DNA from: a virus
DNA: 64,000 nt
Strand: one strand, 5' to 3'
Virus record (IMG/VR): IMGVR_UViG_3300027728_000006
Location: 40,352 to 104,351 of that record
The position numbers and the translations under genes were made by a program. The first letter of the stretch is position 1. Each line of letters begins with the position of its first letter. Of this stretch, positions 1 to 64,000 are shown in pieces. The notes under the pieces were generated by a model that saw only the letters and a program-made list of their open reading frames with translations, had not been told where the DNA came from and searched no databases.

Positions 1-81
1 ATCTTTTTTTTCGACTTCTACTTTTGGGCACCGAACACCATAAAATGGAAGGTTAAGTTTTGAAAAATTTTCTAAAAACAT
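1..81 (-). CDS. 5' part of a gene running off the window, probably the DNA polymerase III alpha (DnaE) catalytic part
   Basis: ATG at 81 opens MFLENFSKLNLPFYGVRCPKVEVEKKD to the window edge. It lies directly downstream of the PHP-domain and DnaQ genes. Identity is inferred from context only. Confidence 0.4.
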   Translation of the reverse strand, partial: MFLENFSKLNLPFYGVRCPKVEVEKKD

Positions 82-119
82 ATTCTATGTTAGATATTTA
101 AACGTTTTTGAGTTAGTTG

Positions 120-773
120 TCAAATTTCAATTTGATATTTTAATTTGTTCCAGACTTGAATATTTATATTTAAATCATAAAGAGCGTCGTGCAGCTTACT
201 TTCGTCAAGTTCTATAGATAAATTTTGAGCTACCTTGCTTAATGAGTTTTTAGAACCCTTGACTATATACCTGAGCATTTTGTACTGATAAAACATAAAA
301 TTCTCAGATTTTTGATATGGAATTCCGTTATTTATACCCTTTGCTATTGATAGCGTATCAAACACTTGTTTCTTCGCAAGGATATCTGGACACTTTCTAC
401 CCATTCGCTCATAGATGGCTTTAATGAGGTAAATATCAAATCCGAGAATATTGTGACCAGCTATCGCATCACAGTCTTTCAAGTGATCGGAGAGTATATT
501 GAAAGCATCAATTGGTTTAACGCCATCCTTATTCATTCGGTCCTCAGAGTAAGAATGAGCCATTTGCCTTGCGCCTTTTGAAAATTTAAAATCATCTCCC
601 CAGTTTATTAGTATGTCTAATTCGGAATTTTTGCAAATTTCTCCCCCAACTGTTTTAATCAAAGCCATCTGCCATGGAAGATTAAATCTATAATTAAGGC
701 AAAGATTGGCGGTTTCAAAATCAATAAAAAGAATTTTAATTTTCTTATTAAATCTAACGAGGTCTTCTTGCAT
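120..773 (-). CDS. dnaQ: DEDDh 3'-5' exonuclease (DNA polymerase III epsilon/DnaQ-like)
   Basis: ExoI FIDFET, ExoII GHNILGFD and ExoIII HDALYD motifs. Confidence 0.85.
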   Translation of the reverse strand: MQEDLVRFNKKIKILFIDFETANLCLNYRFNLPWQMALIKTVGGEICKNSELDILINWGDDFKFSKGARQMAHSYSEDRMNKDGVKPIDAFNILSDHLKDCDAIAGHNILGFDIYLIKAIYERMGRKCPDILAKKQVFDTLSIAKGINNGIPYQKSENFMFYQYKMLRYIVKGSKNSLSKVAQNLSIELDESKLHDALYDLNINIQVWNKLKYQIEI

Positions 774-774
774 T

Positions 775-1551
775 TTATTTATTTTCTAGAAAGGATTCGA
801 GACAAAAAGAATCACTGCACATGTGATCAAGATTAGGTTTTTGCAACTCACTTTTCTTGCCCAAGCATCTAATCGTCAAATAAGCTAAAAAGTCTTCCCT
901 ATTTTCGTAATAGATAGATTGTATTTTTATTAACTCTGAGGCTGGAAAGTTTGATTTTACGAATGAAAAAAGTTTTTCCTTATAAATTGAATCAAACGGT
1001 AATTCATTTTCCTCCCAAAAAAATGTTGGGGTTGTCCAAAATTCAGAAGGGGCGCAAGAACTCATCCTAAAATGATTATTAAAAAGATAAGAATCGTAAA
1101 ATGGAACGCCAAGTGAAAGAGAGGGGCACCAATATTTTTTCAAATTTTCAAAATCAATTCTAGGAACGTAATAAAACCCGTCTTTGGCGGCAGTAGAAAA
1201 GATTGAACTTAAATTTTCATAGCCGTCGGCATCATTTAAAAAGATAATATATTTAGATTCAGTTTTTATTGACGCTTCATTTTTTTCAGCAATATTATTG
1301 CAAACAGTAATTCTTAATCCAAAATTTACATTTACATCGAGGTCTTTAGAATTAAAGTAAAGCTCCAATAAGCCGGACATATTATCATCAACCAAAAAAG
1401 CATTCTTGATATTATTATCTTTAACCAATTTCAAAATTGACCTTGGTCCGACTTCACCTTCATGATTTTTTTCCAGCGTTAGGATGGATCGATTCATTGA
1501 ATAATGAGACTTGAAAAATGGTATAGTGTCGTCCATTTTTTGATCATACAT
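775..1551 (-). CDS. Stand-alone PHP domain of DNA polymerase III alpha (true start probably 1536)
   Basis: KSHYSMNRSIL, LVDDN, FGLRI, GYENL and GFYYVPRID match the DnaE N-terminal PHP region. Confidence 0.75.
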   Translation of the reverse strand: MYDQKMDDTIPFFKSHYSMNRSILTLEKNHEGEVGPRSILKLVKDNNIKNAFLVDDNMSGLLELYFNSKDLDVNVNFGLRITVCNNIAEKNEASIKTESKYIIFLNDADGYENLSSIFSTAAKDGFYYVPRIDFENLKKYWCPSLSLGVPFYDSYLFNNHFRMSSCAPSEFWTTPTFFWEENELPFDSIYKEKLFSFVKSNFPASELIKIQSIYYENREDFLAYLTIRCLGKKSELQKPNLDHMCSDSFCLESFLENK

Positions 1552-1570
1552 GTTCTTTAAGACATGTCAA
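1543..1570 (-). promoter_or_regulatory. sigma70-type promoter
   Basis: TTGACA-16 nt-TATGAT, with ATG (1536) 6 nt after the -10. Confidence 0.55.
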
Positions 1571-1573
1571 ACG

Positions 1574-2578
1574 TTATTTGAACGCTGGGCAACCAGAGTA
1601 ATCAATTACTTCGATTTCCCATTCTTGTTCTTTTTTATTTTTTTCAATTTTTTCCAATGCTTCCTGATACTCTATATGTGAAGAGACTCCTTTGGCGGTT
1701 CTTTTGGATTCATCTTTTTCAATAATTTTATAAAAAGTCATTGGATTTTTGTAGGGACATGTCCATTTTCCCATTTGGCATAGCCAACTCTTTTTTCTAT
1801 CAAAGTAAGCCATGTTGTTCGTGGCAGACTTTTCATCTATTTTTTCTATAACAGATGTTATGTATTCTAAATAATGCTCCAATCCGTCGATTTCATTCTC
1901 AGAAAAATTACTGTCCTGGTACGGGCTGTCTGGGAATCTCATAAAAAAGAAACTAGCCTTGTAGTTTTTATAATTTTTCCATATTTTTCTAGCGACGAGG
2001 GAATACATCATAGCTTGAATGTTGGCGTCCTCATCGTCTCCTTTAAATTTTTTAGAAGAACTCTTGTAGTCTAAAATCTTAATATCATCGCCATCTATCT
2101 CTACTCTATCAATAAAACCCCTAATTGCATACCTTGGTGACTCATTGACTATGTTAAACTCATATTCAGAATCTATAATTTTAGAAAAGTCCTTGTCTAT
2201 GAATTCGAATTTCATAGTTGTCATCACCATGTCGCAAACAGTTTCCCAATTATCTTTAGTTGGAAGCTTCGCTTTGATCGGTTTGACGGGCTCCTCTTTT
2301 GAGATTTTTTCTTTTAAGAATTGATTTTCTAAAAATCTTTTAATGGCGGGAATTTTTTCTGGAGATCCAGCATTCCATATTTTTTTAATATAATGTTGGT
2401 GCTTGGCTTTAGAAATCAATTCAAAAAGATTGTGAACAACCGTCCCCCTGCTGGCACCGCTATTTCCCTTTTGCGGAATGCCTAACTCATAGGAGGCATA
2501 ATATTGCCAAGAGCAAGAATCGAGGGTTTTTATTTTAGAAGCTGATAGGTATGTGGGTTTTTTTAATTGTTGTTCCAT
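1574..2578 (-). CDS. PD-(D/E)XK RecB-family/Cas4-like exonuclease
   Basis: LSASKIKTLDSC, GTVVH, GFIDRV, DYKSS and QAMMY motifs, plus C-terminal cysteines. Confidence 0.8.
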   Translation of the reverse strand: MEQQLKKPTYLSASKIKTLDSCSWQYYASYELGIPQKGNSGASRGTVVHNLFELISKAKHQHYIKKIWNAGSPEKIPAIKRFLENQFLKEKISKEEPVKPIKAKLPTKDNWETVCDMVMTTMKFEFIDKDFSKIIDSEYEFNIVNESPRYAIRGFIDRVEIDGDDIKILDYKSSSKKFKGDDEDANIQAMMYSLVARKIWKNYKNYKASFFFMRFPDSPYQDSNFSENEIDGLEHYLEYITSVIEKIDEKSATNNMAYFDRKKSWLCQMGKWTCPYKNPMTFYKIIEKDESKRTAKGVSSHIEYQEALEKIEKNKKEQEWEIEVIDYSGCPAFK

Positions 2579-3510
2579 TCTTGAATTTCTTTCTCTGACA
2601 TTTCTCCAAAATCATTTTTCGGAGGTAGTTTTATTATTACTTGATTTTTATCAAAATAATCAAGGAATTTCTTTTTTGCAGTTTGTGCTGCTAGATTTCC
2701 AGCATTGCTTTTTTTATCATTAACTGAGTCATTATTGAACGATATTATAATTTTCTCAGGATCTAGTGAGACAAGCGTGTAACACAATTCGTCTAAGCCT
2801 GTTAAGCCAAATGTGATAACAAAATTTCTAATACCAGACTGCCAAAGTTTTAATCCATCGCCAATGCTTTCAATAACAATGCAGGTTCTAGAATCTAGGA
2901 TATAATCTTTAGTCAAAAATAATGGGTATCTCCATTCGTTCTTTCTTCCGATATGTTTCCATTTTGGTGGATATTTATCATTCATGCCTCTCCCAGAGAA
3001 ACCTAAAATATTCTTTTTCTCGTCATAAATTGGAAAAACATATCTCCCTAGCATTTTTCCACTGTAACAAAGTCCTCCCTCGAAAAGATCTAAAGTTTCC
3101 TTTATTATTCCCCTTCCAGACCAATAAGAGTAATCGCTTTTGAGTTTTGAAAGAAGAGATTTGTCATAAAATTTAATATAATCAAGTTCCATATTTTCAG
3201 TTTGTGAGCTTTCTTGAATGTGATTCGAGAAATTTAAATTCAATTTTTTAAGCCAACTTTTTGCATAGCCTTTTGGCTTGCTCAGGCTAAGTTCTATCAA
3301 ATCTTCAAGTGAGCCGCAGTAGTTTCGAGCAAAATCTATCCATCGTCCATCGTCTTTCCTGATACAAAGAACACTATCATTGCCAGAGTCTCTGTAAATT
3401 GGCTTGGTTCTCCAGTCTCTTCCGTTGTCAGAAAGCTTATAGCCAAGATTTTCTAAAACGTTTCTGATTGATTCTGAATTACAAGAGTTCATCTTTACTA
3501 TTGCCACCAT
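2563..3510 (-). CDS. DNA primase (DnaG-like, TOPRIM)
   Basis: GRYVFPIYD, GFSGR, PKWKH, VIESIGD and KNDFGEM motifs; adjacent to DnaB. Confidence 0.8.
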   Translation of the reverse strand: MVAIVKMNSCNSESIRNVLENLGYKLSDNGRDWRTKPIYRDSGNDSVLCIRKDDGRWIDFARNYCGSLEDLIELSLSKPKGYAKSWLKKLNLNFSNHIQESSQTENMELDYIKFYDKSLLSKLKSDYSYWSGRGIIKETLDLFEGGLCYSGKMLGRYVFPIYDEKKNILGFSGRGMNDKYPPKWKHIGRKNEWRYPLFLTKDYILDSRTCIVIESIGDGLKLWQSGIRNFVITFGLTGLDELCYTLVSLDPEKIIISFNNDSVNDKKSNAGNLAAQTAKKKFLDYFDKNQVIIKLPPKNDFGEMSEKEIQEWNNN

Positions 3511-4984
3511 CTACGGGGCGTCCCTCCTTATCGAAAATTTGAAATTGAAGACCGTTTTTCTTAACAAGTTGATCAAGGCTTCCCTTTTCCTCTACGTTGA
3601 AATTCTTAACATCGAAAGATATATAATTGCTTACATATTTTCTTTCTCCGTTGACAATTCTTTCAACCAAGTCAACGTGACCGCTGGCTTCTTTTCCTTG
3701 GAAGCGGCTGGCAGTTGTTACCAATTTATGAGAACCGCATTCTTCCCCATCTTCTTCAATTTCATCAATCGTTTTTCTTCTAAAGATGCCAACATAAGAT
3801 GCGAACCATTGGAGGCGGTCAGATAGAGCGATAGCGGAAGAGTCATCAGTGAATCCTCCTGCTTTTCTATTCTGACTTTCTCCGCTTCTATTCATTTGAG
3901 TGGAAGTCAATACTACACAATTCAATTCTTCACCAAGCTTCTTGAGTTTATCGGTCTTGTCTCCGATTACTTGATATTCCTTCCAGGATTCAGAAACTCC
4001 TTCTCCTGTCATTTTAAGATAATCATATGTGATAATAGCGTTTTCTCCGCGACCAACCTTGGAATAATACCATCTGCGAGCTATTGACATGATTTCACTC
4101 GTACTTTTATTTCCAACTTTCAAATGATGAAATTTGAAATTTTTAATTTTTGTCCAAGTGGCTCTAACTTTTTGAACCATTTCTGGATTTTTTCTCCAAT
4201 TTCCAGTATCTATGTACCAAAATGGCACGCCAGAAATTGACGCGATCAGTCTTTTTTGAACATCAAGCGTTTCCATTTCAGTATCCAGGTACAAGCACGA
4301 CACTTTGCCATTGTAAGTCTCATTGCATATCTTATAATTTAGATCGCAAAGCATCGTGGTCTTTCCAGATTTTGGACGAGCAACAAAAGCATACAAATTT
4401 TTTGGTCGAAGACCTCCATATAGGCGATTAAAATCTTTAAATGGAGTGAGAAATCCCGAATCATCAACTGGATTGTTTCCAATTTCTTCAATTTGCTCCA
4501 TAGCATCTTCGAAAATATTTACAGGCTCTTCAAATAAGTCATAAACGCTAATTTTTTCATTATAAATTGCATCTGCAGCAGCAATAATCTGATCTGCTGA
4601 CATTTCCTCTTTGGCGATCATCTTCTGCTTTAACTTCTCTGCAGTTTCATGAATTTCCCTTTTGATTGTAAGGGTTTTAAGTTTTTTAGCAGATTCAATA
4701 AACGCTTTTTCAGATAAGTTTATTAGGCTTAAGCTCTCAAGATAATCAAATATGTTTGTGGAGTTTTTAAATGTTATACCAAGATTGTTAATTTTTTGGC
4801 TAATCAGAACATTATCAACACTTTCATTCTGAGCAATTGTATTTTTAATGACGCTGAAGATTACAGAGTGGATATTATGGTAAAAATCTTTCTCATTTAC
4901 AAATGAATCAATTTCATAAAATGATTTTGGATATTTTAAGCATCCTGTGATTACGTGTTTTTCTACTGGCAGAGAATAAATCAT
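3479..4984 (-). CDS. dnaB: Replicative DNA helicase, DnaB family
   Basis: DnaB N-terminal domain (EKHVITG, DFYHNIH), Walker A ARPKSGKTT, LDTEM, YDYLK and QMNR motifs. Confidence 0.9.
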   Translation of the reverse strand: MIYSLPVEKHVITGCLKYPKSFYEIDSFVNEKDFYHNIHSVIFSVIKNTIAQNESVDNVLISQKINNLGITFKNSTNIFDYLESLSLINLSEKAFIESAKKLKTLTIKREIHETAEKLKQKMIAKEEMSADQIIAAADAIYNEKISVYDLFEEPVNIFEDAMEQIEEIGNNPVDDSGFLTPFKDFNRLYGGLRPKNLYAFVARPKSGKTTMLCDLNYKICNETYNGKVSCLYLDTEMETLDVQKRLIASISGVPFWYIDTGNWRKNPEMVQKVRATWTKIKNFKFHHLKVGNKSTSEIMSIARRWYYSKVGRGENAIITYDYLKMTGEGVSESWKEYQVIGDKTDKLKKLGEELNCVVLTSTQMNRSGESQNRKAGGFTDDSSAIALSDRLQWFASYVGIFRRKTIDEIEEDGEECGSHKLVTTASRFQGKEASGHVDLVERIVNGERKYVSNYISFDVKNFNVEEKGSLDQLVKKNGLQFQIFDKEGRPVDGGNSKDELL

Positions 4985-4990
4985 ACTTGT

Positions 4991-5019
4991 ATTATTAGCA
5001 TCTTTTTTAATCTAGTCAA
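4991..5019 (-). promoter_or_regulatory. sigma70-type promoter of dnaB
   Basis: TTGACT-17 nt-AATAAT, then 6 nt, then ATG. Confidence 0.45.
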
Positions 5020-5039
5020 ACTAATACGGGGCCTTGTTT

Positions 5040-5294
5040 TCAATCCCCCTCATCGTCCTCATATGAATTCATAATGTCTTTTTTCATTCTTTCAAGTCTG
5101 CACTGCTTGTCAGCTTCTAGCCACTCCATTGAAAAATTTTTAATTTGAGATTCGTGAAGCGCGCTATCATAGCTTTCGTAGATGTTTGGCAAACCGTCAG
5201 ATCCTAAAACTATCATCATATATGCTCCACCACTCATTTCTTCAAGCTGCAATAAAATTGATTCTGGCAAGAGAAAATCATTGTCGTGTTCCAT
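5040..5294 (-). CDS. Hypothetical acidic protein
   Basis: ORF packed within the replication operon. Confidence 0.6.
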   Translation of the reverse strand: MEHDNDFLLPESILLQLEEMSGGAYMMIVLGSDGLPNIYESYDSALHESQIKNFSMEWLEADKQCRLERMKKDIMNSYEDDEGD

Positions 5295-5298
5295 TATT

Positions 5299-5712
5299 TT
5301 ATAAAATTAAATTAAATTTTTCTGCCATTAGTTCTGCTGATAAATCTTTAGTTTCAAAATCGTATATCTCTAGAAATACAAAACCATTGGATTCTATCCA
5401 ATTTATTTTTTCAAAATCTCTCTTTATGGATTTCAAGAAGCCAACTCTATTTTTATGAAAAAACTTTACAAACTTCTCATGCTGTCTTCCAGACGTCTCT
5501 ATTGCTATTTTTTTTGTAAAATTTATTAGATCTATCCTAAGCTTGCTGCCTGGAATTTTAAATTCTTCGCAGACCACGTCTGCTATCCAGTATTTTTTAA
5601 AAAATTGTTTTGTAGCAAATTGAGGCGCACTTTTAGATGGATGATCCCATTCTATTGAATATTTCGTATGGCTTACCTTGGTCGGTCTGCCTTTCATGTT
5701 GGAAATAATCAT
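5299..5712 (-). CDS. Vsr/DUF559-like endonuclease
   Basis: EEF..PGSKLRIDL, IAIETSGRQH and RD..K motifs. Confidence 0.65.
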   Translation of the reverse strand: MIISNMKGRPTKVSHTKYSIEWDHPSKSAPQFATKQFFKKYWIADVVCEEFKIPGSKLRIDLINFTKKIAIETSGRQHEKFVKFFHKNRVGFLKSIKRDFEKINWIESNGFVFLEIYDFETKDLSAELMAEKFNLIL

Positions 5713-6794
5713 TAATTTAAACAGATTTCTTTAAATTTATTAAAAAGATATTCGGACGCTTCTTTATTATTGGCTAAGGCTAGTCTTAAGTTTTCAATGC
5801 CTTGTATAGTTTCTGGAAAAGAGATATTTTTATTTTTTAATTCCTCTATTAGGGATGGGTCTATTTTGATCCAGGCTCCTGCTTTTTTAGCCATTTCCCA
5901 AGTCAACATGAGGTCTGCAATTTCATAATCGATCCAAACTGAATTTCCATTTACTTGATTGTGCCTTATTGGGTATTTTATTTCTTTTCCATCTTTTTCA
6001 TTTGGAGATTTTCTAAATAAAATTTTAGCCCAGTGACCAATATTTTCTTCTTTTCCATTTGTAGTAGAAGTTATGTAGTCAGCCTTGTATCTCGGAGCAA
6101 ATTCAAAAATCCAATCTGAATAGTGAAGCAGTGCGGATCCTCCAGATGCATTTGTCAACCTTGGATCCGTTTTGGCATATTGATTTATTTTTACCTCGCT
6201 TCTAACTTGGGAAATCATTGCGCAAATATGACCACCCACAGAAAAGGGTAAAGCCATCTTCCTTAAGAAGTGAGAAGAAATTACAGCTCCTCCACTAACT
6301 TTCACCGCATCTTCGAAGGATTTGTCTTTGTCACCTTTGGGTATAAGAGCGTCCATACTGTCAATAATGAAAAAGTAATTTGTACTTTCTTCGTTTGTTT
6401 GAACAAGTTGATGAATTAAATTAGCTACAGTTTCATATATATTACTTTTAAATATAAAGCAGGTTCCTTCCTTCCAGTCTTCTGCATTTTCTACAAAATT
6501 TACTCCAGATCTTTCTATCATGTTTTTGGAAAGTCTTCCTTCGGCTTTTATGTAAAGAGCTTTTCTATTTTTGGAATTAGAAAGAAAACTTTTCATTATT
6601 GAAAGAGCGCAACTGGTTTTTCCTCCTCCGGAAACGCCACAAAACCTCATAATTGAGGGATGGATTCCTCCTCCCAACTCCACGTCGAATATGAGACTTC
6701 CGGTAGAAATCGTATAATCCACATTCTCGGAAAAATTAAAGTGATCTTCTTTGTTACTTTTTAGATAGCTTGCTAATAGGTCTTGCGATTTCAT
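5712..6794 (-). CDS. recA: RecA/UvsX-like recombinase
   Basis: ISTGSLIFDVELGGG, Walker A GVSGGGKTS, IIDSMDAL, ISQVR and SGGSALLHYS motifs. Confidence 0.85.
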   Translation of the reverse strand: MKSQDLLASYLKSNKEDHFNFSENVDYTISTGSLIFDVELGGGIHPSIMRFCGVSGGGKTSCALSIMKSFLSNSKNRKALYIKAEGRLSKNMIERSGVNFVENAEDWKEGTCFIFKSNIYETVANLIHQLVQTNEESTNYFFIIDSMDALIPKGDKDKSFEDAVKVSGGAVISSHFLRKMALPFSVGGHICAMISQVRSEVKINQYAKTDPRLTNASGGSALLHYSDWIFEFAPRYKADYITSTTNGKEENIGHWAKILFRKSPNEKDGKEIKYPIRHNQVNGNSVWIDYEIADLMLTWEMAKKAGAWIKIDPSLIEELKNKNISFPETIQGIENLRLALANNKEASEYLFNKFKEICLN

Positions 6795-7180
6795 TTTTTA
6801 TTGTTTAAAAAGTCTTTTAAAGTTTTTATTTTTTTAGAGTTTTCTTTTTCTACTAAATCTTCGCCATGCTTTTCGGACGAAAGTATTTCAGTGTTGTGTT
6901 CTTTTTCTAAGGTTTTTATTTTAGAAAAAAATCTTTTGTGTTTTTCATTTAGAAACGACCTACCCTTTGGGGTGAGGAACCAAGCAAGTGATGGAATTTC
7001 AAATTCTGGTATAGCATGCCTCCAGAAGGCAGGATCGTCGCATTTTTTTACTAGATCCTGCATTAGTTTCATCTCCTTTGGCCAAGAGATGGTTTTTTCT
7101 TGGCTTTTAGGTAGTTTTAAGCAGTTTAAAATAAATTCAGTTTTAAATCTATTTAATTTGAAATCTTTTTTACTTTTCAA
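6791..7180 (-). CDS. Hypothetical protein
   Basis: ORF whose stop overlaps the recA start. Confidence 0.6.
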   Translation of the reverse strand: MKSKKDFKLNRFKTEFILNCLKLPKSQEKTISWPKEMKLMQDLVKKCDDPAFWRHAIPEFEIPSLAWFLTPKGRSFLNEKHKRFFSKIKTLEKEHNTEILSSEKHGEDLVEKENSKKIKTLKDFLNNKK

Positions 7181-7215
7181 GATAAAAAGTAGTATCCTTT
7201 TTTTTTAAAGAAAGA

Positions 7216-7404
7216 TCAAGCTTTTTTTTCAAACACTGGACAAACCGCACAGAAGGCGGAGTTTATTTCTGGAATTTTTCTTAAAGTGCATTCGTAAACA
7301 GTTTTTTTCTGCTTATTACAGGGGCATCCTATAAAGACTTCTTTGGGGGCACCTCTATGAGCACATAAGTCCATTTTTTCTTGCCCATCTAAAACCGGTT
7401 TCAT
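7216..7404 (-). CDS. Small Cys-rich hypothetical protein
   Basis: 62 aa with 6 Cys (CPC, CAVC); GTGTAATA motif just upstream. Confidence 0.55.
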   Translation of the reverse strand: MKPVLDGQEKMDLCAHRGAPKEVFIGCPCNKQKKTVYECTLRKIPEINSAFCAVCPVFEKKA

Positions 7405-8534
7405 ATATTTATATTACACAATTTTAAATCATTTTCTACCATTTTTTTTACCAATTCGTCAAATGAAATTTTTGGAATCCAGTTTAGCTCTTTTCTTGCT
7501 AGAGTCGAGTCACCTAATAGAATGTCCACTTCAGCGGGTCTATAGAATTTTTTATTAATTTGCATCAAAACTATACTTGGTTTATTTTCCAATACGTATT
7601 TCTCATTAATTCCTTCTCCAACCCATAAGCCGTCAATTCCTGCGAATTTAAATGCTTTTTCAACAAATTCTCTTACAGTATGTGTTTCATTTGATGATAA
7701 TACATAATCTTTTGCATTTTCTTGGTTAAGCATAAGCCATATGCCTTTAACAAAATCTATAGCATGGCTCCAGTCTCTTTTTGCATCAATGTTTCCCAAT
7801 TCTAATGGAGAAAAATAAGATCCCGATCTCATATGACTTCTTATTCTGGCAACATTTGTTGTAATTTTTCTTGTTACAAATTCAATGCCCCTTCTTTCAG
7901 ATTCATGATTAAATAGCCACCCTTGAATAGCATATAGATCGTATGAATCTTTATATACTTTTACTAATTGTCTAGCTGCTGCCTTGCTTGCTCCATATGG
8001 GCTTCTTGGCTTCAATGGGTGTTTTTCATCCTGTGGAACGTATGAAACGTTTCCAAATTCTTCACTGGATCCAGCTTGATAGAATCTGCAGGTTGGCTTG
8101 TGCAGTCTGATAGCCTCTAATATATCCAAAACAGAAGTTGAATTAGCTTGCCATGTCTGCCTTGCGAAATCCCAACTGCTGGCTACGAAACTTTGAGCTG
8201 CTAGATTTATAAAATAATCCGGCTGAAGCTTTTCGATAATTCTTAAAATTGAATGTGAATCAGTTAAGTCAAAATTTAACAATAAAAATCTAGGGTTATT
8301 GATATGGCTGATATTGATATGATTGTAAACGCTCAATCTTCTAACTCCACCTACGATAAATAAATCAGTATTCTCAAGAAGATGTTCTACCATATAACTC
8401 CCATCTTGACCAGTAACACCAGTCACGATGCAGACCTTTTTGCCCAAAAGGATTTTGTGCGCATCATCTATATTTAGAATGTTCGCATTGTCTATTTTTT
8501 TACCGATATATGCCTCTTGTAAATTTTTATTCAT
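7401..8534 (-). CDS. gmd: GDP-mannose 4,6-dehydratase
   Basis: TGVTGQDGSY, NLAAQSFV, QAGSSEEFG, SPYGASK, FNHESERRG, LGNIDAKRDW and RPAEVD motifs. Confidence 0.95.
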   Translation of the reverse strand: MNKNLQEAYIGKKIDNANILNIDDAHKILLGKKVCIVTGVTGQDGSYMVEHLLENTDLFIVGGVRRLSVYNHINISHINNPRFLLLNFDLTDSHSILRIIEKLQPDYFINLAAQSFVASSWDFARQTWQANSTSVLDILEAIRLHKPTCRFYQAGSSEEFGNVSYVPQDEKHPLKPRSPYGASKAAARQLVKVYKDSYDLYAIQGWLFNHESERRGIEFVTRKITTNVARIRSHMRSGSYFSPLELGNIDAKRDWSHAIDFVKGIWLMLNQENAKDYVLSSNETHTVREFVEKAFKFAGIDGLWVGEGINEKYVLENKPSIVLMQINKKFYRPAEVDILLGDSTLARKELNWIPKISFDELVKKMVENDLKLCNINI

Positions 8535-8543
8535 TTAAATATT

Positions 8544-9110
8544 CTATTTTCTTACAATGAACATCATATCGTCATATCTGCCAATATCAGCCCTAAGGTC
8601 TACATGTTGAATATTTTTTTTGAATTCTTCTGGAACAAACTGATCAAGTATTGAAAAATGTTCGTATCTTTGGATATCTTCTATAACTAAAACTCCGCCA
8701 TTGTTAAGTTTCGGCAAATATAATTTGATAAAATCGATTTGGCTTTCTAGCGAATGTGGCCCATCGTCTATCATGATGTCAAAATTTGGTAATTTGCTGG
8801 CTACGTCTTGACTATATGCGTTTGCAAATAGCTGATTGACATTTTCTATACTTCTATATCTGTCTAAGATCGCTTGATCTGTAATGTCAAGTCCATAAAT
8901 ATTTGCATTTTCAAAATACTTCTCCCACAAGAACAGAGAGCCACCGTGGCATATTCCTATTTCCAGAAGATTTATTTCCTTGTCTTGAAATTTTAAAAAT
9001 TCATTTTCATAAAATCCCTTAACATAGTTATGGATTGTATTTTTATCTGTCCCTGTGTCGATATTGTCAAGAACGGGATCTTCGCTTAAGATTTCTATTA
9101 ATTTTTTCAT
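8544..9110 (-). CDS. Class I SAM-dependent methyltransferase (sugar O-methyltransferase-like)
   Basis: TDK..H.Y, LLEIGI..GGSL, DIMIDDGPH and GGVLVIED motifs. Confidence 0.8.
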   Translation of the reverse strand: MKKLIEILSEDPVLDNIDTGTDKNTIHNYVKGFYENEFLKFQDKEINLLEIGICHGGSLFLWEKYFENANIYGLDITDQAILDRYRSIENVNQLFANAYSQDVASKLPNFDIMIDDGPHSLESQIDFIKLYLPKLNNGGVLVIEDIQRYEHFSILDQFVPEEFKKNIQHVDLRADIGRYDDMMFIVRK

Positions 9111-9111
9111 T

Positions 9112-10248
9112 TTATATTTCTTCTATTTCTGGGATCATTACAAATAACCTGCCTGTATAGCCGTAATCTCTAAGAGACTTGGCTATGTAATCTTTAAAGT
9201 TATGCGCAAGTATAATAATATTATCTGGACAATATTCGGTTTTTATAATTTCCCTTGAGCAAATTTTAATACCAGTGCCAGGACTGAATTTGTTTTGCTT
9301 TTGAATTGTGTCGTCAATTATAAAATTAATATCTTCGTCTATTAATTTAAGGGAGTTCAAATAAATGCATCCCTTTGCTGCAGCGCCAAAGCAATAAGTT
9401 TTTCCGGTTAATTTTTTAATAAAAAGCTTATCTTCAATTAGTTTGTTTTTAATTACGCCTTGCCAATTTTTAAAATCAAAATCGTTTTCCTCTTTTAGGA
9501 AGGTATTTATCAAGTTTGTATTTTCAATGTCCGATTTAACGTTAGATGAGACTATTCTTAGCGAGCCACCATGAATCTCTTGTCGAGATATGTCTATTAT
9601 TTTTAAACCATATTTTTTAAATAATGAATATAAGGGTGTCAACAACCAGTAGAATACATGCTCATGATATATTTGATCAAATTGATTTGTTTTTACTGTA
9701 TCTAGAAAATAAGGAAATTCTAGTATCCATCTGCCATTTAAATTTTTTTGAATTCCATCTAGGAATTTTTCATAAAATGGATTGTGTTGAAAAACATTTG
9801 TGGATGTGATCAGGTCAAACTTATTTTCGAAAACCACATCTCCCCAGTAATTATTATAATAATTTATTCCACTTTTTTCATTATCCTCTTTAAAAGATTT
9901 GCTTGCGTCTACGTTGTGCAGGTTTAGTTTTTTATTGCTTTTTGATTGAAAGGCTTTAAGCAATGCCCCATCATTTCCACCTATGTCTACTATATTCTGT
10001 GGATCAAATTGTTTTGCATATTCCCACATAGCTTCACAATGTTTTATATATGGAACATTTATAGATGATCTGTATAAGTATTCTTCAAACATCTCTCCAG
10101 ATGGAATTTCAACATCTAGCTTCATTAATAAATTATCTTCTTCGATAATTTTCAATCCGAACGTCTTTGTGCTCAGGCTTTCCTGTTTTGTTTTACAAAG
10201 GTTATTTACTAGCGGTAGATTTCCAAGATTTATGATTTCTTTTTCCAT
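9112..10248 (-). CDS. NDP-hexose C-methyltransferase
   Basis: LGNLPLVN, YLYRSS, DIGGNDG, NVFQH, FDQIYHEH, IHGGSLR, GAAAKG and KQNKFSPGTGI motifs. Confidence 0.85.
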   Translation of the reverse strand: MEKEIINLGNLPLVNNLCKTKQESLSTKTFGLKIIEEDNLLMKLDVEIPSGEMFEEYLYRSSINVPYIKHCEAMWEYAKQFDPQNIVDIGGNDGALLKAFQSKSNKKLNLHNVDASKSFKEDNEKSGINYYNNYWGDVVFENKFDLITSTNVFQHNPFYEKFLDGIQKNLNGRWILEFPYFLDTVKTNQFDQIYHEHVFYWLLTPLYSLFKKYGLKIIDISRQEIHGGSLRIVSSNVKSDIENTNLINTFLKEENDFDFKNWQGVIKNKLIEDKLFIKKLTGKTYCFGAAAKGCIYLNSLKLIDEDINFIIDDTIQKQNKFSPGTGIKICSREIIKTEYCPDNIIILAHNFKDYIAKSLRDYGYTGRLFVMIPEIEEI

Positions 10249-10249
10249 A

Positions 10250-11104
10250 TTACCATTTCCAGTTTTTCAAACACCAATCTATTGATTCATTTACTTCAGA
10301 CATCTTTATGCCGGTCGAAAGTAATTTGCTATTATTTGTAATGCAATTCGAGCGAGGCATGGAGCTTATATGTTTATAAAAATTATCTATTGTTAGAAAA
10401 TTTGCTTTCTTGTTTGGAGTAATCGTATTTACCAACTTTTTGACTATCTCTATTGATGAAATGTGACCACTGTTAGTTATGTTATATGTGCCAAATGGTA
10501 TTTCTAATTTTATTGAATCTATGCAGGCTTTTACAAACTCAACCTTGTTTGAAAGTGAATTATTTTCTGACACAAGTGTATCGTAGTTAATTATTTTTGA
10601 AATGTAATTTCTATTATTATATTTATTTTCAAAAGGCAGTCTTATTCTCCATATGTAGCTTTTTTCATATGACGAAATATATTTTTCCGCTATGATTTTT
10701 GTGCCAGTATAGAAACTGCAATTATTAAATTTAAAGCTAAAGTTTGGCTCGTCTGCCTCTTGCCACCCATTTGCATTTGGAGCTTCTCCATTATATAAAC
10801 AACCGGTGGAAATATGGCAATATGCTATTTCAAGTTCTTGGCTTATTTCTTTTAATAAAATTGGTAAAACTACATTGCCGCTTATTGTTTCATCTTTTTG
10901 ATTTTCGCATGCTTCTATATTTGGTTTACCAACAAATGCGGCGCAATTGATTATATATTGAAAATTATGGGCTCTATGTATTTCAATTATATTTTTTTTA
11001 TTGGCTTCTTGATGCTGAAGCGTTCTATAGGGAATTGAGTTTTCTTCAAATTGTTTTTTAAATTCCGTACCTATGTACCCCGTAGAGCCTACTAGCAAAA
11101 TCAT
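10250..11104 (-). CDS. RmlD-like SDR, NDP-4-keto-6-deoxyhexose reductase (possibly bifunctional 3,5-epimerase/4-reductase)
   Basis: GSTGYIG, NCAAFVGKPNIEACE, STGCLY, FYTGTK (YxxxK) and RIRLPF motifs. Confidence 0.8.
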   Translation of the reverse strand: MILLVGSTGYIGTEFKKQFEENSIPYRTLQHQEANKKNIIEIHRAHNFQYIINCAAFVGKPNIEACENQKDETISGNVVLPILLKEISQELEIAYCHISTGCLYNGEAPNANGWQEADEPNFSFKFNNCSFYTGTKIIAEKYISSYEKSYIWRIRLPFENKYNNRNYISKIINYDTLVSENNSLSNKVEFVKACIDSIKLEIPFGTYNITNSGHISSIEIVKKLVNTITPNKKANFLTIDNFYKHISSMPRSNCITNNSKLLSTGIKMSEVNESIDWCLKNWKW

Positions 11105-11844
11105 ATCTTATATATGTGACTCCATGTATATTTATCTAAAATATTTGGTAGATCGTTAGGAAGGCAGGGTTCTATACTGTATGCGTCTGATGATTTTAAA
11201 TGCGTGGCAAGGTAACCTTCCAAACCATGCACGTCAGCATAAAATGTTTGCCAATTTTTTGAAAAAATTGATTTATTTTTAAACCAGAAAAATGCGCCGC
11301 TATAATGCCATGGAACGAACGACAACGCTGAATAGGGTCTATCTAATTTAAAAGTACCACAGCATTCATAATTTTCAAGTATATTGGAAATGTATTCGAA
11401 GTCATCCAAGTTTTTTGTATACATTGTATGAGGCCATAAGATGGATATTACTGACTCTCTTGCAGAATTATAGTGTGTGACCGATTTCGTGTGACCATAA
11501 AAGGTATACTCACTATCATCTAATGAATAAACAGATGGCATTAATTTTGTAATGAATGGATGAAGCTCATACCAGTTATTTGTTTCGGAATTTTTGGTAA
11601 AAAAGAACTTTATATCTGGAAAATCTTTGAAATATTCAGTTACAAATTTTTCTGCAAAATCCTGATCTTGATCAAAGTTTACATTTATTACCTTTTTTCC
11701 ATTAAATTTAACAAGATATTTTTTTAAATTAGATAGATTAAAGTATAGAATGGGATTTATATTCGTTAAACATAAGTGATATATCAAATTGTATTTAATA
11801 TTTTTCATTTTTATATTTTCCATTCTGTTAAAAATTGAGAGCAA
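11101..11844 (-). CDS. Putative glycosyltransferase-like protein
   Basis: FYGHTKSVTH and HYSGAFFW motifs; sits in the sugar cluster. Confidence 0.5.
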   Translation of the reverse strand: MLSIFNRMENIKMKNIKYNLIYHLCLTNINPILYFNLSNLKKYLVKFNGKKVINVNFDQDQDFAEKFVTEYFKDFPDIKFFFTKNSETNNWYELHPFITKLMPSVYSLDDSEYTFYGHTKSVTHYNSARESVISILWPHTMYTKNLDDFEYISNILENYECCGTFKLDRPYSALSFVPWHYSGAFFWFKNKSIFSKNWQTFYADVHGLEGYLATHLKSSDAYSIEPCLPNDLPNILDKYTWSHIYKI

Positions 11845-12485
11845 TAATCTACATTTTTAGGTGGGGCGTCTAAATACTCTCCATACCTATCTCCAATAAA
11901 TTCATTCTGTACGCTGGTAAATGGTAATATTGTTTCTATTGCGAGCCCTCTGTATTCGTCATATCCTTTTTCGCAAAAATTGTAAAAATTATCTAATTGA
12001 TCTTCGCATATGATTTGTATCCCAGATTCCGGAAAGCCATGTCTTCTACATGGAAATGAAGTCCATCCGCTTGTGAGGCTGTTTATATAATTTACAATTT
12101 TATCCGACATTAAGAATATGTCGGATTCTATATGTATGATTTTTTTATAATTAAATTTTTTCGCATATTCCGCAGCAAATGAAAAGCTTCTAAACCAACC
12201 TGGATAATCTAGTATACCTTTTCTTCCAAAATTGTTCTGGAAATAAAGTATAGAATTTTTGAAATCATCTGACTCTTTATTCGTATCTTGACAGGGAATT
12301 GCTTCAACGGATTTAATATTGGGAATGATTGGGCTTCCGTCATCTATCATTAATATTTTGTCAGTGTTTAAACTTATAGAGTTGTAAAATTTTAACCATT
12401 TTATATATCTATTATCCCAAAGATATTCGCTGTCAGAAAAACTAGTGCAAAATAATAAAGTTTTTAAATTATTCATACTCCTCAA
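11811..12485 (-). CDS. Putative GT-A fold glycosyltransferase-like protein
   Basis: IDDGS and HIESD motifs; sits in the sugar cluster. Confidence 0.5.
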   Translation of the reverse strand: MRSMNNLKTLLFCTSFSDSEYLWDNRYIKWLKFYNSISLNTDKILMIDDGSPIIPNIKSVEAIPCQDTNKESDDFKNSILYFQNNFGRKGILDYPGWFRSFSFAAEYAKKFNYKKIIHIESDIFLMSDKIVNYINSLTSGWTSFPCRRHGFPESGIQIICEDQLDNFYNFCEKGYDEYRGLAIETILPFTSVQNEFIGDRYGEYLDAPPKNVDYCSQFLTEWKI

Positions 12486-12702
12486 AATTAAGAAGCAATG
12501 GATTTGATTTTCTTGTGCTTTTCAGCGCAATTTTATTATTTAGTTCTGCTTCTGTTAGAACTACAATTTTTTCAGAGCCTCCAAAGAGAATATTTAAATC
12601 ATCTTTGTCAAGAACTTGATCTAGCAGGATATTAAAATCTACTTCTGAATTTATCTTATTACTTAAAGAAAGTGAAAATTTTTGAACATGTCCTTTTACC
12701 AT
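12469..12702 (-). CDS. Hypothetical protein
   Basis: ORF in operon. Confidence 0.5.
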   Translation of the reverse strand: MVKGHVQKFSLSLSNKINSEVDFNILLDQVLDKDDLNILFGGSEKIVVLTEAELNNKIALKSTRKSNPLLLNFEEYE

Positions 12703-12740
12703 TAATTATTATGGTAATGTAATGTTTTTTTTAAAATTTT

Positions 12741-13238
12741 TTAATCAATATTTTTAGTATATATATCAGAAACAAATTTAATAGCTTTATTGTAAATATC
12801 TTGATAATCTTCTGTGGATGGCATTGAGTAATTAGAGATGGCGTTCAAATAGTTCATTTTTTCATCTTTAAGTTTTTTATTTATTTCAAGCACTTCTACT
12901 TTTATTTGCTTATTGATATTTTTTTTCCAATTTTTTAAAAAAAAATCACTCATCGATTCATCTAAAGCTTCATTCCTTCGATCAGAACAAAATGCATTGA
13001 ACATAAAAAATACCATATTTGAAATAATGTCCTGAGAAAATCTTGCTTTTAATTGTTCTAAAACGGCGTTATTTGAAATTTTTATATTTTCAACAAGATT
13101 ATTAACATTAATGTCTTCTAATATCTCGCTTGGAAGGACTGATGGATCTTTTTTTTCGTTTTTATTTTTTTTCATATCTCGTTGAGTATATGACATATTA
13201 CACATTGAAATGTTGAAGTAAAGCGGATTACGCCTCAC
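12741..13238 (-). CDS. Hypothetical protein (start probably 13175)
   Basis: ORF; GTGTAATA motif at 13196-13203 precedes the ATG at 13175. Confidence 0.55.
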   Translation of the reverse strand: MRRNPLYFNISMCNMSYTQRDMKKNKNEKKDPSVLPSEILEDINVNNLVENIKISNNAVLEQLKARFSQDIISNMVFFMFNAFCSDRRNEALDESMSDFFLKNWKKNINKQIKVEVLEINKKLKDEKMNYLNAISNYSMPSTEDYQDIYNKAIKFVSDIYTKNID

Positions 13239-14883
13239 AACTTTTACAAGCCAAGATATTTCTCGACAGTTCCTGACTTGGAGACGCTGATCTTTGATAA
13301 TAAAACGTTTTAATACCCATTTTCCAACCTTCTATTAGTAAGGTGCTAACATCTTTAGCTGGGGTTGATGGTGGGATCATTATATTTAATGATTGACTTT
13401 GGTCAATATATTTTTGTCTTTGAGCAGCTTGAATAACAATTTCTTTCTGCGAAATTTCACCAAAAGTTTTAAACACGTCTCTTTCTTCTTGAGAGAGAAA
13501 ATCTAAATGCTGAACACTTCCTCCTTTTACCAAAATTGACTTCCACGTTTGGCTGTCGTCTTTGCCCTTTTGTGTTAAAAGTTTTTTAAGATATGGATTT
13601 TTATATGTAAAATTTCCTTTTGCAAGTTTATTAACAAAATAATTACTATTAAGAGGCTCAATTGATGGAGAAACTTGACCTAGTATAAAACTAGAAGAAG
13701 TCGTTGGGGCGATGGCTAGGGTAGTTACATTTCTACGCCCATATCCTTTCAATAGTTCCGGCTCGCCAAATATTACGGCAAGATCCTGTGTAGCCTTATC
13801 GGATTTCTCTTTGATAGTCTTCCATATTTGATTATTTAGGATTTTAGATTCTAGTGATTCGAATGATATCATCTTATCTTGAAGTAAGGAGTGCCAACCT
13901 AATACTCCCATACCCAACGCTCTTTGGTTCTTTGCAAACAAATGTGCAGTTTCCATAAATTTTATGGATTTTGATTTATATATAAATTCTTCGTTAACTG
14001 AATCTAAAAAATAAATTAAAGTTTCAATTGCGTCAGTTTCTTTGATTTTATCCCAATGAAGTAAATTGAGCGAAGAAAGAACGCAAACAAATGACTCCTC
14101 TTCCGAATTAGAAAGTTGAATTTCAGAGCAAAGGTTGCTGTGACTTATTTTCAGTCCCTTATCCTTATAAACACTTGGAGCATTATTATTAACGGTATCA
14201 GTGAATTGAATGTACGGGTAGCCAGTTTCAAACCTTTTTTTAATAATATTTGCCCAGGTTTTTCTTTTATCTTTATCTCCATCAACCATTTCTTGCATCC
14301 ACTTGTCAGTAATAGTGATACCAATGCTCATATTTTGAATCGAATGACCAATGGATCTAATCTGCAAAAATTCTTCAATATCGGGATGTTCAACTGGAAG
14401 GTATGCGGCAAATGACCCTCTTCGAGCAGAACCTTGAGAAATTACATCTGAAATAGTGCTGAACAGCTCCATGAAATGAACTGGACCGCTTGATTCTCCA
14501 CCAACGCTTATTTTTGTACCTCTTGATCTAAGATTTCCAAAAAAACCAGAAGTACCGCCGCCTAGTTTTGACATCATTCCAACTTCAGAAACTTTTGAAA
14601 GAATCGATTCCATTTTGTCAGATAAAAAAGAACCAAAGCAACTTACCGGTAACCCTCTACTGTTTCCAAAATTAGTCCAGACCGGAGTTGCTAAAGAATA
14701 AAAACCCATAGACATGTAGTTTTTAAATTTTTCAGCAAATCCATCGATTCCTAAAATTTTTTCTGCATTATGTGCAATTTGATCTACTCTTTGCTCAGGT
14801 GTAGTTTCGCCTTCGAGATAACCGCCTTTGAGAAATTGAACTGAATCTTCATTTAGCCAGTAATATTTTTGATTTGTATCCAT
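13228..14883 (-). CDS. nrdA: Class I ribonucleotide reductase alpha subunit (short form, no ATP cone)
   Basis: LATPVW, LPVSCF, GGGTS, SNLCSEI, IAPTTSSS, IDQSQSLN and C-terminal CKSCEA. Confidence 0.95.
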   Translation of the reverse strand: MDTNQKYYWLNEDSVQFLKGGYLEGETTPEQRVDQIAHNAEKILGIDGFAEKFKNYMSMGFYSLATPVWTNFGNSRGLPVSCFGSFLSDKMESILSKVSEVGMMSKLGGGTSGFFGNLRSRGTKISVGGESSGPVHFMELFSTISDVISQGSARRGSFAAYLPVEHPDIEEFLQIRSIGHSIQNMSIGITITDKWMQEMVDGDKDKRKTWANIIKKRFETGYPYIQFTDTVNNNAPSVYKDKGLKISHSNLCSEIQLSNSEEESFVCVLSSLNLLHWDKIKETDAIETLIYFLDSVNEEFIYKSKSIKFMETAHLFAKNQRALGMGVLGWHSLLQDKMISFESLESKILNNQIWKTIKEKSDKATQDLAVIFGEPELLKGYGRRNVTTLAIAPTTSSSFILGQVSPSIEPLNSNYFVNKLAKGNFTYKNPYLKKLLTQKGKDDSQTWKSILVKGGSVQHLDFLSQEERDVFKTFGEISQKEIVIQAAQRQKYIDQSQSLNIMIPPSTPAKDVSTLLIEGWKMGIKTFYYQRSASPSQELSRNILACKSCEA

Positions 14884-14949
14884 ATATAAAAATTTTATAC
14901 TTTAGAATAACAGAATTTTTACTGTTATCAAGCAAATAAAATTTAATTT

Positions 14950-15939
14950 TTAAAAAAGATCGTCTTCAGAAAACGACTGGGAGTTTTTTGAATATTCGGT
15001 CGGACGAGAATTGAAAAAATCAGTTTTGCCGTTGCCCAAAAGCTGCTCATCAAACCACATTGTTTTATGAATAGCATCTTTATCTACTTCAAATAATTTT
15101 GCAAATCCGATTTCAGACAATGCGTGGTTCATTCTGTTTTTAATAAACTCTTTTAAGAGGGGAGAGTTGAAAGTATCGTGATCGTATCCATTTACAATCC
15201 ATTCTATAATTTGACATTCATGCTCTATTGCTTCTTCAGCTTCTGAGCGAATTTTCTCTACAAGTTCTTCATCGAACAACTCTGGATATTCAGATCTAAT
15301 TGTATTGATGATTTTAATCCCTATTTTAGCGTGCAAATCTTCCTCTCTTGAGGTATATTCAACTTGTTTGTTTGTATCTTTTAATACGTTTTTAAATTTT
15401 CCAAACCAATTGATTGTATAAAATTGAGAAAAAAGAGCAATATTTTCTACAAACAGAGTAAAAAGAATAATGGAGTAAACGAATTGTTTTTTATTGTCTT
15501 CATGAAATCTACGAAGATACTTTTTAAGATAATTTACCCGCCCTTTGATAATCTTCTCTTTTAAGATCATGTCGAAAGAGTCTTCAATTCCAAGAACTTC
15601 AAGAAGCCTTGAATATGCATGACCGTGAATAACCTCTATATTAGCCATAACGTACCCAAGATCATTTAGGCTTGGGTGAGGCAAGTTGTCTCCAAGTTTA
15701 GCCCAAAACTTTTTAACAGAAATTTCTAATTGACCTATCGTTGACAAAGATCTGACAATAATTTCTTTCTCTCTTTCTGATAACTTGACTTTAAAATCTT
15801 GGATGTCAGACTGAAAATTGAATTCTATATCTGTCCAAAATCCATTATGCATCGCTAAAATAAAATCTTTAGACCATGGATAAAAATCTGGTTTCAAGGG
15901 GATAACTTCGTCAAATATTTTTACAGTTTTATTTTCCAT
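14950..15939 (-). CDS. nrdB: Class I ribonucleotide reductase beta subunit
   Basis: FW...E, EVIHGHAYS, FVENIALFSQF, EEDLH and DFFNSRPTEY motifs. Confidence 0.95.
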   Translation of the reverse strand: MENKTVKIFDEVIPLKPDFYPWSKDFILAMHNGFWTDIEFNFQSDIQDFKVKLSEREKEIIVRSLSTIGQLEISVKKFWAKLGDNLPHPSLNDLGYVMANIEVIHGHAYSRLLEVLGIEDSFDMILKEKIIKGRVNYLKKYLRRFHEDNKKQFVYSIILFTLFVENIALFSQFYTINWFGKFKNVLKDTNKQVEYTSREEDLHAKIGIKIINTIRSEYPELFDEELVEKIRSEAEEAIEHECQIIEWIVNGYDHDTFNSPLLKEFIKNRMNHALSEIGFAKLFEVDKDAIHKTMWFDEQLLGNGKTDFFNSRPTEYSKNSQSFSEDDLF

Positions 15940-16030
15940 ATTGTTTTAGTAATGGAAAATTACACGTTTTTTAGAACGATGTCAATAAGCGAAGAGATAT
16001 TGAAATAATAAACCAAATCAAGTGTATCTT

Positions 16031-16426
16031 TTAGTTTTCTATTGAAATTCCGAATTTTTTAAGCTTTTGGTTTGCTTTTGAGGTTTTTTGGTCTGCTAAT
16101 TGAGCAGAATGCTTGACGCCATTTTCTTTTTCGTAATTTTTATAAAATTGTTTTTTAACAGGATCAGACATTTCTCCACCACGCTTTTCAGAAAGCTCTT
16201 TGCTTTCTTTTAATAAGTCTCCGATTGTTCCTTTTTTGTTCCTACTTTTTTCTACAAAGCTTTTCGAGTTGTATGGGTCAATTCTAGAATCTATAGAAAT
16301 ATTAGGAGCAGAATAAATTCTTTCAAATTGAACTCCATCTTTTGAAAATTTATGCACTTCATTTACACTTTGAAATATTTCTACTAACTCGTCAGTTTCT
16401 GGATGCTTGTATAAATAAATGGGCAT
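16031..16426 (-). CDS. FmdB-like phage protein (zinc-ribbon-like N-terminus lacking Cys)
   Basis: MPIYLY..P N-terminus, ERIYSAP and KGTIGDL motifs. Confidence 0.5.
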   Translation of the reverse strand: MPIYLYKHPETDELVEIFQSVNEVHKFSKDGVQFERIYSAPNISIDSRIDPYNSKSFVEKSRNKKGTIGDLLKESKELSEKRGGEMSDPVKKQFYKNYEKENGVKHSAQLADQKTSKANQKLKKFGISIEN

Positions 16427-16427
16427 T

Positions 16428-17561
16428 TTATGACTCTACGATTTTAAGAATATGATCTAGCGAATTTGACCAAGTTAATTTCTTGGACATCTTTAATCCA
16501 TTTTCATTAACTGGATTAGACAAGAATCTTTTCTCCGCCTCTTCGCATGCTGAAATGAAATCATCTGGATTCCAATCAAAATAACTCCCTTGATTAAAGT
16601 CGAGTCCTTTTTTGAAGAAGACTCCGTCGTAGGCTTCTATTTTTCCACTTGGCTGGACCATAACTGCATTTTCATTATTAGCCCAATCTTTATAAGCATG
16701 AGCATTTAATACAACAGCATGTTTTCCAAGGCATACACTTTGGAATTCTGGAAGCCCCCACCCCTCTCCAGAGGACATTCCTATTGCAATGTCAGAATGA
16801 TTTAAAAAATCATTGTATAGAGAATTTGTAGGCATGAAACTAAGAAAATTAATATTAAAATAATTTACATTGCCTAGTATATTAGAAATAGCTTGATTCT
16901 GCTGATTTTGATCAAGAAATGGATTTTGAATGGCGCAATTTAATTCATACTTACTATTATTGCCATATTTCTTAGCCCAACTTTGTAACAGCTTGTGATG
17001 TTGCTTTCTTTTTTCCAACTTTCCGAAAAGAGCAAAACTGATCTTATCGTCTCTTGTTTTTTCACTTCTTGAAAAATGAAGGTTATCGAATCCAAGTGGT
17101 GCAAAATGAACGTTATTTAGCCCAACTGATTCAAATATGGCTTTTGTGTAATTAGAAGAAACTATTACGTTCTTTTGATTTCTTAAAATGTTTATTTCTG
17201 TTTCGGTTGGGGAATCAAGCTCATAAAATGTAAAAAGCGTTTGATTCTTTGAAACAGAAGACATTGATCCGTTTATATGCCAAAGTTTAATAGTGGAATT
17301 ATCCCTAGAGTGCCTAGCTTCGGACTTTGTTGAATTTTTTTGAAGCCAATTGAAAAATTCTGTATCTAACTTATCAAATGATGACAGGTCGGCTCGCTCT
17401 CCCATTGGGAAGAGGACGGGGTCAATGCTTCTTTGCTTTAAGGCATTAAGGATTCCGATTGCACAATTTCCAAAGGAAAGCCCGTTTATAGGAAGCTCTA
17501 AGGATAGATTCGGCATATTAAAATGGAATTTCGTCGGTGTCTTCTTGAGAGGGGATCTCAA
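16428..17561 (-). CDS. GT-B glycosyltransferase (GT4-like); start probably 17516
   Basis: GKLEKRK, SSGEGWGLPEFQ and TWSNS motifs. Confidence 0.85.
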   Translation of the reverse strand: MRSPLKKTPTKFHFNMPNLSLELPINGLSFGNCAIGILNALKQRSIDPVLFPMGERADLSSFDKLDTEFFNWLQKNSTKSEARHSRDNSTIKLWHINGSMSSVSKNQTLFTFYELDSPTETEINILRNQKNVIVSSNYTKAIFESVGLNNVHFAPLGFDNLHFSRSEKTRDDKISFALFGKLEKRKQHHKLLQSWAKKYGNNSKYELNCAIQNPFLDQNQQNQAISNILGNVNYFNINFLSFMPTNSLYNDFLNHSDIAIGMSSGEGWGLPEFQSVCLGKHAVVLNAHAYKDWANNENAVMVQPSGKIEAYDGVFFKKGLDFNQGSYFDWNPDDFISACEEAEKRFLSNPVNENGLKMSKKLTWSNSLDHILKIVES

Positions 17562-17808
17562 GAACCTTTGAGGTTGATTGCTGAGAAGAATTTTTCGTTT
17601 CTTGAGCAGCGGCTTTTTGTTCGGAAAGGTAAATCCTAAAATTAGGTGTGTTGTCTCCAGCCTTCTTGTATTGGTTAGAAAAAACCACGACTTCTACCCT
17701 TTCTCCGTTTTCAAGTTGGACGTAACCAGTTTTGAACTTATTGCCAGCCTTAGAGGTTTTTTCCCAAAGGGCTCCAATTTCTTTGTTTTCTTTATTTTTA
17801 TTTTCCAT
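17518..17808 (-). CDS. Small SSB-like protein with acidic IPF tail
   Basis: IGALW...G N-terminal beta domain; C-terminus EDTDEIPF resembles the SSB-Ct. Confidence 0.6.
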   Translation of the reverse strand: MENKNKENKEIGALWEKTSKAGNKFKTGYVQLENGERVEVVVFSNQYKKAGDNTPNFRIYLSEQKAAAQETKNSSQQSTSKVLEIPSQEDTDEIPF

Positions 17809-17818
17809 ATGAAATCCT

Positions 17819-17847
17819 ATTCTGATATATTTTTTATTTCAAGTCAA
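17819..17847 (-). promoter_or_regulatory. sigma70-type promoter
   Basis: TTGACT-17 nt-CAGAAT, 10 nt before the ATG at 17808. Confidence 0.45.
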
Positions 17848-18433
17848 TGTATTTTATATTATTTTTTGCAAATTTTATAAATTTATTATGCCAGTTTATC
17901 ACAGTTTGTATAGTTACCCCCATATCTTTTGCAATGTCCGTATACGTTGTATTTTTATTTGATAGATATTTTTTTTCAATTACTTTTTTTATTTTTTCGT
18001 TCCCAAATGATTTTATCAGGGTTTTGATTTTATCAATGTTTTCAGCATTTAACTCTTCGGTTTGTTTATTTTCACCAGTTCCAAAAATTTCATTCTCTTC
18101 CCCAGATTTATTTTCTATGAAGAAGTCAGCTTGAGATGGTATATTTTTTTTATTTTTATTTATACAATTCAAACAATAATATCTAGCTTGATTAGCCAAC
18201 CAGGTTGAAAACTTGCTTCCGTAAGATGGATCGTATGATCTAATCGAGTTGAAGATCACAAAGTTTTTACTCGATAAAATATCGTCTTTTACAAAAGAGG
18301 GGCACGCTAAGCTGTACGTATATTTTTTAAATACATCTATGCATATGCCGCTATGCATTTCTATTAGTTTTTCTGCAGAAAAACTATCTCCGTTTTTTGC
18401 CGCCTCTATTAAATTTTGCTCTAAGGTTTTCAT
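17834..18433 (-). CDS. Phage RNA polymerase sigma factor (sigma70 family)
   Basis: Region 2 AKNGD..YDPSYGSKFSTW; region 4 HTH TYTDIAKDMGVTIQTV. Confidence 0.85.
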   Translation of the reverse strand: MKTLEQNLIEAAKNGDSFSAEKLIEMHSGICIDVFKKYTYSLACPSFVKDDILSSKNFVIFNSIRSYDPSYGSKFSTWLANQARYYCLNCINKNKKNIPSQADFFIENKSGEENEIFGTGENKQTEELNAENIDKIKTLIKSFGNEKIKKVIEKKYLSNKNTTYTDIAKDMGVTIQTVINWHNKFIKFAKNNIKYIDLK

Positions 18434-19102
18434 TTAAAAAATATTTTTAATTTTACTGTTTATCAGGTTTATTGCTGGAATAGACTCAAAAATTATTGAG
18501 TTCTGCTCTTTCGAGCAAGTTTTCCACGTTAGGTTTAAATCTGCAATTGAAGCAATTTGAGGGAGATTTTTACTTTCTGATTCGTGGGCTGGCGGGATGC
18601 TGCTGCCATCATCGATGGTTCTATTTAATGTTATTATAATAGAATTCATATAAGATCTGATAAAGTCAGTTTCGTCCAATTCGAATTCTTTAAATCTAAG
18701 ATCCGAAACTATTGCAATATTACCGCCAGACGTAAAAAATGAATTTATCTCTGGCATCAGTTTTTTCCACCAATATGTCCCGTCGCTTAGCGATCTTTGA
18801 GACTGACCATAAGCAATCAAAATACTTCTTATCTTATTTTTGTCTTCGGTATCCTCTGTGAAAGCTGAGATACCAAATTTTTCTTTACAAAATGAATTGA
18901 GATCTTGCCTGAGAGCATAGGCAAAAGAAAATATCTTTGAGTTTAAACCCAGATGATTGGAGTACTCTGATAATACTTCGGACAAGGTATTCTTACCGCA
19001 TCTAGCAAATCCAGAAACCCCAATTATCAGTCCTGAGTCAAAATTTCTATTTTGAATCAGAAGCTCCGATAGGAGCTTTTTTTTGCTTTCTTTATCTGGC
19101 AT
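18434..19102 (-). CDS. Deoxynucleoside monophosphate kinase
   Basis: IIGVSGFARCGKNT, SFAYALR, SDLRFKE and HESE motifs. Confidence 0.8.
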   Translation of the reverse strand: MPDKESKKKLLSELLIQNRNFDSGLIIGVSGFARCGKNTLSEVLSEYSNHLGLNSKIFSFAYALRQDLNSFCKEKFGISAFTEDTEDKNKIRSILIAYGQSQRSLSDGTYWWKKLMPEINSFFTSGGNIAIVSDLRFKEFELDETDFIRSYMNSIIITLNRTIDDGSSIPPAHESESKNLPQIASIADLNLTWKTCSKEQNSIIFESIPAINLINSKIKNIF

Positions 19103-19108
19103 GGTGAT

Positions 19109-19137
19109 ACCATAGTATTAATTTTAATAATAGTCAA
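19109..19137 (-). promoter_or_regulatory. sigma70-type promoter heading the replication arm
   Basis: TTGACT-17 nt-TATGGT, then 6 nt, then ATG at 19102. Confidence 0.45.
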
Positions 19138-19401
19138 GATTTATTCTCGGCCATACTAGCGCAGGTAATCATTTTTCGTAGTTCGTATTTTGAAGGGAGC
19201 GAAACGCCAGAAACAGGCAGAACGCAAAATCCGAGACTCGCAAGCTCTTCTGTTTATTTTTTGCATTTAATATAAAACGTAACCTGTCGGAGATATTCGA
19301 CGCAATAGAATTTATTCTATCATATTTTTATCTGTAATACAAGCTTTTTTTTTACAAAAAAACAAAATTTGAAAATTATAGCGGAGTCGCCATGATAAAT
19401 A

Positions 19402-19788
19402 ATGCCGGACTTTATACATTTAGGAATATCAATAGGAAGTATTGTTTTTCTCATACAGCAAACTGACTTTGTGTACGAGTATTTTAGCCTTTTCACGCGA
19501 ATCACTAAAAATAAAAAGCTTGAAGAATTTTTAAAATTCGACTATTACCAGAATTCAAATGGATATTCCAGCTATGTAGAATTTATCTGCTCAAGAGATT
19601 GGTCTGAAAACTTTATCATGTCATTTTTATCAAAATTGATATCTTGTTTTTTTTGCTTAAGTTGCTTTTTGAGTACAGCTTGCGCAATCGTGTTATGTTC
19701 AAAATTCTTATTTGGATATTTCTTGATATCCGTATTGACGTTCTATATACTTTTTAAAATAAAAAACGCCATTTTTAATAAAAAATAA
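19402..19788 (+). CDS. Small membrane protein with CxxC
   Basis: Hydrophobic segments and LISCFFCLSC. Confidence 0.55.
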   Translation: MPDFIHLGISIGSIVFLIQQTDFVYEYFSLFTRITKNKKLEEFLKFDYYQNSNGYSSYVEFICSRDWSENFIMSFLSKLISCFFCLSCFLSTACAIVLCSKFLFGYFLISVLTFYILFKIKNAIFNKK

Positions 19789-19799
19789 GTGTATAATAA
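19782..19799 (+). promoter_or_regulatory. Putative phage late-promoter motif AAAATAAGTGTATAAT
   Basis: A 15-nt string identical to 27812-27826; both lie just upstream of plus-strand genes. Confidence 0.55.
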
Positions 19800-19805
19800 A
19801 ATATT

Positions 19806-20423
19806 ATGCCCCTTCCGAAGCCAAAAAATAAAGAAAAGAAAACAGAGTTTGTATCTCGTTGCGTTGGCGACGATCAAGCTGGAAAAGATTTTCCCGATCA
19901 AAAACAAAGAATTGCAGTTTGTTATTCGCAGTGGGATAAGGCAAAAAAAGAGGCTTCAGCATCTGTTGAGCTAAACGACGATGAGTTTTTGTTTTTTGTT
20001 GAATCAGATTGTTTGGAGTGCGACGGCGCAATTTCCGCATCTGAGGAAGAACTTACGCTAGAAAATTTATATATTCCAACCGAAAAAGAATATCTTAGCT
20101 CTGAAGAAATTGATCTTGATGAAGCAGAATTTGTCGAACTCAATATGGATGAATTTTTAAAAACTAAATCTGTAAATGCTTCAGAATATCAAGGTAGAAA
20201 AGTCACACTAAATAAACCATTTAGAACTCCAGGCGGTCCTAAAAAATCTGCTGTGTATGTAAAAAATCAAAGCGGAAAAGTAGTTATCGTAAGATTTGGC
20301 GACCCGAACATGTCTATCAAGAAAAACATCCCAGCAAGAAGAAAAAGTTTTCGCGCCAGACATAAGTGCGATCAAGCAAAAGACAAAACTACACCAAGAT
20401 ACTGGGCTTGTAAAAGCTGGTAA
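19806..20423 (+). CDS. Modular phage protein (basic N- and C-terminal modules, acidic linker), possible virion/head component
   Basis: MPLPKP..EFVSRC..QRIAVCYSQW module and EYQGRKVTLNKP...RRKSFRARHKC..RYWACKSW module. Confidence 0.6.
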   Translation: MPLPKPKNKEKKTEFVSRCVGDDQAGKDFPDQKQRIAVCYSQWDKAKKEASASVELNDDEFLFFVESDCLECDGAISASEEELTLENLYIPTEKEYLSSEEIDLDEAEFVELNMDEFLKTKSVNASEYQGRKVTLNKPFRTPGGPKKSAVYVKNQSGKVVIVRFGDPNMSIKKNIPARRKSFRARHKCDQAKDKTTPRYWACKSW

Positions 20424-20443
20424 AACTAAAAGATAATAAAATT

Positions 20444-20917
20444 ATGAGCAATAACTTCTCGAAAACTAAAGAAAACGGAATTGACACATTTATAGTATCT
20501 TTTAATAAAAAAGAAAATTTTGTCAAATCATCAGAATATGAATCTCCAGAACAAGAATTAATGGATCTTAAAGAAGATTTATCTGAAATGGTGATTGGAT
20601 CATTAGGAGCAGTCAAGTCACTTTCTGAAAATATATTGAACAATCTTTCAAATGAGCCTGTGATGGAAAACTTGTCAGAACCATTCCTGCAGCAAATGGC
20701 ATCTTTAGCGGAAGATTATATTACAACTATTCATAATTATTGCATGTTCAGTCAAGATCCTTCGGAGGAAATGGAAGAAGCTGAAGCGGCAAAAAGAAGA
20801 GGATTGTGGGACAATATAAGGGACAAAAAGAAAAGAATGGGTAAAAATTATAAACCCGCCAAGCCAGGTTCGCCAGACAGACCTTCTCAAAACTCTTGGA
20901 AAAAAGCTCAAAAATAA
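20444..20917 (+). CDS. Phage protein with acidic body and basic GLWDNIR tail
   Basis: ORF; C-terminal GLWDNIRDKKKRMG..KPG module. Confidence 0.55.
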   Translation: MSNNFSKTKENGIDTFIVSFNKKENFVKSSEYESPEQELMDLKEDLSEMVIGSLGAVKSLSENILNNLSNEPVMENLSEPFLQQMASLAEDYITTIHNYCMFSQDPSEEMEEAEAAKRRGLWDNIRDKKKRMGKNYKPAKPGSPDRPSQNSWKKAQK

Positions 20918-20920
20918 ATC

Positions 20921-23900
20921 ATGAATATCTTTAATGTTAATAATATCAAATCAATTTTACCATTTTTCTTACCTAGCTCTGGCGGAATTCTAAAAGCCAA
21001 TGTGAGTGAAGCTGATCAAATTTCTGAAATTACAATAGATGGCGAATTAATTGAATTCGAATCAACGTCCTCCTCTGAAATTTCTTTAAAAATTCCAAGT
21101 TTAACAAGCGGAATTAAAAGCATTAAATTTAAAACTCAAGGCTATACAACTGAAAAACCTAATGCTTTTACAATTATTCCTCCTGCGACAATCAATCAAG
21201 TAAAAAATAACGACTCCATAACGGAAAAAACAATCTTAAAAAGGAATGAAAAATTAAAAATTCCCAAAAGCGGAGGATCCTTTAAGATAGTAGGTTCCGG
21301 CTTTGAGTTTGTAAATTTTATAAAAATTGATAAAATAAATATAATTGATTTTAAGATATTATCTAGTTCTGAAATCGCAGTAACCATACCCCTTACACTC
21401 TCCGGCAGAAAAGAAAAAATTTATATAAAAAACCTTGCTGGAGAAGAGAGCGCATTTGTTTTAAATTTAAATATAGATAACGAATTACCAACCATCACTT
21501 CTATTTCTCCAGATTATAAAAAAATAAGTGAATTGCCTCTAGAGATAACAATCATTGGATCCAACTTTGATTCTGACTTTTTAGAGGTAAAAGTCGATGA
21601 AGAAATTCAAAATATAAAATTTTCAGATTCCTCTATTGTTAAATTTGATTATTTAAATAATTCACCTGGACTTAAAAATATTTCGATCGAAACAAGTTCT
21701 GGAAAAACAATTCGCAAAAATTCATTTTTTAACTTTGCCTCCCCAAATATCAGTAATATCTCTCCACACAGTATTTCTCAATTTGGCGGAACTTCCATAA
21801 CAATAACTGGATCGGATCTTGATATTTTTGAAAATGTTCAACTTGGTGAAACAAATTGCGCCATTCTAGAAAAAACGTACAATTCTTTAATTTTTACTTC
21901 TCCTGCTTTTGAAGATGATGGGCACAAAAATTTAACATTAAGTGGACCATTTCAAACAATAGTAGAAACAAATATTATCGAAGTAATTTCTGAACCAGAA
22001 ATCTCTTCGTTTTTCCCCAATATTTTAAATCCGACAAAAGTAGAAAGCGTAAAGGTTTTTGGAAAAAATCTTTTAAATTTAAAAAACCTGCTAAATTCTT
22101 CAGATGAATCAAACATAGAGTTCTTAGCATATAATAATTTTTCAGGAGAAGCTAATATATATCCAAATTTGTCAGGGCAAGGCAATCAGACGATCCAATC
22201 GGAATCATCAATTGGAACAGTATTAGATACTCAAAACATTTATTCATACAATACGCCAAACCCAGTAATTTTAAAAATTGAGCCCTCTGTCTTACCAAGT
22301 TACAGTTTATCTATAAATGAATCTGGACAAATTTACAAATCTGATTCTTCTGGAATAATTTATGGAAATTATTTTTTGCCACCCCTTTCCGTAAAGATAG
22401 GAGGACAAAATGTAAAAATTATCACAGGGTCAAGCTTAAATACAAATAGTTCAATACCAGTAATACTCCCCACTGGGCTAATTGGATATTCCGATATTGA
22501 AATTACAAGCAATGGAAGAACGTCTACTTTAAACAGCGGTACCAATTTTTCTAATCTTCCAATTTTTGAAAAAGTATATCCTGACTATTCGTGGTCCGGA
22601 GGCGGACAAATGATAACCATAGAGGGTCAAAACTTACTCGGAAGTGAAATCTTTATAGAACAAGGAACTAATTTAAACCCAACATTTGCTAAAATAGAAA
22701 ATACAAAAATTAATTCAGATCAAAAGCTATCATTTTTTACAATTCCTGGATCCGGAGGTTGTCGAGGTCAATATATGGGAACCTGCTTGGATCCAAAAGG
22801 ACAAGACGGACCTAGAATTATAAAAATATCAGGACGCGGCGGAGATTTTCTTTATTCTGGTTTAAATTATGTAAACGAACCAAAAATAATAAGCGCCTAT
22901 CAAACAGGATTCGACACTATCTGGGGCGCACTCCCATCTAATACAATATTTTTAAACGGAAAAATAAATGTAAATTACGACCCAAGCACATGGAATAGCT
23001 TTAACGGAAAGAGTGTTAAATTTTATCCAGGCAATTCAGGAGCTTTTTCACAATCAGTAAGCCCAAAAATAAACGGAGTAAAGTTACAAATTTTAACAGA
23101 TCAAAGCTCCGCCACTGGACTAGCTTGTAAGATTCCTTATTTAAAATATTCGCTTTCGGGCAGTAATAAGACAGTATTAGGCTTTTCTGGGAACACCCAA
23201 ATAACAGTTTCTTCCGGATTGTCTGCAGAATTACTAAATAAATCTTCTTTTATAGATTCCTTGGAAGATTTTAATTCAAGCCAAGTGTTTGTGGACAAAT
23301 ATCTTGCCTATAAAATATGGTACCATAATGGAGTTTCTGAAAAAGACCACTCGATTGACGACTGGTACGATACAAGCTACAGTTTTGACGGCTGGAATAA
23401 ATACGGACAAGGAAATCCAACACCGCAACCCGCTCAATTAAAAAAAATTAAACCATTAGAATATGTAAAAAAAGCAAAAGTTAGACTTGACAATGGAACC
23501 AATTATCAAGTAGGGCCAGGCTATTTGGCTGGAATATCAACGCCCAACGTATTATCATTCAGCTTGCCGTCAAATGCAAAAATTGGAACTCTCATACGAG
23601 TAGAAATAGGGCAGCTTGGATACAATTGCACAACTACAATTCCAGGATTTTTAGAAGTTGATTGCGACGGATGCATGTATCCCGGCAATGGACCAGCTAG
23701 ACCAAATGCAAAAGAAAAAGGTCCGTTTACATTTTTAAAAACAAAAAATGGTTGGAATATTATCCATATCGGCAATTATCAAACAATAAATTCCGCATTA
23801 AATACCGGCGTATCTCCAGGTTGGATAATTTCTCCAGAAGTTGGAGAATTAAATTTCTCTTGGGTCAAGAGAAAAGACTCTTTTGACAACGCTTATTTTG

Positions 23901-26900
23901 GAAATTACATACCCAATACAATATCTCAAAACAGCTCTGGAAATATACACATAGAAGAAAAAACAAATGAGATTGTGAATAGTGGAATTTTTGATTCTTA
24001 CAATGTGCTTCAAGTAAAATCTGACGACTATCTGCTTAATCACGAACAGTATATTTCGTTCCTTCCATTCGTTCCGCCGTATATTGGAGCGATATCAACA
24101 AGATCCACCGGATCGAGCAATGATCCATCACCAAATTACGGACCCTTAACATTGGGCAATATAGCAAGTGGCGTGAACAACGGCGGATACATAATTGATT
24201 TATCTGGGTTTTTCCAAAAAACCGCAGGTACAAGCGAAGTATTTATCGGCGAACAAAAGGTGGCACAAATCGATTCTACTTCGTTCGGTGGAACGCTACC
24301 ATCGGCATCATCAAGTCAAAACCTTATTTCAATTGGAGTAACAGGCTTTTCGCTTGAACAAGTTGGAACTTTTGATGTAACTATAAAAAACAACCTCGGT
24401 CAATCCACCCTGCCAAACGCGTTTGCAGTTTTTGAATCCCCCCAGCAGGGAAACACTAAGATTCAATCGCTATCTATTACATTATCAGCTCCAACTACTC
24501 AAAATCCAGCCATTTACCCAAAAAGCATTGATCTCAATCAAGATAATATTCCAGATAGTTGGGATAATCAATATTTCCCAAATGCTTTAAATTTTACATC
24601 ATTTACAATCACAGGTTTCTCAAATGCCCCAGGCGGAACATCAACATTGAATTCTCCAAACGCAGTATATTTAAAAACTCCAAGCAATCAATCTACCTAC
24701 CCTCAAGGTCAAGGAATTTATTATTACGAAAGCGGCAGACAAATCAATTCAAAGGGTCCAAACTTTATTTTATGCGCAGAAGGTAAATGCACGTTATTCC
24801 TTGCTCCCAAAAATGTAATACCATACACAACTTTGCCTTACGACCCCGTTTCGTCTCCACTTGGCGCTCTTTCATTCTTAAAAACTTTTGGTAAAGAGTT
24901 TGCTCCCTTGCCATGGAATAGGGAGTGGAAGTATGAGCAACCTCAGGTTGGCTATTCTTCAGGAACTGTTAGTCCAATATTTACAAGTCCAATAAATCAT
25001 TATGTTTTAGATTCAGATGCAGATGGATTAACAAATACAAAGGAATATGTGTTTGGAACAAGCCCAATATCTTCAGCATCCAAATACGCGCCATCTTACT
25101 CTATAAGTGGGGGAATGTTTCATTTCTTTGTGCCAACAATAGTAGATAGAAAATATACAATTCAAACTGGCAATCTTATAAATTGGTACAATGTTGCGAC
25201 CCTTACTGGAGATGGTTTTACTAAAAAGTTTTCTACGAATACAGTAGGTAACATTTTTTTCAGAGCGTTTGTTGAATTATTATATAAACCACCTACAGTA
25301 AACGAAATATTTCCAAATCAAGCCAAACTTAATGGAAATGAAAATTTTATTATCTCTGGTTCAAATTTCTCAACAGTTAATGCGCTAACGGTAGAGAACA
25401 CAAATGTTAGCAATTTTCAAATTGAATCAGATTCTATCATAGCATTTAACCCTCCAAACCTGTCTACTTCTGGATATAAAAAAATAACTATAACAAATAA
25501 AAGCGGAACCACTAGTGGAAATGGAAAAGGCATAACCTATTTCAATACGCCTATAGTAAATTCTATTATTCCGAATAAATTTTCTGCTGCTGGCGGTTCA
25601 GCAACGATTAGTGGGTCAGGATTTTGTAGTCCGATTTCTATAGCAATTGAAAACGAAAATAATCCAACCTTTTCTTCTATTAATTTAACTGGACTTAATA
25701 TCTCAATTCCAGCTCAAAAAACAATTGGAATTAAAAATCTTACAGTTTCAACTCCAGGCGGAAGTTCTAATTTGCCCATAGAAATATGTGGCGCTCCGAA
25801 CATTATCGATATAGATCCAAATCGAGGCTCTCCAGCTGGAGGAAATAAAATTACCATAAATGGTAATAACTTTATAAGTGGATACACTAAACTTTTTATA
25901 GAAAAAACTAATGGCGATTTTCAAGAAATCGCAATAACAGATTTTTTAGGGACCAGCTCTATTTCCGCAACAGTTCCATCCTCTGAAATTTCTGCGCCAT
26001 TCAGCGAAGGGTACAGGGATATAAAAGTCGAAACCTTTGGTGGGATTAACTCATCACTGCAAAGCAATGGATATTACTATGTTGGTAATGCATTATTGTC
26101 TTCTATAAACCCATCCACTGGAAACATTGATGGGCTTAATAATATATTAATAAGTGGATCTAATTTAAACTCAGATACTAATATATTTATTGATGGTCAA
26201 CAAATATTGAATAAAGTTTTTATTTCTTCAAGTTCTATATCCGGCAAGGCTCCTATTGGATTAACAACTGGATTTAAAACCGTAATGTCTAGCGGGCTCA
26301 ATCAAGGCAAATCATTTTTAATATCTGGATATAGATACGCAAAAAATCCAATTATAAATACAATTTCTACAAGCTGTATAAAAACAGGAACTTCTCCAAA
26401 CATAAAGATTTCTGGACAAAATTTACTATCAAGCCTAAAAACAAAACTAACAATTGGTGGACAAAATTCAAATATTTCCTCTAACATTTCGGAAACCGGA
26501 ATCGAATCATCGATTCCGATATCTAACAATCCTGGACCAGTTACTTTATTTATAGATACCGAAGCTGGAAGAAGCAATAGTTTAATAATAAACTACATAG
26601 GAACACCTTCAAGCTTATCAATAAATCCTAACTGGGCTAGCGAAACTGGAAAAAATAATATTACTATTTATGGAAATAATTTTGGAACTGGCGATTGCAA
26701 ACCTCTATTAAAAGTTGGAACGCAACAAGCTCAAGCCACATCCTATACAAACAGTGAAATAATATTCAATGCTCCAGCTTCTACATATGGTGCAAAAAAT
26801 ATCAATGTTGAAAATTTGGCGGGCACCGGAACTGTACAGTTTACATATTTAATGAAGCCAACAATTGCCAGTGTAACGCCAAGTGAAGGTGTCGCAAATG

Positions 26901-27766
26901 GAGGCAACGTGGTAATTATTTCTGGAAGTGGAATCTTAACCTCACCATTTGAAGGCACTAAAGTTTACTTCAATAACTCTGAAATTGCAACATCAAATTT
27001 AATTGGAAACGTAAACTCTTCAAGTCGCGTTCAATTTACCGTCCCAGCCAGAGTAGGCAGTGAAAATTATATAGATCTTGAAATTCGAAATGGTGGAGGT
27101 CAAACTTTGGTTAAAAGCGGATATAAATACATTGATGCGCCTATCATTGCTTCTCTGCTTCCATCAGCAGGATCAATAGCTGGTGGTAATACATTTGAAA
27201 TTTCTGGCTCGAATATAACTAATGATATCAGTGTAAAATTTGGAAATAACACAGTTGGAAATTTAACATTTATTTCAAATACAGGAATACGTGGATCAGT
27301 ACCATCTTCAACAAACGCTGCAATTTCAAACGTAACAATTAATGGATTAAATTTATCAACAGTTACAAAAAATTACGCATATCTAGACTCTCCGTCTATA
27401 GCGAGTATTACCCCATCCGTTGGACCATCTGATTACAATAGAATATCTTTTCAAATAAGCGGATCAAAATTCACACTGCCAAATTCAAATATAAATTATG
27501 GCTCTAGCTTAAAAATTGGAAGTCAAGAAATATTAATCAATTCAATTTCTGAAAACATTGTTAATGCCAGCATAACAAATTCAACAACCCCAAGCGGAGT
27601 AAAAAACGTTCAATTTTCTAATCTCGGAGGGACTGGAATATTAAATAGTGGATATACTGGAATAAATTATTTTCCAACTTATTCAACTCCATCATTAACT
27701 GAAAACTCTACTCTGCTCACTGCAAGCCCAACAGTTAACACTCTATATATAACTTATCAACCATAA
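20921..27766 (+). CDS. Giant IPT/TIG (Ig-like) repeat protein, probable virion surface adhesin
   Basis: Many P.I.S(I)SP..G...GG..ITI.G.NF units; DSDADGLTNTKEYVFGTSP motif. Confidence 0.8.
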   Translation: MNIFNVNNIKSILPFFLPSSGGILKANVSEADQISEITIDGELIEFESTSSSEISLKIPSLTSGIKSIKFKTQGYTTEKPNAFTIIPPATINQVKNNDSITEKTILKRNEKLKIPKSGGSFKIVGSGFEFVNFIKIDKINIIDFKILSSSEIAVTIPLTLSGRKEKIYIKNLAGEESAFVLNLNIDNELPTITSISPDYKKISELPLEITIIGSNFDSDFLEVKVDEEIQNIKFSDSSIVKFDYLNNSPGLKNISIETSSGKTIRKNSFFNFASPNISNISPHSISQFGGTSITITGSDLDIFENVQLGETNCAILEKTYNSLIFTSPAFEDDGHKNLTLSGPFQTIVETNIIEVISEPEISSFFPNILNPTKVESVKVFGKNLLNLKNLLNSSDESNIEFLAYNNFSGEANIYPNLSGQGNQTIQSESSIGTVLDTQNIYSYNTPNPVILKIEPSVLPSYSLSINESGQIYKSDSSGIIYGNYFLPPLSVKIGGQNVKIITGSSLNTNSSIPVILPTGLIGYSDIEITSNGRTSTLNSGTNFSNLPIFEKVYPDYSWSGGGQMITIEGQNLLGSEIFIEQGTNLNPTFAKIENTKINSDQKLSFFTIPGSGGCRGQYMGTCLDPKGQDGPRIIKISGRGGDFLYSGLNYVNEPKIISAYQTGFDTIWGALPSNTIFLNGKINVNYDPSTWNSFNGKSVKFYPGNSGAFSQSVSPKINGVKLQILTDQSSATGLACKIPYLKYSLSGSNKTVLGFSGNTQITVSSGLSAELLNKSSFIDSLEDFNSSQVFVDKYLAYKIWYHNGVSEKDHSIDDWYDTSYSFDGWNKYGQGNPTPQPAQLKKIKPLEYVKKAKVRLDNGTNYQVGPGYLAGISTPNVLSFSLPSNAKIGTLIRVEIGQLGYNCTTTIPGFLEVDCDGCMYPGNGPARPNAKEKGPFTFLKTKNGWNIIHIGNYQTINSALNTGVSPGWIISPEVGELNFSWVKRKDSFDNAYFGNYIPNTISQNSSGNIHIEEKTNEIVNSGIFDSYNVLQVKSDDYLLNHEQYISFLPFVPPYIGAISTRSTGSSNDPSPNYGPLTLGNIASGVNNGGYIIDLSGFFQKTAGTSEVFIGEQKVAQIDSTSFGGTLPSASSSQNLISIGVTGFSLEQVGTFDVTIKNNLGQSTLPNAFAVFESPQQGNTKIQSLSITLSAPTTQNPAIYPKSIDLNQDNIPDSWDNQYFPNALNFTSFTITGFSNAPGGTSTLNSPNAVYLKTPSNQSTYPQGQGIYYYESGRQINSKGPNFILCAEGKCTLFLAPKNVIPYTTLPYDPVSSPLGALSFLKTFGKEFAPLPWNREWKYEQPQVGYSSGTVSPIFTSPINHYVLDSDADGLTNTKEYVFGTSPISSASKYAPSYSISGGMFHFFVPTIVDRKYTIQTGNLINWYNVATLTGDGFTKKFSTNTVGNIFFRAFVELLYKPPTVNEIFPNQAKLNGNENFIISGSNFSTVNALTVENTNVSNFQIESDSIIAFNPPNLSTSGYKKITITNKSGTTSGNGKGITYFNTPIVNSIIPNKFSAAGGSATISGSGFCSPISIAIENENNPTFSSINLTGLNISIPAQKTIGIKNLTVSTPGGSSNLPIEICGAPNIIDIDPNRGSPAGGNKITINGNNFISGYTKLFIEKTNGDFQEIAITDFLGTSSISATVPSSEISAPFSEGYRDIKVETFGGINSSLQSNGYYYVGNALLSSINPSTGNIDGLNNILISGSNLNSDTNIFIDGQQILNKVFISSSSISGKAPIGLTTGFKTVMSSGLNQGKSFLISGYRYAKNPIINTISTSCIKTGTSPNIKISGQNLLSSLKTKLTIGGQNSNISSNISETGIESSIPISNNPGPVTLFIDTEAGRSNSLIINYIGTPSSLSINPNWASETGKNNITIYGNNFGTGDCKPLLKVGTQQAQATSYTNSEIIFNAPASTYGAKNINVENLAGTGTVQFTYLMKPTIASVTPSEGVANGGNVVIISGSGILTSPFEGTKVYFNNSEIATSNLIGNVNSSSRVQFTVPARVGSENYIDLEIRNGGGQTLVKSGYKYIDAPIIASLLPSAGSIAGGNTFEISGSNITNDISVKFGNNTVGNLTFISNTGIRGSVPSSTNAAISNVTINGLNLSTVTKNYAYLDSPSIASITPSVGPSDYNRISFQISGSKFTLPNSNINYGSSLKIGSQEILINSISENIVNASITNSTTPSGVKNVQFSNLGGTGILNSGYTGINYFPTYSTPSLTENSTLLTASPTVNTLYITYQP

Positions 27767-27855
27767 TCGGTTATTTCTTCATTTTTTTTTTAAAAACTGT
27801 CAATCTTTTATAAAATAAGTGTATAAACTAATTAAGACACTCTAAAATTAATCAT

Positions 27856-28413
27856 ATGCCAAAACTCAAGCCTTACAGACAATATAGCGAACACGACGTA
27901 ATAAATGGATTATTTTCTTACTCTGGACCCGTTCCAGTAGAAGCAGGAACGATAGTTAAAATTGCAAGCAATTATCGTGACTCCAGTGGCAATATTTCTG
28001 AATATTTAGAACTTTCTAATGTGGAAAATACCATTTCTGCTTTATTTTCATGCGTTGGGTCTGTAGCGAAAACTGTCAATTTTGACGATACGCCAAGACC
28101 AGTGGGGATTTTACTAAAAGACGTAAAAGAATTTGACGAAAATGGCACTCCCTTGATTTTTGAACCCAGAGCTGCTGCTGAAAGAAACATAGTTCTTCCA
28201 CATCAAGCTGTTCCCATTTTAACAAGGGGAATTATTCTTATTAATGATATTGATGTATCCAATCATACTGGCGGAGGCGGCGAACCAGCGGCAGGAGATG
28301 CAGTATACATAGGCGATAATGGAGCATTTGCCACAGATGGAGTTATTGCAGTTGGACAATTCTTAAGCTCCATTGATGAGGATGGATATTGCCTTATCAG
28401 ATTTTCATTTTGA
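27856..28413 (+). CDS. Putative capsid decoration/cement-like protein
   Basis: PYRQYSEHDVIN, GILL.DV.E.DENG, QAVPILTRG, GDAVY and VGQFL patterns resemble beta-tulip head decoration proteins (from memory, unverified). Confidence 0.45.
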   Translation: MPKLKPYRQYSEHDVINGLFSYSGPVPVEAGTIVKIASNYRDSSGNISEYLELSNVENTISALFSCVGSVAKTVNFDDTPRPVGILLKDVKEFDENGTPLIFEPRAAAERNIVLPHQAVPILTRGIILINDIDVSNHTGGGGEPAAGDAVYIGDNGAFATDGVIAVGQFLSSIDEDGYCLIRFSF

Positions 28414-28469
28414 TTAATATTTAAAATACAATAAATCTTTTAAAGATTGTATTTTTTATACTATCAATC

Positions 28470-31400
28470 TCAAGCATAGTATTCGTCACAGTTAGTTGTA
28501 GATCTGCGGCATAACTGGTGACAGCGTTTTCTCCGTGGGGTCTTCCCATCGGCGCATAAACTACCAGTATCAACTTCTTTAGTCCATAAATTCTGAGCGC
28601 AGCAGTCGCTACTAAATGACGTGTATGCATCCGCAGCACCGCAGCCTAAGCACGAAACTCTAATTGGAGCGCTTAGTTCACCTTCAGAACCAACCCTTCC
28701 GTTTCTGCAATCGGAATCACTTACCACGGCACTGCTATTTCTAAGTTTAAAAACATTAAAAGTTTTAGAAGCACCAGGAATCAACATAAAACTACTCCTG
28801 CCAGAATCAATATTTATAGCCTTATTCATGGACAATGCAACACATTGCACGCATGTATTACAACTATTGACATTTAACCTTTTTCCGATTGGCGCTCTAG
28901 GTATTGCCGTAACACTACAAACCCCATATATACTGAAATCCAAACAGCTAGAATTATCTGACCAACAAGAAAGATATAACTCTATATAACATCCTTGTTG
29001 CACACTTGGACCAGCCTTAGGCGCTCCTGGTGCGCCTGGTGCGCCTCCAGGTCCGCTGCCGCCGAAAGGGTTCGGAGGAAAAGAAAGGGGCGCAGCAAGT
29101 AAAACCACTGGTCCAGCAACAGCAGCGGGTCCAGCAACAGGTCCAGCAACAGGTCCAGCAACAGGTCCAGCAACAGGTCCAGCAGGAGGCGTAAATGGAA
29201 TATCGTCACATATTCCAGGATGACACCTAAGACCTCCAGTTAGAAATTTACCACCAAGACGACCACATTGCTCTTGCGTGGTTTCTACGCAAAGGGTGGG
29301 AAGACAACATGGGGCAATTGAATCTGGCGGTAATGGAGGTTCAGAAGGAATACAGTTATAAGCCTCATTTATATCGTCGTCAGTAATAATAAAATTAGCC
29401 TCATCATTGCCAATTTGAAGAAACGGATAAGACCCAATAGGGGTAATTTTTAATTTAAAACCCTCAACCCTCTCCATGTCCCCTTCGTTTTCAAGAATTT
29501 GACCAAGTTTTAATCCTGTTTCTGCATTATTAATAATAAACGGAATCTTGGTAAAATATCCACTTGGATAAATTTCACTAGATTCTAAATATTCAGCCCC
29601 AGTACCATTTATGGTCGGAGCCCATTTTTGATAAGAAATTAATCCAGAAAAATTATAATCTCTCCAACCTGTCAAATTTATAGTATAACTAACCATTTGA
29701 TCTTTTTCACATCCCGAATATGAAGTTTTACTGAATGATAAGTAAGAAGGTAACGGCTCTGAAGGAGGATTGAAGCCACCAGTAGGTTTACCATATTTTA
29801 TTTTTAATAAATAATTACCACTAGCCAAATAATCATTAAAAGAGAAAAAATTACTTTTTTCTTGAATTTGCTCATTTGAAAAGGGTTGACTTTTTAAAGT
29901 TTTTATTTTTTCATTTCTTGTGTCATAACCAGAACAATTAAAAAAAGAAATATTGCCCCTTGAGATTCCAGAAATATCACTTGCATCATAATTATAACCT
30001 TGAAAATTTGTTATAATTTCACCATAAAAATTTTCATCATCAGCTAATTGCAAACTATAGCCATAGTAATATCCATATCCCCCAGTACACCCAGCATCAA
30101 AACAATCGCCAGTTCTTAATTCGTAATTATTATTCAGCAAATATTTGCCAGAAACTCCATAAAAATTTTTATTATACTTACCAAAGTATTCGTATTCTGG
30201 ATTTTCATTAAAGTTTTTTAAAATATACCTATCCTCGTCGCAGTCGTAAACATAACCAAAATCAACCTTTTTTTTAATAGTTTCCTCTATGACTCTAGAC
30301 TCTCCAGAGTAAGAGTATAATCCTTGTTCAAGTATATATTTTTTAAAAATCCCACTAAACGAACCTCCCACCCCAGTATTTTCATTTACATCATAAGAAT
30401 ACTCTCCAGAATACATTTTTCCTGTAAAAATTCTGCACCCACTGCCATAACAATTATAAGCCACTGGCGGATAATCATAATCAATATAAGTCCCCTCAAC
30501 GCCTCTATTGTAATTTGGCGGATTGATAATCAAACCACTAACCAATTCTCCATTTTGTCCAGTGAAAGTTGTAAATCCGCCACCCAAGGGAATTTTATTA
30601 ACTCCAAAAGCTAAATCTTGATAGTAAAATTCTTCTGTATCAATCTCTGTGCCGTTAAAATATTTTTTAATATAACCAGTTGAAGCAAAAGTATATCTTT
30701 TTTGAACGACTCCAGAATAAAAACCAGTAAAGTATAATTCATTTGGCGAGCATCCACTTATCCCAGTAACGTACAAAATATAATTACCCAATCCCGTACA
30801 TCCACTTCCATCGCAATTTTTTACTAAACTTGAATTAGAAAACAATCCGCTTACTCCATTTGATAAATAAAGTTGATAATTGTCGTTTAAAAATGCACCC
30901 ACCGGCTCATTGAATGAATAATTCACAACTTGACTAGGAGTAGCGTTGTAATTTTTGCAATGTTTGCTTTCTTTAAATAAATCAAAATCTACATAACAAT
31001 TTTCTTTTTTTATTTCAAATTTAAAATCCGATTTAACTAAGTCGCAAGATTTTTCTTTTATAGAGAAATCTACCAAACTTTCGTCTGAAATATCATCAAA
31101 GAACAATTCTCCACTTACATTAAATCCAGATAAAAAATTAAAAGATTGAGTTAAAACTGGATAAGAATTCATATATTCTCTCCAGCCATCTAATGAATTC
31201 AATTTGACCTTAGAACCAGTTAATCCGCCCGTTGAAACTGGCGTAGGCGAAGATGAAAAGAAAGATTGAATTGGATTATTAAAAAAACCAGAACCGCTAA
31301 TAGATGGATACAGTCTAGATATTCTAACCCTACCGCCAGTGGGAGTTGAAGTACCAATATCTAAATCACCCACAAATAAACCAGATTCATTATAAAAATC

Positions 31401-33269
31401 TAATTTTCCATAAAAATTTCCTGATTTAGTTAAAAAATTAGAATTATTTATATAAGATTCTAAAGGATTTTCAGGAGAAATACCACTAACTAAAAACGGC
31501 TTATAAACCTCTAAATTATTATCATTAATTTTAAAATAACCAGTATTAAAGGGCAATTCGGAAATTTCCAAATCCAAAGACGGAAAGTCGCCATCGCAGG
31601 CATCAAAAAGTATTTCCACAGTTCTTTCCTTTGGGTCTATAAATCCATATAAACTTTTTTTATCTCCATCTTTAAACTCCCCCTTGATTGGATCAAATTC
31701 AGAAATATCCTGAACCTGAGCGTCCTCATTCTTTCCACTCATTAAATACCAACTAATATATTTTTTAATCCTATTAACTCCTGGTTCTAAATATGAAAAA
31801 TTTCCAAGCCAAAAACCGGTGCTAGTTTCGCCAGTAGCCAAAACAAAGCCAGGAAAATTATTAAAAGGAAATGTAAAAAAACCAGTTCCATAAGCGGTTG
31901 GAGTAGCAAATTTTATTGTTTCAAGTTCTGCGCCTGTATAATTTCCAGTAATTGTAAACTCATTATTAGCATTGTAAGAATACGTTCCACCAGATGGACT
32001 GTAAGTAAAATTGCCACTATTAAAATTGTCACCCGTAAGAATATAGCCGCTTACGTTTTCTCCAAAAACATTTCTACCAGTCAAACTTCCAGTAATACCG
32101 CCAATGTTAATAGTTTGACTAAGTCTAGAAATTGTCCCACTAACTCTGGCTGGAGCAAATCCAGACCCAAGAATTAACTGCTGGACACTTCCACTTCCAA
32201 GCACGGGTATTTCTATTTCAGTTAGTTGCTCAAAATATCCAGTTGCTTTAAAATTTTTAAAAAAAACATTCCCAGAGCCAGAGCCAAATTCATATTGATT
32301 TAAAATAGAGTTGAATCCAGAAACCAATCCAGTTTTATATGCAGATAAATCTCCAGACCCAGATACAAAGCCAGAAACCAATTGTCCCTGAATAAGCTTG
32401 CTTCTATTTATATCTAAAAAAACAGATCCAGTAAATCCACTAATATATTCTAAAGAAATTTTAAAATCTGATTTAGAACTATTTAAAAAATACGAAGAAT
32501 ATCTATTGATTTCATCATTAGAAATAGTTGTATTATTTGGAGATATTAACAAGTAAAAACCTTGTTCGGATAATGGAATTCCAGAGGCTTGGAATGTATA
32601 TGAAAAATCTCCAAAATTTGTATTAAATACTACTGGAAAAGAATAATCCCCCCTTACAAAATTCACAGGAACTATTTCAAAAATCTCCTCAGAATATGAA
32701 ATTATCTCTCTAGGGAACTGAGCTGGAGAATCCTTAAAAGAAAAATTACCGTCAATAACTTGACCAGAGTAAATGAAAATATCTAATGGATTTGGATTAT
32801 TTAACTTTAATTGAATTGGTGTCAAACCCTGTTCAAAAAAAGATCCAGAAGAACTGTAAGCTTTTTGACCATAACTAGTTGAATCATACCCAGTTGGATA
32901 ATCCCCCTCAACAAAAAAATCAACATAAGAACTAGATGCTTGGTCTGTATTAAAATAAAAGTAAGAATAATTATTAGATTGCTTTGCCTGACCAATATAC
33001 ACTGGAGCATTATTTATAAAAAAATCATTTGACGTAGGACCAACATTACCCGAAAGTTCAACAACTTGATTCGAAGCATAGGAACCAACATTATTACCTA
33101 AATTATCATATATCTTACTATTTTTAAACGACCACTCTAAAACTCCGCTCTTTCCAGAAAAACCAAAATCAAAATAAGAAGAATTTTCATTAATTGAAAT
33201 ATTTGATCTCCAGGCGAAGAACCCAGTTTGCTCATATATTTTTCTTTTTTTGAATCCAGAAATTTCCAT
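28470..33269 (-). CDS. Large tail/tail-tip protein with SG/TG-rich beta body, Calx-beta-like domain and Cys-rich C-terminus
   Basis: Last gene of the tail operon; YLSFSKTSY...E.F.L...ITDDD Calx-beta pattern; Pro/Gly linker. Confidence 0.6.
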   Translation of the reverse strand: MEISGFKKRKIYEQTGFFAWRSNISINENSSYFDFGFSGKSGVLEWSFKNSKIYDNLGNNVGSYASNQVVELSGNVGPTSNDFFINNAPVYIGQAKQSNNYSYFYFNTDQASSSYVDFFVEGDYPTGYDSTSYGQKAYSSSGSFFEQGLTPIQLKLNNPNPLDIFIYSGQVIDGNFSFKDSPAQFPREIISYSEEIFEIVPVNFVRGDYSFPVVFNTNFGDFSYTFQASGIPLSEQGFYLLISPNNTTISNDEINRYSSYFLNSSKSDFKISLEYISGFTGSVFLDINRSKLIQGQLVSGFVSGSGDLSAYKTGLVSGFNSILNQYEFGSGSGNVFFKNFKATGYFEQLTEIEIPVLGSGSVQQLILGSGFAPARVSGTISRLSQTINIGGITGSLTGRNVFGENVSGYILTGDNFNSGNFTYSPSGGTYSYNANNEFTITGNYTGAELETIKFATPTAYGTGFFTFPFNNFPGFVLATGETSTGFWLGNFSYLEPGVNRIKKYISWYLMSGKNEDAQVQDISEFDPIKGEFKDGDKKSLYGFIDPKERTVEILFDACDGDFPSLDLEISELPFNTGYFKINDNNLEVYKPFLVSGISPENPLESYINNSNFLTKSGNFYGKLDFYNESGLFVGDLDIGTSTPTGGRVRISRLYPSISGSGFFNNPIQSFFSSSPTPVSTGGLTGSKVKLNSLDGWREYMNSYPVLTQSFNFLSGFNVSGELFFDDISDESLVDFSIKEKSCDLVKSDFKFEIKKENCYVDFDLFKESKHCKNYNATPSQVVNYSFNEPVGAFLNDNYQLYLSNGVSGLFSNSSLVKNCDGSGCTGLGNYILYVTGISGCSPNELYFTGFYSGVVQKRYTFASTGYIKKYFNGTEIDTEEFYYQDLAFGVNKIPLGGGFTTFTGQNGELVSGLIINPPNYNRGVEGTYIDYDYPPVAYNCYGSGCRIFTGKMYSGEYSYDVNENTGVGGSFSGIFKKYILEQGLYSYSGESRVIEETIKKKVDFGYVYDCDEDRYILKNFNENPEYEYFGKYNKNFYGVSGKYLLNNNYELRTGDCFDAGCTGGYGYYYGYSLQLADDENFYGEIITNFQGYNYDASDISGISRGNISFFNCSGYDTRNEKIKTLKSQPFSNEQIQEKSNFFSFNDYLASGNYLLKIKYGKPTGGFNPPSEPLPSYLSFSKTSYSGCEKDQMVSYTINLTGWRDYNFSGLISYQKWAPTINGTGAEYLESSEIYPSGYFTKIPFIINNAETGLKLGQILENEGDMERVEGFKLKITPIGSYPFLQIGNDEANFIITDDDINEAYNCIPSEPPLPPDSIAPCCLPTLCVETTQEQCGRLGGKFLTGGLRCHPGICDDIPFTPPAGPVAGPVAGPVAGPVAGPAAVAGPVVLLAAPLSFPPNPFGGSGPGGAPGAPGAPKAGPSVQQGCYIELYLSCWSDNSSCLDFSIYGVCSVTAIPRAPIGKRLNVNSCNTCVQCVALSMNKAINIDSGRSSFMLIPGASKTFNVFKLRNSSAVVSDSDCRNGRVGSEGELSAPIRVSCLGCGAADAYTSFSSDCCAQNLWTKEVDTGSLCADGKTPRRKRCHQLCRRSTTNCDEYYA
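29110..29184 (-). repeat. 12-bp tandem repeat (ggtccagcaaca) encoding an AGPV linker
   Basis: Five full copies and one partial copy, with one 6-bp interruption. Confidence 0.9.
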
Positions 33270-33270
33270 A

Positions 33271-36138
33271 CTAATTAGAAGGTAAACTTGAAGGTCTGTA
33301 ATCAGAATTTAAATTCCCACCGATAGATTTATGAGCCAGTCTGTAAGTGAGGGCTTCTATTATTTTATTTAAAAAATTAGATTCTGGAATTTGTTTGTAT
33401 TTCGAGGATAGGGTATAACTGGTTTTTGGACCATCGTCTCCAATTGTTATATTGACAGTATCAAGACCCTCTTCTATTGAGTATTTTTTTGGAAAAACTC
33501 CATATAATGTAAAGTCAACGGTTTTTTTATTTTCAGAGTTTGAGTACTTTAAATAAGAATATGCCCTATCATGAGCTTCTTGAATTTTTTTCAAATCCGC
33601 CGCGCAAGCTCCTTTCTTTAATTCTTTTTCTACTTGACTTAACTCATTAAAATAAAAATCATGTTTCATCGTTACCTCTGGAATATCGCCAACAAATGGA
33701 ACCTGATATTTTGGTATGCGAACTGAAATATTATAAGATTGCTTGATTCTCACTTTATAAAACTCTTTAGCGTCTCCATCTGGATTATCCGCAGGATTTA
33801 CATCCAATAAGTTTTTTTTCGGAGCTGCCATAAAATCTCTAAACTTTTCAGTTTCCTCCGCCATTTTGTCCTTCAAGCTCTTCTTGACCGCCTCCTTCTC
33901 CTTGAAAAAAGAACCGCCCACCGGCATCATAAAATTAAAACCGTCGAATGTTACCCATCTGCACTTATCTCCGGTTAAACCAGAAGCACCAGTTATTAAT
34001 CTTTTTTCATAAGGCTTATCGCTTTCTCTTGACTGACCCAGCAAAGTTCTTTTTATTTTTTTCATTTGCTTGGTTTCATAAAAATTAGAAATCTCTTTTT
34101 TAGTAACAGGAAACGCGGTACCATTTCTTGCCTCCCTAACGCAGTATATTCTAATATTTTTATTATTTTTAGCCACATCCTTGAATTTGCTCAACCTCAT
34201 CAAAGCGTCCGGCCTACCATCCTGACCCACTAACCACATTCCAAAGTTATTTGTCAAATAATCAACTGAATCCTGGTAATACTCTGTGTCGCCGCTATGC
34301 GGAAACCATTTAGCATCCCTTTCGGCGACTATGAGATTTTTTTTAATTTTATATTCCTTTTGAACTGTTCCAGATTCTTCCTCGACTGTAAATTTAGATG
34401 TCTCCTCACTCTCGTCATTTTTCACCTCATCCAGTAGTTTATTTATATAAGACCCTGGCTTGTGACCAAATCCAGCAAGAGGATGACCAACCACGCCAGA
34501 TCCAGCTTCTAAAAATTCAGCAGAGGCATCTGGAGCTTGAATAGAAATATCAGGAGAGTTATCATCACCGCCCGCAATTATTGGAGAATATACTCGATAC
34601 CAAAATTTTCCCATAAAGTTATTTGCAATATTTGCATCTTGATCAAACCTAGAAGACAAATCGTCTAAACTATTCTCTACTACTAAAAAATAATATTTTG
34701 AAGCTTCGCCCTGCTTCTTGCCTTCTTCTATTATAATTTTAGACCTCTCATCCCCCATTTGACTCAATATGGTATTCCAGCCATCAGTATTAACTCCATC
34801 TGGAGATCCGGTTGGTCCAATTACGTCTAAAATTTTCATATTTCCAAGCTCTTTTAAGATTTTGTCTTCTTTTTTCTTAGTAATAGTTGAATTTAATGAG
34901 CCGCCAGTCCAAATTGAATACGGCTTCTCCTCTTCTTTATCTAACGCGCCCTCCACAGGAATAGGAAGAATACTATCTACCGCAGCCTTCATATCTAATA
35001 TTTTATAATGATTATAAAACCAAAAAATCTCCCTCAACGAGCTACTATAATAACTTAAAGCCACAGACATTTCATGTGATTCTAAATACTCCTCATCAAC
35101 AATATCTTGAGCATTTTTAATCACAGCTATTAATCCAGCGCTATCTTTTGCATCCGATATTATATCGCTTGCATACAATGGATAAAGTGTTAATATTCTA
35201 TCATCTTCACAAGTATAAGATTGCTCGGAACCTTGTCTTTCATAATAAGAAATAACCCCTCTCGAACTAGTCTCTTCGCAAGACACCGTTTCAGAATAAT
35301 CACTAAGATCTTTATATTTTTCTTCTAAATTTAGATCGATGGGGGATTTTAAATCTAAAAAAATTAATTCATTTGTTTCAAAATTCCAATAAAATGTAAA
35401 ACCAAAATCAGAACACCAACTTTGAAGCACAGACCTTAATGATCCAACGTACTCTTTTGGATTTTTTTTAAAATCTTCCTCGTCAGGTCTATTTTTAATT
35501 TTTATTACTCCAGTAGTACTTATTTTATCTAATAATTCGTTGAAGGTATATTTAACCTCATATATCTGCATGTCTAAATCTGGATCTTGAACGCAAGACA
35601 AACCGTATTTATCAGGCGGAGCAAATGGACATGGATCACACCAATCTATTTTTATTTGATCTTCTTTTCCTTGAACTGTAGAGTCAAAGTCAGTATCACA
35701 AGGATGATATTCTTTTCCAACTATTATAAGATATTTAGATATTGCTCCAGCTTTTGACGGACTTCCATATGACTCATAACCTTCTCTTTTTCTATTTATA
35801 CCATGTCTATTATGCAATCCAACATACCATCTGTCCAACTCAAAGCTATTGTCAATATACTTCAATTCTAAAGTAGAAAGGTCAGGAGTTATATTTTTAG
35901 TATATGAAACTAATTTCCCCTTAAAAGTCAAATTATTAGATATTTTAATCGACTCCGATCCGCCAGAACTAGCTGAAATTTTAGGATCAGAATAATTCCC
36001 ATTTTCACTAACAATTCTTACCGTTAGAGAGCTTGGAGATTCCGGCCCGCCAACACTGCAAGAAAGATTATAAACATAACCTCCAAACATTCTTTTCCCA
36101 AGAACTGAATCTCTTTCAATTTCAATAATTTTCGACAT
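33271..36138 (-). CDS. Putative tail tip/baseplate hub protein
   Basis: Position in the tail operon; GSLRSVLQSWCSDFGFTFYW hub-like segment. Confidence 0.5.
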   Translation of the reverse strand: MSKIIEIERDSVLGKRMFGGYVYNLSCSVGGPESPSSLTVRIVSENGNYSDPKISASSGGSESIKISNNLTFKGKLVSYTKNITPDLSTLELKYIDNSFELDRWYVGLHNRHGINRKREGYESYGSPSKAGAISKYLIIVGKEYHPCDTDFDSTVQGKEDQIKIDWCDPCPFAPPDKYGLSCVQDPDLDMQIYEVKYTFNELLDKISTTGVIKIKNRPDEEDFKKNPKEYVGSLRSVLQSWCSDFGFTFYWNFETNELIFLDLKSPIDLNLEEKYKDLSDYSETVSCEETSSRGVISYYERQGSEQSYTCEDDRILTLYPLYASDIISDAKDSAGLIAVIKNAQDIVDEEYLESHEMSVALSYYSSSLREIFWFYNHYKILDMKAAVDSILPIPVEGALDKEEEKPYSIWTGGSLNSTITKKKEDKILKELGNMKILDVIGPTGSPDGVNTDGWNTILSQMGDERSKIIIEEGKKQGEASKYYFLVVENSLDDLSSRFDQDANIANNFMGKFWYRVYSPIIAGGDDNSPDISIQAPDASAEFLEAGSGVVGHPLAGFGHKPGSYINKLLDEVKNDESEETSKFTVEEESGTVQKEYKIKKNLIVAERDAKWFPHSGDTEYYQDSVDYLTNNFGMWLVGQDGRPDALMRLSKFKDVAKNNKNIRIYCVREARNGTAFPVTKKEISNFYETKQMKKIKRTLLGQSRESDKPYEKRLITGASGLTGDKCRWVTFDGFNFMMPVGGSFFKEKEAVKKSLKDKMAEETEKFRDFMAAPKKNLLDVNPADNPDGDAKEFYKVRIKQSYNISVRIPKYQVPFVGDIPEVTMKHDFYFNELSQVEKELKKGACAADLKKIQEAHDRAYSYLKYSNSENKKTVDFTLYGVFPKKYSIEEGLDTVNITIGDDGPKTSYTLSSKYKQIPESNFLNKIIEALTYRLAHKSIGGNLNSDYRPSSLPSN

Positions 36139-36180
36139 TTAAAAAGCCTTTTTTCCTTTATATTATATACCTACAAAAAC

Positions 36181-38025
36181 TTAATTTTCAAAAAAATTAG
36201 AATTGTTATTATATAATACACCCTTTAATTCGTTTAAATTACCAAAATTATGAAAAAGATCACTTGAAGAGCCCTCAAAAAAATCTTTATTTTTTTCTAA
36301 CTTCATTCCATTAAGATAACAATCTAAAGAATTTTGTTTAAATCTGCCTTCATTTCTTACAAAAAAGCCACTCGAAGAATTTATTTCCTGAAATCCACCA
36401 CTTATATCTTTTATGACCGTAAGAACTCCACTTTCACCATCGAAAAGATCGCAGCAATTCGAAAAGAACATTGAGTTGCCAGATACCTTTATTCGATTTT
36501 GCTCAAGCGACAAATCTGAAGAATTGCCAGTATGTAATTTTTGACCATTAAAAAAAACTACATTATTAGTACCAGTAGATATAAATCTATGCCCAGTTCC
36601 TGAAAGGTGTTTAAAATTATCAAAAATAGAAATAGATTTATAATTTAAAAAATCGACACTTATGTTATCGTTTCTATCATAACTTTCGTTAGAAAATACG
36701 AATCCTCCCGAAATATAATAATCTCTATCCTGCGTGATATATGGACTATAGAAATCTCCAGTCAAACTATAAGCTCCACTATTTTGAAACATGCCACCAA
36801 GATAAAGCAAAAAACCCTTATTTTGTCCAACAAAGAATCCCTTATTAATTCTATCATAGTTTAAAATTTTATCTTTGATAATTTGATTTTCTCGAACGTC
36901 ACTCCCAAGATTTTTCTGAAAATTCCAAGAGAAAGCGTCAACATTTTGATCTAATGGATAGGCGGAAATGCCTTTCGTCATTCCAAAAGTACCAGCGAAA
37001 CCCGTATCAAATTCAAGCTCGATCCTCTTTTCTCCAGAAAAAACCGGATATAAAACTTCGCCAGTCAGTGCAATCAAATCCAACCCAGACTCCACATAAT
37101 ACATCGGCTGTTTAGAATAACCAGTGAAAACATTTCCAAATATATCAGTAATTTCTCCAGTTACAACAACGTCGTACCCAGTAATTCCACTTGAAACCGG
37201 AACAAATCCACTTATATAACCAGTTATTTCGATGCTAGGAGCCATCCCAGAAAATTCCCCAGTTAAAAATGGCTCACAAATAAAACCACTAGAAATATAT
37301 TTAAAATTAGTTTCATCAACCGCGCGATTTAAAAATAAAAAAGATTCTATATATCCACTCTTATATGGCTTATTGTAAAATAAACCAGAAAAATTCTCGT
37401 TTATAGTTCCAATTTTCCAATTTTTTGAAGTTGGCGCAAATGGTTTATTAAAAAAATAATTTTCAACTATCGCTGAACTTGAAAAGTAATCATATTTCCC
37501 TAAAGATAGTGATCCGTTAGAATAAGATACCATCAGGCAATTATTTTCTCCCAATTGAGAATTCAAGCAATAGGAATTAACCCCACCGTCATCTCTATTT
37601 TCAAAATATAATTTATTAGCGTCATTTATTCCAAAAGAAAATCCCTTATACAAATTAGATCCGCCCAATTGTTCTACTTCTAAATTAGAAAAAATAACAC
37701 CTTTTGCGCCACTTGCAATAAACACAAATCCAAAACTTTCATTATAATCGCTAGCCGTTTTAAATCCACTAGTCCATCCATTTCCAGTATTAGTTTTAAT
37801 CCCAAGAATTCGACTAGAATTAAAGTATCCATTATGAGAAAGCAATCCAGCATTGGAAGTACTTCCAGACAAGATATCTAATGAAAAATTCTCTCCGTCT
37901 CCAGTATATCCAATACTATGGACAGGATAACTTGAATTATTTTTCAAATTAAAATACAATAAACAATTTTCAATTGGAATATATCCAAAATTTTCCAAAA
38001 AATAAAATGTACCAGTTTTAGCCAT
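36181..38025 (-). CDS. Tail-associated protein (LamG-like N-terminal part)
   Basis: GFSFGINDANKLYFE; SG/TG-rich; (Y/F)LNG.K repeats. Confidence 0.45.
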   Translation of the reverse strand: MAKTGTFYFLENFGYIPIENCLLYFNLKNNSSYPVHSIGYTGDGENFSLDILSGSTSNAGLLSHNGYFNSSRILGIKTNTGNGWTSGFKTASDYNESFGFVFIASGAKGVIFSNLEVEQLGGSNLYKGFSFGINDANKLYFENRDDGGVNSYCLNSQLGENNCLMVSYSNGSLSLGKYDYFSSSAIVENYFFNKPFAPTSKNWKIGTINENFSGLFYNKPYKSGYIESFLFLNRAVDETNFKYISSGFICEPFLTGEFSGMAPSIEITGYISGFVPVSSGITGYDVVVTGEITDIFGNVFTGYSKQPMYYVESGLDLIALTGEVLYPVFSGEKRIELEFDTGFAGTFGMTKGISAYPLDQNVDAFSWNFQKNLGSDVRENQIIKDKILNYDRINKGFFVGQNKGFLLYLGGMFQNSGAYSLTGDFYSPYITQDRDYYISGGFVFSNESYDRNDNISVDFLNYKSISIFDNFKHLSGTGHRFISTGTNNVVFFNGQKLHTGNSSDLSLEQNRIKVSGNSMFFSNCCDLFDGESGVLTVIKDISGGFQEINSSSGFFVRNEGRFKQNSLDCYLNGMKLEKNKDFFEGSSSDLFHNFGNLNELKGVLYNNNSNFFEN

Positions 38026-38038
38026 AATAAAAAATATT

Positions 38039-39691
38039 TTAAGTTTTCAAATCGAAAAAAAGATCATCATTCTGATCAGCCTCAAATGAAATAGTTGCAT
38101 TAAAATTATAGGTTTGGCCAGACGCAAGATCCCTTGTAACCTTAACATCTTCAATAAAAATTTGTCCAGAATTTTTTATATATTTTCTTATAATCGAGAT
38201 GCTCATATTTTTTATTTCCGAATAAAGTTCAGACGCTTCGCAAACTTTATTAGTATTCAGTGATCCATTTATTGAAACCTGAGGTCTTGTTTTGCAATTT
38301 ATGCCAACCACCTTAGCTCCATCATATACAGTTTGAATCGGAAGTATAATATTTTTTGAAAAACTGGTTTGCAAATTGAAATCTAAATTTTTAAAATCCC
38401 TCCAAACACTCCTAGGATTTACCTCCATAAATGAAGCATTGATAGAAATTACACAATTTCTTTCATCAAAAGACAAGCTGTGCGATTTCGGATAATTTTC
38501 CAATGGTCCACCGCCCTCATTAGATAATTCCTTTTGACACAAACCTTTAATATTCAAAGTTTCATAAAAATCTTTTAATTCACTCCATTTATTTTTTTGA
38601 CTATTTTTCCCCTTAATTGTAATTGAAGCTGAAATTTCATGCAATTCAGAAAGATTATCATAAGATATTGAGTAGTCCGCATCCATATAAACCGATGATG
38701 CGCCCATGTCAGAATCAAAAGAGCAAGAAAAAGACAGTGAAAGCTCCACTTCTTTTTCGTCTATTTTTAAATTCAACATATTAGGGTTAAGGGACAATGA
38801 ATATTTCTTTCTAAAAAAAGAATTAGCCAAATTATAAAGATCTAATTTTGAAAAAGCCTCTCTAATTTTTTCCATATTTGAAAAATTGCCATTATCCCCA
38901 TCCAATCCACCCTGGACAGATCCATTCAAGCTGGTGCTGTAAATACCAGATTGCTCATCGTAACTTGTTTCAACAGAAAAATTCAATACACAGCCACTAT
39001 TTGGCGCTCTAGAGTCACAAATATACTTCTTAACTAAAGAGTAAGATGACTGCAATCTATCAACCTGCTCCTCCACAGAAGTCAATACCGGATTTTGAAT
39101 AATTCCATTTCTTGCTATTCTACTTGTAGCAATTCCATCCCCTAGAACACATTTATCGGCAACGTAATTTATTGCATTTTGCAATGGACTAATAGATGTC
39201 TTAAACCCAACCGCCGAAACAGAATGAGTAATGGAAATTTGACCGTCCTTACCTTCTGAATATTGGATCTCATCCGATTGATCTAAAACGCCAAAAGATT
39301 CAAAAAAATATCTTTCGTCAAAAGTCTCAAAAGTTATAGAGTATGGCTTTATAATTACAGTCTTGTCTTCCTCTAATTCAAATGCGGTTACCTTTGCAAA
39401 ATTTTTCTTAAAAAGAGTACTGCCATTTTGTTTAATTTCAAACTCTTTAAAATCTTTACTTAAGCGGCTAAATAAAGTGTTGCTTTTGTTAATTAATTGT
39501 CCATAGCTATTTTTACAAAAATCATCCAAACCCATATTCCCAGTTATAAGTCCATTTAATGTAAAAGTTTCTTTTGCTACAAAACCTGCGCCATATCTAA
39601 CTGGTTCAAAATTTCTAGAAACAAGAGGAGTTGGTCCAATTCCTGAAAACAGATCTTTTCCATCATAAAAAATTGATACTTGATCTTCCAT
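38039..39691 (-). CDS. Putative distal tail/baseplate protein
   Basis: Second gene downstream of the tape measure; beta-rich repeated units. Confidence 0.45.
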   Translation of the reverse strand: MEDQVSIFYDGKDLFSGIGPTPLVSRNFEPVRYGAGFVAKETFTLNGLITGNMGLDDFCKNSYGQLINKSNTLFSRLSKDFKEFEIKQNGSTLFKKNFAKVTAFELEEDKTVIIKPYSITFETFDERYFFESFGVLDQSDEIQYSEGKDGQISITHSVSAVGFKTSISPLQNAINYVADKCVLGDGIATSRIARNGIIQNPVLTSVEEQVDRLQSSYSLVKKYICDSRAPNSGCVLNFSVETSYDEQSGIYSTSLNGSVQGGLDGDNGNFSNMEKIREAFSKLDLYNLANSFFRKKYSLSLNPNMLNLKIDEKEVELSLSFSCSFDSDMGASSVYMDADYSISYDNLSELHEISASITIKGKNSQKNKWSELKDFYETLNIKGLCQKELSNEGGGPLENYPKSHSLSFDERNCVISINASFMEVNPRSVWRDFKNLDFNLQTSFSKNIILPIQTVYDGAKVVGINCKTRPQVSINGSLNTNKVCEASELYSEIKNMSISIIRKYIKNSGQIFIEDVKVTRDLASGQTYNFNATISFEADQNDDLFFDLKT

Positions 39692-39698
39692 TATTTAC

Positions 39699-41414
39699 TT
39701 AGCCTCCAGTTGGTTTAAAAGATTGAACGCTTAAAGAAATTGATTTACTAATTGGATTAAAAGAATATGAAGCGCTTTCAACATAAAAAGACGAATCGAT
39801 GCAAAGTTGTTTTAAAATATTTTTTAATTTATTTTTATTTTCTAAAAAATCTAAACTATTGGAACTGGCTATGGCAGAGACCGAAGAAGATTTTTTTTCA
39901 TGTATAAAATTTTGATTTTTAACTTGTTTTATTTCTCTCAAATTTGGTACAACTAGATTTGACGAAAGTTTTATTTGCTCATCAGCTTGCGTTTCAGAAC
40001 TATAATTCAAACTTTTAAAATTATAATCCTGTCCCCTTTTTCTAGAAATATCGTCAGTATAGGTAAAGGAATAATTGACAGTTCCAAGTCTATTTGATTT
40101 AGTAACAGACCAATTGTTTAAATATAAAGTATTGCTACATTGCCTATTGTGCCTTTTATTGTAAAAATTTAATATTCTCGTAGGTGTAGAATTATTAATA
40201 ATCGAGGTTTTAACACCTCCCCAAAATAAATTTGCGCTAATTTGTTTTTGCTTTGAACCCTCTAACAAATCAGATCCAATTATACTTCCAGATTCTGTAA
40301 CCGTAGTAACATCTTGATCGCTTGTTTGTAAGTCCATCTTATATTCCCAGTACGCAGTCTGATTTCCCACATATCCACTGCCATCTTGATAATCTTTAGA
40401 GAAAAATAAATCATTTGTATATGTAACAGAATAAGAAACAAAACCCGCTTTATCGGAAATGGAAAAAATTTTACTAATAGGCTTGGTAAATAAAGTTGCC
40501 GAAGTTTGTACATTTCCATGAGAATTTTTTGCATTATTGTAAATCGAATTGCACCTTGCAAAAGACGAAAGCATATCAGTCCTTGCAAAAGATATCATTT
40601 CATTCGTCTTGTTCCACTTTGCATTAAATTCAGCCGATTCAGTGATCTTTATTACCCCACCATTGTCAGACTCAAAAGAGCTGGTTCTAGATTTTAAGAA
40701 ATTATCTACGCTTCCAGACTCCAAATCATTCAATTCATAATTCTTTTCAAAAGAGCAATCTCCAGTTATTCTATTGAAATTTTCATTATAGTATGTGTTA
40801 TATGTAACTTTTTGGTTTCCCCAGTATAACGCTGCAAAATCTTCAGACTCCAGAAGGATTGCCGCAACTCCCTTTACAATATCTATATTACTTCTTGTAT
40901 CATCGCCAAATATTGCCGTCATTCCCACCCTATGAGAATAAGATTTATTTTTATAATTAGAACTGAAACTAAAAGATTCTTGAATTGAATCAGCAAAAAC
41001 CAATAGCCCCATTAAATCTTCGCTATTTTCTGGTTGATATTCACCCAACGAATCTAAAGACCCCTCTTCATATACTGTAAAAGAAGCCGAGTATTGTTTT
41101 AAACGAACGTCACTTCCCTCCGAAAAAGAAATAGAATTTACGAAACCTTTTCCAAAATTAAAATTATTTATAATTATATCATGCAGTTTAACACTCTCTT
41201 CTGGATTATCAATTAAAAAAACGCGCACTATCGCATCCTCTAATTCAGAAGTTATCCCGCTTACCCCTACTGTATTAGCCAAATTCAACAAATTTCCAGA
41301 AACCGAAATCTCCTTGGTTATTCTATAACGAAAAGATTCGCCCAAAAAGTTAAATCTTCTTGACATGCCCAGCGTGCTAGATAAACTATTTTCTGTATCA
41401 ATCCTTATTTCCAT
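39699..41414 (-). CDS. Putative distal tail/baseplate protein
   Basis: Immediately downstream of the tape measure; units resemble those of 38039-39691. Confidence 0.45.
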   Translation of the reverse strand: MEIRIDTENSLSSTLGMSRRFNFLGESFRYRITKEISVSGNLLNLANTVGVSGITSELEDAIVRVFLIDNPEESVKLHDIIINNFNFGKGFVNSISFSEGSDVRLKQYSASFTVYEEGSLDSLGEYQPENSEDLMGLLVFADSIQESFSFSSNYKNKSYSHRVGMTAIFGDDTRSNIDIVKGVAAILLESEDFAALYWGNQKVTYNTYYNENFNRITGDCSFEKNYELNDLESGSVDNFLKSRTSSFESDNGGVIKITESAEFNAKWNKTNEMISFARTDMLSSFARCNSIYNNAKNSHGNVQTSATLFTKPISKIFSISDKAGFVSYSVTYTNDLFFSKDYQDGSGYVGNQTAYWEYKMDLQTSDQDVTTVTESGSIIGSDLLEGSKQKQISANLFWGGVKTSIINNSTPTRILNFYNKRHNRQCSNTLYLNNWSVTKSNRLGTVNYSFTYTDDISRKRGQDYNFKSLNYSSETQADEQIKLSSNLVVPNLREIKQVKNQNFIHEKKSSSVSAIASSNSLDFLENKNKLKNILKQLCIDSSFYVESASYSFNPISKSISLSVQSFKPTGG

Positions 41415-41422
41415 AATAAATA

Positions 41423-44400
41423 TTAAACTACGTTAGTTGGAGGAGGAGGTTTTATGAAGCCTCCTTTTTGAAGTTCAGCTTGCATTGCGACAACCCTTTG
41501 AACCACCTCTTGAACTTGATTTTTTATACTCTCCGCCAATTGACTAACTTGTGTTTCTGAATTTTCTACGCTTGCAACCCTTCCCTGCTCTATATTTATA
41601 TTAATAGGCAAATTTATCGAATCTACATTTGTAGTATTACTAGCCTGATCTCTTGATGAGTTGCCCGCAGCCCCCCCAGAGGTTCCTCGATCTGGAACCT
41701 GCTGACCAGGTGGAACCACACCATTTGACGCACCCGAGCCACCATTTGGAGGGGCTGGTTTGGGCGGCATGAAATTCTCAATAGGCTTCATTGCCGACGG
41801 TGAGTAATAGTTTTCCGAACCTGACATGTAATATCCATTTTTTTCTGCATCTTTAATCTGAGCCGATTCAGCCTGCATTCTACTTAATTTCTTTTCGCCG
41901 CTTTCTGGAAATGGAAGCTCATCCCCCACAACAAAACTACTATTATAACCACTAACTAAAGAACTCGCTGCACCCACTCTACTTTCACTTTTAATTACCT
42001 CTGCTGATGCAGCAGCCTGCTGACTTCTCGCCTGCTGAAGTGAAACAGCAGCACTTTTTACCAATTCATAAGCATCTGATTTTTTTAAAAAATCTTCGCT
42101 TGTTATATCCATTCCCTCTGGATCCGTACCAAATTCCTTTTGAACAATATTGCCACGACCCAGCGCCACTTGAGCTCTAGCAAGACCGATATTTTTTTCA
42201 GAATAAATTTTGTCAGATTTAGCTATATAATCGGGATTTGTAGCTTCACTTTCTGTAGCTATACTCATCCTGCCCACTTTTGTTTCTAAAGCAAACTTTT
42301 GCCTATCGTTAAATAACTGCTCTGCCTCCTCTACTTTCGCTTTCGCTTTTTGTTCTTCCCCTTGCGAATCTTTAAGACCACTCTCGGCATCTTTCTTTGC
42401 ATTTTCAGCTGTGATTTTTCTTTCTGATATTTGACTGGCAATCAATCCGTCTTTTATGCCAGCAGCCATCTTAGAAACATCAAAAGATCCTTCTATAGCT
42501 TCCACCACGCTACTAAATCCATTACTACTAACTTTTGTTAATTCATTTATACCTAAAAATTGAAGCTTACTATCTCCGCTAACGCCCTTGTAAGCGTCTT
42601 GCAATTCTTTTGGTAAATTTTCAAATTCTTTTTTAGTATAGTCCTCAGTTACCCCATCAACATATTGAGAACTGTCAATCACTCCCAACTTCTGCATTAA
42701 TTGAAGATTTGAAGAAACGCTAGCCCCACCCTCCTTGTCTGTTCCAAGAGAAGACACCTGATCTCTCATACGCTTGAAAACATCTGAACCCAATGCTCCG
42801 CCAGACTGCTTTTCAAGATCGTCTATTGATTGAGCAAGCATCTGACTATAACCTTGAGAAATTGCTTGGAAATTCATATCGCCCATACTCGTAATCGGGG
42901 CTCCAGTAAATTTTGTTAATGTAGACAACGTATCTGTCAACGCTCCTAAAGAATCAAGAGCTGGCGTTTTTCCAGTATTTTTATCTATAATTTTCCCATC
43001 CTCACCTTTTACTAAATTATTTACATTGTAGCCACCGCTAACGGTTTTTGATAAAGAATCTTTAGCTTGATTAATAAGCGAGTCCTCAGCTCCAAGTAAA
43101 TTTGGAATTATCTGCTCTGCACCGCCCCCAAGATTTTGAGCCTGTGTTATTTTTTCCTTAGCTCTGTCAAATGCAAGCTGCTGAGCAAGCAAAGCCTTTT
43201 GTTGTAATTCATTTCTATTCGAAATTTTAATACCATTATTTACTGAACCCAACTCCTGAATTGTTTTATTTTTAAGCTCCTGAATTTGAGTAGCTGTAAA
43301 ACTGCCAGATGCGATCAATTTTTCTATCAGAGCATCCAATGTGCCCTTTGCTCCAGCGGTATCCCCCTGTAGGATTTGATTCATAGCTCCGCTTCCTATT
43401 AATTCATTTTTAAATTCCGTTTTTTTCAACTCGAATTCCGAAGTTGCTGATTTTATTTCTGAATCGCTCATTCCAGAAGTGGCTTTTTCATCAAGAGAAG
43501 CAGAATTAATAAGATTTCCGATAGATTCAAAAATGCTAGTAGCGCCGGTTGTCTTTGCTTGCTCTTTTTCCTGTCTTGTCGTCTGCTCTATAGAGAAAAT
43601 TCTATTATTTTCATCTCTCTTTTTGGAGACATTTGGCATATTAATCAAATCGTAAATTTCTTTACCAAAATTTCCCCTATTACTTTCTAAATCTCCAGCG
43701 AACTTAACTTTACTTAAACCTTCTTCCATTGCATATTTAAAATCTGAAAAAAGTTGGTCTACTTCTGACTTTGCAGAGGAAACTCTAGCGCCGGCTTGAT
43801 CGGCTCTCTGTCTATCCTGAGCTTTCTTTTCCGCCTCTTTCTTTTGCCTTTCTGCAATATTTTTTCTAACTTCTTCAATTTTTTCTTGTCCAGATATAAA
43901 TTTATTATTTATCGTCTGATACTCTTGGAGCCATTGTTGCAATTGATCAGGTCTATTCATAGTATCTCTAAGACTAGATAGGATTTGAAGTTCCTCCGAC
44001 GTCACTTCTCCACCACTTTTCGCATAAGATGCTTGCAAAGCATTTAAAAGTTGCCCCTTTAAATCTTGAAAGTTGTTCATATTTACCCCGCCGTCATTCT
44101 CTATCCCTAGGACTTGAATATCATTCAATTTTTTTGCAAAATCCCGAGAGCTTTCCAAAGCCTCATTCATTACGGTCGAAGGATCGTCAGTCGTTTTGGT
44201 ATAATTATATGTTTGAGCAGTTACGCTTTGAACATCTTCACTAGAAAGTTTTCTACCATACATCAGATCAAGCATTTCAGAAAGACTCTTCCCAACATAG
44301 TCAGTCTTATCGTTTTCCGTCTGTATCCCAACCATTCTATCAAAAGCTGCTGATACATTATATAATTGTTTCCCAAGATTATTTATTGTAATATCAGAAA

Positions 44401-47400
44401 AAGCTTGAGTAAAGCTTCCCATTCTCTCAAAAACGCCTTCTTGCGCATTTTCATACGTCCCACGATTACTTGCAACTACTTCTTTAGATATTTTTTGTAA
44501 AGATAAACGCTCCAATATTTCAGAATAAACCACTTGCGCATTTCCTAATCTTTCCGCTGCTACTAATTGCTCCTGATACTTAATAGGCATTGCTGTCAAT
44601 GAGTCGATATACTGCTTTTCCGCCGTGATAATATCACCCTCGGAAGAATTTGGATTAACTCTAATTTCAGCTAGTTTTTGAGAACTGTTTAAAAATTGCT
44701 GTGCCGAATCACTAAATTTTGTAAAATTTTCTGTCGCTGCTGTTACCGCTTTTTCTAATTCTGGCATTTTAGATGTAAATGCTTTTTCAATTTTTGGAAT
44801 TTCCATTAACGCAGCTATTGCTGCGCCCGCAGCTGCTCCCCAAGGTCCAGCTATCAATGCTCCAGTTCCAGCCATTCCAGCTATATTGCCCAAGCCCTCG
44901 ACGGTTGCAGCAGCCTCCCTACCGCCCTGCGTATTTTGCGGAATAAACGAAGCAATCTGTGGCGCGATGATCTGTGCAGCCATTCCAGCTTGCGAAGCTA
45001 TTGATGCTAATCTTTGTTTTTTTTCTTGGGCTATTGATTTTCTTTGCTCCGCCACCGCTTCTTTATTTGAACTTATTAAATCTTTTCTACTTCGAAGCTC
45101 TTGCTCAGCCGCGTTCTTTTTTTCACTAGCGTCCTGATCAATTCTTTTTACCTCTTTATCATAAGCATCGCTCAAAGCTGTTTTCGCGGCTTTAAGCCTT
45201 TCGTCTGCTTCCTGAATCCTTGGATCACCAATGGTAATTTGACCAGATGCCTGTTGAGCCATTAAGTCTTTATATATTTTGTCTTGGGCTTGCTTGTTTG
45301 CCGCCGCAGCCTTGAACTCAGGCGCGGATATCGCTTCTTTCAATGTATTCCTCTTATCCAATCTGTCGGTTTGCGCCTGAATCTCTTTTTCAAATGATGG
45401 AATTTCCGCAGAAGCCTTATCATTAGCCTCCGACATGTTCTTTATGGATTTTTCACCCTCTTTAATACTTTCTCCAAATTGCCTCATTTCGCCTCTTAAA
45501 AATATGGCAGAAAAAGCCACGCCTTGAAGACCAGCAATTAAAGCGGCAATTGTATTTTCATTACCATCTCCAGACGCATCAGCTGCAAAATTAGGAATGA
45601 ACCCACTCGCCGCCCCATAAGTTTTCGGATTACGCCCCTCTTTTTTAGCTCTTTTAATCCCCTGAATTCCACCGCCTGGCTCATCTCGCCTATTTGCCAC
45701 CATTAACCCCATTGGGTTATTTTTATTCTTTAAAGAACTATGCTTGTCAACATATATTTGACTCTTAGACAAGCCAGAAGATTGCTCTCTTGCTATTGCA
45801 TCATTTAAAGCATTTGAGAAATTAGGAATGAAACCAGAACTCAACCTCTTATTGAGAACTCTTGCGTTTAAAAAACCAGGCTTTCCCATTAAATCAAGGT
45901 TATCGTCAACTATTTTAGATCCTCGTTTTTGGGCTTCTACCAATTTGTCTTTTGGCTTGACGCCAAAACTAATTTTATTTACAGGAAGACCAAGTCTTGA
46001 AGAAGTTTCCCTTATTGCTTTTTCAAAAAGCGGCGGACGACTAGTCAACACATCAAACTTTTTCTTTCCAGCCTTTAACTTTTTACCTATAGGGAGAAGA
46101 TCCCTTTCTTTCAAGGATCCTAATTGCCTTATATATTCATCTTCGCCGCCTCGAATTTTTGGAATAATTGTACCATCCCAATCATACATATTTTTTCTAA
46201 CTTGATCTGCAAAATTTGGAATAAAACCACTAGCCGAGACGCCAGCCGAGCCGCCCATTGCAGAGGAAAAACGACCCTCAATTAAAGATCTGAATTTTGA
46301 ACCTTCGGCAGATCTCCTAGACACATTAGACATGCGCTTATTACTTATAATATCAAGACCTTCAAGATTTTTTACAAAAGTATTTTCATTCGCCGAAAGC
46401 GAAGCCAAATTACCCTTATTTTTAAATATTTTTTCCTGTATTCTTGTGGTAATTTCATCAACCGCCTTAGCACCAGAATATGTAGCTCCTGGGTTTTTAC
46501 CATCAAAATCCAACTGAACAGGATTAAAACCCAATGATTTAAACAACTCATTTTGATTTACATTCTTAAATATAGAAGAAGCCATTATGGATGAAACTCC
46601 AGCATATTTTCTAGGATCTGAAATGAGCCTACCAACACCCTCATTAGAATTAGCTTTTGACATTGTAGCTTTTGAATAAGCCAAATGAGAAGCCTCATGG
46701 AATAATGTATCTGGTGTTGCTCCAACTCCCAACTGTATATTTGGCTTCAAACCAGGTTTTGAAAAATTAGCCCTTCCTCTGACCCCGAATGGCAAACTGC
46801 CATCCTTTTTTATATCTAAGAAATTTGGCACAAAGCCAGAAGCGTGTTGAGTTTGAAGATCGACTCCAAGACCCCCATATTCGTCAGCCTCCACATTCCC
46901 GAAATAACTTTGTAATTTTTTTGGATCTTTTTTTAATTCATTTATTTTAGCATTAACAAAGGATGCAAATTGATCGCGGGTCATCTTTTCTATTTCCATG
47001 CCCTTGTGACCATACACTTCAAACATGGAACTCTTAGCAAGATCTGCTCTTTTAATTTGCGGGTATAAAGTTTCGGCGGAAACAGGCTCTCCATTTTTTA
47101 TTTTTTGAAGCAATCTATTCATCTGAGGCAACAATTGCCCCTTCATTTTTTTACCTTTATTTCTTTTTATTGCTTCTTCGTACAGGGCGCTACCGTACCC
47201 CTTACCCCTATATGCTTTTTCAACAGTAAGATCGCCAACATCCACATTGCCAGGCTTGTCTTCAGAGTAAGAAAATCCGCCCACTTTTTTACCGCCGAGA
47301 ATAGCATTTATACTCGAAAAGCCAAACTCGTCTTTTTTGCTTTGAGAAAATGAAAGACCAGAAGTTTTTGCAAAATTAGGAACAAAGCCGGAACTCGATA

Positions 47401-50400
47401 GCGGCACGCCATACTTATCAGCAAACATACCGCTTAAGCGTTTTAAAATCTTAGGAGGCAATGTTTGCTTTTTCTTCTTTAAATCGTCACGAGCTTCCCT
47501 AAGAGTGATAATTTTTTGCTGTATGTCTTGTGGCGTATTTTTCGTTATTCTAGATGGCAATTCAGCAAGCTGATTTTCAATTGGGGTAAGATCCTTGTCA
47601 ATCTCAGAACTGACCCTCCTCATTATCTCTTGAGCAGCCTCAGTTCTCCTCTTCATAGCTGGAGTTATTTGATTAATTGCTGGCAAGACGTGCTCCGGAA
47701 AAATTCTAGACATCGCCTCAGAATCACCAGACAACATAGCCTCCCTGGCTTTGGTTCCACTAATTCCTTCAGTTCTACTGCCAACTGAAACATCATAACC
47801 AGCCTGTTTATATTTTGTAAGATCTTTCTCTGTCTTATCAGAGCCAACAAAGGCTGTACTTCCAGGTTGTGCAGATAAGAATCTTCTCCTGCCCTCAACC
47901 GGATCAACTTCTAAATGGCGACGAATTCCCCCAGTAAAATCAGACCCAGCCTTAACTACATTAGCCCCCTCAAAAGTTTTCTGAGCCAAATATTTTCTAA
48001 CGTTTTGGTCGAAGACCAAAGTCCTCAAGGAATGCGGATCATTTTGATCTAATTTTCCACCTTCTCTTGAAATAGCAACAACAAAATCCTCAGGAGGTAT
48101 ACCCTTACCCCTTGCCATATCCATCATCTCAAGATGACCCTTAGTAGAAGGAGAAAAAGCGCCATAAGCTAATCCCAAGCGTTTTTTTTCTACAATTGGC
48201 AGATCTTTTTCCTTTTTTCTTTTAAGTCCAAAATTGGGATTAATTCCCATAATTCTTGTTTTTTCTGAACCCAAAGTGTCAAGAGCAACAGCCTCTATAT
48301 AGGCGCTGTCTAGTCCAGCAGATGTCGAAGTTCCAGCCTCTCTTCCAAAATTAGTTTTAGATGTCCCCTCCGAGATTTGAGAATCTCTTAAACTTCTTCT
48401 GCGCTTTATTTCTTCTTGCTCCGCTGGAGTAGAGGATGAGAGTATCATCAATCTATCTAATTCTGACCAATATCCTTTATCAATTGCAGCAGCGGTGCCA
48501 ACCAGCGAAGCCCTAGTATCCACAATCTCGTCAACCTTGTCAATATCAGATGGAATAATTATCGGAATTCTTTGCGTTTTCCTAAATTTTGAGTTATCAG
48601 CTCTTTCAGAATTTTTTCCACCAAGCATCATTGAACTTTTTCCAGCTCCAGGAACGCCAAAAACGCCTGTAAATTTCTTAAGAGATCCAGCCTTCCTGGA
48701 CTTTTTAGCTAATTCTCCTAGGTATTTGTGATAACCAGCAACGCCGCCGCTTATACCTAAACTGGCTATTTGCTCTTCAACTATCGCGGTATATTTTGGA
48801 TCGCTCAATACATCCCCGTCAAGATATCCTACCCTACGATCAGCAAAATTAGGAATATAGCCAGAAGCTGAAGACGCAAGACCATGAACATCTACCCACT
48901 TCTTTAATGTACTTTTTAAATTATCTGGAGTTCTTGATATTTTTGCTTCATACTGACCTGGAGCATTATGGAAAAACTTTTTAAGTTCAGGTGTTGGAGC
49001 TGGAAAATCTATTCTTTGAGTTTGACTTACAGCTGGAGCATTAAACGATTTTCTTAAAGCAGTTTCGAAAACCGTTCCGGCAGCAGAACCAACAGAGCCA
49101 GCGTTGTCCAATGAAGAAGCGTCAGTTATCTGCTCTTTTCCTCCAAAAGTTTTAATTATGTTATTAGTAGCGCCAACTAAAGCATCCCCCACTACTCCCT
49201 TAATTCCATATCTTTGCAAATTAGTTCCAGAAGTATCCAGTCCAGCCGTTGCTATTTTAGCATCAAACAAATTATTACCAGCCTCTAATGAAACATTAGC
49301 CGAATCAAGACCCTGATTGCCGCCATGGACCATTGTATATCTATCTGACAAATCGAGCTTTTTAACATCAAGGTTTTTCTTCTTTGCAGTTTTTTCTTTA
49401 TCAACGGCGCGCATTGTTGTACCGCCGCCATACATCGCCTTAAATTTGCTACCCATCGACGCAAAATTAGGAACAAAGCCAGAAGCTTTACTTTCAAATA
49501 AATTTAATCCAACCCCTAACGCGGATAGATCTACCGTATCAGAATTGCTGTTTCCCTTATATGAAGGATTAGCTTTTCTTCCAAGATATGTAAGAGCCTT
49601 AGCATAAATAACATCGTCTTTTACTGGTTTTTTAGTAACTTTAGATTCTACAAGTTGCTGCTTCGATAATTTATCTTTATATGAAAAATCTACCCCAAAC
49701 TTATTTTTCAATTTAACAGGAGTAATGCCCATGTTTTTTAACATTATTTCTGTATCTATCTCTCCCAAAGCCCCCTTAACGTTACTTACATTGCCAATTT
49801 TGTTACCTGTAGCCAGCTTAGACTGATCGAAACTACCAGGTAAATAATTACCAATAGGCACACCTTTATATTTTAAGGATGAGAGATCTTTTTTTTGCTC
49901 TAAAGAGCTATTTATTTTTATTTCTGCTATCTTATCATATGTTGAAGTATTATAAGGTAATTTAATTCTATCAACTGATACATTTTCCGAATAATAATCA
50001 GTCTTGCTATTCTTTTTTCCACGAATTCCAAAATCATAAAGTTTTTTCAAATCGCCGCCACTCTTAACGCTGGACAAGCTCTCTACTTTGTTTTTAGCAA
50101 AATTAGGAATATACCCACCAGCAGCATATTGAGTATTTTCACCAAAACCATTTGGAGGACGAACTACGGTAGCCTTTTTACCAGCAGCATTAGTAAATGT
50201 CTTTACATCTTCTTTATTATTAACAAAAGATTTAAACGACTTTCCATTGCCGTCATGTATGGTTGTTTTTTTAGCCTTGCCAGCCCTGTAGCCATGCTCT
50301 CTAGCGCCAGCATTTTCCATCGCTTGACCAACATTTCTATCGGACGCAAAATTTGGAACAAATCCAGATGAAAAAGTTTTTTTTCCAGTAGCGCTTGTTA

Positions 50401-51997
50401 AAGGTACGCCGCTAGCTCCAATACTTACTCCAGCTCTACCTAAATTGGCGGCTATTGTTTTGCTAATTCTCTCCTGCTCTCTCATCACATTCGATTGAGC
50501 GGTCAAATAATCAAGAAGTTGTTTTTCAGCTTGAACGGTCGTCATTTTGCCGCTCAGTATTTTTTCTGTAAATACGCTATTCTTTTGAAGAATTGAAAGA
50601 ACACCTTGCTCTAATGCAGCTTGCTGCTTGGTAGCCTCATTTCTTCCAAGCAACTCTTTAGCAGATCCAGCGGCAAATTTTGCTAAATTTACAAATAATT
50701 TAGTTAAAACTGCAACAGCTAAAACAGTGCCAGGACCGCCAATAAAATTCGAAATGCCCTTAAAAAATCCCTCTATAAATTTACCACCTTGAGTTTCAGT
50801 ATCTATTTTATTAAAAGATTCAATTATACCGTTGAAACTTGAAAGAAAACCCTTAGCATTTGGTTCAAAAACCAATGATCCAATTTTACTAGCAGCCTCC
50901 TCCAAATTTGAAACCGCCTGAGAAGACAAAGCCGACAAAGTTTTATTCAACTCTTGGTTTCTTTTTATAGCTTGATCAGTAGAGCTCAAAGAGGTTTCTA
51001 GCGCTCTATCATATATGCTATACTCTTTGCCCAAATCAGAAAGAGCTGCCTTCAAGATGTTAATTTGAAAAACCCCACCTACCTGCTCTGCAACATAAGA
51101 TTTTTGTTTAGCTCCAAGAGTATCATAAGTTGAGGCTAATTGTTTTAGAAGATCTATTGCGCTTTGTCCCTCTGACGTATCAACCCCTAATGATCCTAAA
51201 AGGTCTTGAACCTTACCTCTTTGCAGTCTTGTAAAAATAGTTTTAAGTGAGTTACCAATTACGGCACCGCCTCTAGCAGTAGTTTGCTGAGCTGCCGTGA
51301 CTATAGAAATGAGTTCATCCAATGAAACTCCAGCATCTTGAGCCGTAGAACCAACTCTGCTAATAGCGTTAGCCAGGTCTGCTGAACTAACGGCAAACGC
51401 GGCATCGACATTGGCTAATTTATTCACAACTTGTACCGCGTCTAAAGCTGAACCAGAGAAAGAGTTGAGAGTAGCCGTCAAAGCTTCAACACTCCTCACC
51501 GTATCAAGTCCACTTAATCTGGCTAAAATTAAAGCGGCATTAGTTCTCTTAAGAGTTTCTTCAACTCCCAAGCCCTGCCTAGCCAGTTCGGTTGCCGCCT
51601 CAGCAACAGAAGAAAAACTTTGAGCTGTATTTTTAGCTATATCAAATAATGATCCGCCAAATTTTTGCAAACTTGAAGAAGACAAATTAAGTAATACGTT
51701 GATATCTTGAAGCTTTTTTTCAACTTCTATAGTAGAAGTAATCAGCGAAGACAACGCCTTCTCAACGGCAAATATAGCTCCAGCTGATGCTCCGAAGGCT
51801 ATAACGCGAGCATTTGAAGCTTCTAAACTCTTATTAAACTCACTTACTTGAGCAGTTATTCTTCCAAGCGCCTGAGAGCTTTTTTTCGTATTAATCTGAG
51901 AAAGCTCTATTGTTTTTAGAGCTTTCGCTATATCTTTTTCCATTTGGCGCGTATTTGCGCTAACGGAAATTGTTGCACTTGTTAAACCTGTAGCCAT
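41423..51997 (-). CDS. Tail tape-measure protein (TP901-type N-terminus) carrying an internal array of enzymatic cargo domains
   Basis: TMP core (ELARQG, VDAAFAVSSADLA, GAVIGNSLKTIFTR); helical C-terminal part with GPWGAAAG; located downstream of the tail tube and chaperones. Confidence 0.92.
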   Translation of the reverse strand: MATGLTSATISVSANTRQMEKDIAKALKTIELSQINTKKSSQALGRITAQVSEFNKSLEASNARVIAFGASAGAIFAVEKALSSLITSTIEVEKKLQDINVLLNLSSSSLQKFGGSLFDIAKNTAQSFSSVAEAATELARQGLGVEETLKRTNAALILARLSGLDTVRSVEALTATLNSFSGSALDAVQVVNKLANVDAAFAVSSADLANAISRVGSTAQDAGVSLDELISIVTAAQQTTARGGAVIGNSLKTIFTRLQRGKVQDLLGSLGVDTSEGQSAIDLLKQLASTYDTLGAKQKSYVAEQVGGVFQINILKAALSDLGKEYSIYDRALETSLSSTDQAIKRNQELNKTLSALSSQAVSNLEEAASKIGSLVFEPNAKGFLSSFNGIIESFNKIDTETQGGKFIEGFFKGISNFIGGPGTVLAVAVLTKLFVNLAKFAAGSAKELLGRNEATKQQAALEQGVLSILQKNSVFTEKILSGKMTTVQAEKQLLDYLTAQSNVMREQERISKTIAANLGRAGVSIGASGVPLTSATGKKTFSSGFVPNFASDRNVGQAMENAGAREHGYRAGKAKKTTIHDGNGKSFKSFVNNKEDVKTFTNAAGKKATVVRPPNGFGENTQYAAGGYIPNFAKNKVESLSSVKSGGDLKKLYDFGIRGKKNSKTDYYSENVSVDRIKLPYNTSTYDKIAEIKINSSLEQKKDLSSLKYKGVPIGNYLPGSFDQSKLATGNKIGNVSNVKGALGEIDTEIMLKNMGITPVKLKNKFGVDFSYKDKLSKQQLVESKVTKKPVKDDVIYAKALTYLGRKANPSYKGNSNSDTVDLSALGVGLNLFESKASGFVPNFASMGSKFKAMYGGGTTMRAVDKEKTAKKKNLDVKKLDLSDRYTMVHGGNQGLDSANVSLEAGNNLFDAKIATAGLDTSGTNLQRYGIKGVVGDALVGATNNIIKTFGGKEQITDASSLDNAGSVGSAAGTVFETALRKSFNAPAVSQTQRIDFPAPTPELKKFFHNAPGQYEAKISRTPDNLKSTLKKWVDVHGLASSASGYIPNFADRRVGYLDGDVLSDPKYTAIVEEQIASLGISGGVAGYHKYLGELAKKSRKAGSLKKFTGVFGVPGAGKSSMMLGGKNSERADNSKFRKTQRIPIIIPSDIDKVDEIVDTRASLVGTAAAIDKGYWSELDRLMILSSSTPAEQEEIKRRRSLRDSQISEGTSKTNFGREAGTSTSAGLDSAYIEAVALDTLGSEKTRIMGINPNFGLKRKKEKDLPIVEKKRLGLAYGAFSPSTKGHLEMMDMARGKGIPPEDFVVAISREGGKLDQNDPHSLRTLVFDQNVRKYLAQKTFEGANVVKAGSDFTGGIRRHLEVDPVEGRRRFLSAQPGSTAFVGSDKTEKDLTKYKQAGYDVSVGSRTEGISGTKAREAMLSGDSEAMSRIFPEHVLPAINQITPAMKRRTEAAQEIMRRVSSEIDKDLTPIENQLAELPSRITKNTPQDIQQKIITLREARDDLKKKKQTLPPKILKRLSGMFADKYGVPLSSSGFVPNFAKTSGLSFSQSKKDEFGFSSINAILGGKKVGGFSYSEDKPGNVDVGDLTVEKAYRGKGYGSALYEEAIKRNKGKKMKGQLLPQMNRLLQKIKNGEPVSAETLYPQIKRADLAKSSMFEVYGHKGMEIEKMTRDQFASFVNAKINELKKDPKKLQSYFGNVEADEYGGLGVDLQTQHASGFVPNFLDIKKDGSLPFGVRGRANFSKPGLKPNIQLGVGATPDTLFHEASHLAYSKATMSKANSNEGVGRLISDPRKYAGVSSIMASSIFKNVNQNELFKSLGFNPVQLDFDGKNPGATYSGAKAVDEITTRIQEKIFKNKGNLASLSANENTFVKNLEGLDIISNKRMSNVSRRSAEGSKFRSLIEGRFSSAMGGSAGVSASGFIPNFADQVRKNMYDWDGTIIPKIRGGEDEYIRQLGSLKERDLLPIGKKLKAGKKKFDVLTSRPPLFEKAIRETSSRLGLPVNKISFGVKPKDKLVEAQKRGSKIVDDNLDLMGKPGFLNARVLNKRLSSGFIPNFSNALNDAIAREQSSGLSKSQIYVDKHSSLKNKNNPMGLMVANRRDEPGGGIQGIKRAKKEGRNPKTYGAASGFIPNFAADASGDGNENTIAALIAGLQGVAFSAIFLRGEMRQFGESIKEGEKSIKNMSEANDKASAEIPSFEKEIQAQTDRLDKRNTLKEAISAPEFKAAAANKQAQDKIYKDLMAQQASGQITIGDPRIQEADERLKAAKTALSDAYDKEVKRIDQDASEKKNAAEQELRSRKDLISSNKEAVAEQRKSIAQEKKQRLASIASQAGMAAQIIAPQIASFIPQNTQGGREAAATVEGLGNIAGMAGTGALIAGPWGAAAGAAIAALMEIPKIEKAFTSKMPELEKAVTAATENFTKFSDSAQQFLNSSQKLAEIRVNPNSSEGDIITAEKQYIDSLTAMPIKYQEQLVAAERLGNAQVVYSEILERLSLQKISKEVVASNRGTYENAQEGVFERMGSFTQAFSDITINNLGKQLYNVSAAFDRMVGIQTENDKTDYVGKSLSEMLDLMYGRKLSSEDVQSVTAQTYNYTKTTDDPSTVMNEALESSRDFAKKLNDIQVLGIENDGGVNMNNFQDLKGQLLNALQASYAKSGGEVTSEELQILSSLRDTMNRPDQLQQWLQEYQTINNKFISGQEKIEEVRKNIAERQKKEAEKKAQDRQRADQAGARVSSAKSEVDQLFSDFKYAMEEGLSKVKFAGDLESNRGNFGKEIYDLINMPNVSKKRDENNRIFSIEQTTRQEKEQAKTTGATSIFESIGNLINSASLDEKATSGMSDSEIKSATSEFELKKTEFKNELIGSGAMNQILQGDTAGAKGTLDALIEKLIASGSFTATQIQELKNKTIQELGSVNNGIKISNRNELQQKALLAQQLAFDRAKEKITQAQNLGGGAEQIIPNLLGAEDSLINQAKDSLSKTVSGGYNVNNLVKGEDGKIIDKNTGKTPALDSLGALTDTLSTLTKFTGAPITSMGDMNFQAISQGYSQMLAQSIDDLEKQSGGALGSDVFKRMRDQVSSLGTDKEGGASVSSNLQLMQKLGVIDSSQYVDGVTEDYTKKEFENLPKELQDAYKGVSGDSKLQFLGINELTKVSSNGFSSVVEAIEGSFDVSKMAAGIKDGLIASQISERKITAENAKKDAESGLKDSQGEEQKAKAKVEEAEQLFNDRQKFALETKVGRMSIATESEATNPDYIAKSDKIYSEKNIGLARAQVALGRGNIVQKEFGTDPEGMDITSEDFLKKSDAYELVKSAAVSLQQARSQQAAASAEVIKSESRVGAASSLVSGYNSSFVVGDELPFPESGEKKLSRMQAESAQIKDAEKNGYYMSGSENYYSPSAMKPIENFMPPKPAPPNGGSGASNGVVPPGQQVPDRGTSGGAAGNSSRDQASNTTNVDSINLPININIEQGRVASVENSETQVSQLAESIKNQVQEVVQRVVAMQAELQKGGFIKPPPPTNVV
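45842..46207 (-). other. TMP cassette 7: HAD phosphatase
   Basis: Motif I YDWDGTI, motif II LTSR, motif III K, motif IV VDDN. Confidence 0.75.
46235..46816 (-). other. TMP cassette 6: zincin metallopeptidase-like domain
   Basis: TLFHEASHL, with a downstream DE helix (VDEITTR). Confidence 0.65.
46844..47368 (-). other. TMP cassette 5: GNAT acetyltransferase
   Basis: VGDLTVEKAYRGKGYGSALY (acetyl-CoA-binding motif A). Confidence 0.8.
47396..48841 (-). other. TMP cassette 4: P-loop kinase + HxGH nucleotidyltransferase
   Basis: GVPGAGKSS; then GAFSPSTKGH, VGSD and ISGTKAR. Confidence 0.75.
48869..49459 (-). other. TMP cassette 3: second PD-(D/E)XK nuclease-like domain
   Basis: AGTVFE ... RIDF ... 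YEAK. Confidence 0.55.
49487..50095 (-). other. TMP cassette 2: PD-(D/E)XK nuclease-like domain
   Basis: KGALGE ... FGVDF ... LVESK. Confidence 0.65.
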
Positions 51998-52027
51998 TCT
52001 TTTTTCCTAATTAATTACTTATTAAAG

Positions 52028-52035
52028 TATTACAC
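52028..52035 (-). promoter_or_regulatory. GTGTAATA putative late-promoter motif upstream of the TMP
   Basis: The same octamer occurs upstream of other genes (7412-7419, 13196-13203, 54311-54318). Confidence 0.5.
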
Positions 52036-52058
52036 GAAAATAGAAATAATTAATAAAA

Positions 52059-53105
52059 TTATTTCTTTGAATTTTTGGTATCCGTAGCTCTTATAGCATC
52101 ATAAATATTCAATTCTCCGCCTTTATTTTGAGCAGCGTCCAGTAAGTTTGAATCATCAAGCCGAGAATTCATCCCGATCTCTTCGTAGTCAGACTTTTTT
52201 GCCCCCACTAATGAGGTTATTCTACCGCTTCTTTCACCGCGACTGTTCTTTTGGTTGGGAGACTTATCTAAAGCTTTCCTTGTTTTTGATGAAGAAGAAC
52301 CACTTTCACACCAATCTACTAATTTTGAAGGGTCACAGAGTATTTCATCTGATATCTTTTCAGTTGTGTTATTTATCATTTTTCTATACATCGAAGCGTA
52401 AGAAAAAATATCTATTTGATAAGTAGTTAGTTGAGTTATTGGTTTTCCATAAAAGTTATATATTGGGAAATCTGAGCCAGTTAATAAAATTAAATTTTGA
52501 AAAAACCCTGTAGCAGCCACATATTTCAAATTATCTATTTTTAATAAATCTAATATTTTAGATATCTGAATCCACACCTCGTCATATACCTCATCCTCTA
52601 GGCAATCAAAGTAATCATTATTGTCAGAAACTGAAATAGAAAACGAAACATCTTTAAAAAGCAAATTATTCAAATAATAACGATGATAGTATTTTTCAGC
52701 GTATTCTTCCGCAGTAGTTGGTATAATACTTTTTCTTTCAGTTAAAATCTTATTGACTTTTCTTATTTCTTCGTCTATAGTTTTTTGAACACCATCCCTT
52801 TGAGATGGTAACATTAATTTTGATTTTGTTTTTATTAAATTTTCAATAAAGACGCGAGATTGGGCAATTTGGCTCTCTCTTTCCTTAGACCACCATTTTT
52901 TTTCTATATAAAATTTTAAATATTCCTCTTCAGTTTTTACACCATTTTTCTTAGCAATATCCAAACCTTCGCTATAGCGGTTTTTTAAAACTATTTTATC
53001 AGCATAATTAACATGCTTGAAAAAACATTTTTCACTAGATAGCCTTATCTCATCATGCCCCAAACAGATGCTGTGGTAAATCTTTTGGACCTCGTCATAG
53101 TCCAT
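52059..53105 (-). CDS. Putative tail assembly chaperone
   Basis: Immediately upstream of the TMP; helical. Confidence 0.5.
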   Translation of the reverse strand: MDYDEVQKIYHSICLGHDEIRLSSEKCFFKHVNYADKIVLKNRYSEGLDIAKKNGVKTEEEYLKFYIEKKWWSKERESQIAQSRVFIENLIKTKSKLMLPSQRDGVQKTIDEEIRKVNKILTERKSIIPTTAEEYAEKYYHRYYLNNLLFKDVSFSISVSDNNDYFDCLEDEVYDEVWIQISKILDLLKIDNLKYVAATGFFQNLILLTGSDFPIYNFYGKPITQLTTYQIDIFSYASMYRKMINNTTEKISDEILCDPSKLVDWCESGSSSSKTRKALDKSPNQKNSRGERSGRITSLVGAKKSDYEEIGMNSRLDDSNLLDAAQNKGGELNIYDAIRATDTKNSKK

Positions 53106-53122
53106 ATTTTATATAAAGTTAC

Positions 53123-53926
53123 TTACAAGTTTTCAACTGAGACATTCGAAGAATCCTGCTTCTCCTCTACAGCGGGCTCATCAATTTCTTTTTTAGCCTC
53201 ACTTAGACTTTCTTCCTTCTCGGTCTCCCGCTGCTCTTCTTCAATTCTCTTTAAGAATTCATTGTCTAAAAGCTCAAACTCATAAAAATTATTAGCACTA
53301 CCCAAATACCAAATTGTTACAAGATAATTAATTCTAGAAAAAACTTTATTAAGAAAATCGTTAGTTTCGACTACTTCGTCATAATAATCTAACTTAGAAT
53401 CTATGTCGCCGCCATTTAATAAAGCCTTGTGATCACCAATTGAGTCCACTTCTACTCCCAAATTTGCCGCCCACCAAACTATTGACTTATTGCGAGCCTT
53501 AGCCTCCGCAGTATACTCAAAGGCATTAATTTGTGAAAGCTCTAAATCCTGCATCTGCTTTCTCAATAAAACTGTCTCCGCCTGCAATTCTAACAATTTA
53601 CTCTTCTCTTCCTCACTTCTTTCGCTTTCTTTCTTTGCAGAAAGTTTTTCAATTTTTTCACGAGTCTCTGACAATTCAACAAACACTGCAGAATATTCTT
53701 TTTTTTCAGCTTCTGAAATTGTTCCGCCTTGATCTTTAAACATTTTATCCCAAAGAATTTTTGGCAATATTCCAGATCCTATAAATTGAGATAATTTTGA
53801 GGCATAATAAAGCTCGCCCTCTTCTTTTAATTTTCTATTTGGTTTTAAAATCGCAAATTTACGACTTACTCCAGAATCATTCTTTGCTTCAAATGAATAC
53901 AGATATTTTTTATTTTTATCACTCAT
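53123..53926 (-). CDS. Putative tail assembly chaperone (coiled-coil)
   Basis: Between tail tube and TMP; shares a TAE..A motif with the next gene. Confidence 0.5.
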   Translation of the reverse strand: MSDKNKKYLYSFEAKNDSGVSRKFAILKPNRKLKEEGELYYASKLSQFIGSGILPKILWDKMFKDQGGTISEAEKKEYSAVFVELSETREKIEKLSAKKESERSEEEKSKLLELQAETVLLRKQMQDLELSQINAFEYTAEAKARNKSIVWWAANLGVEVDSIGDHKALLNGGDIDSKLDYYDEVVETNDFLNKVFSRINYLVTIWYLGSANNFYEFELLDNEFLKRIEEEQRETEKEESLSEAKKEIDEPAVEEKQDSSNVSVENL

Positions 53927-53943
53927 AATTTTTCCTTTTTCCT

Positions 53944-53976
53944 TTTATTTTACCGTTTATTTTACCGTTTATTTTA
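53944..53976. repeat. 12-bp tandem repeat tttattttaccg (about 2.7 copies), intergenic
   Basis: Read directly from the sequence. Confidence 0.7.
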
Positions 53977-54032
53977 TTTTTTTAAATAAATTTTATTTCA
54001 AAATTACAGATAGCGCTCAAAAGAATGTGCAT

Positions 54033-54266
54033 TTAAACTATTTCCATGCTTGAAAAAAGAGAAGAAATTTGTTCTTCAGAATTTCTAACGGCGGCATTTC
54101 CCCTATCAAGAATTTCTTTTCTTTTAAGTGAATATTCTTGTTCGTCAATTAAGCCTCTCTTTAATAATTCTTCAACGTAAACTAGGTGAGAAATGAATAA
54201 GAACTTCATTTCTTTTTCTATCTTTTGTGACAAGAACTTGTCAAAATTAAATTCAAATTTTTGCAT
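54033..54266 (-). CDS. Hypothetical protein
   Basis: ORF preceded by GTGTAATA; RKEILDRGN motif. Confidence 0.55.
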   Translation of the reverse strand: MQKFEFNFDKFLSQKIEKEMKFLFISHLVYVEELLKRGLIDEQEYSLKRKEILDRGNAAVRNSEEQISSLFSSMEIV

Positions 54267-54322
54267 AATCCTTTTAAACCTTACTTTTAATTTCCTTTTT
54301 TCCTAAATGCTATTACACAATA

Positions 54323-54356
54323 AATAAAAAAAAGAGACTCCGAAGAGTCTCTTTTT
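54323..54356 (-). terminator. Rho-independent terminator with C(UUCG)G loop
   Basis: AAAAAGAGACTC-TTCG-GAGTCTCTTTTTTTT on the minus strand, downstream of the tail-tube operon. Confidence 0.9.
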
Positions 54357-54380
54357 AATAATATATAATATTATAAGGTA

Positions 54381-54686
54381 TTAATTAAATAAGTTTTTTA
54401 CTGAATGAGTTACTTTAGATGATTGACCAGGAACAGGAATCGAAGCAGTAATTGCAGGCTCCTGCTCTAATTTAACAGGCTCAACTTTTGGCTGGACTTC
54501 AACTTTTGGCTGGACTTCAACTTTTGGTTTACCATTCAATTTAAAATTTTCAGAAATATAATCGAAGTCATGACTTGAAAGCTCCACGCTACTGCCTTGA
54601 ACTTTTCCTCTTTTTTTAACCTCTTCAACGTACCCAGCGGCTCTCTCACGAGCCGCCGAATAAATTGTTTTTAGTGGAATTTTCAT
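54381..54686 (-). CDS. Hypothetical protein with KVEVQP duplication
   Basis: ORF with an 18-bp tandem duplication. Confidence 0.55.
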   Translation of the reverse strand: MKIPLKTIYSAARERAAGYVEEVKKRGKVQGSSVELSSHDFDYISENFKLNGKPKVEVQPKVEVQPKVEPVKLEQEPAITASIPVPGQSSKVTHSVKNLFN

Positions 54687-54705
54687 TTTTTAAAAATGAA
54701 TTTTA

Positions 54706-55809
54706 TTAGGGGGCTACCGGATAACTTCCAGACATGAAAACGCCCTTGGTCGAATCTTCAGGTCCGCCGATACTTACTTCATACTCAAGAGACACAGAAG
54801 CATTATCACCGATTGAAGTAGTCAAGCTTTCTGACAATAATTTTGCACCTTTCAATTGAGCAATAAGTGCCGGAGCGCCATTCCCCGAACAGTCATTCTT
54901 TTTCATTGTTATCGTGAGCGTATACACATCAGTCTCGCAAAGAAGATTAGCCAAGTTAAAGTCAGCCAATTCACCCATCTGAGCTTCAACAGAAAGTGAG
55001 GCTGTCACAGGGAAATCAATTTCACGACTAAATGGGAATCTGCTACCTAATTTCTCAATTGGAGTTCTACTCAAGTCAGTTGACAAAGTAAAACTTTGAA
55101 TTTTAATATCATTTGCCTCAAAGCCTTTGACCTGGTCATTACTTAAAGTAAAAGTAATATCTCCAGGTCTTAAAACTGTAACTTGAGTATCATTGTCATC
55201 TCCTGAAGATTGAGGTATTGTGAAAGATATTCCTGTGATCTTCGTACCAGCAGCAGGATCAATAGCTGGAATATGATTTACACCAGTGATGTCAGAGTAA
55301 ACTGCAAAATTGAGAGCCTCAAAGTCGGCACTTGCTGTTGGCACGTCTCCAACTGAAGCCTCCAATGAATAAGATGTTAAGAATGCATTTCCTAAACCGA
55401 ATACGCCAGTTTTGTCGCCGACATATCCCACATTATCGCTACCCTCCTTGGCAACAGTTAAAAAGTAATTCTTTTCATCAGTCTTTTTATTTAAGATACC
55501 CGATAAAATTGATACTGGCAGTCCACTTAATCCGCAAACACTAAGTCCAACATAGCTTTCATTACTTCCATCAGTTGGGTACCATGAAGTACTCATGTTA
55601 ACAGTTGGAGCCTCAACTTCGATACGGTCGATAGCAGCTAATTGACCATATTGGTTAATATCGGTGAAGTTTCTTGAAAAGTCTGAGTCCCAGCTTTGAA
55701 CGCGAGTTAGCTGAGCTATGTCGCCAACTCCAGTATGAGAGCCTGAGCGGGCTGAATTTTGTCCAGCATATAAAGCTAAACTTTGATAAATGATACGATT
55801 TCTTGACAT
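54706..55809 (-). CDS. Major tail tube protein
   Basis: MSRNRIIYQS, RVQS, INQYGQLA and IQSFTLS..LSRTPIEKLGS two-fold beta repeat; lies between the neck genes and the chaperones. Confidence 0.7.
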   Translation of the reverse strand: MSRNRIIYQSLALYAGQNSARSGSHTGVGDIAQLTRVQSWDSDFSRNFTDINQYGQLAAIDRIEVEAPTVNMSTSWYPTDGSNESYVGLSVCGLSGLPVSILSGILNKKTDEKNYFLTVAKEGSDNVGYVGDKTGVFGLGNAFLTSYSLEASVGDVPTASADFEALNFAVYSDITGVNHIPAIDPAAGTKITGISFTIPQSSGDDNDTQVTVLRPGDITFTLSNDQVKGFEANDIKIQSFTLSTDLSRTPIEKLGSRFPFSREIDFPVTASLSVEAQMGELADFNLANLLCETDVYTLTITMKKNDCSGNGAPALIAQLKGAKLLSESLTTSIGDNASVSLEYEVSIGGPEDSTKGVFMSGSYPVAP

Positions 55810-55911
55810 ATTTTTATATTATTGTTGATGTTTTTAGTTTTATTCCTATTAAAAAGAAAAAAAAATAAATTATGCAAATTATTACATTTAAAAATTATCG
55901 TTGGGAACAAT

Positions 55912-56757
55912 TTAAAATCTGGGCATTCTTATTGTTTTTAATTTAAAATCAGCAAAACCGCCCCAAACGCCTTCCTTTATTAGCTTGTTAACTCTTTCAT
56001 CAAATTTTGAAATCCTTACAGAGTCTATGTAAACTAAGTTATTCGAATACTGAATTGACAGATTTCTATAATTATATCCACTAGTTTCAGATTTAAAATC
56101 TCCAAATATATTAAATGGAATTCCAGAGGACGGAATCAAAGAAAAGCTTTTTCTTGCGGAATCTTGCAAAATGGAATTTAAAGAATCTAACTTAAAGGCT
56201 GTATCAGAAAATATTGTACATCTAAATTCATGATTAGATTCATCCAATCCACCAAAAGCAAAAGGCTCATTTTCTCCAAAAAAATTCTTAACATAAATAA
56301 GTGGATATGGCTCAAGTGAATTTGGCAGCGCTCCAGTTATAGCATTAGATAAAACTGGGTCATTTAAAAAAAGCTGGGTTTCGTCTTTAGCAGTCAAGAA
56401 AAGATTAAATTCCTTAGTGGCAAAATTTGTCTGAATATTTGAAATTGAAGCGGGCACAGTATTATCAAAAATTAATCTCCCCATCCCGTAGTCAACTTTC
56501 ATTCCAGAAGCACCTTTTGGATAAAAATTTCCACTTATATTTGCGCCGGAACATATTGCAGCATCATAAATACTAGAATCAGCAACCCATTGCCTGTATT
56601 GAGATTGATAAACGGTATAGTTATTAAAATATGGATCAGAAGAAGGATAAAGAATTCCAGACTGAATATTTATAAAAGCATCACCCCTGCTGCAGACTTC
56701 ATGATCTAAAAACAGCATAAACGAGGCGGACAATTCATTAACAAAAGAAGCTTTCAT
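55912..56757 (-). CDS. Putative tail terminator/neck protein
   Basis: Position upstream of the tail tube; YPLIYV..EPFAFGG motif. Confidence 0.5.
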   Translation of the reverse strand: MKASFVNELSASFMLFLDHEVCSRGDAFINIQSGILYPSSDPYFNNYTVYQSQYRQWVADSSIYDAAICSGANISGNFYPKGASGMKVDYGMGRLIFDNTVPASISNIQTNFATKEFNLFLTAKDETQLFLNDPVLSNAITGALPNSLEPYPLIYVKNFFGENEPFAFGGLDESNHEFRCTIFSDTAFKLDSLNSILQDSARKSFSLIPSSGIPFNIFGDFKSETSGYNYRNLSIQYSNNLVYIDSVRISKFDERVNKLIKEGVWGGFADFKLKTIRMPRF

Positions 56758-56761
56758 ATTT

Positions 56762-57352
56762 TTAATTATTTACACTAAATAGTCTTTTTAGAAAATTATT
56801 ATACATTCTCGAAAAATAAGAAGTGTTTTTAAATACCGCAGATCTAACTTTATTATCTGACTGAACGCCGCCACCAGACCTTCCAGAATTAGATCTTGAA
56901 ATAAAATATCCCAATCCACTTATTCCTTTTTCTATTCCAGTTAGCCAACTTCTACCAGCAGCCCATGGTATTGGCGTTTTATTTTCAAATTCGTCCATTG
57001 AAGGAACGAAAACCTTAAAAACAATTTGACCATATGGCTTACCCCTTTCAGATTTTCCAGATCCAACCATTCTTATTTTATTTATTAAATTTTTAACAAT
57101 TTCAGTGGGTTTTGAGCCACCATTAAAACCTATGAAAGAAAAAATATTCCCGTAGCCCCCCAAGGTTCCGGAAGTATTTTCGCTACTTTCGCCAGCGTCC
57201 ATTTCCTCTGTGACAGAATGCGATTCAAATTCATTTAAAAATTGCTTTCTTTCATCTTCAAGTTTACTCTCAGCTATCTCCAATGCTGCACTTTTTATTT
57301 CTGACAAGTTTCCAATGTTGAGTCGCAAAGTTTTTTTATCTAACGTAGCCAT
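56762..57352 (-). CDS. Putative neck/tail completion protein
   Basis: Position; SWLTGIEKGISG and GRSGGG motifs. Confidence 0.45.
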   Translation of the reverse strand: MATLDKKTLRLNIGNLSEIKSAALEIAESKLEDERKQFLNEFESHSVTEEMDAGESSENTSGTLGGYGNIFSFIGFNGGSKPTEIVKNLINKIRMVGSGKSERGKPYGQIVFKVFVPSMDEFENKTPIPWAAGRSWLTGIEKGISGLGYFISRSNSGRSGGGVQSDNKVRSAVFKNTSYFSRMYNNFLKRLFSVNN

Positions 57353-57362
57353 GGCGCTGTTT

Positions 57363-57809
57363 TTAATTCACTTCCTTCACAAACACTGTATAAAAATCAA
57401 TCGAAATTAATCCATGAGGTTTAGAAAATCCAATCCACTCACAACTTTTGCCGTCTATCAAAAACTCCTTGTATCCATTTATGAAATCAAAAGCGTCTCT
57501 TTTCATTTTTAATCTACAATTATTATCATGAATTTTTGGTCTAACCTCATTTGTTGGTCCGCCAAAAAGCTCTTTCGATGGATCCTGCCACATAATCCTC
57601 ATTTTAAATACCCCAGAAACTGGAATTAATTGCTCGACAGTAGAAGACTGAGAAGATCTATCATAAAAATAATTATGAGATTGATCTTGAGTTTGGACTA
57701 TAACTTTCTTAGGCTCTTTTATAACGACGACGTCTCTGCCAAATGACTCATGAATGTCATTAAAGACAGATGAGTAAGAAGATTTCTGAAAATCTGAAAA
57801 AAAGTTCAT
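57363..57809 (-). CDS. Putative head closure (stopper) protein
   Basis: Position and size in the neck module. Confidence 0.4.
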   Translation of the reverse strand: MNFFSDFQKSSYSSVFNDIHESFGRDVVVIKEPKKVIVQTQDQSHNYFYDRSSQSSTVEQLIPVSGVFKMRIMWQDPSKELFGGPTNEVRPKIHDNNCRLKMKRDAFDFINGYKEFLIDGKSCEWIGFSKPHGLISIDFYTVFVKEVN

Positions 57810-57817
57810 ATTTAGTA

Positions 57818-58375
57818 TTAATAAATATAGTCTCTATCTGATCTGTAATCGTTATAATCAGAAGAAACACCTCGATAGGATGTTCCAGCAACAGTATCAT
57901 CTCCAACAACTTGCTGAGGACCAGAATTATACTTAATATAATTAATAATCATCCTGTCTAACTCCTCCCTGGAATCCTTAGCCATAGACTTGAAAGTCTT
58001 AGCGACTTCATTTCTGTTCATTCTGGTTATCGAAGAGTCGCCCTCTTTTAGGGAAGTCCAATCATTCCCACCTAAAGCTCCTCCAATCCCACTTAATGAA
58101 TATCTAGCTTGTTTATTATAAAAATCAACTTCAAATATTTTTTTATAAATAGCCATCTGTTCCGAATTTAGATCAGGAACAATGTCATAACTTACTATTT
58201 CGCCGTATTGACCAGTGGCGTAACTGCCAGAAAAACAACCATCTATTAAGTTATTTAATTTTCCAACATTAGAGTTTCCAGCAAACCAATTTGCTAAAAA
58301 TTCAGTAGAGTAACCAGCAGATTCGCCGATATCTTCGTGGACAGATTGTATAAATTCATCATAATAAGTAGCCAT
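57818..58375 (-). CDS. Putative head-tail adaptor
   Basis: Position; WTSLKEGDSSITR motif. Confidence 0.4.
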   Translation of the reverse strand: MATYYDEFIQSVHEDIGESAGYSTEFLANWFAGNSNVGKLNNLIDGCFSGSYATGQYGEIVSYDIVPDLNSEQMAIYKKIFEVDFYNKQARYSLSGIGGALGGNDWTSLKEGDSSITRMNRNEVAKTFKSMAKDSREELDRMIINYIKYNSGPQQVVGDDTVAGTSYRGVSSDYNDYRSDRDYIY

Positions 58376-58418
58376 ATTATATTGTTACACTAATAGCTAC
58401 CTCAATGTTTATTTTTTA

Positions 58419-58796
58419 TTAAGCGCCCTCTCTCAAAATTCTTCTAGCATTCGGACTCAAAGAAGAAGCGTTACAATCTTGGTAAGCATTAGCATATTGA
58501 TCAGTTCTGCTAATTAGCATTCTTGAGCCTTGAAATCTCCTAAATTCTCTAGCCAGTCTCTCTTTCAATACTCTTTTTTCAACAGAGGGAACTAGCCCAA
58601 CCTTTTCAGCGTGTCTTTGAAGATCGGTTGTATTAAGTTCATTAATATAGCTTTCATACTCTTCCATTTTTGAAGTTTTGTATGGATTACTATTATCCTG
58701 ACCCAGAAGCGCATCCAAAGTTTGAAAACATTCAGTTTCATCAATATGCTTACCGTCAACTTGATCTAATTCTTTTATTTTTTTATTTTTATTCAT
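58419..58796 (-). CDS. Hypothetical protein
   Basis: ORF; DLQRHAEKVGL helical motif. Confidence 0.55.
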   Translation of the reverse strand: MNKNKKIKELDQVDGKHIDETECFQTLDALLGQDNSNPYKTSKMEEYESYINELNTTDLQRHAEKVGLVPSVEKRVLKERLAREFRRFQGSRMLISRTDQYANAYQDCNASSLSPNARRILREGA

Positions 58797-58838
58797 ATTA
58801 GCTATATTACTTGAATTTATTATTAATTTATAATAAAA

Positions 58839-59240
58839 TTATCTAAGACTGTCAATTTGAGCTTGAAAATATCCACTAAGCTGCAGTAAAAAACCCAAAG
58901 TAACGGCATCCCCAGTTATAGTTGGCCATTGTAAATTAATTATTTTGGTATTCCTCATATTTATTCCAGAGCATGTTATTTGCCCAGATACATCAAGTGC
59001 AGAAACGGGACTTTCATTATTTATTCCGACCCCATCTTGATTAACAAAAAGACTACTAACACCAGAACTATCTGACCCAATCTGTATCCCGCTCCCAAAA
59101 TAACCAAAACCATTTTCAACATTTAAATTGCCACTAGAAATATGCAAAGCTTCTGACGGTTGCTTTGTACCAATGCCAATAGAATCGGAAAAATATCCCG
59201 ATTTGCTTTCAAATAATTTAGATCTAAATATAGCCGACAT
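58839..59240 (-). CDS. Short fibre-like protein
   Basis: IGIGTKQP..LHI and VGINNESP..LDV repeats; KIINL..P....DAVT. Confidence 0.5.
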   Translation of the reverse strand: MSAIFRSKLFESKSGYFSDSIGIGTKQPSEALHISSGNLNVENGFGYFGSGIQIGSDSSGVSSLFVNQDGVGINNESPVSALDVSGQITCSGINMRNTKIINLQWPTITGDAVTLGFLLQLSGYFQAQIDSLR

Positions 59241-59357
59241 TTGTCCTTTTAATCACCCGCTTACCAGTTTGGCACTCTAAAAAACTGCAGTTTATCAATT
59301 ATTATACACGTTAATAATTGAAATTAAAAAAAACTAATTAAATTATAATATTTAGCG

Positions 59358-59579
59358 TCAAAATTTTCTTGGAATATGTAGCAAAATAGTACCTTCTTTG
59401 AAATTTGTATCAAATTGTAAAGGATCTCCTTCTACAACATCAAATATATCATATACTTCGTTTATATAAAACCCATAGTCATGTTTTTCTACTGTCAAGA
59501 TTTTTTGATTTAATTGCTCGTCTGTGAGCTTATTCAAGTCTTCTTTTAGTTGTTTATATGTATATTCATTCATCTTCAT
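59358..59579 (-). CDS. Hypothetical protein
   Basis: TYKQLKEDLNKLTDEQLNQ. Confidence 0.5.
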   Translation of the reverse strand: MKMNEYTYKQLKEDLNKLTDEQLNQKILTVEKHDYGFYINEVYDIFDVVEGDPLQFDTNFKEGTILLHIPRKF

Positions 59580-60477
59580 TTCTGGAAATAAAATAATCTC
59601 TTATTTCCTTTTCGAATTTTTTACCACTTTCTGACAAGCATAACACTCCGTTATTGCACTCTAAATCTTTTTCAATGTTAAATCCTCTTTCATTAAAAAT
59701 TCCCAGCCTAACAGTGTAGTTTCTTTCTTTTATTTGACCATGATAATTATGCATTATTAATCCATCTAAATAATCTACTTTTGCATCTTTGGATTTTTCG
59801 CAATAGTCTCTGTACACATTACCCAATAATCTATAATGGAAATGTCCAAAATTTTGTTTAATTGCCTGTGCTAAAAACCCATCACCACCTCCGACAATAC
59901 ACTTGTCGCATAACCCACCAATTTTATCATAAAAATTCTTGTTTATGCACCACACATGCCCAGAGTGACTAAGGGTATTAGGTTTTTTTTGCATTTTTGG
60001 GTCGATAAACCATTCACAAAAACTTGTAATAGTATTATAACCCTTTTCTCTAAAATATTCATTATTTTCGTGAGATATTTTAAAGTTATTGTCCAGATAG
60101 AGGCAATCAGTAAACGGTTGAATGATATCACAGTGTTTTAATTTTTCGATACTTTCTAATGCCCAATTTGGATTAGCAAACTGTATATCTCTATCTATCC
60201 AACAACCATATTGCCAATTTTCTAGACTAGAAAATCCTATGTTTATTAAATTTTCCTTAACCCATAATACATCGTGCAATTTTACTTTTATATGCTTAAA
60301 AACCTGATCTCCGAAATCATCTAACCGAGCATTTTCATCTATAAATCCTTCGACAATTATTAATTCAGCATTAGAATATGATTTAAAGTTTTTTAAAAAT
60401 ATATTTAAATTTCGTTCGTTACTTTTATAACCAACAAAATTAAAATAGGGAAGTATTACGTATAATTTATCATTCAT
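59566..60477 (-). CDS. GT-A fold glycosyltransferase-like protein
   Basis: LWVKENLINIG, WIDRD, IVGGGD and HNYHG..R.Y motifs. Confidence 0.6.
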   Translation of the reverse strand: MNDKLYVILPYFNFVGYKSNERNLNIFLKNFKSYSNAELIIVEGFIDENARLDDFGDQVFKHIKVKLHDVLWVKENLINIGFSSLENWQYGCWIDRDIQFANPNWALESIEKLKHCDIIQPFTDCLYLDNNFKISHENNEYFREKGYNTITSFCEWFIDPKMQKKPNTLSHSGHVWCINKNFYDKIGGLCDKCIVGGGDGFLAQAIKQNFGHFHYRLLGNVYRDYCEKSKDAKVDYLDGLIMHNYHGQIKERNYTVRLGIFNERGFNIEKDLECNNGVLCLSESGKKFEKEIRDYFISRNEDE

Positions 60478-61193
60478 GGTACTCTTGGATAGAATATGAA
60501 TTTTGGTTTATTCTTTTTACCCCGTTTTGAGGGAATATTATCTATTATTTTTTTATCTAAGATATTTATAAAGTCTTTTGCCATTTGACTAGCATTTTCT
60601 CTAGAATAATTTGTATGATATGGATGATCAATAGTATATGAATAATCTCTTATAATTTTTTTTCTTTTCAATTTGCAATAAGCTCCAAATAGAGAACATA
60701 TGCCCCATCCAAATTTGGTTTTTAGATATTCTTCCCAATTTGATTGAAATTCTTTTAAAATATCTTTACCGATAAACCAAGCCGTACAATCAGTGGCTGT
60801 TACATTTTTTAAATTATAATCTTCTTCTAATCCTTCATTGTCGATATCTACAATGCTGGAATGATATTGAGTAAAATCTACGTTCGGAGCATATATGCCA
60901 TAATTGTATTTAGTATAATAATGTCGCGCAGAGTCTACAACAGGCTTCCAATCATGATAGGTTGCATCGCCTTGAACGTGCATCATTACATCACCATCAA
61001 ACATTTTACAGGCAGTAACAAATTGTTCTGCGAAATATGCGTCTTTATCTAAATTTATCCAACTATCTTTCTTATAATCTTCATAACTATTAATCACAGT
61101 AACATTATCAAAGATTTCCAAAAGCTGCGATTCAGTTCGCAAAGTCTTCTCATATTGACCTTTCCAGTTGAATATAAATGGATGAATTTTCAT
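60474..61193 (-). CDS. Glycosyltransferase-like protein
   Basis: HVQGD, GIYAPNV, TDCT.W, GWG and H...TNY motifs. Confidence 0.5.
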   Translation of the reverse strand: MKIHPFIFNWKGQYEKTLRTESQLLEIFDNVTVINSYEDYKKDSWINLDKDAYFAEQFVTACKMFDGDVMMHVQGDATYHDWKPVVDSARHYYTKYNYGIYAPNVDFTQYHSSIVDIDNEGLEEDYNLKNVTATDCTAWFIGKDILKEFQSNWEEYLKTKFGWGICSLFGAYCKLKRKKIIRDYSYTIDHPYHTNYSRENASQMAKDFINILDKKIIDNIPSKRGKKNKPKFIFYPRVP

Positions 61194-61198
61194 AGATA

Positions 61199-61243
61199 AA
61201 AAAAATAGGAGCGCGTATGGCTTTATTATACACGCCCCTATTT
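61199..61243 (-). terminator. Rho-independent terminator
   Basis: 13-bp stem UAGGGGCGUGUAU/AUACGCGCUCCUA with 2 GU pairs, followed by U7. Confidence 0.75.
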
Positions 61244-61260
61244 ATATTTTTAAATTTTAG

Positions 61261-61359
61261 TTACTTTTTATTTTTTCCTGCACCTTTTTGAGAAGATTTA
61301 GAACCTTCTTGTTTGGGTTTCTTTTTCTCGGTTTTGTGAGCGTTATTTCCCTTGGCCAC
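61261..61359 (-). CDS. 32-aa lysine-rich small protein (below the ORF-track cutoff)
   Basis: GTG start: MAKGNNAHKTEKKKPKQEGSKSSQKGAGKNKK, then stop, then a terminator. Confidence 0.55.
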   Translation of the reverse strand: MAKGNNAHKTEKKKPKQEGSKSSQKGAGKNKK

Positions 61360-61392
61360 TTTTTGTTTCTTTCTTATATTTTCAAGCCTTAA

Positions 61393-61599
61393 TTATGGCT
61401 TTGCAAATTCTACAACAGAATTATCTTTCCAACCAGCGGCTTTACCTTCTTTGCGGAAGGCAAGAACTTGATCGTGTTGAGCTTCTGTTAAGTGAACTTG
61501 AGTAACACCTTTTGGAACTTTATCAGCAGTTTGTTCTGTTTCGAACATTCTGTTAATTCTTCCCATTGGTCCGACGAATGCGTATTGTTTTGTTTTCAT
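61393..61599 (-). CDS. Hypothetical protein
   Basis: ORF in operon. Confidence 0.55.
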   Translation of the reverse strand: MKTKQYAFVGPMGRINRMFETEQTADKVPKGVTQVHLTEAQHDQVLAFRKEGKAAGWKDNSVVEFAKP

Positions 61600-61624
61600 A
61601 TATTTTTTTGTTTGTTTGTTTATT

Positions 61625-62452
61625 TCAGAGACTATTAATCCATTTAAAAGATTGATTAATTTGTTCTGAAAAGTCTTTCCCTAAAACCTCTTGCCAATCT
61701 TTTTTTAAGGGTTCAACTTTGTTTCTTATCTCATGATCTCCATAAGGCCAACCTAATTCATGTTCCATTGTATATTGTTCCACGTTATTGAAGTCGTGCT
61801 TGAAAGGTTTTTCTTCAAGATATTTCCAAATTTCATTCATAGTATCTCTAGGATTTTCTGTAAGATCCTCAAAGTGAACAAAGTGAAGTTTGTCTTGATA
61901 TCTTTTTACTGCATCTGAAAGTCTTTCTACAGCAATTCCAAGTGGTGGAATGTTTAGCCATCCTTGTGTTCTTTTTTCAACAGTAGTCCAATTTTGTGGG
62001 GATTGTTTTTCCACTCCAGTAAAAGGAAAAGGGTGTTGCCGCCATTTCTTTTCAAACGAAGTAAGAATTCCACGCATGTCTCTTACGGGAACTAGAACCT
62101 TAGCATTGGGCCAAATAGCAAACAACATATCTAAATGTCCTACCCATGAACGGCATTTGTCTACTACTACTGGACGATCTGTCAATCTATTAAAAGCATT
62201 TTCACATCCTCCCTTGACATAATCATAGAATAATGTTTCCCCATCTTTGGGATCGGGAATGGTTTTAAATTCTTCTGTAGCTGAAAATTGCCGAGCAATA
62301 TAACCAATTTCATGAAGACCGCTTGTGGCAGTAGAATGAACTCTAGGATTTTGAGCTAGAAGATTCATCAAGAGAGTGCTTCCTGCACGGGGCAGACCTG
62401 ATACGAAGTGAATAGTTTTTGACATGCAATATATTTTATAGTTAAGAAACAA
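61625..62452 (-). CDS. PAPS-dependent sulfotransferase (start probably 62425)
   Basis: 5'-PSB motif SGLPRAGSTLL, DKCR.W, VRD....LTS and FEDL..NP. Confidence 0.85.
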   Translation of the reverse strand: MFLNYKIYCMSKTIHFVSGLPRAGSTLLMNLLAQNPRVHSTATSGLHEIGYIARQFSATEEFKTIPDPKDGETLFYDYVKGGCENAFNRLTDRPVVVDKCRSWVGHLDMLFAIWPNAKVLVPVRDMRGILTSFEKKWRQHPFPFTGVEKQSPQNWTTVEKRTQGWLNIPPLGIAVERLSDAVKRYQDKLHFVHFEDLTENPRDTMNEIWKYLEEKPFKHDFNNVEQYTMEHELGWPYGDHEIRNKVEPLKKDWQEVLGKDFSEQINQSFKWINSL

Positions 62453-62460
62453 AAAGTCAA
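62433..62460 (-). promoter_or_regulatory. sigma70-type promoter
   Basis: TTGACT-16 nt-TAAAAT, then 7 nt, then ATG at 62425. Confidence 0.5.
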
Positions 62461-62473
62461 ATAATTTTTTAAT

Positions 62474-62506
62474 TCTTACTCATAAGGATTGGACTTATGA
62501 GTAAGA
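62474..62506. repeat. 13-bp perfect inverted repeat (hairpin)
   Basis: tcttactcataag-7 nt-cttatgagtaaga; a T-rich tail only on the plus strand. Confidence 0.7.
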
Positions 62507-62515
62507 TTGTTTTTA

Positions 62516-64000
62516 TTATAGATCTTTTATAACTGTTACGTTATTGTTTCCTTGGAATTCTAATCCAGTTCCAGTTGTCCAAGAATCATCTGAGACTCTA
62601 GCATGAATGGTAAGAGGACTTGATGTGTTTTGCAATGCATTAGATCCAATAAATGCTGCTAATGTTGTATTACAATTAACAGTAGCTAGATTTGTGTTAT
62701 TATTGAATGCATAGTTTCCAATAGTAGTCACAGAATTTGGAATAGTAACTGAAGTCAGTTGGTTAGAATGGAATGCACCGTCTCCAATACTAGTTACAGA
62801 ATCTGGAATAGTAACTGAAGTCAGTTGGTTATTATTGAATGCACTGCTTCCAATACTAGTCACAGAATTTGGAATAGTAACTGAAGTGAGTTGGTTATTA
62901 TAGAATGCACCGCTTCCAATACTAGTCACAGAATCTGGAATAGTAACTGAAGTCAGTTGGTTATAACCGAATGCATAGCTTCCAATACTTGTCACAGAAT
63001 CTGGAATAGTAACTGAAGTCAGTTGGTTATTACCGAATGCATAGTTTCCAATACTAGTCACAGAATTTGGAATAGTGACTGAAGTGAGTTGGTTATAACG
63101 GAATGCATAGCTTCCAATACTAGTCACAGAATTTGGAATAGTAACTGAAGTCAGTTGGTTACTATAGAATGCATAGCTTCCAATACTAGTCACAGAATTT
63201 GGAATAGTGACTGAAGTAAGTTGGTTAGAACGGAATGTACTGCTTCCAATACTTGTAGCAGAGGAGCCAATGTCTACATAACCTGCAATGTTTTGTTGGG
63301 ATTTCCAATCATCTGGAACATTTCCGTTTACTGTGAATAGAATGTTTCCTTCGCTGTCGTAGATTGTGGTATCTAAAGGAGAGACAAAGCCTCCCCCGCC
63401 GCCGCCATCGAGTTCTAAACCATTTCCACTGTTGTAGAGCGCAGCGACTTCTGCATCAGAGAGTGCTCTGTTCCAAATGCCAACTGCGTCCATTGAACCA
63501 GTAAACGGACCATATGTTCCATCTGCATTTTGTCCTAATGAAACTGAACTTCCGCCCGGAATAGGAGTATTATCTATAGTATCAGAAACACAGTCTACAG
63601 ACCCATTTATATAAATCTTTAATTGACCGTTATTTCTTACACCAACAAGATGATACCAAGTGTCAGTAGCTAGTTCTGTTTGGCTGGTTAAACCGTAACC
63701 CAAACTGTCTCCACCAAAATTGGCGTATGCTATTGGGAATTTATCTTGTAAATCCAATGTAATTCCGCCATTTTGCCAAGCATTACCTGTCAATCCGTTA
63801 ATTAAAGACTGAGGACCACTTGAATTAGTATCTAATTTGACCCAACATGCTAATGTATAGTTAGTAATTCCAGTTTGATCGACAGGAGAACTCATCCAAT
63901 TACTTCCATCAAACACAGCCGCATTTCCAATTTTACCAGAAGCAAAGGAGACGTTGCCGTTGTTGGTGAGTGTTCTGTTGTTTCCTGATGAGTCGGAAGT
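62516..64000 (-). CDS. LamG (concanavalin-like) + BspA-type LRR protein, 5'-truncated by the window edge
   Basis: Frame open to 64000 (TSDSSGNN...VFDG); LamG motifs WYHLVG, IYING and WNRALS; G6 linker; LRR units. Confidence 0.85.
62698..63255 (-). repeat. 66-bp tandem repeat encoding 22-aa BspA LRRs (8 full units plus partials)
   Basis: NQLTSVTIP(N/D)SVTSIGxxAFxx repeated 8 times, near-identical at DNA level. Confidence 0.95.

Follow-up and report, generated by a model that had tools for sequence, protein, structure and literature searches.

The window, a 64,000-nucleotide stretch of a viral IMG/VR record (IMGVR_UViG_3300027728_000006), contains on its minus strand, which also encodes all features described below, a single uninterrupted ORF (P0001; 41423..51997) for a protein of 3524 aa. 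Profile searches confirm the first-pass annotation of this protein as a tape measure protein (TMP) of a phage tail and assign it to the TP901 type: TIGR01760 (E 5e-31) and PF10145 match over their cut-offs, together with eight TMP PHROGs. The TIGR01760 match defines an N-terminal domain (aa 77-402; 50792..51769) whose homologues include TMPs of SPbeta-like phages and of Bacillus phages, with at most 30% identity to those of Stahl, Slash and SPbeta. It is followed by a hydrophobic segment (aa 418-436; 50690..50746; Kyte-Doolittle 19-aa mean 1.78) that is present at aa ~415-443 in all 6 TMPs examined. A second hydrophobic segment (aa 2149-2167; 45497..45553; mean 1.99) starts 11 aa past the last residue of the ninth copy of the motif described below, and Kyte-Doolittle analysis gives a third at aa 2380-2398. 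The C-terminal part (aa 2168-3524; 41423..45496), presumably the ruler, contains no motif in our scan. Between the first hydrophobic segment and this long C-terminal part, the protein consists of autonomous modules strung together.

The modules are separated by a nine-residue delimiter, (A/S)(S/G)G(F/Y)(V/I)PNF(A). A pattern scan for its core, G[FY][IV]PNF, recovered the nine previously noted copies, with exactly the same outer limits: SSGFVPNFA (copy 1, first core residue G545; 50345..50371), AGGYIPNFA (copy 2, G628; 50096..50122), ASGFVPNFA (copy 3, G840; 49460..49486), ASGYIPNFA (copy 4, G1046; 48842..48868), SSGFVPNFA (copy 5, G1537; 47369..47395), ASGFVPNFL (copy 6, G1721; 46817..46843), ASGFIPNFA (copy 7, G1924; 46208..46234), SSGFIPNFS (copy 8, G2055; 45815..45841) and ASGFIPNFA (copy 9, G2132; 45584..45610). 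The eight segments between them span 68-482 aa. From the composition of the protein, 1.4e-4 copies would be expected by chance. Outside this TMP, the motif is absent from all six frames of the window and from the whole 104-kb record, in which the reversed pattern likewise scored zero.

Codons vary from copy to copy within the gene, and synonymous usage, counted over 408 motif copies from 91 TMPs, is the same as in the background (entropy 1.85 versus 1.82 for Gly and 0.80 versus 0.75 for Asn). Selection therefore keeps the motif as a peptide and not as DNA, bearing out the earlier suggestion of peptide-level conservation. The invariance of G, P and N is built into the search pattern; Asn is present in the great majority of copies, and the next residue is Phe in 95%. 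Two positions ahead of F/Y, 74% of copies have S or G, and most of the remainder have K, A, N or D. Past a weakly conserved Ala at -3 and an Ala at +6, conservation tails off. Decayed junctions occur in genes that are retained, with GF[IV]PSF and related N-to-S forms accounting for approximately 35 copies and GFLPK found in P0032 and P0053.

The array opens with module C (74 aa; 50123..50344), the first module in most relatives, whose family of 43 has invariant E, G, G, G, N, E and G (alignment A8). Module a (203 aa; 49487..50095) is a candidate PD-(D/E)XK nuclease with conserved GE.DT ... G.DF ... E.KV in a family of only 3 members; a profile search gave no match. Module B (197 aa; 48869..49459) is a near-universal core module (132 family members) with G128, D151 and K173 invariant and E132 near-invariant. 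Its AF2 model (pLDDT 85.7, leading 24 aa disordered) predicts a confident but unmatched fold, since fold comparison returned nothing significant (best Z 3.4). Module I (482 aa; 47396..48841) combines P-loop NTPase and HIGH-type nucleotidyltransferase signatures, with GVPGAGKS, T.GH and RT.GISGT kept at at least 90% in 14 members; its Pfam matches are PF01467 (E 0.003 within this genome, below cut-off) and PF16581 (E 0.029). A search for standalone homologues of B and I found none. Module D (175 aa; 46844..47368) is a GNAT acetyltransferase by PF00583 (24.9 bits, cut-off 20.7); RG.G is conserved in 38 members, and the copy of one relative matches GNAT with E 7e-8. Module F (194 aa; 46235..46816) is a candidate zinc peptidase with HE..H conserved in 21 members and no Pfam match, including to PF13699. 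Module M (122 aa; 45842..46207) carries a DxDGT signature and is a candidate HAD-type phosphatase, with YDWDGTIIP, T.RP, K and DD conserved in 9 members; PF13419 gave no match. The last module in nearly all relatives, A (68 aa; 45611..45814), has invariant R, E, G and E. For this module AF2 predicts a helix-strand-strand-helix core (pLDDT 75-86) between two motifs that each score below 50, and neither fold nor PDB searches gave a match. The models thus place the motif in probably disordered linkers beside folded modules.

Pfam searches over 61 module representatives returned only GNAT and weak NTPase/nucleotidyltransferase matches. Only GNAT is thus assigned by a family test; for the kinase/nucleotidyltransferase, HExxH and DxDGT modules, conserved signatures suggest putative enzymes. 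The enzyme labels of the first-pass annotation hence stand for GNAT and remain candidate assignments, from signature residues, for the others. Of its two PD-(D/E)XK nucleases, a has a conserved signature and B a conserved E/D/K set, but B has no significant fold match.

The motif is the marker of a large family of uncultured phages. Module A is carried by 1219 protein clusters from uncultured phages, and the TMPs contain 2-12 motif copies in 80 close homologues and 0-14 in 133 further TMPs; in 95 loci the motif is limited to the TMP ORF, with one exception. We distinguished 93 module families, variable in order and copy number (D-I-F versus I-D-F; H before B or after D; A-b-A). P0001 and its relatives P0002, P0003 and P0004 are near-identical as far as a motif and unrelated immediately past PNFA, with swap breakpoints at copy 4; copy 5 is a breakpoint as well. 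Among 450 ends of homology blocks, 36% lie within 5 aa of a motif, compared to 5% expected, and starts cluster at -5 to -1 and ends at +5 to +9 relative to it. The clade of P0001 has seen the insertion, loss, duplication or reordering of as many as a dozen or so additional modules, with breakpoints inside the motif. The proposals that the motif lies at domain borders and serves as a junction for cassette swapping are therefore upheld, and comparison of relatives shows the variable cargo between fixed flanks that was anticipated.

Most relatives possess only a core of small C, B and small A, each already flanked by the motif. The motif thus predates the cargo expansion and did not arise as an effector delimiter. 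Small modules flanked by it also recur in distant TMPs, 900-1260 aa apart along the ruler (P0088, P0090, L064 and L068). Its age and its occurrence along distant rulers are no less compatible with a role in structure or assembly. The view of the TMP as an injectable effector magazine is only partly supported; cleavage, unfolding or threading, and injection are steps that we infer. One TMP of the set, P0071, bears an SLT domain.

A literature search found no published description of a motif-delimited module array in a TMP, in line with the first-pass annotation, which knew of none. Polyvalent proteins and MARTX toxins are similar to the array, which differs from both in being part of a TMP. Polyvalent proteins, encoded by phages and conjugative elements, contain many conflict-type domains including GNAT, are mosaic and have their genes among virion genes (Iyer et al. 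2017, PMC5512222). According to that proposal, they accompany the entering DNA, and a HExxH-type metallopeptidase embedded in them cuts them into units (PMC5512222). The multi-domain polypeptide, GNAT, mosaicism and virion-gene setting are shared with our array, but that paper never mentions tape measure proteins and its proteins have no conserved delimiter peptide. Unlike polyvalent proteins, the array lies inside a TMP, its HExxH module is optional (21 of 80 relatives) and most modules match no described family.

MARTX toxins have mosaic, exchangeable effector domains between conserved flanks that are freed by linker cleavage after delivery. Their own inositol-phosphate-activated cysteine protease cuts after Leu in otherwise unconserved linkers. 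The likeness, an exchangeable domain array between conserved flanks, would be one of analogy and not of membership, as our array shows no such protease domain, has a fixed 9-mer delimiter and is carried by a phage tail protein. In viral polyproteins (potyvirus NIa sites, retroviral Gag-Pol), a short conserved peptide at every junction is cut by one protease, and HIV-1 protease sites of the x-N-F/Y type may resemble (V/I)-P-N-F; these are eukaryotic rather than bacterial systems, and the array has no known protease. Enzymes embedded in TMPs include the Rpf-like motifs of mycobacteriophages, the T5 Pb2 peptidase and SPbeta YomI/CwlP. Like our array, these are catalytic domains within a TMP that is ejected at infection; the cases known comprise one or two wall-degrading domains whose site of action is extracytoplasmic, and neither a repeated delimiter nor cassette turnover is known for them, whereas the array family reaches 13 modules (14 motifs), and the cofactors needed are of a cytoplasmic type. 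Actinobacterial CIS effectors such as Sle1 have a TMP-like scaffold packaged in a tail-like tube, and their functional module differs among relatives and is experimentally exchangeable (PMC13277306, PMC11126660). Scaffold and exchangeable module are thus similar, but Sle1 has a single C-terminal module, no delimiter motif and a bacterial nanomachine instead of a phage tail ruler.

Tentatively, we favour the view that the TMP is a polyprotein, ejected from the tail, in which the motif signals processing. It would be a linear signal for a single conserved factor that acts in trans, with a site-specific endoprotease as the likeliest candidate, and the modules would be cut free of the membrane-inserting ruler and then act separately; cutting might take place during tail maturation or once the TMP has been ejected in front of the DNA. 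Because one reader would serve all junctions, any motif-flanked module would automatically be compatible, which would explain a frozen motif combined with free cargo turnover. The need for acetyl-CoA (GNAT) and NTPs (P-loop and nucleotidyltransferase parts) suggests that the recognisable modules act in a cytoplasm. This architecture suggests that phages could plug new enzymes into a protein ejected into the host. Counting against this view, the HExxH module is optional, the N-to-S and GFLPK junctions persist without gene loss, and most modules have no recognisable enzyme family. We identified no protease for the motif; the scanned tail-module neighbours (33271-41414 and 52059-59240) gave no Pfam match, and the subset also scanned with PHROGs gave none there either. 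Two genes upstream of the TMP are conserved across 76 loci and, by position, would be tail assembly chaperones. The adjacent one (348 aa; 52059..53105; alignment A5) has no PDB, Pfam or PHROG match; the second (267 aa; 53123..53926), with 8 residues invariant in alignment A6, gave nothing informative in searches, and neither shows a protease signature or match.

These two genes are central to a doubtful but possible alternative, in which the uncut motif docks by strand addition onto the upstream chaperones or the tube lumen, so that the tube is built over the non-helical module stretch and three TMP chains are kept in register. Chaperones are established to bind the TMP in lambda (G/GT). One upstream gene retains 8 invariant and 12 near-invariant residues at approximately 22% identity, a fixity unusual for a chaperone that fits an invariant ligand; the motif is disordered and accessible in the AF2 model, its F-x-P-x-F would yield one hydrophobic face, and its age and presence along distant rulers agree with such a role. 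However, the chaperone label is based on position, with no sequence or fold match, and most TMPs confine the motif to one region, which rules it out as the general chaperone-binding determinant along the ruler. Docking would also leave unexplained how 20-55 kDa folded modules fit three abreast in a lumen of approximately 4 nm.

It is unlikely that C, B, A and their motifs are ancestral hinges or nodes between ruler segments and the extra modules tolerated passengers, which may add to tail length or have a function in the cell that produces the phage. The near-universal core versus clade-specific cargo, the recurrence of motif-flanked small modules along distant rulers, the absence of enzyme-like fold matches for B and A and of standalone homologues for B and I all favour such joints. 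Inert passengers are, however, not expected to retain catalytic-type signatures, and Walker A, T.GH/RT.GISGT, RG.G, HE..H and DWDGT are kept at at least 90% under selection; GNAT is a bona fide family match, and modules A, B and C have invariant acidic and basic residues that point to chemistry or to specific binding.

We regard as quite improbable that the motif hooks a host chaperone or PPIase, e.g., the parvulin-type periplasmic SurA, as the unfolded TMP exits the tail, with the TMP ratcheted out and each module helped to refold. HK97 infection needs the TMP plus the periplasmic chaperone FkpA, the invariant Pro suits a PPIase site, and a conserved host reader would account for invariance across very divergent phages. 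The phage-display peptide WEYIPNV, a ligand of the P1 parvulin domain in E. coli SurA (Kd 1-14 uM; PMC11401910), has Y-I-P-N in common with GYIPNF copies. Four residues are weak evidence, though, and the SurA consensus Ar-X-Ar-X-Pro is absent, the residue two before F/Y not being aromatic. The periplasm would also lack the acetyl-CoA and NTPs that the recognisable modules need. Only 4 MAG contigs match, from four different phyla, and do not identify a host.

Self-cleavage, in which the invariant Asn cyclises and the N-F bond breaks without a protease, has precedents at Asn-X sites of nodavirus and tetravirus capsids and in FlhB/YscU, and agrees with the near-constant Asn-Phe and the unsuccessful search for a protease gene among the neighbours. 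We consider it highly improbable: the flanks outside the 9 residues are unconserved, which means that the site does not bring a catalytic environment along, the motif is predicted to be disordered rather than held in a fold, and the N-to-S variants persist. Finally, that the motif's 27 nt are a recombination scar, a microhomology for module exchange encoding a functionless peptide, is scarcely credible and was already disfavoured: breakpoints do fall in the motif and copies within one gene have long identical runs in common (e.g., TTCCTAATTTTGC), but synonymous sites are as free as background, the opposite of what DNA-level selection would give, and G, P and N are fixed though the flanking modules are only 15-40% identical.

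The tape measure protein (TMP) gene is a single open frame (window 41423-51997, minus strand) that encodes 3524 aa. TIGR01760 matches aa 77-402 with 107.9 bits (cut-off 28.8), PF10145 scores 89.1 bits (cut-off 33.2) and eight TMP PHROGs match the protein (best E 5.5e-46); by these profiles it is a TP901-family phage tail tape measure protein. Its N-terminal 540 aa share at most 30% identity with the TMPs of cultured Bacillus siphophages. The protein contains nine matches to G[FY][IV]PNF (aa 545, 628, 840, 1046, 1537, 1721, 1924, 2055 and 2132), compared to 1.4e-4 copies expected from composition. Neither the six frames of the window nor the rest of the 104-kb IMG/VR record contains a further copy, and the reversed pattern, searched in that record as a control, gives 0 copies. 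Expectation and control together exclude chance or low complexity as the origin of the motif. The first-pass annotation had counted the same nine copies, and the outermost ones coincide exactly with the limits it gave for the array, 45584-50371. The motif logo reads (A)(A/S)(S/G)G(F/Y)(V/I)PNF(A), with flanking conservation dropping off quickly on both sides, and the array as a whole is flanked by hydrophobic segments at aa 418-436 and aa 2149-2167.

The nine copies bound eight modules, in the order C-a-B-I-D-F-M-A. Close relatives are near-identical as far as a motif, unrelated right after PNFA, and near-identical again from the next motif onwards. When the query TMP (P0001) is compared with about 200 other TMPs, 36% of the 450 homology-block ends are no more than 5 aa from a motif, against an expected 5%, and 51% are no more than 10 aa away, against an expected 10%. 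Block starts accumulate immediately in front of the motif Gly, and block ends immediately behind the motif Ala. The motif copies thus lie at domain borders, as had been proposed, and are also swap junctions, the 27 nt of the motif evidently serving as the crossover point. Synonymous codon use at each motif position (408 copies) does not differ from that in the rest of these genes, which indicates that selection acts on the motif peptide and bears out the earlier reading that conservation is at the peptide level.

Searching with the array yielded 80 TMP homologues with 2-12 motif copies. When these were split at the motif and the resulting fragments clustered, approximately 58 module families emerged, rising to 93 families among 772 pieces once 95 fetched loci were added. 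Both content and order vary between relatives, in agreement with the variable cargo predicted by the first-pass annotation. In the homologue P0002, which is otherwise 95% identical to the query, a module T takes the place of I, and other relatives differ by insertion and deletion, by duplication (A-b-A, D-T-D) or by reordering (I on either side of D; H before B or after D). With a single exception, the motif of the 95 loci is confined to the TMP frame. Scanning IMG/VR with the pattern gave more than 599 matching places, 396 of which encode a relative of module A. In an exhaustive profile search, module A turned up in 1219 clusters (50% identity); almost all of the proteins in these clusters are 1500-5300 aa long, and they carry as many as 14 motifs. 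The array is absent from cultured phages, as megablast and tblastn against 50,697 phage records gave no match, and among bacterial genomes only four MAG contigs matched, labelled with four discordant phyla. The G+C content of the locus in relatives ranges from 30 to 47%. Standalone homologues were not found for module I, and for module B only fragments on short contigs were retrieved. Three loci (L013, L014 and L019) stand out by a TMP frame of just 1687 aa that contains two motifs but lacks an A module; a shorter TMP, a frameshift or a different genetic code may account for it.

In most relatives the array consists of just three modules, a small first one (C-type), B, and a small last one, A, and the motif flanks each of them. 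Since the modules of such minimal relatives are already motif-flanked, the motif predates the cargo expansion of the query's clade. This modifies the original picture: the variable cargo stands, but the motif is older than the cargo. In distant TMPs (L064, L065, L068 and L075; P0088 and P0090), small motif-flanked modules of 74-91 aa are spaced 770-1300 aa apart along the presumed ruler, with spacings of 900-1260 aa in some of these proteins, and one of the modules sits near the C-terminus. The recurrence of small modules along the ruler suggests that the motif also punctuates long helical segments. Modules A and C each have invariant acidic residues; homology between the two is not supported (hhalign probability 0.4%, with only a short G...N..E pattern in common), and their earlier BLAST overlap is explained by the motifs that both carry. 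In one homologue (P0071), an SLT lytic transglycosylase domain, a classical kind of TMP-borne enzyme, occupies aa 1903-1992, in the C-terminal third of the TMP and outside the array.

To characterise the modules we used AlphaFold2 (AF2) models and profile searches. Motif-A-motif, modelled on a 72-sequence alignment, has a helix-strand-strand-helix core with a pLDDT of 75-86, while both motifs are below 50. Module B, modelled on 56 sequences, reaches a pLDDT of 85.7 behind a 24-residue disordered lead. The models therefore suggest that the modules are autonomous in folding and that the motif is a linear element of flexible linkers. Collectively, the data show the motif to be a peptide-level signal at every module junction, disordered, a site of exchange and restricted to the TMP.

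Neither model has a significant structural neighbour (best Z 2.9 for A and 3.4 for B). The array had been described as containing self-contained enzymes, including two PD-(D/E)XK nucleases. For the second of these, module B, the expected residues are in place, with E132 near-invariant and D151 and K173 invariant in 56 sequences and the PD-(D/E)XK order kept, but the match of the model to Cfr10I and Bse634I (Z 3.0, 98-101 residues aligned, rmsd 4.5-4.8) is at noise level and tied with unrelated rows. Foldseek gave nothing at E 0.001 or better for this model, and an ESM Atlas search was uninformative (score 0.76). Module D is a GNAT acetyltransferase: Acetyltransf_1 scores 24.9 bits against a Pfam gathering cut-off of 20.7, a relative's copy matches GNAT at E 7e-8, and an RG.G conserved in 38 members corresponds to the R/Q-x-x-G-x-G/A acetyl-CoA motif. 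The remaining assignments hold at the level of signatures, with profiles sub-threshold or absent. Module I keeps a Walker A motif together with T.GH and RT.GISGT, which we take to be the two signatures of HIGH-type nucleotidyltransferases; PF01467 scores 14.2 bits (cut-off 21), PF16581 is sub-threshold (E 0.029-0.004), and PF05636 and PF13671 have no match in the query genome. Its nucleotidyltransferase half (window 48065-48172, minus strand, aa ~1276-1311; and aa 1407-1468) gives weak matches to CTP_transf_like, to PF16581, a cytidyltransferase-related C-terminal region, and to PDB 3gmi (UPF0348, MJ0951). Module F, missing from 59 of 80 relatives, keeps HE..H without a profile match, including to PF13699, and module M (9 members), the proposed HAD phosphatase, conserves DWDGT, T.RP, K and DD with no match to PF13419. 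A Pfam scan of 61 module representatives brought up no families beyond GNAT and weak NTPase/NTase ones. PDB sequence and profile searches with alignments A3, A4, A5 and A6 (the last two of upstream proteins) and with the whole array returned nothing usable, and PADLOC gave no match. Given that profile support beyond GNAT is weak or absent and the folds are unmatched, the label "enzyme cassettes" is established for one module and likely for three or four.

What reads the motif? We infer that one conserved reader recognises it and tentatively favour a site-specific protease, which would make the TMP a polyprotein. A single reader of many sites would explain how a frozen motif coexists with module turnover, the recognisable modules need cytoplasmic cofactors, and polyvalent proteins give a precedent for processing. 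In addition, three folded modules of 20-55 kDa would not fit side by side in a tube lumen of approximately 4 nm, so they would have to be stored unfolded or be separated. The protease reading is weakened by the finding that no protease was found near the TMP gene and that the HExxH module is optional. More speculatively, the motif may be a dedicated processing signal and the TMP family a plug-and-play effector polyprotein, whose motif-flanked modules are loaded, ejected and cut free. Every module with the 9-mer on both sides would then travel in the tail, leave it before the DNA does and be released in the new host, where the released modules could act as counter-defence or takeover enzymes, delivered before any phage gene expression.

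The presence of the motif in minimal TMPs and along the ruler also fits an assembly or structural role. One such role, for which we see a smaller chance, is docking of the motif to the upstream chaperone-like proteins or to the tube. Gene order around the TMP is conserved in 76 loci, and the neighbours match no known family. The two genes directly upstream (window 53123-53926 and 52059-53105, both minus strand) are kept in all 76 and by position look like tail chaperones. The product of 53123-53926 has 8 invariant residues at approximately 22% identity; neither upstream protein has a protease signature or a family or PDB match. The predicted complex of this protein (alignment A6) with a 50-aa motif-bearing linker scores 0.02, which is evidence neither way. 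In several loci, the 52059-53105 gene has no obvious start or overlaps the 53123-53926 gene, like G/GT-type frameshifted tail chaperones. A rather improbable alternative is that the motifs are structural joints, with the extra modules as passengers. A hook for a host chaperone is unlikely: Y-I-P-N is common to the GYIPNF copies of the motif and the SurA-binding peptide WEYIPNV (PMC11401910), but the published SurA P1 consensus Ar-X-Ar-X-Pro does not fit, with S or G, not an aromatic residue, two positions before F/Y in 74% of motif copies.

Self-cleavage at Asn is very improbable. Approximately 35 motif copies have Ser in place of Asn, and the B-D junction has decayed in three homologues (P0032 aa ~990-1000, P0053 aa ~1010 and P0038 aa ~1020) to GFLPK or GFMPK with a 4-residue deletion, or to GFIPSF; both observations argue against an obligatory Asn chemistry. 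This decay fuses two modules, showing that single junctions can be lost. A pure recombination scar, the least probable reading, is disfavoured by the background-like codon use at the motif. Three known signals were also rejected: a signal-peptidase-type site (small residues at -3 and -1 agree with one, but no hydrophobic region precedes the motif), an OMP beta-signal (wrong aromatic spacing) and an N-glycosylation sequon (N-F-A instead of N-x-S/T).

Polyvalent proteins combine two to fifteen conflict-related domains per phage or plasmid polypeptide and are proposed to be self-processed by an embedded zincin-like MPTase, in a paper that does not mention TMPs (Iyer et al. 2017, PMC5512222). The array has eight modules in one polypeptide, with GNAT confirmed, others recognised by signatures, and the folds of B and A unmatched. 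It would work as a polyvalent protein or a MARTX toxin does, but its carrier is a TMP and its delimiter a fixed 9-mer; in general Pfam scans, the TMP showed no MARTX-type cysteine protease domain. The nearest examples of a TMP as carrier, TMP-related CIS effectors (PMC13277306), have one module and no delimiter, and the motif strings were found in no phage paper searched. Even if read most conservatively, the motif-punctuated array represents a rule of TMP architecture that is widespread, clearly delimited, so far undescribed and easy to test. If the motif is a processing signal, this TMP family would be a phage analogue of MARTX toxins, equipped with a sorting and cleavage code of its own. 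If the modules are delivered, they would form a pre-made, quickly exchangeable enzyme kit within the virion protein that enters before the genome, with relevance for how phages get through the first minutes of exposure to host defences, and the 93 or more families, mostly without known relative, would be a catalogue of candidate early-acting effectors. The peptide tag indexes module families and is searchable in any metagenome. Whether cleavage code, docking code or chaperone hook, it is a clean experimental handle and might let chosen proteins be loaded into phage tails.

Further from the TMP gene, window 54706-55809 (minus strand) belongs to a family of ~370-aa proteins with 123 members in 77 loci. 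Members lie on either side of the TMP gene, so that the tape measure is flanked by paralogues, and the family may represent a major tail or decoration protein; neither Pfam nor PHROG gives a match. Within the phage structural region, window 61625-62452 (minus strand) is a sulfotransferase-family gene (PF13469, E 8e-18). The product of window 62516-63916 (minus strand) combines a LamG/concanavalin-like domain with BspA-type leucine-rich repeats (PF13306, E 3e-65), making it a candidate host-binding or decoration protein.
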